Assembly: GCA_002269645.1 (NCBI GenBank)
Contig: NIVC01003140.1
Span: 1 to 64,000 of the forward strand
Length of the DNA: 64,000 bases
From: Macrostomum lignano
Lineage: Eukaryota
Direction: 5' to 3'
Positions 1 through 64,000 of the stretch are shown here, piece by piece. The notes under the pieces were generated by a model. It was given only the letters and a program-made list of their open reading frames with translations. It was not told the origin of the DNA and did no database searches. A program made the translations under genes and the position numbers. The stretch's first letter is position 1. Each line of letters starts with the position of its first letter.

Positions 1-3000
1 AGAATAACACGGCGTGAGCGTATTTTCGAACGCCTGTGCATGCGCGAGACTGCTTGTGTAGTTATTAGAAGGCAACTGCGCCTCTAGCTTAAACCGTGTC
101 TATTTGTCTAAACAAACTGACTGCGTGCAAAATACAAGTGCACGGAAGCAGAATAACACGCCGTGAGCGTATTTTCGAACGCCTGTGCATGCGCGAGACT
201 GCTTGGTGTAGTTATTAGAAGGCAACTGCGCCTCTAGCTTAAACCGTGTCTATTTGTCTAAACAAACTGACTGCGTGCAAAATACAAGTGCACGGAAGCA
301 GAATAACACGCCGTGAGCGTATTTTCGAACGCCTGTGCATGCGCGAGACTGCTTGGTGTAGTTATTAGAAGGCAACTGCGCCTCTAGCTTAAACCGTGTC
401 TATTTGTCTAAACAAACTGACTGCGTGCAAAATACAAGTGCACGGAAGCAGAATAACACGTGAGCGTATTTTCGAACGCCTGTGCATGCGCGAGACTGCT
501 TGGTGTAGTTATTAGAAGGCAACTGCGCCTCTAGCTTAAACCGTGTCTATTTGTCTAAACAAACTGACTGCGTGCAAAATACAAGTGCACGGAAGCAGAA
601 TAACACGCCGTGAGCGTATTTTCGAACGCCTGTGCATGCGCGAGACTGCTTGGTGTAGTTATTAGAAGGCAACTGCGCCTCTAGCTTAAACCGTGTCTAT
701 TTGTCTAAACAAACTGACTGCGTGCAAAATACAAGTGCACGGAAGCAGAATAACACGCCGTGAGCGTATTTTCGAACGCCTGTGCATGCGCGAGACTGCT
801 TGGTGTAGTTATTAGAAGGCAACTGCGCCTCTAGCTTAAACCGTGTCTATTTGTCTAAACAAACTGACTGCGTGCAAAATACAAGTGCACGGAAGCAGAA
901 TAACACGCCGTGAGCGTATTTTCGAACGCCTGTGCATGCGCGAGACTGCTTGGTGTAGTTATTAGAAGGCAACTGCGCCTCTAGCTTAAACCGTGTCTAT
1001 TTGTCTAAACAAACTGACTGCGTGCAAAATACAAGTGCACGGAAGCAGAATAACACGCCGTGAGCGTATTTTCGAACTGTGCATGCGCGAGACTGCTTGG
1101 TGTAGTTATTAGAAGGCAACTGCGCCTCTAGCTTAAACCGTGTCTATTTGTCTAAACAAACTGACTGCGTGCAAAATACAAGTGCACGGAAGCAGAATAA
1201 CACGCCGTGAGCGTATTTTCGAACGCCTGTGCATGCGCGAGACTGCTTGGTGTAGTTATTAGAAGGCAACTGCGCCTCTAGCTTAAACCGTGTCTATTTG
1301 TCTAAACAAACTGACTGCGTGCAAAATACAAGTGCACGGAAGCAGAATAACACGCCGTGAGCGTATTTTCGAACGCCTGTGCATGCGCGAGACTGCTTGG
1401 TGTAGTTATTAGAAGGCAACTGCGCCTCTAGCTTAAACCGTGTCTATTTGTCTTAAGAAACTGACTGCGTGCAAAATACAAGTGCACGGAAGCAGAATAA
1501 CACGCCGTGAGCGTATTTTCGAACGCCTGTGCATGCGCGAGACTGCTTGGTGTAGTTATTAGAAGGCAACTGCGCCTCTAGCTTAAACCGTGTCTATTTG
1601 TCTAAACAAACTGACTGCGTGCAAAATACAAGTGCACGGAAGCAGAATAACACGCCGTGAGCGTATTTTCGAACGCCTGTGCATGCGCGAGACTGCTTGG
1701 TGTAGTTATTAGAAGGCAACTGCGCCTCTAGCTTAAACCGTGTCTATTTGTCTAAACAAACTGACTGCGTGCAAAATACAAGTGCACGGAAGCAGAATAA
1801 CACGCCGTGAGCGTATTTTCGAACGCCTGTGCATGCGCGAGACTGCTTGGTGTAGTTATTAGAAGGCAACTGCGCCTCTAGCTTAAACCGTGTCTATTTG
1901 TCTAAACAAACTGACTGCGTGCAAAATACAAGTGCACGGAAGCAGAATAACACGCCGTGAGCGTATTTTCGAACGCCTGTGCATGCGCGAGACTGCTTGG
2001 TGTAGTTATTAGAAGGCAACTGCGCCTCTAGCTTAAACCGTGTCTATTTGTCTAAACAAACTGACTGCGTGCAAAATACAAGTGCACGGAAGCAGAATAA
2101 CACGCCGTGAGCGTATTTTCGAACGCCTGTGCATGCGCGAGACTGCTTGGTGTAGTTATTAGAAGGCAACTGCGCCTCTAGCTTAAACCGTGTCTATTTG
2201 TCTAAACAAACTGACTGCGTGCAAAATACAAGTGCACGGAAGCAGAATAACACGCCGTGAGCGTATTTTCGAACGCCTGTGCATGCGCGAGACTGCTTGG
2301 TGTAGTTATTAGAAGGCAACTGCGCCTCTAGCTTAAACCGTGTCTATTTGTCTAAACAAACTGACTGCGTGCAAAATACAAGTGCACGGAAGCAGAATAA
2401 CACGCCGTGAGCGTATTTTCGAACGCCTGTGCATGCGCGAGACTGCTTGGTGTAGTTATTAGAAGGCAACTGCGCCTCTAGCTTAAACCGTGTCTATTTG
2501 TCTAAACAAACTGACTGCGTGCAAAATACAAGTGCACGGAAGCAGAATAACACGCCGTGAGCGTATTTTCGAACGCCTGTGCATGCGCGAGACTGCTTGG
2601 TGTAGTTATTAGAAGGCAACTGCGCCTCTAGCTTAAACCGTGTCTATTTGTCTAAACAAACTGACTGCGTGCAAAATACAAGTGCACGGAAGCAGAATAA
2701 CACGCCGTGAGCGTATTTTCGAACGCCTGTGCATGCGCGAGACTGCTTGGTGTAGTTATTAGAAGGCAACTGCGCCTCTAGCTTAAACCGTGTCTATTTG
2801 TCTAAACAAACTGACTGCGTGCAAAATACAAGTGCACGGAAGCAGAATAACACGCCGTGAGCGTATTTTCGAACGCCTGTGCATGCGCGAGACTGCTTGG
2901 TGTAGTTATTAGAAGGCAACTGCGCCTCTAGCTTAAACCGTGTCTATTTGTCTAAACAAACTGACTGCGTGCAAAATACAAGTGCACGGAAGCAGAATAA

Positions 3001-6000
3001 CACGCCGTGAGCGTATTTTCGAACGCCTGTGCATGCGCGAGACTGCTTGGTGTAGTTATTAGAAGGCAACTGCGCCTCTAGCTTAAACCGTGTCTATTTG
3101 TCTAAACAAACTGACTGCGTGCAAAATACAAGTGCACGGAAGCAGAATAACACGCCGTGAGCGTATTTTCGAACGCCTGTGCATGCGCGAGACTGCTTGG
3201 TGTAGTTATTAGAAGGCAACTGCGCCTCTAGCTTAAACCGTGTCTATTTGTCTAAACAAACTGACTGCGTGCAAAATACAAGTGCACGGAAGCAGAATAA
3301 CACGCCGTGAGCGTATTTTCGAACGCCTGTGCATGCGCGAGACTGCTTGGTGTAGTTATTAGAAGGCAACTGCGCCTCTAGCTTAAACCGTGTCTATTTG
3401 TCTAAACAAACTGACTGCGTGCAAAATACAAGTGCACGGAAGCAGAATAACACGCCGTGAGCGTATTTTCGAACGCCTGTGCATGCGCGAGACTGCTTGG
3501 TGTAGTTATTAGAAGGCAACTGCGCCTCTAGCTTAAACCGTGTCTATTTGTCTAAACAAACTGACTGCGTGCAAAATACAAGTGCACGGAAGCAGAATAA
3601 CACGCCGTGAGCGTATTTTCGAACGCCTGTGCATGCGCGAGACTGCTTGGTGTAGTTATTAGAAGGCAACTGCGCCTCTAGCTTAAACCGTGTCTATTTG
3701 TCTAAACAAACTGACTGCGTGCAAAATACAAGTGCACGGAAGCAGAATAACACGCCGTGAGCGTATTTTCGAACGCCTGTGCATGCGCGAGACTGCTTGG
3801 TGTAGTTATTAGAAGGCAACTGCGCCTCTAGCTTAAACCGTGTCTATTTGTCTAAACAAACTGACTGCGTGCAAAATACAAGTGCACGGAAGCAGAATAA
3901 CACGCCGTGAGCGTATTTTCGAACGCCTGTGCATGCGCGAGACTGCTTGGTGTAGTTATTAGAAGGCAACTGCGCCTCTAGCTTAAACCGTGTCTATTTG
4001 TCTAAACAAACTGACTGCGTGCAAAATACAAGTGCACGGAAGCAGAATAACACGCCGTGAGCGTATTTTCGAACGCCTGTGCATGCGCGAGACTGCTTGG
4101 TGTAGTTATTAGAAGGCAACTGCGCCTCTAGCTTAAACCGTGTCTATTTGTCTAAACAAACTGACTGCGTGCAAAATACAAGTGCACGGAAGCAGAATAA
4201 CACGCCGTGAGCGTATTTTCGAACGCCTGTGCATGCGCGAGACTGCTTGGTGTAGTTATTAGAAGGCAACTGCGCCTCTAGCTTAAACCGTGTCTATTTG
4301 TCTAAACAAACTGACTGCGTGCAAAATACAAGTGCACGGAAGCAGAATAACACGCCGTGAGCGTATTTTCGAACGCCTGTGCATGCGCGAGACTGCTTGG
4401 TGTAGTTATTAGAAGGCAACTGCGCCTCTAGCTTAAACCGTGTCTATTTGTCTAAACAAACTGACTGCGTGCAAAATACAAGTGCACGGAAGCAGAATAA
4501 CACGCCGTGAGCGTATTTTCGAACGCCTGTGCATGCGCGAGACTGCTTGGTGTAGTTATTAGAAGGCAACTGCGCCTCTAGCTTAAACCGTGTCTATTTG
4601 TCTAAAAACTGACTGCGTGCAAAATACAAGTGCACGGAAGCAGAATAACACGCCGTGAGCGTATTTTCGAACGCCTGTGCATGCGCGAGACTGCTTGGTG
4701 TAGTTATTAGAAGGCAACTGCGCCTCTAGCTTAAACCGTGTCTATTTGTCTAAACAAACTGACTGCGTGCAAAATACAAGTGCACGGAAGCAGAATAACA
4801 CGCCGTGAGCGTATTTTCGAACGCCTGTGCATGCGCGAGACTGCTTGGTGTAGTTATTAGAAGGCAACTGCGCCTCTAGCTTAAACCGTGTCTATTTGTC
4901 TAAACAAACTGACTGCGTGCAAAATACAAGTGCACGGAAGCAGAATAACACGCCGTGAGCGTATTTTCGAACGCCTGTGCATGCGCGAGACTGCTTGGTG
5001 TAGTTATTAGAAGGCAACTGCGCCTCTAGCTTAAACCGTGTCTATTTGTCTAAACAAACTGACTGCGTGCAAAATACAAGTGCACGGAAGCAGAATAACA
5101 CGCCGTGAGCGTATTTTCGAACGCCTGTGCATGCGCGAGACTGCTTGGTGTAGTTATTAGAAGGCAACTGCGCCTCTAGCTTAAACCGTGTCTATTTGTC
5201 TAAACAAACTGACTGCGTGCAAAATACAAGTGCACGGAAGCAGAATAACACGCCGTGAGCGTATTTTCGAACGCCTGTGCATGCGCGAGACTGCTTGGTG
5301 TAGTTATTAGAAGGCAACTGCGCCTCTAGCTTAAACCGTGTCTATTTGTCTAAACAAACTGACTGCGTGCAAAATACAAGTGCACGGAAGCAGAATAACA
5401 CGCCGTGAGCGTATTTTCGAACGCCTGTGCATGCGCGAGACTGCTTGGTGTAGTTATTAGAAGGCAACTGCGCCTCTAGCTTAAACCGTGTCTATTTGTC
5501 TAAACAAACTGACTGCGTGCAAAATACAAGTGCACGGAAGCAGAATAACACGCCGTGAGCGTATTTTCGAACGCCTGTGCATGCGCGAGACTGCTTGGTG
5601 TAGTTATTAGAAGGCAACTGCGCCTCTAGCTTAAACCGTGTCTATTTGTCTAAACAAACTGACTGCGTGCAAAATACAAGTGCACGGAAGCAGAATAACA
5701 CGCCGTGAGCGTATTTTCGAACGCCTGTGCATGCGCGAGACTGCTTGGTGTAGTTATTAGAAGGCAACTGCGCCTCTAGCTTAAACCGTGTCTATTTGTC
5801 TAAACAAACTGACTGCGTGCAAAATACAAGTGCACGGAAGCAGAATAACACGCCGTGAGCGTATTTTCGAACGCCTGTGCATGCGCGAGACTGCTTGGTG
5901 TAGTTATTAGAAGGCAACTGCGCCTCTAGCTTAAACCGTGTCTATTTGTCTAAACAAACTGACTGCGTGCAAAATACAAGTGCACGGAAGCAGAATAACA

Positions 6001-8793
6001 CGCCGTGAGCGTATTTTCGAACGCCTGTGCATGCGCGAGACTGCTTGGTGTAGTTATTAGAAGGCAACTGCGCCTCTAGCTTAAACCGTGTCTATTTGTC
6101 TAAACAAACTGACTGCGTGCAAAATACAAGTGCACGGAAGCAGAATAACACGCCGTGAGCGTATTTTCAAAAACCTGTGCATGCGCGAGACTGCTTGGTG
6201 TAGTTATTAGAAGGCAACTGCGCCTCTAGCTTAAACCGTGTCTATTTGTCTAAACAAACTGACTGCGTGCAAAATACAAGTGCACGGAAGCAGAATAACA
6301 CGCCGTGAGCGTATTTTCGAACGCCTGTGCATGCGCGAGACTGCTTGGTGTAGTTATTAGAAGGCAACTGCGCCTCTAGCTTAAACCGTGTCTATTTGTC
6401 TAAACAAACTGACTGCGTGCAAAATACAAGTGCACGGAAGCAGAATAACACGCCGTGAGCGTATTTTCGAACGCCTGTGCATGCGCGAGACTGCTTGGTG
6501 TAGTTATTAGAAGGCAACTGCGCCTCTAGCTTAAACCGTGTCTATTTGTCTAAAAAACTGACTGCGTGCAAAATACAAGTGCACGGAAGCAGAATAACAC
6601 GCCGTGAGCGTATTTTCGAACGCCTGTGCATGCGCGAGACTGCTTGGTGTAGTTATTAGAAGGCAACTGCGCCTCTAGCTTAAACCGTGTCTATTTGTCT
6701 AAACAAACTGACTGCGTGCAAAATACAAGTGCACGGAAGCAGAATAACACGCCGTGAGCGTATTTTCGAACGCCTGTGCATGCGCGAGACTGCTTGGTGT
6801 AGTTATTAGAAGGCAACTGCGCCTCTAGCTTAAACCGTGTCTATTTGTCTAAACAAACTGACTGCGTGCAAAATACAAGTGCACGGAAGCAGAATAACAC
6901 GCCGTGAGCGTATTTTCGAACGCCTGTGCATGCGCGAGACTGCTTGGTGTAGTTATTAGAAGGCAACTGCGCCTCTAGCTTAAACCGTGTCTATTTGTCT
7001 AAACAAACTGACTGCGTGCAAAATACAAGTGCACGGAAGCAGAATAACACGCCGTGAGCGTATTTTCGAACGCCTGTGCATGCGCGAGACTGCTTGGTGT
7101 AGTTATTAGAAGGCAACTGCGCCTCTAGCTTAAACCGTGTCTATTTGTCTAAACAAACTGACTGCGTGCAAAATACAAGTGCACGGAAGCAGAATAACAC
7201 GCCGTGAGCGTATTTTCGAACGCCTGTGCATGCGCGAGACTGCTTGGTGTAGTTATTAGAAGGCAACTGCGCCTCTAGCTTAAACCGTGTCTATTTGTCT
7301 AAACAAACTGACTGCGTGCAAAATACAAGTGCACGGAAGCAGAATAACACGCCGTGAGCGTATTTTCGAACGCCTGTGCATGCGCGAGACTGCTTGGTGT
7401 AGTTATTAGAAGGCAACTGCGCCTCTAGCTTAAACCGTGTCTATTTGTCTAAACAAACTGACTGCGTGCAAAATACAAGTGCACGGAAGCAGAATAACAC
7501 GCCGTGAGCGTATTTTCGAACGCCTGTGCATGCGCGAGACTGCTTGGTGTAGTTATTAGAAGGCAACTGCGCCTCTAGCTTAAACCGTGTCTATTTGTCT
7601 AAACAAACTGACTGCGTGCAAAATACAAGTGCACGGAAGCAGAATAACACGCCGTGAGCGTATTTTCGAACGCCTGTGCATGCGCGAGACTGCTTGGTGT
7701 AGTTATTAGAAGGCAACTGCGCCTCTAGCTTAAACCGTGTCTATTTGTCTAAACAAACTGACTGCGTGCAAAATACAAGTGCACGGAAGCAGAATAACTC
7801 GCCGTAAGCGTAATTTCAAAAACCTGTGCATGCGCGAGACTGCTTGGTGTAGTTATTAGAAGGCAACTGCGCCTCTAGCTTAAACCGTGTCTATTTGTCT
7901 AAACAAACTGACTGCGTGCAAAATACAAGTGCACGGAAGCAGAATAACACGCCGTGAGCGTATTTTCGAACGCCTGTGCATGCGCGAGACTGCTTGGTGT
8001 AGTTATTAGAAGGCAACTGCGCCTCTAGCTTAAACCGTGTCTATTTGTCTAAACAAACTGACTGCGTGCAAAATACAAGTGCACGGAAGCAGAATAACTC
8101 GCCGTAAGCGTAATTTCAAAAACCTGTGCATGCGCGAGACTGCTTGGTGTAGTTATTAGAAGGCAACTGCGCCTCTAGCTTAAACCGTGTCTATTTGTCT
8201 AAACAAACTGACTGCGTGCAAAATACAAGTGTACGGAAGCAGAATAACACGCCGTAAGCGTAATTTCAAAAACCTGTGCATGCGCGAGACTGCTTGGTGT
8301 AGTTATTAGAAGGCAACTGCGCCTCTAGCTTAAACCGTGTTTATTTGTCTAAACAAACTGACTGCGTGCAAAATACAAGTGCACGGAAGCAGAATAACAC
8401 GCCGTGAGCGTATTTTCGAACGCCTGTGCATGCGCGAGACTGCTTGGTGTAGTTATTAGAAGGCAACTGCGCCTCTAGCTTAAACCGTGTCTATTTGTCT
8501 AAACAAACTGACTGCGTGCAAAATACAAGTGCACGGAAGCAGAATAACACGCCGTGAGCGTATTTTCGAACGCCTGTGCATGCGCGAGACTGCTTGGTGT
8601 AGTTATTGGAAGGCAACTGCGCCTCTAGCTTAAACCGTGTCTATTTGTCTAAACAAACTGACGGCGTGCAAAATACAAGTGCACGGAAGCAGAATAACAC
8701 GCCGTGAGCGTATTTTTGAACGCCTGTGAATGCGCGAGACTGCTTGGTGTAGTTATTAGAAGGCAACTGCGCCTCTAGCTTAAACCGTGTCTT
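1..8793. repeat. 150-bp tandem satellite array, about 58-59 copies, running off the left edge of the window
   Basis: Unit AGAATAACACGCCGTGAGCGTATTTTCGAACGCC...AATACAAGTGCACGGAAGC counts to 150 nt and repeats head-to-tail almost perfectly. It ends abruptly at about 8793 (TAAACCGTGTCT|TTTTGAAC). Confidence 0.99.
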
Positions 8794-10702
8794 TTTGAAC
8801 TGTGACTCATTGCGCCTATATATTAATTGCAGCACTGTAGCAGTAGTTACGTTCCCTGTGACACTAGAGACCATCCAGTGTACTTTGTTGTTTAGTTGTT
8901 GTTTTTGCAGCACAGGCCTTTATTTTTACATGTAAACTCGCGCCTTCCATGCAAACAGCTTTGCTTACAGCCAGACGCGCCAGTTGGTTGTAGGCATTGT
9001 CCATCACTCTGGCTTAGTGGGTGTCTTGCGTGTCTCACAATGGGCGCCTGGCTGAGGTCAACTTTGGGGGGCGGGGAGGCGGACCCTCTGCTGGTATCCG
9101 CCCCTGCCAGCGGGCAATAACAATTGGAGAGGAGATTGGAACTTAGGAGTGACTATCGGATGGAAATTTTTTTCCGTTGCTTAAGAAAGATATGTCAAAA
9201 AAGTGTATGCAATATTGTAGATCGGCATGACGACATGCAAAGTTTAATTAGAAAAATTCGGTTAATACCGGCGTTTTAAAAATTCAAGTCAAATTTTAAG
9301 AGTTCTACTGTTGTAATAGTTTTTTTAAATTTAAAGTATGCTTTTTACAAAAAAATTAGTACGGTAGCATTTTCTTGCTTTATAATTTGTTTAATTAGCT
9401 AAAGAAACCTATGCATTTAATTTTCTATTTGTTGTGGTATTGCGAATTTAAGGCTTAGGTAAGCCTTACTTGCACGGTAACTGTGACTGCGGCAACCTAT
9501 TACTATTTAATAATTGCGTTTGTTATTTGCTACTATTCTAAAAAGTTTTAATGTTTTCTAGCGATTGGCGCTGTTTGTTACAATAAATCGTAATTATATC
9601 CAAAACACACCAATATAAACGAAAGTTTAATAGCCAGTTAATTTATTTTTTGTTTTTAAGAGTCTGTAGTCAATAGTACTTGCTATGTCATACAATAACT
9701 TGAATCCATATCACTTGACAAGCCTGGATCAGCGAGTGAGCATTGTTGGTTTACTGTTTTTATGCTTGCTATTTCTCTTTCTATGCTAATTGTGGTTTTT
9801 GCATTATTGTTAGACTTTAAGTTAGGATCTTATGTCTTGCCAATAGGCCTACATACAGAGAAGGCAAGTTTTAGTATAAAGTAGGTTCTTTGCAAATGAA
9901 TGTTGCAGTGTAATTATATAAAGTACTAAGCAAACATATAAACTAGAAATAGAAAGAAGTAAGAAAGACATTGTCTTTAGGGACTCTAGTGAGGTTAGGG
10001 CCTACCATAAGCTGATAATTACACAAAATTGTAAAATAGGGTTTTTAAAAATGTAATCACAAAGTATAGAAAATGTTTTTGTAAAAACAAAATATACACA
10101 TTAAAGAAGAGTTTATACTTATTCTAATTAGATAAAGAAACAAAAAAATATATTTAATATATGCCGAGTAGTGTCCCACTGAATTTTGTCTTTTTTGCAT
10201 AAGCCTATAGTCCATATTGTGGAAGGTGTAGTATACAGTGGAAAATTCCGGCGTACAAATGCTTTAGCTGGTATACATCTGGTGTACAAACGCTTTAGCT
10301 AGCATACATATGGCATACAAATGCTTTGTCTGGCGTATATCTAGCATAAATGGAGGAAATACAACCACCATGCATAATCATTTGCTTACAATTCTTAGCT
10401 ATACTTGTTCAAGCTTTCAGCGCAGCATACAAAAGCATTGAAGTATATTAAATAATTGTGTAAATTATACTAAATAATTCTTTGTGGCAAGAAAATTAAT
10501 TTGTAGAATTATGACAATAAATTTAATTTTCAAACAGCATTCTAAATTTTCTATAAAGAACTTGTCTTAATTTGTAATTTTTTAAAATGATATATGTTTT
10601 CACTTTTATTTTTATGGTAATATTTATGTTTTGTTTGTTACATAGTTTTTGTGCTTATTAATCACATTTTTATTGGCATACAATTTACTAGAGGGCTTAA
10701 TT

Positions 10703-11866
10703 CCATAGTGCAGAAGGACGGGTATATGCCAGAAATCTCCGTCGTACACAGGGATTGCCTGTCGTACATGTCGTACATTGCTAATTTTTGGGGGGCGCTA
10801 TGTCGTACACTGTCATACATGTAAACATGTTACATGTCTGTCTGTCGTACACTTGTCAATGTCATACAACTCATACATGAAGTATAGACATAGTTAGTAT
10901 TTCTTTGATGGACAATTGGACACCAGTACCAGATACTCGTAGTCTCGTAACTAACTCATAACCCATAGTCCGGATCATGGCAGGCGTACGCCGGAGTGAA
11001 AATTTGTGTCTTTTCAATTTTACGCCGATGTAAAGTTCAAAAATTTTTTACGCCAAGTCAAAAGTTGTTTATACGCCAACTTTTTAAAGAATTTGTATTT
11101 TTTAAAACTTAAAAATAATTATTTACTTGAAAACGGCTGATTTTTTCCAAAAACTAATATTCTTTGTTTTAATTTTGTTTTTCTCGTAAATTTCGTTAAT
11201 ATTTTCTGTTTTGTTAACCGTTTATATTCAGAAGAGCTTTGGTTAATTGATATTTAACTACACGATTGCATCAGCCCTGAACTTTTCTATTTCTTGTACG
11301 CTGGTTGTTTACACTTCATGTTGAACCTGAATATTCTATATGCCAAATGTATGCCAAGATTGTCAGCAAGTGCAAAATTACGCCGGAAAATTCCGGCGTA
11401 AAGGCCACCTTCCGGACTATGGCTCATAACGTCGTTGTTAACGTATTGCGTTGAAGCAAAAAAGTAAAAATTCAATAGTTGCACTTTTCCACTCAAAGGG
11501 TAATTTAAATTATCAGTATTATATTCGTACAAACTCTTAAATTTAATTTTATTGGCGCAAAACTATACTTGACATTGCAAGCAAAAAAGTACAATATATC
11601 TGTTGTTTTACTTTGCATATTAAAAAAATGCAATATCAAGAATTTCTCGCACCTACCCACATATTCAAAAAGTTTTTGCCCGTACCAAGTACCAACACCT
11701 TACATTACTATGTAAGTGCCACTATTTTTGTCGTACAGCACTTCCTTAAACTCTAACTCTGTCGTACAACACTAGTACCATTTTCCAATCCCTGTCGTAC
11801 TGTCGTACAACAGGCCGAAATGAAAATTTACCTTCCGTCGTATACAGAAATCCTTCCGCACTATGG
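10703..11866. mobile_element. Non-autonomous TIR DNA transposon (middle element of the nest), 8-bp TSD
   Basis: TIRs CCATAGTGCAGAAGGA and TCCTTCCGCACTATGG (1 mismatch in 16). TSD GCTTAATT at 10695-10702 and 11867-11874. Many subterminal GTCGTAC motifs at both ends. Confidence 0.9.
10963..11422. mobile_element. MITE (inner element of the nest), 8-bp TSD
   Basis: Perfect 12-bp TIRs CCATAGTCCGGA and TCCGGACTATGG. TSD CTCATAAC at 10955-10962 and 11423-11430. Subterminal TACGCC/GGCGTA motifs. Confidence 0.92.
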
Positions 11867-12935
11867 GCTTAATTGGCATATTTTATTGGAATATACTTTA
11901 CTAGATAGCCAGATACTTTCCGGCATACATATAACATGATCCACAATATGGCCTATAGTATATACACATTTTGTTGCCACAAAAAGTACTTTCAAAATTT
12001 CATTTTTTGTTAGAAAGCAATTATTGAAAAAAATTTATATTTTAATGATACAAGCAACTATATTTGGTAATTTTTTTAACATCTTGAAAAAATTTTTTCT
12101 TCCTGTTTAGATGGTATAAAAAAACAGTTGAATAAAAATTGTGCTTGCATTTCCGAAGCTTAGTAAAACCCAGAAATGTATGCTATTCTAAATATGATTA
12201 TATAAAAAAAACTACACATGTCTCTTTACATCTGCCAAAAAGTTATTGAGGCCTATTTTTGCCTATTTCCTCAGTGTAAAATATACTCGTTTTAAGTTGA
12301 GGAACAGAAAATTTCATTATTTTTCTAGAATAATTTCCAAAGACTATTCTTTTACTACATTTAATAGAGGAGCATATAAGAATTCTTGACAACACTTTTT
12401 TTCTGCATGTATCCACCAAGCAGCCGCAGCAGCAATGTTTGCTATTTTAGTAGCCATATTACCTACATACTACTTATATAAAAATGGATTATTAGCTTCT
12501 CTTAACAAAAAAGAGTTTTACCACTGCAGATTTGTTTTAAAGGTAAAATAATTCAAATAAATATATGCTTCAGCTTATTATTGAGCTTTAGCAATTGCAA
12601 TCCAAACAAGTGACTCTTTGAATGCATATAACCTTGGTCTACAATGCAAACTCTCATAAAATGAACTGAATTTCATAAGAAATGGTATTTATTCAATTTG
12701 TATATTTAATAAGCAACTTTACAATATACAATTTTAAGTATAATATATTTTTAAATACTTTTTTACACTTTTTATAGATATAAATGTTGATTGGCAGCTT
12801 TACTCACAGTATACAATAAGGGTTACACTTAATACAAAAAATATACAAGACAATAGTCTATCAACAATAATTTACCTATATGTTTTGCATTGAAAAAGCA
12901 AAGCAGACAATATATGTTGTATGTAAAGACAATAA

Positions 12936-14255
12936 TGAGGTGGAAGGCCTTTTTGTTTCAATAGATGGAATGGCAGCGAAGATGTTGCACTACATTGCAC
13001 GTATATTTATACAAGTGAAAACAGCGCGAGATTCTTGAGGGGCCGAGGGAGGTGCGCACATGTGGCGTGGCGTGATTGGCTATGCCAACCCCCCTGGCTT
13101 AGCAAGCTGGCTAGCGCAGTGCAGCACCACCCCACCTCAGCTAGACAGAGGTTGGCGGGGGGTTTTCCAGTGCGGCTGCACTGGTGCTGCCGGTTGCGTA
13201 GTCTGGCCGCCACACAGCTCCTCCCAGCACTGAGCTAGGCCCCAAATGTCAGGTGGTAGCCGAGGCAGCGAGAGTGCCGAGGAGAGGGCGCCGAAGACTG
13301 CGGAGCTGCAGAAGAGTGGGCGCCGAAATCACCTGGACGCCAAAGGCGGCAGGGGCGCGAGGTGGACGCCAATGGCAGCAGGTTGCCAAGCAGGTGCCGG
13401 GCGGCGCCAAAGGCAGCAGAGCGCCAGGCGGGCGCCAAAAGCAGCAGCAGGGCGCCAAAGGCAGCAGGAGGGCGCCGAAGGCAGCAGGGCGCCGATGGCA
13501 GCAGCAGGGTGCCAGACAGTTGCCGAAGGCAGCAGCAAGGCACCAGGTGGGCGCCAAAGGCAGCAGCAGGGCGCATGGCGGGCGCGGAAAGCAGCAGGGG
13601 CGCGCGGCTGGACTACACCCAAAGCAATCGACAGTCAGTTGCCGCCGTGAGCCAGGTCAAAGCTGCTGCACAGAGGCTGGGGACGTTAGGCCAGCAGCAG
13701 CGGTGCTAACCTAAAATTTGTTGCAGCGTGTGGCGCTGGTTGGTCCAACGCGGGGTCCGAAAGGCGAGACCCTAGGAGCTACCGTGGGGGGCAGGCTGAC
13801 TAGGCCAATTGTTGCTGCGGGGTACTGTTGTGGCTGCTGGGCTGTGGTGCTGCTAGGCTGCAGTGCTGTTGGGCTGCGGTGCTGCTGTTGCAGTCGGCCA
13901 AGGCGGTTGGCTACCAGGACTGCATAGGGCTGACCAGGTAGGCCCAGTGTTCCGCGCTGGGAGTCGGGCTCACCAATGAGGTAGAAGGCCTTTTTGTTTC
14001 AATAGATGGAATGGCAGCAAAGATGTTGCACTGCATTGCGTGTATATTTATACAAGTGAAAACAGCACAAGATTATTGAGGGGCCAGGGGAAGTGCACAC
14101 ATATGGCGTGGCATGATTGGCTATGCCAACCCCCCTGGCTTAGCAAGCTGGCTAGCGCAGTGCAGCACCACCCCACCTCAGCTAGACAGAGGTTGGCAGG
14201 GGGGGTTTCCAGTGCGGCTGCACGGTGCTGCTGGTTGCATAGTCTGGCCGCCACA
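12936..14255 (+). mobile_element. Degenerate non-autonomous LTR-retroelement-like unit with ~279-bp direct repeats
   Basis: 12936-13214 is similar to 13977-14255. Each copy holds a purine-rich tract followed by a 154-bp segment with LTR-type inverted termini TGTGGCG...CGCCACA (13061-13214). TGGTAGCCGAGG at 13254-13265 matches the tRNA-iMet PBS TGGTAGCAGAGG at 11/12. ATAA flanks both outer ends. The interior is GC-rich low-complexity sequence with no recognisable pol. Confidence 0.55.
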
Positions 14256-15588
14256 ATAAGCATTAAATATAAAGTATATGCTAACTTCAGTCTTCAGTTG
14301 CAGCTAATTAACAAGCAATAATATTGGGAAAAATGAGAAGAAGCTTTTGAATTAACCAAAGTACACAAAAAACATTTTTGCTATGTTTTTCAAAAAATCA
14401 AACTTAATATATATTCATTAGTCTAAAAATTATAATCATTCAAAATTGAAAAATGTGCAATTTTAAGATACGCTATCAAGTTCCAATAGCAAAAATGTCA
14501 CAAAATTGGTGAATTTTTTGACCCTTGACAATATATATACAAAAAAGGTATAAAAACATATACTTTTATGTGTTGTAGAGTAAGCAAAAATATTTCAGAA
14601 AAAGCAATTAATTTTTAAATAGTAGCTATTTGAAACTTTAATTTTGCTCTTTTTTGATGTGCATTTTTCACTTTAAAATTCATATGCAAACCCCGAAAAA
14701 TATACATTAAAAAGAAAAAAAACAATTTGCTAATCTTATATAGAACTGATTAGTCTTTAAAATAATACTAGACTCAACATTGTATGTTGAATAGCGAAAA
14801 AGATATGATAACAAAAACTGAAGAATTTAGTTTTCATACTTCCAATGGCAACAACCTATAATGTATTTCTAGTCTAGTCTAGTATTCTAAAAATGAGTTG
14901 TCTGTATATGGGTAAGCAATTGATTTCTGAAAAATTGGCTCAACCGATTTTCTTCAAACTTGCACCATTCAATCAAAAATTTTACCTGTGATGGTACATG
15001 TATCTTGGCTAAGAAATTTCTTAATCCTAAAAGGATTAAATATTCATAAAACATGCTTTTTTACATAGGTCAAGCAGCTCTTTTGACTTAAAATGCATTG
15101 TAAGAATGGTAGAGAAAAAACTGATTGATTGAATTCCTACTCTGATTAAGATTACATCACAACAAGTTGAAAACAGTGTTGAAGAAAAGCATGCAAGGCT
15201 TGATTGAGATTGCATAACCATATTGTATTTATTTATTATCTGTGTACTGACTGAGTTTTACTGACTTTTATTGTCTTGCTTTGTTAAAAATACAGTGTTG
15301 AAACATGGCACCTGACTTGATTGAAATTGTGTAACCATATTGCTAACTTAAATTGAGACTGGTATTGGCTGACTAAGGAATTGATTGTCATAAATTTTAC
15401 TCTAGCAGACTTGCTGTAGGTATTGATTTAAAGGGGTCATAATTCATGTTATTGAAGTGACAAGAGATACCCTAGAGGCGAACAGACTAGACTGCTAAAG
15501 TAGCAACTTAGGTTCGAATCTTAGTAGTGCAAAATATTTTTTAATTAAAAAAAGATTTTTTTGCTAAACAAAAAAGAAATACACTGTG

Positions 15589-16175
15589 AAACATAAAAGT
15601 GGCACCATGTAAAACATAAAAGAGATCCCATGTCAAACATAAAGAGTCACCATATACAAAACATAAAAGTGGCATATTAAGCATAAAAGTGGCACTATGT
15701 ACAATATGAAAGAACCACTATGGCAAACATAAAAGAGCCACCATTTCAAACATAAAAGAAGGATCATGTGACATATAAAAGAGTCACTATCTCAAAAACT
15801 ATTTTAAACAAAAGAATTGTCATGTCAAACATAAAAGAACCATTATGTCAAACATAAAAGAGCTGCCATGTCAAACATAAAAGTGCCACTATGTCAAACA
15901 TAAAAGAGCCACCATTTCAAACATAAAACAGGCACCATGTACAATATAAAAAAGCCACCATGTCAAACATAAAAGAGCCAGTATGTCAAATACTATTTAA
16001 ACAAAAGAAGCGTCATGCCAAACATAAATGGGCCACCATGTCAAACAAAAAAGACACCATTTCAAACATAAAAGAGACACCATTTCAAACATAAAAGAAC
16101 CACCATTTCAAACAAAAAAGAGCCACCATTTCAAATGTAAAATAATTGTCATGCCAAACATAAAGGAGCCACTAT
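15589..16175. repeat. A-rich degenerate minisatellite, unit ~23-24 bp (AAACATAAAAGAGCCACCATGTC)
   Basis: About 20 or more imperfect tandem copies are directly visible. Confidence 0.9.
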
Positions 16176-16203
16176 AAAGCTAAGGAACTTGTTGAATTAG
16201 CTA

Positions 16204-16860
16204 CTTGCTATCTGAGGGATGCTTGCTATTGCTGGGATGCTTGCTATTGGAAGGATGCTTGCTAAGAGGGGGTTGCTAGCTATTTCTTTCTATCCAAGAA
16301 ATATCTATCCCAGGATTTTTTCTATCCAGGGATGCTTGCTATCTAAGGGATGCTTGCTATCTGAGGGATGCTTGCTATCTGAGGGATGCTTGCTATATGG
16401 GTTTGCTTGCTATTGGGGGATACTTGCTATCTGGGGGATGCTTGCTGTCTAGGGGATGCTTGCTATCTAGGAGATACTTGCTATCTGGGGGTGCTTACTG
16501 TCTAGGAGATGCTTGCTATCTGGGGTTGCTTGCAATTGGGGGATGCTTGCTATCTAGGGGATGCCTGCTATCTGGGATGTTTGCTATCTGGGGTTGCTTG
16601 CATTCAGGGGATGTTTGCTGTCTAGGGGATGCTTGCTATCTGGGGTTGCTTGCTATTGGGGGGATGCTTGCTGTCTGGGGGATACTTGCTGTCTGGGGGA
16701 GGGGGATGCTTGCTATCTGGGTAGATGCTTGCTATTGGGGGATGCTTGCTATCTGGGAGGGGGGGATGCTTGCTATTGGGGGATGCTTGCTATCTGGGGG
16801 ATGTTTGCTATCTGGGGATGCTTGCTATCTTGTGGGGTGGGCGATGCTTGCCACCTGGGG
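16204..16860. repeat. G-rich degenerate minisatellite, unit ~18-20 bp (GGGGATGCTTGCTATCT)
   Basis: Tandem imperfect copies with variable G runs. The ORF-track GCLLS repeats here are artefacts of the repeat. Confidence 0.9.
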
Positions 16861-19800
16861 AATACTTTTGACTTAGGGGGAATGCCTATTATATTTGTGA
16901 AAGCTTTATTTTGTTGTGTACTTTTATTACTTTTAGACAAGAGATTCAAAGCAGGCATCTTTGTCCATGACAATTTTACTTAAATATAAGATGATCTATA
17001 AACCAAAAAAGGAATCAGTTTTCAAGAAAATGTGTTTCTTTAATGGATTTGCATGAATAATTTTTGCTCTTTACTTATTTGGTGCCCTGAAAGGAGGCAC
17101 TAGATTGCTAGTTTCCTATCTAAAAAACAAATTTTTTTTGGACAAAAAATGCTATAACTTTTTTATTACTCAACCAAAATTAATAAGTGAAGCCATTTTG
17201 TGATGTTGTTATTGTCCTCTATCAGATGCATATCTAAAAAGAAATAAATTTAAAAGTTTCAAAATCTCACTGGAGTCCCTATTGTCTTAGAGAAAAAACT
17301 TAAAAAATTATCTACCTTTAATATTAGGTTACGATGATAAAATATTGTCATCTTTTGTTATGTAAAAAAGGCTTTTTAAAAATTGTGACACCCTTAATAT
17401 ATTAGCTTTTCCTTTTTATATTTTCAAATTTGGAAAAATGGGACTTATTCAAATTATTGAATTTTAGTAGGTATATAACTAAATTATTTGCCATAGTTTG
17501 GAAGACAACATGCCCTATTGGAATAAGTTTCCAAAACCCGCAGACACGCAACATGGGTGCCAAAATTGTGCCTTCAAAAGGACAACGCAACACCAAATTT
17601 TGTTGATGGGGGGGGCGACGCGACACCAATGTCTGTTGACTGAATGACCGGGGGGGAGAGCATTCACTTAAATTGACAATTCTCATTCTGCTGTTCACTC
17701 CCAAGACCATGAGGCAGGGGATGAGAGTATTCCTTTCAATTTCATAATAAAAGAAATGAAATTTAATGACAATAAAAAGTAAAACAACAAAGATTCAGCA
17801 GTTAGAATAATAGTGCATGCATTGTAACTAACAAGTATTACTTGTTACTTGTTTTTCATAATTCATAGCAGGCTAGCAGCTGGACTAGCGATCACTTCAT
17901 CTGAGTTCAGTTCACTCAATTCTTAATGTTTGTCATTAGCGAAAAAATGTCAGAATCAAAACTAGAGAACGAGAAACTTTAACTTCAAGTCCGCAATAGC
18001 AAATATTATCTATTCACATGTTACATTGTAAATGACTTAAAAGTAAGTTGAAACAAAAAAGAAGAGGATAAAATGAAAAATGACAAGAAGCTCATCTCTT
18101 GACATAATGACATTTATGTTAATGAAGACCTGGATACAGTTTCTGACTGTATGTTCATTAATTGTGGCAACTGACAACTGCAACAGTGTTGCGACACTAC
18201 CAAACAAAACCATGGTCTCTGCAATGGCGACGCGACACCAGCTACTTGATGACTCCATCACGACGTGATACTGAAAAATTTTGTAAAACAGGACAGACAC
18301 GTCTGCGATTTGTCAGCTTATTCCAATAGGGGCAACATGTATACCAAGATTTTTCAATGTACAAGGGCTATCCAAAAAGTAGTGTTACTTTTCACTATAT
18401 CTTTTGTTCTACTGATCCAAAAAGTATTATTTTGCACAGATTTATAGCAGCCACTCTTTTCTTTATGTTCCCAAAAAAATTGGTAGTTATCCCCAAAAAA
18501 CCTGAAATTATTACTTCTAATCCTGCAAAACAGATTGCATTCATCTCTTAGTAGCCCCATATTTTTATCCCCTTTGCAGTCTACAATTTTCATTAACATT
18601 GAGCATTTATCCTCTTAGTGACCTAGTATCAAGTATTGTCCCCTTAGCAAACTACAATAATTCCTTAGTAGTCCCCTCAACAACCGTTATTGTCCATTCA
18701 AAACTTTATTGTTTGTTATCCTCCTCAGAAGTCTGTCATTATCCTCCAAGCAGTCTATAGTTACCCCTCGAGTAGTTTGCTGCTTTACACTCAAGTCTAG
18801 AGAAACACCTTGGATTTTTTTAGTTTGCCCCCTTTAAAGTCTGCAATGATCCTTTTGACAATCTGCTATTCTTTTCCACAGTCTGCAGTCATTCCATTTT
18901 TTGTCTACAATTGCAATTTTCATTTATCTTCTCAACAGTCTGAAATTCTCCTCTTGGCTGGCTCCAAACTTCAATGACCCTTTCAAAATTCTAAAAATTT
19001 GCTCAGCCAATAATATAGCTCAATTAATTTAAATACATGTTGGCAGTCTTGCACAACTCAGCATTTAGCAATACCTTTAGTAGTTTAGTAGCATTGTCTA
19101 CAGTTTATCAATTGCATACTTTTATAAAGCTAGGCAATGCCTATTGATAGGATCATCAGTAATACTCAAAGCAGTTTTTTTACAAATCAAATTTGCAAAT
19201 AGCACTTGTAAAAATAGCAAAAATATTTCATTAAATATGCCTTGCTAAATTAATTAATGTTTCAATTTGTTAAGGCACAAGCTATAAATGAATGAATGAT
19301 TGAATTCAATTTTAATTGTCTGCTGGAAGACAAACTCAAATCTGGCTCTTTATGCCTAGCCTAAGCCACTGTGTTTTTTCCACTTTCTCCTTTGTATATT
19401 GTAGCCAGTATTGAGATGTATATAGTAAAGAGATTTAAAAGAGAAAAGTTGTCTTGCAATCTTAATTGGACTTGGAATTCAGTGAGTTGAGATGTTGACC
19501 TTTTCTAGCCTCCCATTAAAAGCATTAGAGAAACCCATATTTGAATATTTAATTCCCTTCGCATTGAAGCATAATAGCATATTGACAAAATTCTAACTAC
19601 AATCCTTGGCTAATATGATTTTTAGGTACAAAGGCACTTTAGGGGGTTATAGACAAAGGGAGGTCTAGTAGAAAGAAAATTTTATTATTTAGATGATAAA
19701 TTCCAAGAAATCCTATTGTGTTTTTGTTAAATGGCTAAGTGCTATATCTGTTTTTTTGCAAAAAGCAATGTTTAACAAGTGTGAATGCATAATTAAGGCT

Positions 19801-21812
19801 TCTTAGACCTTCCATATTTCTAAGGCAAAGAAAGCAAGCTTAGCATTGTTTTAAATGAAGAAACCTTTAGTAAAATGAATAAAATAATGTTACTAATGAA
19901 AAAACTGTTGCCACTATAGTAAATCAGTTGACTACTTACTAGCCACTAGACAGTTTTTTACATTATTAGTACCATTATCATTTTAGTATAGTGTTGCCAC
20001 CTATTGATCTGCAATTATTTCACCTGCATGTTTAACTCCTAAGCCTTGTTTGGGGGTTGGGTGGATTTAATCACCCAGCTAGGCTGATTGCTTTAAGTGG
20101 AGATACAGACTTTAGAGCCTTACCTCTGATTAGGCAACATCCCACCCTGCCTATCTCTTGCTCTTTATATACATGCAAACCTAATTAAATTATGTCACTT
20201 CTCTTCCCTTTACTAAACTTGGATTTGCCCTCCCCCCAATATATTTACCCAAAATAGTAGTTTTTTGCTGACTCTTTATGTATAATTCAGTAAATTACTT
20301 GTGTTACTAATGTAGTACTAGTATATTTACAATTGTAGAAATTCTAAAATTAATCAGCAATCAGTGACTGACTGTGAAAGTGTTTTTATAACTTGTAGTA
20401 TAATAATTGATAAATGTTAATATAAAATATCATTATAATGATAATTAATAATTTATACTCATTATAGAGTATATATGATATAGGCTATTTTTAAAAAACT
20501 ATTTTATTTGGCTTAATTGGACCTAATTATTTCACTTTAATTGATCTAAAAATGAATTGTTTATTATTACATCCTATTAAAGTAAGCAACTACTTCATTC
20601 ATTTAGAATATTAGTTGTTTGCAGTTTTTTAATTTCAATAGTATTGGAATATTGGACTATTAGGAAAACTTGAAAATTGTATTGGATGTTACCTAAGTCC
20701 AATGCAGGTGATACTGTCCAGAAAGTATTGCCTTCCAATACTCCAACACCCAAAAAGTATTGCCAATAGTATTAGAATATCAGAATGGTTCCTAACACTA
20801 GCCATATACTAAGTACAACTTGCCAAGGACAATGTTGCCCAAGTATAGCATGCTGAGTATTATCTTATAGAAAGCATGCAGTGTAGCTAGGTCAATCTAA
20901 AAATGTGCTGGAAAATAATCTAACATTTAGCAAATTTTTCATATAGAGGTTATGCATATAATAAGCATAGATGTCCAACCTTTGAAATTACACTGGCCAT
21001 GCAACTTAGTTTTGACTGAAAATGCAATTTAGTTTTGTGACTTACCTAGTAACAAAAAAAATCTGTTGTGACTTCCCTTGTTGTACCACAATTTATGCCA
21101 GTCAGGTTAGCTGGCAGTTGCACATGTATGACAATATGCCTATACCAAAATGAATTTCCATGTGAATTACTTGGTGCAAGAACACAACTAAGTAGAAAAA
21201 GTTTTCTAGCAGACAAACTCGAATATTATCCAACCACACAGGTATCTAACTTTCATGATTGACAATAAGACAATTTTTTTGCTTGTAAACAAAGTTGTGT
21301 CTAAAATTCCCTAAATGATTATTTATTCTCTTATTTGAGTCTTAAAGAAAAAGTAAAGCATAGACTCCACATTGTCTGCTAGCTACAGATATCAGTAGTC
21401 TTGTGTAGTTAAGAACAACATGGGAACTTTTTTATTTAAATCCTTTGTTTTTGGGTAAAATATATACTGTTGCGTATGATACAAATACTTCTAAAAATAC
21501 TACCCAGATATTTAAATTTCATTTTTAATGTTTATCTTTGTCAGTCTCCTATTGTCTTTTTATTTACCAAGGCCTTCTACGTATGCTAGTAATTTGAATT
21601 TATGTTGCTAAATCGTCACTAACATTGTGCGACTGTATATTTCCTTTTTGACTTTTATAATGATAGTAACTTTTCACAGCATAGAGGTGAAAATAGAGTT
21701 GCCAATTCTTATAACCGGATAATTAATGTCTGCTGATGTAAAACAACATGTAGCAAGATTTTATATTCATTTAAGGTAAACACCTTTTCACTATTCCCTT
21801 ATTTTCTCATAG

Positions 21813-25214
<3,402 letters not shown>

Positions 25215-27931
25215 GCCAGAGTGAATGGATGCAGTTGAATTGATACTGATGTTAACGAGTGTTTCGGTTGGCTTGCATATTTGCGAGTTTTCCTTTGTTT
25301 GGCTGATTGGTTTCATCACAACACTACCCGTTAGGCGATCTTATAAGTTTTTGCAGTTGTAAAACGATTATACACCTATAGCTATCAGTTCCTTTAGCAA
25401 AACAAACTATTTTTCATTGCAACTGCGTACTGGATAAAATGGTTGGTTTTGGATACTCTGCAGTTTTGTCTCTAAACATCTCTGTTGTTTTGTAGTTTCG
25501 TTTAGCTGTCCTGTCAGTTAGTTTTTCCCTCTTCATCTTCTTTTTCTCCTATACCCACCCCATTCCGCGGCTCTCTCTAAATACTGTAGCACCCCTATAC
25601 CCAAATTTCTCATACATTCTACTGTAGTTTTCCGCTTTTTTTTGTTTATTTTTTACTTAACCAACAAAACAGTTACTAATGCTCTTCGTATTCGATTCTT
25701 ATAATTACGTAATAGTGTTTGCCTAGTTGTTATTCACCATCCCAGTCAATATCGACTGATTATTTTGTTTTCAATATCGGATTTTTTGTTATTCAATTTA
25801 AAACAATTTTTTTGATTTTTCAGTTTGATTTAAGAAGCGCGTAAAAGTTTGTTAAAATTACTACGAGCTATTAAACTATTTATGCATCAGTTTAAGTAGT
25901 ATAGTAGCACTAACTATATGTCTAGTTTTTCTCGCGATCCAGCCCTAGTGTGATGGCATGCAGTTTCAATTTTCAAGATTGTTGCCTGTATTACGCAGTT
26001 AAGATAAAGTTTCCCCGTTATAGTTTTATGAAATAGTAGTTGCTCGCTACCCTTCTGACGCACTGAGGTAGCTTAACAGCATCAACTCCAATCCATGCTT
26101 CTAACGTGTATGAGTTTATTTGCAATTTAGCATGGAAAGAAATTGACTATCTATCTCAAATATAATTCTCATTTAATTGTTTTCTACTAGCTGTCGTTTT
26201 CAATTTTCCGGTGTCAATATTTGCAGTAAAATTACACACTGATTTTTTATTCTCTATACTAACCGCAGTTTGAAATGCTGCTGTTTTTCTCATATTGGGC
26301 CACGTGCCCCAGTTGGTTTTTCTCCCAGAATAAGAACGGCCTATCAAAGCAATGCGAGCCCCATACCAGCTTACCTTAACCCCCCCCCCCTCGACAGATC
26401 ACTTTTTATCTCTAGACCTGTCGCGAGCATCAATGTGCAAGTTTGTTAGAGCAGCTGTGATTCCGAACATATATCGATTATAATTTTTGCACCTCATCGT
26501 ACATCCCCAGTTTTCATGTCACTCTTTCGCACTGGGCTAGTGTGCATACGTTTAGCGTACAGCGAAGGCTGCTTTTGAGCATTGTGCTTTCTGCATTTCG
26601 ATTGTACTTTGTTATGCAGACGGTTTTGCTACGCGTGCTTATCTTTTTTCTAAGATAGGATGGTTATGCCACTTTCTGCAACTTTTTTCTGCGAAATATT
26701 TCTAAGTGACGGATAAAGTCTAAGAGTAGAATATGATAGTCTGTTTAGCGACTGCAATGCCTCTAGACAGGTATTAAATTTGATTGAAACATTTAAATTG
26801 CAGTTTTGAGTGAAACATTTCTATTAAATTCGTTAAACAACTACTTGTTACAGATTGAAAGAAAAATTCAATTAAGCTGCAGATATTAACGGTGATAGGA
26901 TAGTTAGTGTCTAATTTTCTCCCAAATTTTACCACAAGGAATGTTTTATTTATTATTTGCGAGAGTTTGTTTTCACCTAGGTTTTTCTTTAATTACCTGT
27001 ACCCACCTTTTTGCTTTTCACGTTTTCTCTTTTAGGCGAGCTGATAATGCATTTAAAACGAATTGTTTATTATTGTAGACGATTGCGTTATTAATGCATG
27101 TCGCTGCTGCATTGGATTGCGCTGCTCTCATTCTGTCGCATAGATTGACTCGCTTGCAATGGCGTCCTGTAACTCGTGCGCGTGTGCAATTTGGTAACTT
27201 GTACGCCTGTTACCCCCTCCCCTACAGCAACATTTCGTTCTCTGTACCATGCATAGCCCCAATTTGAAGTACACCTGTGTAGGGAATACCGGAGGCATTG
27301 TTAGGCAAAAGCTGTGCAGGCATTAGGCTTGGATCTCGATAAAACATAACTTAATTATTCGCTGTCGATTAGTGTCTACTTTATTGCACGTGTAAACGCT
27401 TCTCAGCCGATTAGTTTGTCCCCAAATTTGTTTTTCTGTCAACTGTGTCCTTAATTTATATTTATGTTTTTTTCGTGTCTGCTATTAATTCTGTTGTTAA
27501 GTAACTGTTTTTTCTCGTGCACCTGCCGGTTTATTAATAGTAAAGCTCTATATAGCAGGACATATTACTCTGAAAGTATATTATCGCTCTGTCCCTCGAA
27601 AAAAACTGTTTCTTTTTGTTATTTGTCAGCTATATGCCCGTCACGCTGTTAAATTGTTCTGCAAAAATAAAAAAATAGCACGGTTGGTAAAAACTGCCGT
27701 GTTAGAGAGAGCCCTTAAAATTTTGACTGGCATCTCTGATGTCACATGTTTTATTTCGTGTTACAGTATCTGTATGTACATAGATAGGCATGCCATTTTA
27801 GTGGTTGGTAATCGATATTGCTGGAGTTTATGAGTAACCTTTAGGAATTTTTAGAAAAAAAATCTTTTTTACGTACGCTTTTGGTCATGGGAAAGCTTTT
27901 GGTCAATATTCAGCCACTGAACCTTCATGCA

Positions 27932-28438
27932 CTACTTGTAGCTAGTAGTGCGCTCTTCACTGTGCTTAGTATTCAGATTTTCTTCCACTCGATAAAGCCT
28001 CTCGTCCATGGCTGCCTCCCAGGCTCGAAACTCGGCACGCCTCTTGGCTACAGACTCGCGCTGATCGACGATGCGGTGCCGATTTGCAGCCAGTTCCTCA
28101 TCCTCAGCTTCCGGTTGCTGCTTTGTCTGCTCATGTTGCTTTTTCGGTTTCTTCTCCAATTGTAATGTCGGGTGCTCTGCAATGGACTGCTCTGACTGAA
28201 TTTGCTCTGGTATTTGGGCCTGCTCAGCCTCCATATCAATAAGCTGGATTTTATCCTGTCGTACCTCTTGTTCTGTTTTAGTAGTGTTTGCCGATGCTTT
28301 GCTGCCGTTGTCACCTTTTTTGCCGCTTGTGGCTGCCCTGGTAGCGAAATTTTTGCTCTCTGTAGGCTCTCCAGCTTCATGGGCATCTGTTGTGCTTTTA
28401 GCCACTTCGTTTGCGTAGCGCCTCGGTGGTCTTATCAT
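27932..28438 (-). other. 168-aa ORF with a charged coiled-coil-like C half, possibly a retroelement gag/ORF1 fragment
   Basis: Open frame MIRPPRRYANEV...RAEFRAWEAAMDERLYRVEENL. No diagnostic motif recognised. Confidence 0.25.
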
Positions 28439-29180
28439 ATTGAGCGAGCAGTGTTGTTAATCTTGTGTGGTGTCAGAGAGTTTGAGTGTCCCTTGTGCGT
28501 TATGCCTTTTGCTGAAAAAAGTGTCCAACTCAACTGGGTTTCTTAGTTTTAGTTTGCTTCTAGTAGTCGGTTATTAGGCAAACTTGGCAAACAGTCTGCA
28601 TTATATTTTCTTGGTCAACTGCCTTGCCTTGTCCAGCCTTCTGCGCATTCCAAGTGGCCCACGTATGCAACCGGCTCACTCATCTCTTTGCCCTCTATCC
28701 CTTCTCACTGCTTTGTCAAATTGCTATTGTATCAGACCCTAAGTTGGCTTTTGGCAACTTGGTTTGGCGCAGACTGCGGGTTTCCCATGAGCTCTCTATG
28801 GGAGCTATTCTTCTCCTACCAAAGGCTCTATGGATTCTATTCACCAATCCTACCCTCAGACTTCCTGTATGCACTAGACTGCTTTGGTTACTCTTATCAA
28901 TTTGGTTACTCTATATCCTCGTGCCTTTCCGTTGCCAAGAGAATCTCCCCGTCGTGGGTTTGGGAATAGTCACAATACCATTGTCTAATCACTCTTTCAG
29001 ATCTTCCCTAGTAATCCTTCAGAAAGTACTTCAAGTTATGTAAGATAATTTTAGCATCGAGTTTGATTTAGGCAAATCCATAATAATACTTAAGTAATAT
29101 AGTTACAGAAATAAATCCATATACTGCTGTCATAATCTATCCAGAAGTATGCTGCTGGTCGCATTTATGCTAATTTAAAC

Positions 29181-29756
29181 ATGCCGCAGGGCAAAAATTC
29201 CAAGATCATGGCGCACATCAATTATCGGATGCGGTGCACCCTGCAGGACGGCCGCGTATTCATCGGCACCTTCCTCGCCTTCGATCGGCACATGAATCTC
29301 GTGCTGGCCGATTGCGAAGAGTTTCGCACGGTTAAAGCCAAGGGCGACAAGGCTGAGCGAGAGGAGAAGCGCGCCCTCGGCCTTGTGCTGCTTCGCGGAG
29401 AGCACCTGGTTTCCATGTCTGTGGCCGGTCCTCCCCCTCAAGAAGAGGTTGGCAAAGTTCCAATTCCGCAGGCCACCGCTGCCAGCGTCGGTGGCGTCGG
29501 TATTGGCCGCGCTGCTGGGCGCGGTGCCCCGCCTGCGGCGGCCCCTGTGCCCGGCTTGGCTGGACCAGCGCGCGGTGTCGGCGGGCCCGCACCAGCTATG
29601 ATGCAGCCGCGGCCGCCGTCCATGCCTCCGATGCGACCGTCGGTGGCACCGCCGGGCATCGGGAGTGGCATTCCGCCGCCCATGCCTCCGGCCGGCTATG
29701 GCCGCGGCGCGCCCCCCGGATTCGGGCCTGGTGGATTTCAGCCCGGTCCGCGCTGA
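29181..29756 (+). CDS. SNRPB: Small nuclear ribonucleoprotein SmB/B', single coding exon, 191 aa
   Basis: Sm1/Sm2 motifs [38 protein letters not shown] and [26 protein letters not shown], followed by an RG- and Pro-rich tail. Confidence 0.98.
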
Positions 29757-31714
29757 ATTCCATCGTTCTGTTCTTCTGGATCTTGCGCTAGCTAAGGCTG
29801 CTAGGTGCAAGTCACAATTAACTTCGTTTTGTTGTGCCGTTTCTGTCTATTTCGTTCATTGTTTCTACTCTGTCCCTTTGCACCTTGGGAATTTGCGTTT
29901 CAAGTTTTATATTTGTATTCGATTTTTCGGCGAAGCTGGCTGAATCAGTGATTATTTGTTACAGTTGTAATTCAGTAAATTATCTCTTCTCTTGTGCAAC
30001 GGGGTTACGGTGTAAAAGTATTGGAGTATTCAATTGAAACAATTAGGGCTAGAAATCCAATATAAGGACTAAATGGGCAAAACAAGTAATGAAAAAATCG
30101 TTAGCCTGCTGCTTTATTACGTTACTATCGGCTTTTTCAATTGTTGTTTACTTAGCCGAGTATAAAATTTATAGCGTTCTCGCGAAATCAGAAAGCATTT
30201 ATGCAAGGCAATCTGAACAGTCTGAAGCATTGGACTATATAATTCCAAGTGCGTAGGCTCAATATTCCGGTGGCACTGAGACCGAGTGATTCATTTACCG
30301 CAAGTTTCTAAAATAAATAATTAGTGCTGCTATGTCTGGTCAGGTGTGCAAATTTCGCATTTCTCCCCCTGAGTTTGTTTTCATAATAATAATTTGTAGG
30401 TTTCTTTGACAGGGTTTGGACTGCTTTCTCTTGTCTCAAATCAAGGGTCCCATTTTTAGTTTAACTCTCTAAATGTTAAAGTGTATTTGAACGCAATTAT
30501 GTTTAATAATGTGAAATAAAATTTTCAAGACCTATCCACCAGTTCCATAAATTTAAAACGGTATGTTTGTCAGAAGACAAATGCCAATGAGCGTTAATTA
30601 TTAAACTGTACTAAAAATTGCGTACCTTAGCTTTCTAAAAAGTGAAAGTAAAAAGTGACTGTCTTAAACTCTGAAAGTTATCGCGTGTATATTTAATACT
30701 TTAGATATTTGTGCGTGTGGATAGTTCGTCTTTTTAGTTTTCAGGGTGCATAAATGAAAAATTCGGTCATAAACAAAAACAGAGTGATTATTTTTCATCT
30801 GTTTTGTGTTTCTGGGAGAGTATTGCAATGCATGGCCTCACCCACCCACTCAGTGCAGTCATCGAGATTTCTGTCTATGGCTGTAACTCCAGGCTAAATC
30901 AAGACCCAATCTCAGTCTAGCTTCAACTTCTTTGCGTGTATCCCCACTTGTTCGGGCATAAGTCAGTGGTATAGTTTTCGCTAATTTTGCCGAGGAGTAA
31001 ATAATTTATTTTTCTGGTTCCTGAAGTCCAGAGAATTTTCGTCTATGGCTCAAAAATGTTTGTTGACTTAGTTGAACCGGAGGATACTTAGAGCAGCAGA
31101 ACCAGACGCTATAGTCTATGGTCTTAACCCCGGAGTTTTCGCGCTGTGGCCAGGCGGCTGGAGTGGCCCATCTAGGTAATATGGAATCTGTGCAGTTAGT
31201 TGTCTAGCTGCGAGTAGATAATGGGGAATATATATATTATTTGGCGCTCTTAGCAATCTCGTGGTTTTCGGTAAAAAAAGCGTTCATAATGATCTATTTA
31301 AATTTCTGGGCACTTTCTTGGCAAGGAATCGGCAGTTTATGGCTCAAACTACTCACGGTGAACTTTTTCGTCATCAATAATCGGCGAATTATTGATAGTT
31401 AATGTACAAGTTGCTACTTGACTGTATATGTGGTAGGTTGATAAGCCTTTAAGATATGCTATACAAATAGGAAGATTAGATTAGAAAAACTAATAGTTTG
31501 TTATAAGCAACTTCACACCTAGGAATTAGCTCGCGATGGGTTGAATTCGCGAAAATATCATGTTGAACGGGAGACGCATTATCTAGTCTGCTTATTTTTT
31601 GCTAGACAGAAATATATACTGACTCGTGGAACGACACCAACGAAACTCTTACTTTGTTTGTAGCAGTGTTGCATCTATTCCCGATTGAGGGCAAAGCAAA
31701 AGAAATCATTGCAG

Positions 31715-33156
31715 AAGAGCGCTGCTTCAGCATCGACCGCAGCTGGATGGCACCTGGCTTCGCGGCTGTATCGCTTCCCACAGCAGCCCCTGCCACTAGA
31801 TGCGGTGAGTCGCAGCCACCGTCACCTTGTTAGCGCTGGCTATCTCCGTTCTGGTTCAGTTCCGGGCACGTTTGCACTGTGTCCGCTTCTCTGCCGCAGC
31901 CTTGACAAGCTTATCTACCTTATTCACGATAGCATGAGCCAGTTGGGTGCGCAGAGAGTGACGCTGCCTATGCTTGGTTCCGCGGCTATGTGGCACAAGA
32001 CTGGGCGCTGGGATGCGCTGGGCTCGGAGATGTTCCGGCTGACCGATCGGGAGGACAGACAGTTATGCTTGCAGCCTACTCATGAAGAGGAGGTCACTCG
32101 GCTGGTCTCCATGACTGCTCAGCTGCCACTGCGATCGCTGCCGCTGCTTGTGTACCAATTGCACTGGAAATTTCGCGACGAGCCCCGCCCAAAGTACGGT
32201 CTGTTGCGGGCCAGAGAGTTTCTCATGATGGATCTCTACAGCTTTCATGCTGATGATGCTTGCGCCAGAAATACTTATGATCAGGTTGGTTGCTCAAGTT
32301 TGCTTTTTATTGTCTGAAACGGTTTTCTGGCTTTAATCCACTTCTGCATCGCCAGGTTCTGAAGCTGTACTCTAGTCTGCTTGGCGACACTCTGGGTCTG
32401 CCATGGATTCGAGCAGTCGCTTCCTCTGGCTGCATGGGCGGAATCGAATCTTGCGAATTCCACGTGTTAACAAAGCCTGGAGAAGATCGAATTGTGCGCT
32501 GTGCAGACTGTAACGAACCTTGCCGCAACTCCGAGGGTGGCCGTATTGCACTGCCCAACTGCCTGAGTCCTGCAGCATGCCGAGCAGAATTCCTTACCGG
32601 CCTGGAAGTTGGCCACTGCTTTATCCTGGGTTCAGACCGCTATCCAGCCGCCTTCGGCCTGCGCCTGATTGACCAAAATCATCACAGACAGCGTGAGCAG
32701 CGCCTCCTAAGCATGGCCTGCTACGGCATCGGTGTCAGCCGGCTGCTAGCCGCTTGTGCCGAAGTTGCCTCCACGGATACTGCGCTGCGTTGGCCGCTAG
32801 CCGTTGCGCCCTACCAGCTGGCGGTTGTGTCACCAAAAGCCGGTGCTCGCGAGCCACGCTTGTCAACTGAGACTATGGCTGAGCTAGTGCAAGCACTTGG
32901 TGATGCTGAGTTCAATCCGGATGCGCCTCTGGTTGACGATCGGGACCAGCTGACTATTGGCACTCGGATTCGCGATCACAGACTCTGGGGCCTGCCGTGC
33001 AGTCTGGTTGTAAAAGCCTCTGTTGACGGAGGCATCAGCTGCGAGTTTGTGGACAATTACCAACCAGATCGACAGTCAGAAAGAGCTACTGTGGCTTCTG
33101 CTGCCGAGGCGGTGGCAATTGCACGGACCTTTATTGCTTCCATTTCCCTGAAATGA
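31715..33156 (+). CDS. PARS2: Mitochondrial (bacterial-type) prolyl-tRNA synthetase
   Basis: Exons ~31715-32284 and 32356-33156 (71-nt GT-AG intron, in frame). Class II motifs WHKTGRWD, LQPTHEEEVT, KFRDEPRPKYGLLRAREFLMMDLYSF, EVGHCFILG, MACYGIGVSR, plus an anticodon-binding domain (LRWPLAVAPYQ, DDRDQLTIG). No in-frame ATG after the stop at 31661-31663, so the 5' end is unresolved. Confidence 0.93.
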
Positions 33157-33534
33157 GCTATTTTGTGCGTTTATTTAAATTTAGCAACTAAAGAAGCAGT
33201 CTTTGTTAGTCTGGCATATCTGCATTCACTATTTGCTCATATGGCTGTCGACATGCTTATGTATCAGTAATTTGTTATTCAAAGTCGGCAGTTCAAAGTC
33301 AGCGGATATCTTTTGGTTTTCACGTGGTCTTGATGAGTAGCTTATATGAGTTGTACTTGTAGCTATTTATTCCTTGCACTAATTCGATCATCTAACTTTT
33401 TACTCGTATTAAAAGATACAGTTGTTTTACTTGTTAAAGCAGTTTCACTATCGAAAATATTGAATTGTGTTTTTTACACATTGCTTCAACTTATACAAAG
33501 TGGCTCGGTGAATTGTAGAGTTTGTAGCTTATTG

Positions 33535-33838
33535 GAGGGGGTTGTAACCTACCGATTAAAGCGTCGGACTCGCGACTGAAAGGTCGGGGGTTCGATTCCC
33601 GACCCACTCAGAAAAAATGTGTCCTTGAGCAAAACGCTTAACTCTGCACTGCTTCAGTTCACCCAGCTGTAAATGGATACTAGCATTTGCTAGGGTAATT
33701 GAGGGTGTGTGCCGACCTCACTGTCCTTGGACTGAACAACCGTACGCGGCCTTTAGATGCGCCTCGCAATAGCTGCGGCTGAGCGGTTGGTTGCACATCT
33801 GCTCATTAGGACAGGTGTAATCGATCGTTATTATTATT
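33535..33838 (+). mobile_element. tRNA-derived CORE-SINE, copy 1
   Basis: tRNA-like head with B box GGTTCGATTCC, then GTGTCCTTGAGCAAAACGCTTAACTCTGCACTGCTTCAGTTCACCCAGCTGTAAATGG, which resembles the MIR/CORE central domain, and a (TTA)n tail. Related to 45803-46070. Confidence 0.8.
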
Positions 33839-34182
33839 CAGATTATAAAAATGCTAAATAGACTCTACTATTGCTAGTTGTGCTATTAATTAGGCTCAAG
33901 ACTTCTAGATGCATTTGCACTTCCTTTCGTCTCTATTTGAAGTGCTTTTTATTTTGTGTCCTAAAATGAAATTTATTAAAACATATAGGAGTTTTAGGGA
34001 ATTTTCGGGATCTCTTCTTTTCGGGTAAAAGGTGTTTGTTATGGTTACATTGTGTTCAATAGGAGGTCTAATTCTACACTCAGCGGTGTACTTATTCCCA
34101 AATCTATGTCAGCTATAGCCTGTAGATCATGCTAATAAAACTTTCTCGCGCACGCTTCAGCCTGTTTGACACAGCAGAAGTC

Positions 34183-37100
34183 ATGCCAAGCCAACAGGCG
34201 CAGCTGCAGCGACAAAGGGAGAGACGTGAATCGAATGAGCAGCAGATGCAGCAACCTGCTGTCACTGCGGAAAGCTCCGTTTACTATGAACTCGAAGTGC
34301 CCTCGTGGCTGGTGGGACTTACAGCCGTATGGCTAGCCGCTGTACTGCTGAGCGGCTGCTACCTGTACCAGTTGGATGCCGGTCATTGGGCCGAAATGCG
34401 GACCGCGTTTGGAGTCGAACTTCAGTCTGATGATCACGCTAACCCGCCGATGCGCATTTTGCGCCTGTCTGCCAGTCAACTTATTGCCCAACTCGGCGAG
34501 GACAAAGCCCGGCTCTTTGCTCTTCTGGACAGGGACGGTAACGGCCTGGTGTCGATTACCGAGTACGAAGCTCTGGTGCATCATGTCCGTCAGGATGCTC
34601 GTCACCCGGCAGTCCTTCAGGTGTCTGGTGATTTCATGTATCCGCAAAACGAGTGCGAAACGCCAACTGACAGGTGTGTTAAGTCGAAATACTTTGGGTC
34701 TATTGCTGAAATACCAGTCGCTTTTTACACAAAATTTAAATGCCAAAAAAGAATCCAAGAATTGGATTTGGAGTTGGCTTTAGAATCCAACTGCATTCTA
34801 AAATTTGTTTCAATTTTATTGTAAAATTAAACATGAAGAGTTTATTGGGTGGTGATCAGTCACTCAATAACTCCCACTTCTAGACACTGGGTAACAAGTG
34901 CCTAGGTATAAACAAAATCAAATAACTCTTACTGCAGCGGATCCTCTTGAGGTTGGTAGTCGGCTGGGTCTTGTTGCTTGTAGGGCTAGCTAGCTTGATG
35001 AGCGGTGGGGGCCGGTTCCGGTGAACAGCTGTTGTCTCTTGGAGTCCTTAACTTTATCTGTGGGTCGACCAAAACGAGAGCGAATCAGAATTCTTGACGG
35101 TCCTCGAGCTCGGAATTCACAATAGAACGTGCGCCCTTATGAACAATTGAATTCTTTAAATCTCTGTAGTAGGTCCTCCTGAAGGGCGTCGTCTCCGTTA
35201 CGTCCGAAACGTAACGGGTAACTTGAATCAACTCAATAAATCCTCTAGGAATGTATCCTAGGAAACAAGGAGGCCTTTCTCAAATGTGTCGACAATAAGT
35301 GGCTCTCGTAAACTCAATTAATCAACTTATTAGTGCTATAGCAAAGAACTAAAACGGGTAACGCTTACCAATCTGTCCGGATTTCTTCTCTCAGAGATGG
35401 GTCTTCTTGGTTAACGTAATCCAAAGTCTTCCTTGAGACCACTCCGAGTCTGAATTTTTGACTCGGATTTTCGCTTATATTTATAGTAAAATTTGGTGAA
35501 AACTGGTTTAAAATCGTTTATTTACTTAGGTCACGTATTTTGGTTATGAGGTCATGAATGTTTGATCATTTCCATATATGAAATTAAGCAAATAAAACTA
35601 CCGAGAACCGGTTTCTTAATCAAATAAACGTTGGTCCTACGTAGGGCTCTAAGTCACTTCTGTTTGCACATGACTCATTCTAAAAATAGATTTTCTAAAA
35701 ATATATATAACTCATCATGACTCATTCTAAAAATAGATTGCGAGTTTAAATTAATTTTATTAGAATATTACTTTGAGTAGTGCGTTCTGATATGATTTAC
35801 AGTTCTCTACAAAAATTTGAGACTAGTTTGTGGGATCTGATTAACTCTCTGCATTGTTCTATTTCTTTCAGTGACTCGTGCATCCAATTGAGCTATAACC
35901 TGGTGCCCCCACAATCAGTGAAGGTTTTGGGAAGCCATCAGCAGCATTTTGTGCCATATACTCGATACGATCCTGTAAGCAACACCCTGGCTACAGTGGC
36001 ACAGAGTGAAAACAATGACACCGCCAGCCCTGCCCAGCAGGAAACTGCAGCTGCTCTTGCTGACTTTGCCTCTGCCGGTACCGTGGACAACATCACAGTC
36101 CCTGTTGACTCCGTCACGATAACAACAGCCTTCCTGCCCCGCTTGCCGAAGAAACTAGACCAGCTAAGGCTTGGCGACCCCTATACTTTGATTGGGCCGG
36201 CACCAATGGGTCTGCAGTTTTTTTACTCCAAACAGTGCAGAATAAAGCCTGGCGTATACTTTGAGCCCGGCGATGCTGCTTTGGCCGCGCTCCTGCGCCC
36301 GCTGCATCCGCACGTGTTTCTCTATCCGCGTCACGACGCCGGCCGTGATTCCGCAGCGGCAGTGCTCCGGGCCGAGTCGCCAACCCATCTGGAGCTGGTG
36401 TTCCGTTTACACCCTGAGCTCCAACTCGCCCCGTTCGGCGCCCCTCGCAGCGTCTACCTGACACCAGAGGGCTTGGAAGGCCGCCTCATTATCCGGCGAA
36501 GTGGCGGCGTCGAGCACTTGGAACTCGGACTGCCCCAGCCTGCCTTGGCCAACCGTAGCTTCTCTCAGATCGAATCTCCGCACGACATTTTGGAAACTGG
36601 TGTTGTCTCTCTGCCTCGCCTAAGTGTTATTTCCCTAAAAAAATCGTACAAACACCTTCATAACTGGACTAACGAGATTTCCATGCCGGCTACTCTGACA
36701 ATTTTGCGCTCACACATGCTGCCTCACCTGGCTGCTCAGTTTTATGCTAACCTGAGCACTGCATTGGCTGTTAATAGCAAGGCGCTAGGAGCAGGTGACG
36801 CAAAGCCAATCCATGTTGTACTCGCCGTTGGTAGCTCACAGTTCGGCTGCGATCCCAACTGTAGGCTGTTAAGAGACTTTGCATTCGCCGATCAATACGT
36901 GATGCTTAGGCTCCGGTGAGTGTTTCTTTGTCTTTTCAATATAGTTCTCAAGGACTACTCAACTAGGACGGGAAACTACGTTTATTGGAAAATTTTAGGA
37001 GGCAGGTTTTACGAAAAAAGACATCACGGAGATAGTTTTAAATTTTACTGTACAAAAAATGCTTTTGATAGGGGGCTAACCGATTTTCATCTTTAGACAA

Positions 37101-37827
37101 GTGTCGAGTTGTGCCATTTTTTTCTTTTTAGGCACAGGACATGTACGTAGGATACAAAATTAACATAGAATCCTAATTTTCTAAACGAGAAGCTTTATGA
37201 ATATCGATAGAGCTATAAGAAAGACAAGACTTATATAACGTATTTTTTCGGTAAAACCTGCCTCGTAAAATTTTCCAAGAAAAAGCGTAGTTTCCAGTCC
37301 TACTTGAGCAGTCCTTGATAGCTCTGTTTATATCGCGGCTTCTGCATGCCGCCGCCTCAGTTTAAAATCAGTTCTGATATTCCACACTTGAAATTCGCGC
37401 TTTCAGGCACTACTATACCAACGTGTGGATTAACCTGGCTGACACAGGCGCAGTGGCAGAGTTCATCAAGCTCACTGGGGTGTCCGACACCTCAAAGCCT
37501 TTTGCGCCACTCACCTGTCAGCTGCTTCACCCTGAGACCCTGCGAGTCCTGGCCAACTATGAGGCAGGCGACCTACGCAAGGCTCTGCAGCCGCCAGAGG
37601 ACCTGCCAAATCCGCTGCCCCCAACACCCGAGGCTGTAGTTGCAGGCGCCGAGCCGTATCCGCGTCCCCATGGCAACCTGCTTTCCTCGCAGTCACCCGG
37701 CGAAGAGTCACCGTCTGCCCCGGAAGACCCAGATATTCGCCTCCAGCAGGAGCAGAAAGCGATGGATGCTATCAAGCAGCAGGTTGCAGATTCTTATATG
37801 CAGTTTCTAATGAGCAGCAAGGCCTGA
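34183..37827 (+). CDS. SELENON: Selenoprotein N-like ER membrane EF-hand/thioredoxin-like protein without a Sec codon (651 aa)
   Basis: Exons 34183-34673, 35872-36915, 37407-37827 total 1956 nt in frame. N-terminal TM segment, EF hand FALLDRDGNGLVSITEY, segments AFLPRLP..LGDPY, VFRLHPELQL, YLTPEGLEGRLII, KPIHVVLAVG..C....RLLRD and C-terminal SYMQFL are collinear with SelN as recalled (FRIHAEFQL, KLVHSILLWG...SCUGSGRTLRE, TYMQFL). Confidence 0.8.
36949..37317. mobile_element. MITE in SelN-like intron 2, P-element-like termini
   Basis: ~32-bp TIRs CAAGGACTACTCAACTAGGACGGGAAACTACG and CGTAGTTTCCAGTCCTACTTGAGCAGTCCTTG. 8-bp TSD ATAGTTCT/ATAGCTCT (1 mismatch). CAAGG fits the CANRG terminus described for the P superfamily. 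Confidence 0.75.
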
Positions 37828-39601
37828 GAATGTGATGGGCTAAGTCCGTTAAAAAATCTTTGCAGAGTAAGAAAAGAATGATGCTATCTATAGCTTACTG
37901 ACTGAAAAAGCTTGTGTGCGTTAAGGTTTATACACTCATTCCTTTGCCATTTTAAACAGCTGTATAAAGGTTTTATTCCTATTTTTCCCAGTGGCTGAGC
38001 CTGACATTTAATGATATATGAAATAGTATCCGTACAAATCAAATTGCCAACTACTTGTATGCCTTGGTGGCTCTATCGCTTTCACACGGCTATTAAATAA
38101 GCCTGATAATTTGCGTGCGCATCTTTTAACTAATTGGCATCGCCTCGGTATTGCACGGATGATTTCCTGTCGTTGTCTGTTTTTTTATACTTAACTTGTT
38201 TGTTGCTCTTCGATGCTCCAAAAAATGTTTGATCTTGATAGAGCAATCTTTAGCTAGTACAAGTTTTATACGAGCGTAGATGTATCTAGTAGTATATGAA
38301 AACGAATATTATTCATTTCGATAAGATACTACTGGCCAACTTCTTTATTGTAATTCTGTTATCTTGCTATATTATAAACTAGCGATCGTGTTTTAAAAGC
38401 AAGTACATGTACAAATATACTATGTGCATGTAGAATTCAAAAGAAACTTGCATTCTATGTGATTAAAAAATTTCATACTGGCTGAACAATACACATGGTT
38501 CTTTTTTGTTCTTACATGTATACACTACACAAAACGTGTTTCTCACGAAAAATATAATTAGCTTTTTTCTTATTATTTCATCATTTACTAATTTTTAACC
38601 AAAGGAAAATGCGGGGGAATTCGATAAAAAATTGGTTTGATTTAACTGACCACTACAGCTATAGCTTCACTTAACTAAGATATCAAACATTAAGCAATAA
38701 GTACAATTATGTACTCGTAAAGCACAACAAGCAAAGTTCCACCCACCAAGCAAAGATATTTTTATTTATCTTTTTCGGCCTTAAGTTTTACCGTGCATTT
38801 TAAATAAGAAGTTTTCTCTTTGCGCATAATTTGTACTGTTGGAACTTTTGACTGTTGCTGTATGTATATAACTACTACAGCAATACGAGAGTATAATTTA
38901 TGCATATACCAAGTCAAACATGACGCCAGTCGGTCTGGGTCAAAGCCCACGCGACTGCACTTCGGTGATATTGACAGAATTCAGTCGGGTTGGCTTCAAT
39001 CAATGTAATGACTATACTTTTGTAAAGAGGAATGAAACGCAGTGGCTCTATTAAAGATATAAATCTAAACGCGTACGAGACTATAAAAATACACATGTTC
39101 CATGCATGCACAAGTGATACGATTGTATAATGCATAATCTTATTGCTGTACGCTCATTGCTGATATTAAACACGCCGGAAGGAGCCAAACGAGACAAAGT
39201 CAGTTGCGAAAAGCAGGCAGCGGCCGAGAAAGCGGATCCCAGTGGATCAAGCGAAGCGTTTATTTATTAGTTTAAACGAGTCAATATTTATTGGTTCGTA
39301 AGAAGGAGATAAAAAAAATTGAGAAATGGCGGCGGAGCCAAGCCGGGCCGGGTGCAGAGGCTTTAAGCTGGCCGGCGCGGCCAACACCCCACACCTCAAC
39401 CCCGCCAAAGTACAGCGATATGTACAGCGGCACCCTCCGGCGCGTCTAACACCCCTTACTCAGAGAGTAACGATTGCATTAAACACGCCGGAAGGAGCCA
39501 AACGAGACAAAGTCAGTTGCGAAAAGCATGCAGGCAGCGGCCGAGAAAGCGGATCCCAACCCCAATGATGGGGAAGGGAAGGAGTAAAAGCGGGAAGGCA
39601 G

Positions 39602-40472
39602 TCAGGTGGACACAGCCTGCAGCTGTGAAGCTATGAAAGAAGCAGAGCGCTGGCGGCGCGACAGGGCAGAGCTGGCAGAAAAGTAGCGGAGAACAGCGTC
39701 CGATCTCCAGCCCCCAAGAGCCCGAACGTCCGAATCTGACAAGCCGATTTGATGGCAGAAGCTGGCACCCCCACGCCGGATGCTGTGGCCGAAGAAACCA
39801 GCAGCTGGAAGGCCGCACGCAGCCAGACACGCACGAAGACAGCTGATGAACTGGCTGGCTGAGAGCTCGCCTCCGAGGCCGTAGCCAAAGAGTGGCGCCC
39901 TTGGGTCGCTGGCTGGTGACAGGTGCAGGTGAGACCGCAGAGCGCGCACAGGGCAGAGCGGTGACTCTTGAACAGGTGGCAGAATAACGACATACGGCGT
40001 CGACCCGAACTGGTTGGTCTTGGACTTAGGGAGGGCCAACTTCCAGCAGCCAGATGAAGCCGACAGGCAGGCCCGTGAGACAGAGCGGCTGCCGCGGGTC
40101 GATAGGAAGTCGCCAAGGCGCAACATGCTCCACCAGAAGAGCCGCCCAGAAGGCGGCCCTGAGATCTGCGCCTGTTTGCATCGCAGGCGCCGCGGAGGGC
40201 CAGCTGCACGGTGAAGTCTTTCGCTGGTTCGGGGGCGCCGCGGTGGCTTGGTGCAGAAAAGAGACGGCATGGATGTAGGATCGGAGGCTAGAGAAGGACC
40301 GGAGCCGGGTGCTCACAAGGTGCGCAATGTAGCGGCAGAGCAGGTCACCGTCAGCTGGAGATAAGGGGCGGCCTGCGCTATCACAGAAGGCTTCCCAGGA
40401 GCGCAGCCGGCTGAGGTAGCATCGCCAGGAGTTCTCCGCCAGGCCGAGGCGGCACAGGTGTCCGGCGGACAC
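39602..40472 (-). pseudogene. Tyrosine recombinase of the Ngaro element (frameshifted)
   Basis: N-terminal SAM-like part in one frame (SWRCYLSRLRSWEAFC...SLRSYIHAVSFLH). Catalytic part in another frame (MLRLGD, KSKTNQ, CPVRAL, GHSIRRGGAS, LGGWRSDAVLRY). Confidence 0.9.
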
Positions 40473-42313
40473 AGCGCGGGGGGCGGGCGGCGTCTCCGGA
40501 GGGCGAGGGCGACCTGCAAAAGGAGGCGAGATTGGGAAGCGGCATAGAGCGCGTGCGACGCGAACTCAAGCGGGCAGATCACGAGCGTACGGTAGTAGCG
40601 GCCACAAATGAGCTCAGACTGCGAGGCAAACATGCGGGAGGCGGCATCAGCAAAAATCTGCATGCGACCAGGAAGGTGAAAGGCCTCCAAACTGATGCTG
40701 TTCCTGATGCACAGCAGAGCCACAGTCTGGTACACCTGCAGGAACCGCGGGTCACGACAGCTCAGCCGATTGATCATGCCAGCCGCAGCGGTGCTATCGG
40801 TGTAGATGACAATCTTGCAGTTCTTTAGCTGAGAGCGACGGTGCAGGATGATCAGCAAAGGTGCCAGAGCCTCCTTGAAGTTGATATGAACATCCTTGAA
40901 CACACCACCGCAGTCCAGCTCCCAGTCGATGACACTCCAGAAACTCTCGGCACCCCAGATGACGGCGGCTGCGCCCGACCGGCTGCTGTCAGTCTTCATG
41001 GCAAACTCCTCATCAAAGCGCGGCCACAAAGCCACCGGGGGGAGCCAAGCCAGAGCTCTGAGCCACCAGGACAAGTTGGCGCGGGTCTCATCGGTCACCC
41101 AAAGCTTGCAGTCAACAGCAGTTGTCAGCCAGTCGAAGAGCGGACGCAGGAAGACTCTGACATGAAGGACAATCTGACAGAACCAGCCAAGCTTGCCAAT
41201 CAGCTTCTGAGCAGAGCGCATGTGCACCCGAGTCTCCGAGCAGGTTTGAGTCAGCAGCTTTGTCGTCTCGAGAGCTTTCTCCTCGGGCAGCGACTTGGTG
41301 CCGGTAGCGGTGTTGATGCGCACGCCAAGGAAGTCGATGCATTGCGTAAGTCTGACAACCTTGTCCCAGTTGATGGCAAAGCCGAGGCGCTGCAGGATGT
41401 CCAGCAGGCAATTGAAAGCAGCGAAAGCCTCGGACTCGGATTTCCCAGCGACTGCCCAGTCATCCAGGTAGTTCACCGTAGCAGAAAAGCCAAGCCGGTG
41501 CGTGTGCCGGGTAACGGCGGCTGAAAGACGGTGAAAAACTTCGTAAGCAGCTTTGGCGCCGAAGGGAAGCCTGGTGTCGCAGAGCAGACTGTCCTGGCTG
41601 TCTGAGTCAAACCGCCAGGCGAGGCCGACGAGCCGCTAGTCAGCAGGCCTGATTGGCACGGACCTGTAGGCGCTTTTGAGATCAATTTTTGCCATGTAGT
41701 GTCCCGGATGGAGATGACGAACCAGCTGCTGGACAGCGCAGTACTTGATGTGCTTCTGTTGGTCGTAGAAGTCGTTTACAGACTGGCCGTTCGGATAGGA
41801 CAGGTCATGGATCAGGCGGACCCGCCCGTCGGACTTGGGAAGGGCACCGATGGGGTTGATTTTGATCGGGCCGCTCCACCGGATGTACCTCCCAAGGCGC
41901 AGCTCCTCCTCGACCTGGGCTTCCACAGCAGAGCGGTACAGCAGGGCGGAGGCGTGGTTCTTGGACGAAGTCAAAGGCGGCTGGCCAGCATTGGTGAGAG
42001 CGAAACCGTTGACAACGCCTTGCATCAGAAAGTCGCGGTCTGGGTCGTCACTGAGCAGAGCACTCCAGGCGTCAGGTTGCAGGTCAGACGAGATGGGCAG
42101 CGAAGAAGTAAAAGCAGAAAAATCGGAATTAAAAGTAGAGCAGTCAGCTGGATAAAATGGCATCAGTTTTTTGCACTCGCACCGGTCACGTGACCCGGCA
42201 GCTGTCCGGTGAGTAATGACTGCGGCGACTGCGTGTGAGCGTGAGCCGGGTGCGCTGCCAGGCAGCCTTGGATTTTGCAGACGTGGCGGAACTTGCAGTT
42301 CTGGCGGGTGCAC
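40313..42313 (-). pseudogene. Reverse transcriptase-RNase H of the Ngaro element with one premature stop
   Basis: NPIGALPKSDGRVRLIHDLS, AKIDLKSAYRSVPI, RLPFG, YLDD, then RNase H residues KTDSS, HINFKEALA, YTDSTAA, HLPG..QIFADAASR. In-frame TAG at 41636-41638 (PAD*RLVG); the frame continues after it. Confidence 0.93.
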
Positions 42314-43271
42314 CCGGACTCGCAGTTGAAGCGCAGACAGATCGGCCTGGTTGCTGCCGGGATTTGCTGCTGGCTGGGCTGCTTAGCGAGCGTGAACCGC
42401 AGGTTTCTGGGGGCGTTGAGGTGCTTGTGGTACAACTGAGGGGGCTCCTCACCCCACGCCATGCCCGACTCCGCCACCAGCCTCCGGTAGTCCTCGTCAA
42501 ACTCCCAGATTACGGACTCCGGGTAGTCAGCAGCCAGCAGCTCTCCGATCTTGCGATTGTAGTCCAGGTAGCCAAGGACGTCAGTCAGGAGACCATCAGT
42601 GCTTCCAGCAGCCGCCGGGAGTTTTTCCTTGATCAGCTTTTGCAAGATGATCGAGTTGGCCGCGATCCACTGACCAGCAGAGATACTGGACAGCTTCGGC
42701 TCCTGCTTTCTGAATGCGAGCGAGCCATTCTCCATAGTGGCGATCAACTGCTCCTGACTGGCTGAGCCGGGTCCTCTGGCTAGCTTGATATGGTCGATGC
42801 AACTTGCGAGTCGGAGCCTGGCAATTAGCGGCCTGAAGCTGAGCCGCCTCCCTCATCCCAGATTAAAAAACCTCGGGCAACTGCAGACTGGCATGTGCGT
42901 TATGCTCACCTGATGATGATGCTGGCGTGGGGCTGAGCCGTCAAGCGCTGCTGAGTGTGAAGCTGTTGCTGAAGATCACGACGACGGCCTTCCAGGACTT
43001 GCAGTTCGAGCAGCTCCACCTCCTGCCGCAGCGCAGCCAGCCGGTCGCTCCCCGCCCCCGGAGGCGCCTCGCCCGCGCTGCCGATGCCGTCTTCGGCGTC
43101 CGGAGCAGAAGTCATCTCGGAGTTGCTGAAGTCTTCGTCAGCTTGCTCTAAACCGAGTGCAGTAGACAAGCGCTTGGCAAGCTGTTGTTTGAGGCCCGTA
43201 GTAGGCAGGCCTCTGTTTCGCAGCTCAGCCTTGAGTTGGCGCACGTTTAGTCGCTTTGGGCTGGCACTCAT
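42163..43271 (-). pseudogene. gag-like ORF1 of the Ngaro element: N-terminal SAP-like motif and C-terminal Cys/His finger, broken around 42850-42910
   Basis: MSASPKRLNVRQLKAELRNRGLPTTGLKQQLAKRL (SAP-like). KLSSISAGQWIAANS and WEFDEDYRR, then CLRFNCESGCTRQNCKFRHVCKIQGCLAAHPAHAH. Confidence 0.8.
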
Positions 43272-45802
43272 GGCGGTGGCTGGGCAAAAAATTGAGAAAT
43301 GACGGCGGAGCCAAGCCGGGCCGGGTGCAGAGGCTTTAAGCTGGCCGGCGCGGCCAACACCCCACACCTCAACCCCCCGCCAAAGTACAGCGATATGTAC
43401 AGCGGCACCCTCCGGCGCGTCTAACACCCCTAACTCAGAGAGTAACGATTGCAATAATACATGAGTGTAGTAATGGTATCCTTAATTTGCATCAAGAACC
43501 ACTGGAAGATTACGTTATAGAGGACGCGACACTTGCAAATAATGTAACTTTTTTGAAGGCCCGCTTGTTAACGTGTATTTAGCGTAGCGGTTCTTGCCTT
43601 AAAAAAGCATTCTACTCGACTGTTTTAAAGAAGCCTGCACTACATTTGGACCTCAGAAGCTCCGTATAGGCCGTGTATTTTTAGTTTATTAAGACTTTAT
43701 GTTCCATCTACACACTTAACGTATGCAACCTTGCAACTCGATTGGCGTTACTTTACTGTCGCCCGCCGCTCCTACATGTAGATATACATGTAGCGTCAAA
43801 CTTTGCGTCACGTGATAAAGAAAAAAGTTGAACAACCTCTCGAAAAAAATTATCATTCTACGAGCAACTGATCCAGAGAATTACTGTATGAGCAGTTAAA
43901 TTTTACTAGTGCGCTGCTGTAATGCAAAAACGGGCCTTCAAAAAGATTGCCATACTCGTATAGATTTTGATTGTTGCGTCCTATACTAAAGTAGTCCTTG
44001 ATCGATTGCATATACAGTACGCGCACTCATATGGTCTACTATTAGGCGTTGCACTTGCAAAGCCATGCACGCTACATGTACAAGTATATTCAATTCCCCA
44101 TTGTGTGCACGCTGACTGTTAAAAACATATTATTGCACGCAGATCAGCTATTACATGTACCATGTATATATATATATGCTACATATGTGATTGACAATGG
44201 TTACTGCAGCAACTTATAGGGAAGCACATGTATGAGAATTATGCTAAGTGTGAGAAGAGCGCGGAACCTGGACCATAAGTTGGGAAAATAGGTACAAATT
44301 ACATAAATCCCCGTTTGTCCATATACTCCTATGTTGGTTTGACCTATCATGACAAAATATGGTTGTTTATAGTTGATGTATGGCAGTGGCTTCTGCCTGC
44401 ATTGTTCGACTTGATCCCGTCTTATAAATTATCAACAGATGGCTACGCAATACGTCGATCGATCAGTGAAATGTGTTGCCTAAATTACTACATGTACTTT
44501 TAGTTTTATAAAAATCTTTTTAAAAGCCTCTTGAAACTGTACATGCACATTTTTATTTCGCTTCATACGCTTATGCCTTTTGCTACAAAAGCCTACTACG
44601 ATGCCATGTATTTACTAAATGTACACTGTATTTTTATAGCTATACCGCAAACATTGCAGTTAATCAAGCAAACAAATCTTTAAGTAATAACTAGCAGCAA
44701 ATGGCAATGAAAATAGTTAAAAACTACAGAAACTTATACGTGCATAAAATGAATAAAGAAATAAACATATTTTCTTTGATATATCAGTTGACGGATAAGA
44801 TTCACTCGCGACATGCGACTTTTTAAACGAGGTAGAAATGCAGTATATTTTATGCAGAATTACATGCAAGCTTTGAAGCTTTTTGTTTAAACTTTTTAAA
44901 AGACTAGCTTTATCGATGCTAGAAAATGTTTACAGTTTGATAATATTCTGATAATATTTTAGGAATTTCTATTCAATATAAGTAAATTGCAAACAAGACG
45001 AACTTATTCAATATCTATATATAATATAAGGCTAAATATAATAAAATATGCATCAACAGTAGGCCTACAACAGTTTCTTCTGATGATTTTTTTTTGTTTT
45101 TTAAGAGTTAATTGCTTAAGTAATTATTTCATTAGTTAACTATGTTTTCAATGTAGCTAAATTTTAATTTTAGTACATGAGACTATTTTTTGCTTTTTGA
45201 GACACCAAGAAACCATGGTCTATATTATAGTGTCTGTCTCGATGCAAGTATTAAACAAAATGCCTTATATAATTACATACTTTATAGCCAATAATTAAGC
45301 ATTAAGCCAATAATATATTATCAAAACCAAATTTATATTAAGCCCAACAAGCACTTAAAACACGATAGACCTAGACCCATCTTAGCCATCTGTGACTGTC
45401 AAAGCCAGCAGCATCAAAGCTTAGAATCCTAAATCATTTGAGTAGCCAGATGTACAAAACTAAACTGAACAACGTCTAGAGATTAAAAGTGAATTTTACT
45501 ATGATTTTTTACTCTGAAATCCTAAAAATCGATTCCCGTCCATGTTTGCCTTAGTAGCAAGCTTAGCTAGCTGCAAGTTTGCGCAATTTTAAATTAGCGA
45601 TAGGATGAAGTCCTTTTTCTAGAACTTCTATTACTGCTTTTAATTGCATTGAATACATTATTAATTGAAAATTGTTTTGGATCAGTAATCTGTTTATTAT
45701 TACCAGTTATGTGGCGCAACTAGGGGGGGGGGGGAGGCGGGGGCAGAGACCAGAAAAAAATATAAGGGGGACAGTGCTAAAAAAGAGGGGATTGTAGCCG
45801 AA

Positions 45803-46070
45803 GGGGTTGTAGCCCAACTGGTTAGAGCGCGACTAAAAGGTCGGGGGTTCGATTCCCAATCCCACTGGAACAAATTGTGTCCTTGAGTTTGTTCACTTAA
45901 CTCTGCATTGCTGCAGTTCACCCAGCTGTAAAATGGGTGCTAGCTGGGGGTAATTTGCTGGGGCAATTGAAGGTATACATGGCGACCCCCCAGTCCTTGG
46001 ACTGAACAGCCGCCGCAGCCTTCAGGCTTGAGCCCATTAGGGCAGGTCTAATTAATTCACTAATAATTAT
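45803..46070 (+). mobile_element. tRNA-derived CORE-SINE, copy 2
   Basis: GGGGTTGTAGCCCAACTGGTTAGAGCG...GGGTTCGATTCCC head and CORE-like GTGTCCTTGAG...CTTAACTCTGCATTGCTGCAGTTCACCCAGCTGTAAAATGGG. Shares GTCCTTGGACTGAACA and the CCCATTAGGGCAGGT-type tail with copy 1. Confidence 0.8.
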
Positions 46071-46190
46071 CCTTGTGTTAACTCTGTGGATCTTGCGCAC
46101 AAACCGGAACATGTGCAGTGCAGAGCAACACTGCATATTCGTGCTAACAATAACCACATGTATAGCACATGAAGTCATTGTCATTTTCAG

Positions 46191-49100
46191 TCTGCTCCCG
46201 CCAGAGCCAAGCTGGATGGCAATCGGGGTGCAGTTGAGGACCATCAGAAGGTCGAGCCTCAACAGGAGCAGCAGAAGCAGGCCATGCTGCGCCAGCTTCA
46301 CTCTCTGAAGTCGCAGGTCAGTCGGCTACAGTGCCGCTGCGATGAGCTGGTGCTGCTCAATCAACAGCTGGAGGGCCGGGGCTCCAGCCTGGCAGCGGAC
46401 ACTGAAGACATTTTAGAATACTTGCGAGGCCAGCTCTCAGAGAAGGCAAGCAACTGCCAGCAACTTCAGGAAGAGCTGCGTTGCTTGCGGGAGGCTCACG
46501 AAGCTGAGCAACGGGCCTATTCGGAGCGGGCCGAGGCGCAGAGACGGGAGCACCAAGATATGAAAGAGAACCTCGAGAGCGATCTGCTGTCACTTCGTGA
46601 GTTTGCAAATATTTGAAAAGTGTATGCTGGCTCGTAGGGCTGACGACGCACTGTGCAACTGTTTTCCACAAACATTTCATTTTATATGAACGCTTTTTTA
46701 AGGTCTTCTGTTCTAAACGGAGGAATTAGCCTCTAAAATCTACAAATTCTATGGTTCGTTTGTTCAGCTGCACGAGAGGGTTCTATTTTGCATCTCATCG
46801 AGAACTCATGGAAATTATGAATGATATTGATTGGCATTTCATTATTTTTTGTCGCAAATTAGTATAAGATCATTTTTAGTCTAAGATTTTATATTGAAGT
46901 CAAATTCAATGGATTTGCAAATAAATTAGCAATTGATCCACCTGATTGATTCATTAACTATCACTTAAAATCACCTAACAGCATAAAAATACCCGTCTTG
47001 ATATATTCTGAATATATAATAAATCATGCAACGAAAGTGTATGATTAAATGCTCGAATCTTACAGAAGGGAAGCTGACGGCTCTTGAGGAATACCGTTTG
47101 CTGAAGGAGGAGCTGGCGGCCAAGTTCGCCGAGCTGGAGTTGCAGACGAACGGGGAGCAGGCTCACCAGCGCCAGGAGCTGTACGATCTGGACCGCAGTG
47201 GCGTAGTTACGAAAGATGCGCAGCGCAAGGAGATTCTGCGGCGGGTGACTGACGTGGCGGCCGAGTTGCGGACGGCATCTCGCCGCCAGCAGGTGGAGAC
47301 TGGCCGCCTCACCATTCAAGCCAATGCGGAGCTCAACCGGCGGCTGCGTGAAATTAGCGACGCTGTGGCTCACCTGGTTGGCGTGGGCGACGAGGCCCGC
47401 TCCAGGGAGCGAGAAAACCTGACGGAGATCGACGTGCTGGCTGGGGTGGAGCGGGAGATGACGGCCAGAACGCAGGGCTCGTTGAAGGTGAAGGTTGGAC
47501 AGTTTTGTAAATAATCAGTCAGTCAGTCAGTCAGTCAGTCAGTCAGTCAGTCAGTCAGTCAGTCAGTCAGTCAGTCAGTCAGTCAGTCAGTCAGTCAGGC
47601 AGTCAGTCAGTCAGTCAGTCAGTCAGTCAGTCAGTCAGTCAGTCAGTCAGTCAGTCAGTCAGTCAGTCAGTCAGTCAGTCAGTCAGTCAGTCAGTCAGTC
47701 AGTCAGTCAGTCAGTCAGTCAGTCAGTCAGTCAGTCAGTCAGTCAGTCAGTCAGTCAGTCAGTCAGTCAGGCAGTCAGTCAGTCAGTCAGTCAGTCAGTC
47801 AGTCAGTCAGTCAGTCAAGTCAGTCAGGCAGTCAGTCAGTCAGTCAGTCAGTCAGTCAGTCAGTCAGGCAGGCAGTCAATCAGTCAGTCAGTCAGTCAGG
47901 CAGTCAGTCAGTCAGGCAGTCAGTCAGTCAGTCAGTCAGTCAGGCAGTCAGGCAGTCAGTCAGTCAGTCAGTCAGTCAGTCAGGCAGTCAGTCAGGCAGT
48001 CAGTCAGTCAGTCAGTCAGTCAGTCAGTCAGGCAGGCAGTCAATCAGTCAGTCAGTCAGTCAGGCAGTCAGTCAGTCAGGCAGTCAGTCAGTCAGTCAGT
48101 CAGTCAGGCAGTCAGTCAGTCAGTCAGGCAGTCAATCAGTCAGTCAGGCATTCAGTCAGTCAGTCAGTCAGGCAGTCAGTCAGTCAGTCAAGTCAGTCAG
48201 GCAGTCAGTCAGTCAGTCAGTCAGTCAGTCAGTCAGGCAGGCAGTCAATCAGTCAGTCAGTCAGTCAGGCAGTCAGTCAGTCAGGCAGTCAGTCAGTCAG
48301 TCAGTCAGTCAGTCAGGCAGTCAGTCAGTCAGTCAGTCAGTCAGTCAGGCAGTCAGGCAGTCAGTCAGTCAGTCAGTCAGTCAGTCAGGCATTCAGTCAG
48401 TCAGTCAGTCAGGCAGTCAGTCAGTCAGTCAGTCAGTCAGTGTGGGGACCGGTGCCACGAGCCACATAGCTTCCCGGCTGGACCTTTATGCACCCATTCG
48501 GATGTGGAAGCAAGGCCTTTAGGAACTTTCTTATAGCTGGTGCTTCAGCTATAATTTCTTTATTAATTACTTGCTATGGATTGCGTTGCAGAAAATCAGG
48601 CTACTGGCTGATGGCTGCAGGCGGCTGGACACGCAGCTGATCGACATGGAGGAACGGTCAGAGGCGGCGCAGACGGTGGCGTCAGAGCACGGCCGACTCC
48701 GCCAGCAGGTAGTTGAGCTGAATCAGGCAGCAGCGGCGGCGCGAGATCGGCTCAGCCGCGCCACAGCGGATTTGCACGAGATTTCGACGCGCGCCAGCAA
48801 TGTATCTCGCTGTGGCCGACGCCTTCGCCGACAGCTGATGCGATGCTCTGCGGACGTTAACGAGGCTTTAGCCAGCCTGCTGATGCCGGATGACGAGCTC
48901 ACGGAAGCTGAGGCAGTTTTCAGGTAAGGAAAATGAGTGAGGAAATGTAGAATGCGTGTAAAGTGTGGGTTCCGTATATGTATACACATGTACATTCGTC
49001 AGCAGCATGTACATGTACTTAAAGGAAAGCATCTTGGATTCTCTTCAACCTCCTGGCAGGCGGCGCCGAATGCTGGCCAGACTGCTCGATTTGCTTCTGA

Positions 49101-49297
49101 CGGCGGCCCGAATCGGCCTGGGCCCAAAGCCGGAGAGCCTTGGCCAGAGGCGCGCAGTGTCTGCGCCGAACAAACTGCTTATTGCGGCCCGCAACGCAAG
49201 ACATCCTGCCGCGTACGCGCGTCCATCCACAACTGCACTGCCGCCGCAGTGCCTTTGTGTCGCAGCGATTGGTCGAATTCGGATTGGTCTCTGCTGA
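46191..49297 (+). CDS. CFAP157: Cilia- and flagella-associated coiled-coil protein CFAP157-like
   Basis: Exons 46191-46596, 47066-47487 (or 47493), 48592-48923, 49060-49297 join in frame. QGKLTALEEYRLLKEELAAKF, KEILRRVTDVAAEL and MLARLLDLL parallel recalled CFAP157 segments (GKLAALEEFRLQKEE, KEIIQRVNLVANEF, MLQQLLVML). The start exon was not found. Confidence 0.8.
47515..48441. repeat. (CAGT)n tetranucleotide microsatellite, ~930 bp, in a CFAP157 intron
   Basis: Pure CAGT in the 5' part; CAGG, CAAT and CAAG variants in the 3' part. Confidence 0.99.
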
Positions 49298-50731
49298 AAC
49301 AGCTTCGGCGATGCTTCAGATGTCAATAAAGGAGACCATCGGCGCCTGCGGCAGCCTCTAAGACAGCGGTGCAACAGTCGGCGCCGTCCCCACAGCACTA
49401 CGGCTGCTGCTATCGTACCGGCTTTCAACTTTTAGAAAGCCGATTTTGCGAGTTTTTATTCATTCGCAAGCAAAATTTGCATGTATGAGACCCCCAGACA
49501 GCAATCCAATGTCGGCCGGCGCTTTCGACGTCGCTGAAAATTATGTACTTTTACATTGCACCGACTTTCAGCCGACATTGAATTGATGTACGGGGCCGAT
49601 CACATGCACAAAACGTATTTGCTTTTTAACCTTTTGCCCTCGTCAGTGGAATTTTGAGAGCCACTGCCACATAGCCACAAAAGTCCGAGACTTCAAGAGG
49701 CCACAGGCCTGCTTTAGTGTTAGATAGTTTATGGCCTTTTTAGTTCGAATCTGGGGTCTATGCTGTGCACCCTGGCGCACTTTTAGGACGGGTTCACATA
49801 TATAGTAGCTCTGTGGGTCCAAAAGTCGCCTGAAGTCAATGTTAACATGGGTTTGCAGCAACTCTGCATTGATTTGATCAATCTTGGACTAGAGGAGCTA
49901 CTAGCGGTAACGTGAACCGGCCTTGAGCGACATTGTCGGACAACTAGCAAAAGGCATTAATGCCCATTCCGCCGACTCCCCTGAGCAGGCACACAAGGAT
50001 ACTTACGCTGCCATACGCACGGTCACACACAGGAGTGTACATTGGCCCTAATTCTTTATTTATAGTTAGACGTACACTTCGCTGGGCCTTATAGGTGTTT
50101 GTACTCAAGGGCGTTGACTGCACGAGGCTAAGCTCGCCCTTTTAGTAGCGAGTAAAAGGGCGAGCGACCGGTAGAAATGACGCATTCGATTTTTGCACCT
50201 GCTTTGCTTGCCGTGTTCAGTAGTTACCACCCAATAGTTTCGTCTGGAAAAATCAGTAATTAACAACACTTGCACTTCCTTAGATGTGTTGGTGCTTTTA
50301 CACGTTTTACAAGGCATCATGTTTTGCAATCTTATTAGCAACTTCCCTATATAGTAGATTTGTAGCATGACTCCACTTTATTTATGCACCGATCTTTTTC
50401 CGCGATAGTTTTGCTACACAATGTGCATTCTTTTCCCAGCGTGTTTGTTGCACGGACCAATGCATATCGGCTATAGCCGGATATTGTGATTGACTTTTAA
50501 TGTAACAAAGCAATACAATACAAATTTTGAACAAACGTTTTCTTTTGTCTGAAATTTTTAGTGATTTGCGGTGATAAAAGTTTTACAACTCTTACGCTGT
50601 GTTGGTCTCATGTTTTCAGTTCTTTGACAACTAACAGCATGAGCTATTGAGCCAGCTGGCTGTGTCAGAAATGGGTGTCTGATGGGGCACTTCAAATATA
50701 AACCACCTTAATATTTGCATGAAAATTTTTT

Positions 50732-51035
50732 ATAACAACAACAATAAAGCACGCTGTCAGGTGGAAAAAAAGCAGCGTCACAGGGCACGCTTCAGAGCCT
50801 GGGCGCGAACAAAGGCCGCACCGCCGGCAGAGTCCGGGGCGCCAGCGTCGGCCAGCAGGCAGTCGACGAAACGCCGAGTTCGGGCCTGGCCGCGCCGGTA
50901 GGGTGCCTGCAGCGTTAGCAGCAGCACCTCCTGCACCGGCTGCGGGCAGTAGGACTCGGCGCGGATGATGTGGCCTGCCAGCTGCAGTCGCCGAAGTCGC
51001 AGCAGTTCACTTGGGACGCGGCGATAGAGTGCCGC
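50732..51035 (-). mobile_element. 5'-truncated non-LTR retrotransposon 3' end (RTE-like)
   Basis: Minus-strand frame ..LYRRVPSELLRLRRLQLAGHIIRAESYCPQPVQEVLLLTLQAPYRRGQARTRRFVDCLLADAG..* resembles the RRL.LAGH..R post-RT tail of RTE-like LINEs. Short 3'UTR ending in (TTG)n. Confidence 0.7.
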
Positions 51036-51189
51036 AATTTATTGGAAACTGAATAAAACCAGCAGTCAAGCGCTGTGTTTTAAACCAATGCAAATTATAA
51101 ATGCCTGTACCATATGTTGCAGTTTACATATATTTATTCAAATGGCAAATAGCACTCCAATGAACAGCTGAGGCAAAGCCAAGTCAGTT

Positions 51190-53889
51190 TCAGGCGTCGC
51201 CTTCGTCACTCTCGCCGCCGCCGTCTCCGCTTTCGCCACCGTCGATTTCGCAATCTTCGTCAGCTTCGCCGTCGCCGGATCGACGGCCGACTAGCGCGAA
51301 GCCGCTGCCGGTGGCTCGCATGCGCATGGCTGGGCGACAGCGGCCTGGCAATAGTTGCCAAGGCCGGCAGAACGAGTCAAACAGCAGCAGAGGGCCGGCG
51401 TTTGCCAGTCCGCGCGCTGTCAGCTCCTGGGCCAGGGTCACCAGCGCATCCTGGTAGGGCGAGTGGAAGGCGAACGGCTGGCCCGGGGACAGCAGATCCA
51501 GCAGCGGCAGCAGGGACACTGGGCTGTGCCGGCTGGCCACCAGCAGGCAGTCCCACTCGCCGCTGGCCAAAGCTGATGAGTCGTCAGCCTGGCTCAAATC
51601 TGGCGGCTCCTCCAGCTTGGCTTTCTTTTCCGACGGTTCAGCGGGCGAGTCAGCCGCCTAGTTGGGCAATTAAAGAAGCTCTGTTGAATGCAATAAACAC
51701 GGACAGGCTCAGGACAGCAGGTATAGAAACAGACAGACAAGGACAGCAGGTATAGAAACAGACAGCTCAGGACAGCAGGCACAGAAACAGACAGCTCAGG
51801 ACAGCAGACACCAAAACAGACAGCTCAGGACAACATGCAGAAACAGGCAGCTCAGGACAACATGCAGAAACAGGCAGCTCAGGACAACATGCAGAAACAG
51901 GCAGCTCAGGACAACATGCAGAAACAGGCAGCTCAGGACAATATGCAGAAACAGGCAGCTCAGGACAACATGCAGAAACAGGCAGCTCAGGACAACATGC
52001 AGAAACAGGCAGCTCAGGACAACATGCAGAAACAGGCAGCTCAGGACAACATGCAGAAACAGGCAGCTCAGGAAAACATACAGAAACAGGCAGCTCAGGA
52101 CAACATGCAGAAACAGGCAGCTCAGGACAACATGCAGAAACAGGCAGCTCAGGACAACATGCAGAAACAGGCAGCTCAGGACAATATGCAGAAACAGGCA
52201 GCTCAGGACAATATGCAGAAACAGGCAGCTCAGGACAACATGCAGAAACAGGCAGCTCAGGACAATATGCAGAAACAGGCAGCTCAGGACAATATGCAGA
52301 AACAGGCAGCTCAGAACAGCATGCGCAAGAACAGACCTTGGAGGCGTAAAGACGCCGCAGCCTCAGCGCAGGCCGCACTAGCTGCAGCGGCAGGCAGTCC
52401 AGCTGGGCCTCGCCATCAGCGCAGCAGCATGGCTGGGCGCAACGACCCCGCAGTCGGCTGACAGGACCAGAGGCGGCCATAGGGCAGTTCACGAATAAGC
52501 AGGCGCGGCCGCCGCTGCTGGCAGAGAGACGCTCGCAAACAGCCTGGGTTAGCAACAGATTATAAGAGTCATCAACAAGCAGAGCCCTGCTGGCGCAGTG
52601 CACATTGGCATAGGCCAATAACTGACTGAGCATGTCAAAGCGCAGGTTCCAGCCTCGACCGCGCATTTCACAGAGGTGGCGCACAGTGGGGGGCAGCGCG
52701 GCCACATAGTCCAAGTATTTCTCCTTCTTCTTGCGCACGTATTTCTCCTGCGAAAAGCTGGTCTTCTGTCCGAAATTCGCGCTACGATCGATCAGGCGCT
52801 CGATGACGGACCGGCCCGACTGGCCCGAGTCGCGAAGGTCGGCCAATTCGCCTGACGAAAGCGTCTGGTTTCCCGTGGAGTCCACAATGTTCCTACATTC
52901 GTTGTTCGGGTTCTTTGTGGCAAATTTGTACCATAAACTTTTTATGGGGATAGAGTGAATTTTGAATGGCGTAATGTTTTCCACTGTCTCTTGGGAAGCT
53001 AGATTTTCTGTCATTTAATGCACTGCTGTGCTACCCCAGTCCTTTGATGCACTGCTGTGCTACCCCAGTCCTTTGATGCACTGCTGTGCTACCCCAGTCC
53101 TTTGATGCACTGCTGTGCTACCCCAGTCCTTTGATGCACTGCTGTGCTACCCCAGTCCTTTGATGCACTGCTGTGCAACCCCAGTCCTTTGATGCACTGC
53201 TGTGCTACCCCAGTCCTTTGATGCACTGCTGTGCTACCCCAGTCCTTTGATGCACTGCTGTGCTACCCCAGTCCTTTGATGCACTGCTGTGCAACCCCAG
53301 TCCTTTGATGCACTGCTGTGCTACCCCAGTCCTTTGATGCACTGCTGTGCTACCCCAGTCCTTTGATGCACTGCTGTGCTACCCCAGTCCTTTGATGCAC
53401 TTTAATTTGAGTTCTTTTGACACTGCCCTTTTCTTTTATTTATAGCACAATTCATGTAAACAACCAGCAATAAATCTTTGCTTTTGCATTAACAATAAAC
53501 CTAAATGGAAGTGAAAAAACGCATGCAAAACAACTCAACCTGTTGTCTCTGTCAGTCACTGGGTCTCCCAGTTGAGGATTCTGCGAGCTGAGCTCGGACA
53601 CCAAGCGATCTTCAAACTGGTCAAACTCAGCAGCATCGTCAACTGGCATCAAGCGAAGGCTATCTTCAGACAGCTTGAATAGGGTGCCAAAGCTGTGGCC
53701 AGACAGGTCGGACAAACTCATTCGCATTCCTTTCAGCAATACACTAGCATTGCTCTGCAGCACCTCCATACGGTAGTAGAACCTGCGACCCTTGATCAGC
53801 TTGCGAAGCAATACAGTGCAACCCTCTTGCATAGTTAAGGCACTATTTGTATTTTGCAATGACAAGGCATTTTCTGACTGTGCAGCCAT
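51190..53889 (-). CDS. TRMT6: tRNA (adenine-58-N1)-methyltransferase non-catalytic subunit TRM6/GCD10 (457 aa)
   Basis: Exons 53889-53540, 52892-52337, 51657-51190 total 1374 nt in frame. Splicing creates DNR|NIVD. Also QKTSFSQEKYVRKKKEKY, LRFDMLSQLLAYANV and C-terminal WQLLPGRCRPAMRM..GSGFAL. Confidence 0.92.
51700..52320. repeat. 27-bp minisatellite (AGGACAACATGCAGAAACAGGCAGCTC) in TRMT6 intron 2
   Basis: About 18 near-identical copies at 51826-52320 plus 3-4 degenerate copies at 51700-51825. Confidence 0.97.
53018..53401. repeat. 29-bp minisatellite (GATGCACTGCTGTGCTACCCCAGTCCTTT) in TRMT6 intron 1
   Basis: About 13 near-perfect tandem copies. Confidence 0.97.
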
Positions 53890-54488
53890 CTGAAATAAAA
53901 CAGTGCAATATTGAAAAAGTCTAAAGGTATGATATTATAATAACAGCATATGAAGCTCAAAAAAAATTTGTAGTGTAATTTCAGCAGTGCATTACAACTT
54001 TATGATAAGACAAATCTTAAGACAATGTGTCAGAAGTTGCACGAGAAACTAAATCAGACAATCCATTTTTATTAAGATTTTTGCCTTTTGCCTTTCAATT
54101 AATTGCTGGAAGATTAATTGTTCAGTTAGAACCCTATGGATGTGATTATTTCTAAAATTTTATAGGCCTAGATAAAGATATTATTAGTAACAAAGCATTA
54201 AGCTACATTGTGCAAACCCACAAAGCAAGAAAAACAATGAAAACTAGATTTCAATGTCCCACCCTACCTACCTTATTCACCTTTCACCTATTGCTATGTT
54301 ATACTATATAGGATAGTCCATTTAAGTTGGGACTAATTTTAAGACTCCATAGATCAGTTTATATCAAATCTTATGTTTTTTAACTTTGCAAAAATTTCAA
54401 TAAGCTTTATTAGGTTGTTTAGCAGCAGTATCAAAGTTGTAAATGTTGAAAAGTATAACTATCAATGTATACTATGAATAGGCCTACC

Positions 54489-54703
54489 CTGGGTTTTTTG
54501 CCTAATACAAAGTGCAAAATTGCACCTGTGCATAATTTCAAAGTGCAATTTTTAGCTCTAAGTGCATTTTCTATTTTTTTTCTTATGTTAAGGCAATGCA
54601 AATGCCAGAATAACCACACCTAAACCACACCTACTTTTTCAATTTCAGGGTGCAATTTCAAAATTTAGGGTGCATACGCACACTTTGCACACAAAAAACC
54701 CAG
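54489..54703. mobile_element. 215-bp MITE with 8-bp TSD
   Basis: Perfect TIRs CTGGGTTTTTTG and CAAAAAACCCAG. GGCCTACC duplicated at 54481-54488 and 54704-54711. Internal GTGCA/TGCAC motifs. Confidence 0.8.
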
Positions 54704-54946
54704 GGCCTACCTGCCTTTTTATAGATCATACATAGAATATTATTGACTTAGGGCCTACTTTATTAGAAAATCCAGAAGGTCGGATTTTTCCAATAAGCGC
54801 TAGTGTATTCAGTACACCCCTGTGCGCCAATCAGCACTGCGCCTTAGTGCAGCCTTGCCAAGTCTGACCAAATTTCATGTGTAGCATCATACACTAGAAT
54901 ATTGGAGCTGAACAGGTGGCACTTAGGGCCTACTTTATTAGAAAAT

Positions 54947-55846
54947 CCAGAAGGTCGGATTTTTCCCATAAGCGCTAGTGTATTCAGTACACCCCTGTGC
55001 GCCAATCAGCACTGCGCCTTAGTGCAGCCTTGCCAAGTCTCCAAATTTCATCAGCACGTCGACCACATGTGTCTGCATCAGCTCTGACTTCGTTGGTCAC
55101 TAGCCTTCACCCAGGTGGAGCTTCTGGACCCTCAACAGGTGGCACCAGGTGACTATGGACACCCTGATGCGGATTTCTCTAGTTTATAGTCACCTGGTGT
55201 AATCTGTTGAAGATGCCGATGGCATCCGGGTGATGGCTGAATGTTTGACTGACTAGCTGAGGATGTCCTGCAGTTGATTTTTGCCCACTGTCGAGGCTTG
55301 ATCAGCGAAACTAGAGAAATTCTTATCAGGCTGTCCATAGTCACTTGGTGTAATCTGTTGAAGGACCGACGGCGTCGGGATGATGACGGAATGCTTGAGA
55401 GACTAGCTGAGAATGTCTGGTGGTTGATTCTTGCCCACTGTCGAGGCCTGATTGGCGAAACTAGAGAAATCAGCATCAGGCTGTCCATAGTCACTTGGTG
55501 TAATCTGTTGAAGGAGCCGACGGCGTCAGGATGATGACGGAATGCTTGAGAGACTAGCTGAGAATGTCTGGCGGTTGATTCTTGCCCACTGTCGAGGCTT
55601 GTTCGCGAAACTAGAGAAATCCACATCAGGGTGTCCATAGTCACCTGGTGCCACCTGTTGAGGGTCCAGAAGCTCCACCTGGGTGAAGGCTAGTGACCAA
55701 CGAAGTCAGAGCTGATGCAGACACATGTGGTCGATGTGCTGATGAAATTTGGAGACTTGGCAAGGCTGCACTAAGGCGCAGTGCTGATTGGCGCACAGGG
55801 GTGTACTGAATACACTAGCGCTTATGGGAAAAATCCAACCTTCTGG
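54947..55846. repeat. Fold-back structure: 239-bp inverted repeats enclosing three ~150-bp tandem units
   Basis: 54947-55185 is the reverse complement of 55608-55846 with 3 mismatches. Internal units start at 55186, 55337 and 55486 (periods 151, 149, 148). 54746-54868 is a partial direct copy of 54921-55043. Confidence 0.93.
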
Positions 55847-57080
55847 CAGAATCGTCATATATCTCGACGGTCCGGGGGCTGGCAACTTGATTCTTGTTTG
55901 AGAAGGTGTGCAACAAAAAGTTAGCCCGTGATCTTAAATTTTGTGGGCCTGCATTGCTCCATTCCAGCATAGCAAAAAAATTGTCAGGGGGGGGGGGAAA
56001 TTCCCTGACAATTCGAATTTGTCAGGGAGGGGGGAAATTCCCCCCCCCTCTTGGTAGTTCTACTGTTAAGTAATAGGCAATTGTAAAGAAAAAATTGTAT
56101 CATCTACAAAAGAAACATTTGACTGCTCTAAGTGCTTATGTATACATTTCTAGTTATATTAAGAAAGAGTAAGATGGGATATTATATTAACCTTCTTAAT
56201 TAAAGACCAAACTATCAAATATTCATCTAAATATTCTCTAGTTAGAAATGTATCTATGCCCATAGATTGCTTGAATGTCTATTAGACAACAATATGTTTT
56301 AGCAAGATAAAGCATTAGCATATAACATTTTGATTTTTTATTATTTAATCTATTAGAACCCAGTGAAATAGACCCTAAGCATTCTGATATCTCCATTTAT
56401 AAAATTTGGTCAAGTAGGCAAATAATAAACTTATAGTAGTTTTAGTGTCCTCATTTTTATTTAATGTTTTATATCAGATGGTGATTTTTCAAAGCAAAAT
56501 AACAACAGAGCCTTATGCATAGAAAAAATATATTACTAGACAAACTAAGATAGGCTTAGTGTATCAATAAATAGAGTACTACAAGCTGTTGAAACCCGCA
56601 GATTTTGAACCCAGGGAATTCCAATACCTGGAACTACTTTTGCATGTATTCTGAAATCTAAGGCCATACACAAACAAAAACTTGTTAATAGTTAGTAGGA
56701 TAGAGGTAGACATAAAAGGGAGCACATTCGTGTAAAATTAGGGTTTGAGACTTTGTTGGCTGGGGTACTGTGCAGAATGTCATGAAAAGTTCATGAAAAG
56801 AATTTGATGAAGTTCTGTTTCACGGAGACGATTTCGATGGCTTTGAGTTTCCCAAAGAGAATTTTGATAGATTTCTATTTTATGGAGAGAATTTTTATGG
56901 ATGTCTGTTTGGCAGAGAGGACTTCAATGGCTGTCAGCTTCATGGAAAGGACTTTGATTTTGTTCTGACTTCTGTTTAATGAAGAGGCTTTTGATGGGGC
57001 TTTGTTCAACGGAGAGGACTTCAAAGTATTTCTGTTTGACAGAGAGGATTTTGATGGATTTGGCACCTTTAGTCAGTCAG

Positions 57081-57662
57081 AGAAAAGAGAGAAAAGAGAA
57101 GAGGGATGATAGGAAAGAGAGTAGATATGAAAGAGGAAAGATTAGAGATGACAGATGGGAGAGAAGAGGGGAGTAAAGCGGGAATGAAGAGGGAGAGAGA
57201 AGAGAAGAGAAGAGAGGAGATGAGAGGGGAGATATGAGATAGCAGAGGAAGACAGGCAAGATGAGAAGAGAGAAGAGAGGAGGGATAAGACTAAGAACGT
57301 ACAGAGGAAATAGAAGAGAGGAAAGAATAGAGGAGAAATAAGAGTGAGATAAGGGAAGAAGGATGAGAAATGAGAGTAGAAGAGAGAGGAGAGAGAAGAG
57401 ATGAGAAAAGAGGGGAGAAAAGAAGAGAGAGGGTAGAGTAGAGGAGAGACAATAGATATGAGGAGATATGAGAAAGGAGAGAAGAGGATGAGTTAAGAGG
57501 GGAGAGATAAGAGAAAAAAGAGGAGACAAAAAAGGGTATAGACGATAGACAAGGGAGAAGAGATAAATAGAGGAGTATGGGTAGAGATGAGATGAGAGAC
57601 AGGAGAGAAAAGAGTCACAATAATAGCAAAGAGAGGAGAGAGGAGATATGAAAGATGTGAGA
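57081..57662. repeat. Purine-rich (GA/GAA/GAGA) low-complexity tract
   Basis: About 580 bp that is overwhelmingly A/G on the + strand. Confidence 0.92.
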
Positions 57663-60574
57663 GTCTTTGAGCTATGGTCTTTAAAAGGTTTTGAAAAGAA
57701 TTTGGAGACGATTTGGAAGATAGGGTTTAAGACATGGAATTTTAGTTGATAGATATTTCAGGAAATGGAATTCCAGTAATGGCAGTTCTTCCCCTTTCTC
57801 CTCCAAAGGAGGAGTTCCACATGTAAAATATAAAAAAATAATGCAAAACCTATAAAACAAATTTATTTTTTAATTAAAAAATATATAGTAAGGGAGTCCA
57901 GTGAGATTTTAATTTTTTTATTTGTCTTCTTTTTGATACCATGTAACAGACATTTGTTGTATGAGTAAAATGACACCTTACTTTTGAATTTTGGTCAAGT
58001 AATAAAAAAGTTATAACACTTATTGTGTTATATTTTTTGACACTTCCGTAATATGGCGTAATGCAATTTTCCCATACGCATAAGGCACTGTGATCATTTT
58101 TGCTGGCCTAAAAGAACTGATTTTCTGAGTTATAAATGATATAGCTTTTGAACTATTCAATAGATTTTCATTCCTTATATGTCAATTTTTAGCTTTTATC
58201 TTGTAGATTATTTTGCATTAGGCCCCCCCTAGTGCTTTGCAAAGTACAACTAATTAATTCCCAATTTTTTTTATTCTCAAAATAATATTAAGCCATTTAT
58301 AGAATTTTAATCCTTACACCATAATTAAGCCACTTTTGTCCTTATATAGATCATCCAGATGTAAAACCAAGCCGATTCAGCTGGCTGGCAAGGGGCCCAG
58401 GCCCAGCCAATGTAAGCTGCAAAAATTCACATTCAAAACATTATTAAAAAAGTAGTACTAATTAGCTGATGAGGCATTTAGCCCTTATAAAACAGTTATA
58501 ATTACTCCTGCCGTTTAGCCAAACATCGGTGCCATTACTGGAGTTGCGGGAAGAGCTGACAATGAGATCATTGTTTCGTCTTGTTTGTATGCCAGTTTAG
58601 ATAATAAAACAGAAGAAAAAAACACCAAACACCATCGATGCATATTTGAAAAAAATTGCCCAACATTTTTTTATTTTAAATGGAAGTTTACATGCATTTT
58701 GGCTCTAACTTTGAATTAATATTGTGTAAATGCGGGAATACTATGCGAGTTTTCTATATTGGAAACAATATTGTAGCCTTTTACAAAGCATCATTTAAAA
58801 GTTCCATAGGTGCTTTTTCAAAGAACAAAAACTCAATAACAAAACTTTGCTGGCCCCTATAAGGGTGTATAAATTTTTTTTACTTTTCAAGTTTACTGTA
58901 GTTAAATATGTACATATTTTATAGTATATATAACCTTTTGTTATATTCCTTTAATTTTGCAATGGTTTTTAATTTTCTAGAAGCATATATTTTTTCCATT
59001 TTTCGGCTTCATTTTATAGATTTATGAAAAAATGCGGGAAGTTTGACCAAGTGTAACTTTTTTTGTACTTGCATGATTTAAACAGATAGACACTCACCAG
59101 AAAGAAAAAATTATCAGCTTTTTAGTTTATATTGTGACTTCTTTATACTGTTTATAGTTTTTATTTTATTCATTTTTAAACTTGATACCTTAAAACTAGT
59201 GGAATTTGCAGTTCATTCCACAATTTACTATTCTGCTACAGCTTCCCCTTTTATTGTGCTATCCTATTTCAATTCTGTTGCAGTTACCACATTTTAATTG
59301 ATACCCTAAAATTATGGCATTGTCCTACATTTCTTGAATTAATTTTTTTTTACTAATTGTTCTTCTGTTTTAGGCTAGTGTAAATCATTGCATATGTTTG
59401 GGCTATTTCTATTTAGGCTAGGCCTATATCTAGGAATTCATCCAGCTGTTTCTATCGGCAACACAAACATCATATGTAAACCATAGACTAGGCCTAGGTG
59501 CCTAGTTAGGAAGAAATCAAGTAGATCAAGAAATTTGGCATAGGCCAGGCCCAGGCCTAGGCCTATATGAATAATTATGAATGTTGGCATACAAAATACA
59601 GAATAATCCATTAGTAAATTGTGCCATCATAGAGTTAGCATATGGTGAAGCTATTGATATGCAGATTGATATCATAATGCTAACTTTATTGTCCCTAAAA
59701 AACAACTTTTTATATTCTAAGTTGTGTCTACTACAAACAACAGGAAAAAGACTTAAAGGTACAAGTTACAGCAAAAATGGCAAAAAGTTGTCTATCATTC
59801 TATTAGGACTAAAACTGACTTTTTAAAGCTTTACTGCAAAAAGATTGTTGCCATTCTGGCTATGTTAGATTTGTCAATAGATAAAGGATAAAAAAGCAAA
59901 AAATAATATAGTATTATTATATATAGTTTGGCCTAAGCTAAATGAAATAGTTCTATAAAAATATTAATAAGAAAGCATCAAATTATTACAACAAATATTA
60001 AAATTTGATCAATTAGACAAATATTCAATTTAAAAAAGTGCTTTGAACTCTAAATTATAGAGATAAGATAAAGAGACATGAGATACTAAGCCTATATAGT
60101 TTTTAGGCAAAATGTTCATAGTGTCTAATAAGCAAATATATTATGAAAAAATAAAAAATTAAGATGTAAAAAGTTTTGTATATATGTTTAGATTTAAAAA
60201 ATACTTAGGTCCTTGCTAAATTTTAATGTTAAAACCTTAGTTTGTATAGTTTTTTATTATTATATTTAATTGATTTTTTTACTATATCCTTTGCCAATAA
60301 CATAACATAAGCTTTATGATTGTATATACAAATAAGGTCTTTTATTATAACAACTAAATTTCTAACAACTAAATTAATAACTTTGTTGTTACAAAGTTAT
60401 TATAACAACTAAATACTTCTCCTACTAGCTATATAATGGGCCAAGAAATGTAGAAAAGTCAAAGAATGTGTTTTTGGGCCATAGCCCTCAAAAAGTCATA
60501 CCCTAAGCTTGATTTAAGGCACTAGCATCAATCAAAAGCAAGTTAAAATATCTCACCATTCACCCTTGGCCAAG

Positions 60575-60850
60575 CTTATAGAGCCCCTGCGGCTGCAGGC
60601 TGTAGCTTGAGCAGCAGCACTTCATATAGTGGGTGAGGTCTAAGTTGTTGTTTGTGCAACAAGTCAGAAGGTTACATCAGGCGTACCCTTGTGTAGAGCA
60701 TGGCATTGGTCTTGCTGCTTGGACTGCTGCACACTGAATGAGCAACAACTAGTTCCATGTGTAGAATCCAGCTGCCTCTCCAAGGTGTTTATGTCTGTCA
60801 AAGTCCAGGTCTCAGTGTTGTACAATAAGACATTTTCAATGGCTGCCTGA
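60575..60850 (-). mobile_element. Old degenerate RTE-like LINE fragment, same family type as 50732-51035
   Basis: Broken minus-strand frames IENVLLYNTETWTLT...ERQLDS and TNAMLYTRV..PSDLL...PHPLYEVLLLKLQ, the latter paralleling LYRRVPSELL...PQPVQEVLLLTLQ. Confidence 0.55.
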
Positions 60851-61084
60851 AACAGCTAAGCCTTAAGTCTGTTATCTAGGGCCTCAGAATGGAGTACAGA
60901 GTATACAGAACAACAGAGCAGCTTAAGTCAGTCCTTGTTGTCTCACCTAAGGCCAAATAGGGCATAGGCCAAAATAACTAAAATGGTGCATAATTATTTC
61001 ATTTGCCATCTTTTTGTCTACTGGCAGACAAAATAACTAATTGAAAATAAGCAGTAAGAGTTTATTTATACTATACCATATCCC

Positions 61085-61400
61085 CCAGGATGTCTCAAAG
61101 CTGCAAGTTGAACTCGTTGTGTTGCCACATTTGCAAGTGATGTTAGTGATCCCCTATGTCATGCTCCCCAAGGGCATCAAGTGGCTGGTGGCACTCGTGC
61201 ACTCCAGGTGCTACAGTTTGCAAACCAAGCGCAAGCTGACAGTGATGGACAGCTTGATGCCCAAGAGGTGCATGCCCTCGTGGCTACTCGGCAGACTGGT
61301 AAAGAAGGCGGCTGACTGTGGGGTGAGGGCAGAGTGCTGCCTGGCCACATCCCTGGGCTCCAAGAGGCTGGCAGACAGCGCCTGATGGCAGGCACAGAAA
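61085..61400 (-). mobile_element. Degenerate non-LTR retrotransposon fragment, CRE/R2-like post-RT region
   Basis: SAAFFTSLPSSHEGMHL...ITVSLRL...C resembles the SGAWL.ALPS..G..L.....IA..LRLG segment of restriction-like-endonuclease LINEs, with several stops. Confidence 0.35.
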
Positions 61401-62181
61401 AGCAGCTCTTGTCAGGAGTAGGTGGCAGGGGGCCCGCAGGTTCTGTGCTGCTCAAGTGCTTTTGAGTTATAAAATATAACTATATATTATAAAGCCTGCC
61501 TTATCTTAAGCCAAGCCTTAACTGTTAGGAACAAATCCTGGATAACATTATATTAAAGTTTGTTGAGCTGATCGGCAAGAATGCTAAACACCCAATTTAG
61601 CATATGCTCACCATCAGCATTACCATGCAGAATATACTGTACACTCTAGACAATACTTGTTTAGCTTTAGATGCCTATAATCAGATAGATGACAGCAAAG
61701 ACCAGAAAGTCTAGGAGTTGTGTTTCTTGAGGGAAGAGGTTCAGCAGAGCAATTTAAGCAATGTTTTAAAAGTCTCAATTTTGAAATGTACTAGTTGCTT
61801 ATATAATATCATTCCTGAGGTACCAAAACATGAGTAAGCTTTCAAGTATTAAGCTCACCTCTTCATAGTCAATTTTAGTCTGTACTTTGCTATTTTAAAA
61901 AAATATTTCAACCTTCAATTTTAAGCTCATGCTTTTCAGCACATATTTTGGATGAAAATGACAAATAAAAGAGGCCAGGAGTTTGTTGACAACAGGCCCA
62001 TTTTTGGTAAATTTTTTCTATCAAATGCACAGCATTTTTGCCCACCAGTTAATGCATTTTATTCCTTAAATCATTAACAGTTAATTTTTAGTATGATAGG
62101 ATTACAGAATTAAGCCAATATTTTCAAAGATGTTGGTAATACACTTGTGTACGAGCGTATACCTATCTATTGCATGAGACA

Positions 62182-63484
62182 ATGACAGTGGAAACCCAAG
62201 CGCTAACAAATGGAGACGATCAATCTCCACAGCAGCATGCTGAACCGCAGCCGCAGCAGCAGCAGCGAAAGCGGGACAAACAGAAGCGCAAGAAGGAGCG
62301 CAGAAAGCAGTCCAGGCAGCAGAGGCGACAGCAGCAGGGCGGTCAGCACGAGAAGCAGCAGGAAGGCAGCGGTTCCGATGGAGAGGACATCGAAGTGGAG
62401 TATGTTTTTGAAGATCCACCTGAGCTGACAGATGTCAAGTTTCGACATTTTAGAAAGATCTTCCAGGTGAGACAGTTTAATGGCTGTTATTTCGTTAGCA
62501 GCCATTTTCCATGACCCTTCACACCTGATCAGCCATTTCCCATCAGCCTCAACACCTGAGCAGCCATTTCCCATCAGCCTTGACACCTGAGCAGCCATTT
62601 CCCATCAGCCTTGACACCTGAGCAGCCATTTCCTATCAGCCTTAACACCTGAGCAGCCATTTCCCATTAGCCTTGACACCTTAGAGGCTTTCGATTTACC
62701 ACAGAAATCGGAGCCTCCATTTACCGCAAGTATCGCCAGTAACGGTGCACCTTAATGCATCCGTGCTTATCGCAACCTGGCAGAATCATTTTAAAACTGA
62801 GGCTCTCCCTAATTAATCTTTCAAACTAACATTTCAAGGCTTTCAGACCCGTCAGCGAGGACTCGGCAGCTGCCTCCGCCTCGGTCAGCCAGGCCAAGCT
62901 CAGCGGCTCGGACACCAACGGTGCTCCTGATACTCTCTCTTCAGCCAATTCTCTGAGCAGCAACCTTGCTCTGCTGAAAGCTCGAGCAGCTGGCATGATG
63001 CAGCAAGATCAAGATGACGATGAGGATGAGATTGCGGCTGCTGCCAAACGCGAGGAGGAGGACGTGCAGAAGATGTCGAAACGGAAGCTGAAGAAGCTAA
63101 CCCGAATGAGCGTTGCGGAGCTCAAGCAGAGCGTGGACCGGCCTGAAGTAGTTGAGATGCACGATGTCTGCTCCAAGGACCCCAAGCTGCTCTGCCTGCT
63201 CAAGGCTTACCGGAATGCCGTGGCCGTTCCTAGGCACTGGTGCGCTAAGCGCAAGTACCTACAGGGCAAGCGCGGCATAGAGAAGCCACCGTTCCAGCTG
63301 CCCGACTTCATCAAGGCCACGGGCATTATGGAGATGCGCGAGACTGGTCAAGAGAAAGACGACGCCAAGACTATGAAGCAGAAGATGCGGGAGCGAGTCC
63401 GCCCGAAAGTGGGCAAGATTGACATCGACTACCAGAAGCTGCACGACGCCTTCTTCAAATACCAGGTCAAGCCGCATCTCACCA
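62182..63484 (+). CDS. SF3B2: Splicing factor 3B subunit 2 (SAP145/Cus1), first two coding exons only
   Basis: Exons 62182-62466 and 62839-63484. KIFQ|AFR, KMSKRKLKKLTRMSVAELKQSVDRPEVVEMHDVCSKDPKLL, RNAVAVPRHWCAKRKYLQGKRGIEKPPFQLPDFIKATGI, RPKVGKIDIDYQKLHDAFFKYQ. Donor GTGAGT at 63485; later exons are not in the window. Confidence 0.96.
62515..62685. repeat. 31-bp minisatellite (ACACCTGAGCAGCCATTTCCCATCAGCCTTG) in SF3B2 intron 1
   Basis: About 5.5 tandem copies (starts at 62521, 62552, 62583 and so on). Confidence 0.93.
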
Positions 63485-64000
63485 GTGAGTTTTTGTCTCG
63501 CAACTATTCCTGTCTTTACTTCTGCAGTCCTTGGAGGGCAGAGCAGCTCACCCGTTGAATACTTTAGCGGGACAAGAATCGCTAGAGTCATTGCAAACAG
63601 CTCACCAGTGACTCTAGCGCTTTAGAGGCAACTCGGTAATTCTACAGCGACTCTGGCACGCCTCAGAGTACAGGGGGCCCGCAGGTTCTGTGCTGCTCAA
63701 GTGCTTTTGAGTTATAAAATATAACTATATAAAAAGCCCCTATCTTAAGCCTGCCTTAAACTGTTAGGAACAAATCCTGGATAACGTTATATTAAAGTTT
63801 GTTGAGCTGATCGGCAAGAATGCTAAACACCCAATTTAGCATATGCTCACCATCAGCATTACCATGCAGAATATACTGTACACTCTAGACAATACTTGTT
63901 TAGCTTTAGATGCCTATAATCAGATAGATGACAGCGAAGACCAGAAAGTCTAGGAGTTGTGTTTCTTGAAGGGAGAGGTTCAGCAGAGCAATTTAAGCAA

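What the first reader, a model, noticed from the sequence alone, without database searches (positions are those of the whole stretch)
34183..37827. Selenoprotein N homolog that lacks selenocysteine and carries a CxxxC motif
Seen: a 651-aa three-exon ORF with TM, EF-hand and SelN-like collinear blocks. At the position of vertebrate DDQSCUGSGRTLRE it reads SSQFGCDPNCRLLRD (codons TGC GAT CCC AAC TGT at 36848-36862), with no in-frame TGA anywhere. Known: SelN is an ER calcium/redox sensor acting on SERCA/RyR whose activity is attributed to the CU motif; most selenoprotein families swap U to C, not U to D with a new downstream Cys. Inference: a Sec-independent SelN paralog that may use a CxxxC dithiol or be a non-catalytic Ca sensor, which would be an undescribed branch of the family.
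Basis: partly seen in the sequence, partly recalled or inferred. Interest (0 to 1): 0.7.

Follow-up and report, generated by a model that had tools for sequence, protein, structure and literature searches.

The report
Selenium-free paralog of selenoprotein N
The flatworm Macrostomum lignano carries, besides a normal selenocysteine-containing selenoprotein N gene elsewhere in its genome, this very divergent second copy that keeps the membrane anchor, calcium-binding EF-hand and thioredoxin-like fold but has aspartate where the selenocysteine should be, so it probably no longer does selenium-based redox chemistry.

Summary
Window 34183-37827 (+) holds a three-exon, 651-aa ORF with no in-frame stop, and 36848-36862 reads TGC GAT CCC AAC TGT (Cys490-Asp-Pro-Asn-Cys494). 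It equals GenBank PAA53073.1 of Macrostomum lignano.

Homology to selenoprotein N (SelN) is solid. An exhaustive phmmer search gave 49 hits; most are SelN models cut at "...LWGALDDQSC", the Sec UGA. Several carry the source name "selenoprotein N".

The same genome also has a canonical SelN (PAA88127.1). Its locus reads ...[21 protein letters not shown]... in frame, so the window gene is a true Sec-less paralog. Aligned to it, Cys490 matches the Cys of SCU, Asp491 the Sec, and Arg495 and Arg498 the two conserved arginines.

The only other full-length member of this branch, on an environmental contig, reads FGQALPETLRLFRE with no cysteine. The CxxxC is therefore not a conserved feature of the branch. 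Window and contig genes cluster together (93% NJ bootstrap), apart from canonical animal SelN.

An AlphaFold model (pLDDT 77) shows a thioredoxin-like C-terminal domain of the DsbD-gamma type.

Best reading: an ER-membrane, EF-hand SelN-like protein without the selenenylsulfide centre, probably non-catalytic or at most thiol-based. I found no description of this variant.

The parts
34183..34673 (+). Exon 1: start codon, short charged N-terminus, single transmembrane segment, EF-hand; ends in phase 2 at a GT donor
   Evidence: Same boundary as GenBank PAA53073.1. Relatives P0003 and P0004 match it at 44% and 39% identity.
34303..34371 (+). Predicted transmembrane helix (aa 41-63), the only hydrophobic segment
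   Evidence: Kyte-Doolittle scan. Long helix in the AlphaFold model. Aligns with the TM segment of canonical SelN.
34528..34563 (+). EF-hand Ca-binding loop DRDGNGLVSITE (aa 116-127)
   Evidence: Pfam EF-hand_1 E 0.02, below cut-off. Calmodulin EF-hand matches at E 0.04. Aligned with the EF-hand of SelN proteins and conserved in L001 and L003.
34674..35871 (+). Intron 1 (GT...AG); holds no SelN-like coding sequence
   Evidence: tblastn of all SelN hits against the window found nothing in the introns.
35872..36915 (+). Exon 2: linker, beta-rich central SelN domain (aa ~296-430) and first half of the thioredoxin-like domain, including the motif
   Evidence: The family's nearly invariant residues H309, R330, R342, H344, P362, G367 and N391 (651-aa numbering) are kept. 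pLDDT is mostly 80-96.
36848..36862 (+). TGC GAT CCC AAC TGT = Cys490-Asp491-Pro-Asn-Cys494, at the place of canonical Cys-Sec-Gly-Ser-Gly
   Evidence: Alignments. In the model Cys490 lies just before a helix and Cys494 in its first turn.
36916..37406 (+). Intron 2 (GTGAGT...TTTCAG), containing a MITE-like inverted repeat at 36938-37328
   Evidence: The reading frame continues across it exactly as in the intronless L001 homolog.
37407..37827 (+). Exon 3: rest of the thioredoxin-like domain (conserved Y-x-N-x-W, cis-Pro-like AP546L), a disordered Pro-rich stretch, a C-terminal helix with the family's Y-x-x-F-L motif, and stop TGA at 37825-37827
   Evidence: Foldseek matches to DsbD-gamma-type and 3ira thioredoxin-like domains. 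Profile hit to 3ira.

Best explanation
This is a Sec-less paralog of selenoprotein N in Macrostomum lignano.

Shown: it keeps the whole SelN architecture, namely a short N-terminus, one transmembrane helix, one canonical EF-hand loop, the beta-rich central domain and a C-terminal thioredoxin-like domain. At the redox motif it reads Cys-Asp-Pro-Asn-Cys where canonical SelN reads Cys-Sec-Gly-Ser-Gly. A canonical Sec-encoding SelN sits elsewhere in the same genome.

Inferred: like SelN, it is a type II membrane glycoprotein with its bulk in the ER lumen (five N-x-S/T sequons), and it binds luminal Ca2+ through the EF-hand. Without Sec it cannot form the Cys-Sec selenenylsulfide. The other full-length member of its branch has no cysteine at the site. 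The conserved role of the branch is therefore most likely redox-independent, for example a Ca2+-responsive partner, regulator or scaffold that uses the retained central domain and thioredoxin-like surface. This would parallel the way SPS1 split off from the selenoenzyme SPS2.

In M. lignano, Cys490 (ancestral) and Cys494 (new) may add a lineage-specific thiol or metal site. That is not the defining property of the branch.
For: Gene model and motif. Identical GenBank model.

SelN homology: there were 49 hits, most ending in ...DDQSC at the Sec stop. Source names include 'selenoprotein N' from Mactra, Trichonephila and Macrobrachium. The alignment is collinear end to end.

Canonical paralog in the same genome: P0035 and P0071. 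Locus L002 reads ...[24 protein letters not shown]... in frame.

Paralog-to-paralog BLASTP gives E 7e-10 and places Asp491 on the Sec, and Arg495 and Arg498 on the conserved arginines.

Branch relative L001 (26% identity over aa 161-649, 47% around the EF-hand) reads FGQALPETLRLFRE with no Cys. Window and L001 form a clade with 93% NJ bootstrap, separate from animal SelN, which includes the M. lignano canonical copy.

The family's nearly invariant residues are retained. The AlphaFold model has pLDDT 76.8 and pTM 0.70. Its C-terminal domain matches thioredoxin-like folds.

Precedent for non-Sec, non-Cys paralogs with a new function: SPS1 (bioRxiv 10.1101/014928).
Against: No functional data exist. 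ER location, Ca2+ binding and loss of redox activity all rest on sequence alone.

Cys490 is the ancestral Cys of the SCU motif, and Cys494 sits one helical turn away at the start of the first helix of the thioredoxin fold. A working dithiol or metal site in M. lignano cannot be excluded.

The motif loop is the least confident part of the domain in the model (pLDDT about 67 for that block), and I had no coordinates to measure the Cys-Cys distance.

Only one other full-length member of the branch is known, so 'not conserved' rests on a single comparison at 26-30% identity.

The NJ placement outside animal SelN may be long-branch attraction.
Confidence: 0.55

Rival explanations
1. A thiol-based (or metal-binding) SelN. 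In M. lignano the Cys490-x-x-x-Cys494 pair replaces the Cys-Sec pair as a working redox dithiol, or as a metal site like the CxxxC of Sco-type thioredoxin-fold copper proteins. The protein would then still be an oxidoreductase or redox sensor.
For: Cys490 aligns with the conserved Cys of SCUG. Cys490 lies just before a helix and Cys494 in its first turn, the usual place of the thioredoxin-fold active site. The following Arg-x-x-Arg and the cis-Pro-like position are kept. From general knowledge, not tested here: Sco/SenC proteins use CxxxC at this position.
Against: The closest relative has no Cys at either position and a loop two residues longer, so the pair is not under branch-wide constraint. 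Asp at the Sec position is not a conservative replacement. No coordinates were available to check the geometry.
Confidence: 0.25
2. A decaying or functionless duplicate of SelN, a protein-coding relic drifting after loss of Sec.
For: Sequence divergence from canonical SelN is extreme (about 26% identity to its own genome's copy). The catalytic residue is lost. Database searches find almost no relatives.
Against: The 651-codon ORF is intact across three exons with canonical splice sites. The family's nearly invariant residues are retained. The EF-hand loop is canonical. A homolog with the same architecture persists in at least one other, DNA-unrelated organism, and an N-terminal fragment in a third, which implies long-term purifying selection. 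The model folds with confidence.
Confidence: 0.07
3. The orthologous flatworm SelN that simply lost Sec, with no paralogy.
For: A published survey reported no SelN in three flatworms (PMC3828610), which would fit one cryptic divergent ortholog.
Against: M. lignano has canonical SelN genes with an in-frame TGA in SCUGSGR. In the NJ tree they group with animal SelN, and the window gene does not.
Confidence: 0.03

Closest known systems
Selenoprotein N (SELENON/SEPN1), canonical animal form, including M. lignano PAA88127.1 and PAA75298.1
   Same: Same order of parts: N-terminal TM, one EF-hand, central beta-rich domain, thioredoxin-like C-terminal domain, C-terminal Y-x-x-F-L helix. Conserved central-domain residues. 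The Cys of the motif, the two arginines after it, Y/F-x-N/S-x-W and the Pro of F-P-V are kept.
   Different: Asp replaces Sec. The strongly conserved WGxLDDQS-C-U-GSG is replaced by VGSSQFG-C-D-PN-C. There is no in-frame UGA. Identity to canonical SelN is only about 21-26%. It has 3 exons against about 6 in the canonical M. lignano gene. It forms a separate clade.
Environmental homolog on ENA contig ERZ25070786 ctg139160l (L001; P0004 + P0002), and fragment P0003 (L003, marine biofilm metagenome)
   Same: Same Sec-less branch. Shared derived motifs: FGV..(D/E)DEHA.PP before the EF-hand, LTPxGLEGRL, HMLPH, NxWxNLAD. 93% NJ bootstrap with the window gene.
   Different: No cysteine at the motif (FGQALPETLRLFRE). 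The first intron is at a different position and there is no second intron. There is no DNA-level similarity to M. lignano. The organism is unknown.
Cys-form and bacterial SelN homologs (for example P0009 with S-C-C-GSGKTLRK; many bacterial models ending DDQSC)
   Same: Same central and thioredoxin-like domains.
   Different: They keep a Cys-Sec or Cys-Cys pair. The bacterial forms have a signal peptide or lipoprotein leader and no TM or EF-hand.
SPS1 versus SPS2 (selenophosphate synthetase paralogs)
   Same: Analogy only. A selenoprotein gene duplicates and one copy replaces Sec with a residue that is neither Sec nor Cys, taking on a function unrelated to the original catalysis (10.1101/014928).
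   Different: Unrelated protein family. The functional split is shown experimentally for SPS1 and is only inferred here.
DsbD-gamma / DUF255-type thioredoxin-like domains (PDB 3ira, 3f9u, 2fwg)
   Same: Fold of the C-terminal domain (Foldseek probability about 1.0, target TM about 0.5; profile hit to 3ira at E 0.004).
   Different: Those carry CxxC. About 11-17% identity. They lack the central domain, TM and EF-hand.

Membership tests
Selenoprotein N protein family (homology) | Significant sequence similarity to SelN over the central domain and thioredoxin-like domain | tested here: met
   phmmer E 1e-10 to 1e-4 to many SelN models in a library of 1.84 billion proteins. Source names 'selenoprotein N'. 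BLASTP E 7e-10 to the M. lignano canonical SelN.
Selenoprotein N protein family (homology) | Architecture: N-terminal TM anchor, single EF-hand, central domain, C-terminal thioredoxin-like domain | tested here: met
   The EF-hand is below the Pfam cut-off, but its loop is canonical and aligned.
Selenoprotein N sensu stricto (a selenoprotein) | Sec encoded by in-frame UGA within the S-C-U-G motif | tested here: not met
   The site reads G-C-D-P (TGC GAT CCC) and the CDS has no in-frame TGA. The gene is therefore filed as SelN-like, not as a selenoprotein.
Selenoprotein N sensu stricto (a selenoprotein) | [quoted passage not shown] | tested here: inconclusive
   No Rfam SECIS match at E <= 10 in 34000-39600, and none with my own pattern scan. 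The same methods also found none downstream of the canonical M. lignano SelN in L002, so the control failed.
Selenoprotein N sensu stricto (a selenoprotein) | ER-membrane location, luminal Ca2+ sensing, redox action on SERCA | not testable with these tools
   Sequence-based inference only: one TM, an EF-hand, five N-glycosylation sequons.
Thioredoxin-fold CxxC oxidoreductases | C-x-x-C at the N-terminus of helix alpha-1 | tested here: not met
   The spacing is C-x-x-x-C. The fold itself is thioredoxin-like.
Sco/SenC-type CxxxC metal-binding thioredoxin-fold proteins | CxxxC plus a distal His that binds copper; sequence membership in the Sco family | tested here: not met
   No Pfam SCO1-SenC hit at E <= 1. 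The top Foldseek hits are DsbD-gamma and DUF255 types, not Sco. Only the CxxxC spacing is shared, and the resemblance is recalled from memory, not tested.

The most novel reading that the evidence does not exclude
SelN has a second, selenium- and thiol-independent function, for example Ca2+-dependent binding or regulation of an ER partner through the central domain and the thioredoxin-like surface. In some marine and freshwater invertebrates this function has been split off into a dedicated, ancient Sec-less paralog clade, a SelN counterpart of the SPS1/SPS2 split. Studying that clade would isolate the non-redox half of SelN biology, which is relevant to SEPN1-related myopathy.
Probability: 0.3. 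Interest if true: 0.65.

Novelty: new variant of a known kind. Interest (0 to 1): 0.5.

Why it matters
SelN is the selenoprotein mutated in SEPN1-related myopathies, and its molecular mechanism is only partly understood. All described SelN proteins carry Cys-Sec, or in some microbes Cys-Cys. A conserved paralog branch with neither would be a natural separation-of-function variant. It suggests that the EF-hand, central-domain and thioredoxin-like scaffold is useful without the redox centre.

The result also corrects two points. First, Macrostomum lignano has a canonical Sec-SelN, although SelN was reported lost in platyhelminths on the basis of three other species. Second, public models of both genes are mis-annotated: they are truncated at the Sec codon, spliced around it, or named 'Tegument protein'.

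Tried and rejected
- The word-indexed protein search was unproductive three times. With the window protein, alignment A1 and the L001 protein it returned only self hits. Only the exhaustive representative search found relatives.
- Two metagenome scans, with N-terminal and then central patterns, found no further members of the Sec-less branch.
- A single-sequence PDB search gave only weak calmodulin EF-hand matches. No solved SelN structure turned up by profile or by fold.
- The SECIS searches failed even on the positive control (Rfam; my own pattern and RNAfold), so I draw no conclusion from them.
- I looked for an alternative Sec-bearing exon or a second SelN copy in the window. tblastn with all hits found only chance-level matches outside the three exons, so this was rejected.
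- I tried to identify the organism of L001. There is no DNA similarity to M. lignano and no paper mentions its assembly accession. L003 could only be traced to a marine biofilm metagenome.
- The ortholog-with-lost-Sec idea was rejected once the canonical paralog was found.
Full report
**Observation**

Reading 33800-38300 and joining 34183-34673, 35872-36915 and 37407-37827 gives a 1956-nt coding sequence. It has GT...AG introns and encodes 651 aa, with its only stop at 37825-37827. Bases 36848-36862 are TGC GAT CCC AAC TGT, which is Cys490-Asp-Pro-Asn-Cys494.

The model is identical in splicing to GenBank PAA53073.1. That entry is 'hypothetical protein BOX15_Mlig033555g3, partial' from Macrostomum lignano, 658 aa including 7 residues upstream of the Met. 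The window is therefore M. lignano DNA. A shorter UniProt model, A0A1I8FUC4, covers aa 276-651 only and is named 'Tegument protein'.

The protein has one hydrophobic segment at aa 41-62. It has a canonical EF-hand loop, DRDGNGLVSITE, at aa 116-127. That loop scores below the Pfam cut-off (E 0.02) and matches calmodulin weakly (E 0.04). There are five N-x-S/T sequons C-terminal to the membrane segment.

**Is it a SelN homolog?**

Pfam has no matching family, and the word-indexed protein search found only the self hit. The exhaustive phmmer search of 1.84 billion representatives gave 49 hits at E <= 1e-3.

Apart from three EF-hand repeat proteins, these hits are SelN proteins. Most models end exactly in '...LWGALDDQSC', the point where gene callers stop at the Sec UGA of the SCUG motif. 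Several carry the name 'selenoprotein N' or 'SEPN1' at their source: Mactra, Trichonephila, Macrobrachium and Acanthosepion. Many others are bacterial homologs with signal or lipoprotein leaders.

The multiple alignment is collinear from the TM segment and EF-hand, through the central domain and the thioredoxin-like domain, to a C-terminal Y-x-x-F-L helix. The family's nearly invariant residues are present in the window protein.

An AlphaFold2 model built on 47 sequences has mean pLDDT 76.8 and pTM 0.70. Foldseek against the PDB matches only its C-terminal domain, to thioredoxin-like domains of the DsbD-gamma and 3ira type with probability about 1.0. A profile search also hits 3ira at E 0.004. 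No solved SelN structure was found.

**Paralog or converted ortholog?**

One hit, P0035, is M. lignano PAA88127.1. It has a near-identical second copy, PAA75298.1. It is 502 aa and ends '...[12 protein letters not shown]'.

Its locus is L002 (GCA_002269645.1, NIVC01000201.1). It reads '...[42 protein letters not shown]...' in one frame. M. lignano therefore has a canonical Sec-encoding SelN, and the window gene is a true paralog. UniProt models of that gene splice around the Sec codon.

This contrasts with a survey of Schmidtea, Schistosoma and Taenia, which reported SelN as lost in platyhelminths (PMC3828610).

BLASTP of the two M. lignano paralogs, with the Sec written as X, gives 26% identity over 257 aa at E 7e-10. 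The motif region aligns as:

- window: IHVVLAVGS-SQFGCDPNCRLLRDFAF
- canonical: [27 protein letters not shown]

So Cys490 is the Cys of SCU and Asp491 is the Sec. Cys494 replaces the second Gly. Arg495 and Arg498 are the two conserved arginines. The review PMC12839072 lists human p.Sec462Arg and p.Arg466Gln as mutations affecting the SCUG-motif region.

**The Sec-less branch**

The best non-self hit, P0002 (E 5.6e-25), and the N-terminal fragment P0004 lie on one environmental contig, L001 (ENA ERZ25070786). Together they form a two-exon gene.

It is 26% identical to the window protein over aa 161-649, and 47% identical around the EF-hand. It shares motifs that canonical SelN lacks: FGV..DEHA.PP, LTPxGLEGRL, HMLPH and NxWxNLAD.

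A third sequence, P0003 (L003), is an N-terminal fragment from a marine biofilm metagenome. L001 has no DNA similarity to M. lignano, so it comes from a different organism.

In an NJ tree on 261 columns, the window gene and L001 pair with 93% bootstrap. They fall outside the animal SelN clade, which contains the canonical M. lignano copy. The exact placement may be affected by long branches.

At the motif L001 reads 'GFGNLFGQALPETLRLFRE'. It has no Cys and no stop, and its loop is two residues longer. Loss of Sec is therefore shared by the branch, but the CxxxC is specific to the M. lignano gene. The Arg-x-x-Arg, the Y/F-x-N-x-W and the Pro equivalent to the F-P-V loop are kept in both.

**Alternative exon and SECIS**

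tblastn of all hits against the window found no second SelN-like segment, neither in the introns nor elsewhere. There is therefore no hidden UGA exon.

Rfam finds no SECIS at the locus, even at E <= 10. A pattern scan of my own also finds none. The same methods also failed on the 6 kb downstream of the canonical gene in L002. The SECIS result is thus uninformative. It is also not needed, since the CDS has no UGA.

**Mechanism**

Shown: the full SelN scaffold is retained, the Sec is lost, a canonical copy coexists in the genome, and the branch has persisted in at least two unrelated genomes.

Inferred: the protein has type II ER-membrane topology, with a luminal EF-hand that binds Ca2+, as in SelN (PMC12839072). 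Without Sec, the selenenylsulfide chemistry attributed to SCUG is impossible. Without conserved cysteines, the common function of the branch is most likely non-redox. I favour a Ca2+-responsive regulator, scaffold or partner, possibly of canonical SelN or of its client. This is analogous to SPS1, the non-Sec, non-Cys offshoot of SPS2 (10.1101/014928). I put this at about 0.55.

The main rival, at about 0.25, is that Cys490 and Cys494 form a working dithiol or metal site in M. lignano. Cys490 lies just before a helix and Cys494 in its first turn. The loop is the least confident part of the domain (pLDDT about 67), and no coordinates were available to check the geometry.

A decaying duplicate is unlikely (about 0.07), given the intact ORF, the retained invariant residues and the cross-species persistence.

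**Novelty**

Gene models exist in GenBank and UniProt, but only as 'hypothetical protein' or 'Tegument protein'. My literature searches found no description of a non-Sec, non-Cys SelN paralog or of SelN in Macrostomum. I class it as a new variant of a known kind, of moderate interest.

Noticed in passing
L002 (GCA_002269645.1 NIVC01000201.1), about 6001-10909; Sec TGA near 10100: M. lignano has a canonical SelN with an in-frame TGA in SCUGSGR. GenBank models stop at the TGA and UniProt models splice around it. A published survey of three other flatworms reported SelN as lost in platyhelminths.
   Followed up: yes
L002 10909-16102: No SECIS was detected downstream of the canonical SelN stop, by Rfam or by my own pattern scan. 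The region just after the stop runs into a tandem array with a unit of about 65 nt (about 11190-11900). The real SECIS is either missed or lies outside the stretch held.
   Followed up: partly
window 36938-37328 (intron 2): MITE-like element inside the intron: two adjoining inverted-repeat arm pairs (49 nt at 82% and 39 nt at 90% complementarity) flanking about 224 nt.
   Followed up: partly
window 1-8797: Satellite array cut by the window start: 150-bp unit, about 59 copies, 99% matches.
   Followed up: no
window 47515-48441: Long (TCAG)n microsatellite, about 231 copies, open in three + strand frames as SVSQ-type repeats.
   Followed up: no
window 39500-43500 (- strand): Retroelement just downstream of the gene: long minus-strand ORFs, one with a reverse-transcriptase domain (RVT_1, E 9e-8).
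   Followed up: partly
window 21800-25200, 29136-29753, 31664-33153, 51770-53014 (-), 62830-63555: Ordinary housekeeping neighbours, identified by Pfam on ORF pieces: DEAD-box helicase, Sm/LSM protein, class II aminoacyl-tRNA synthetase core, Gcd10p (TRM6-like) and an SF3B2-type DUF382 protein. There is no shared synteny with L001.
   Followed up: partly
window 36200-37827 (UniProt A0A1I8FUC4, P0001): The UniProt model of this gene starts at an internal Met (aa 276) and is named 'Tegument protein'. Nothing found here supports that name.
   Followed up: partly
window 51754-52324 and 53010-53401: Tandem repeats of 27 nt (21 copies) and 29 nt (13.5 copies), next to or overlapping the Gcd10p-like ORF on the opposite strand.
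   Followed up: no
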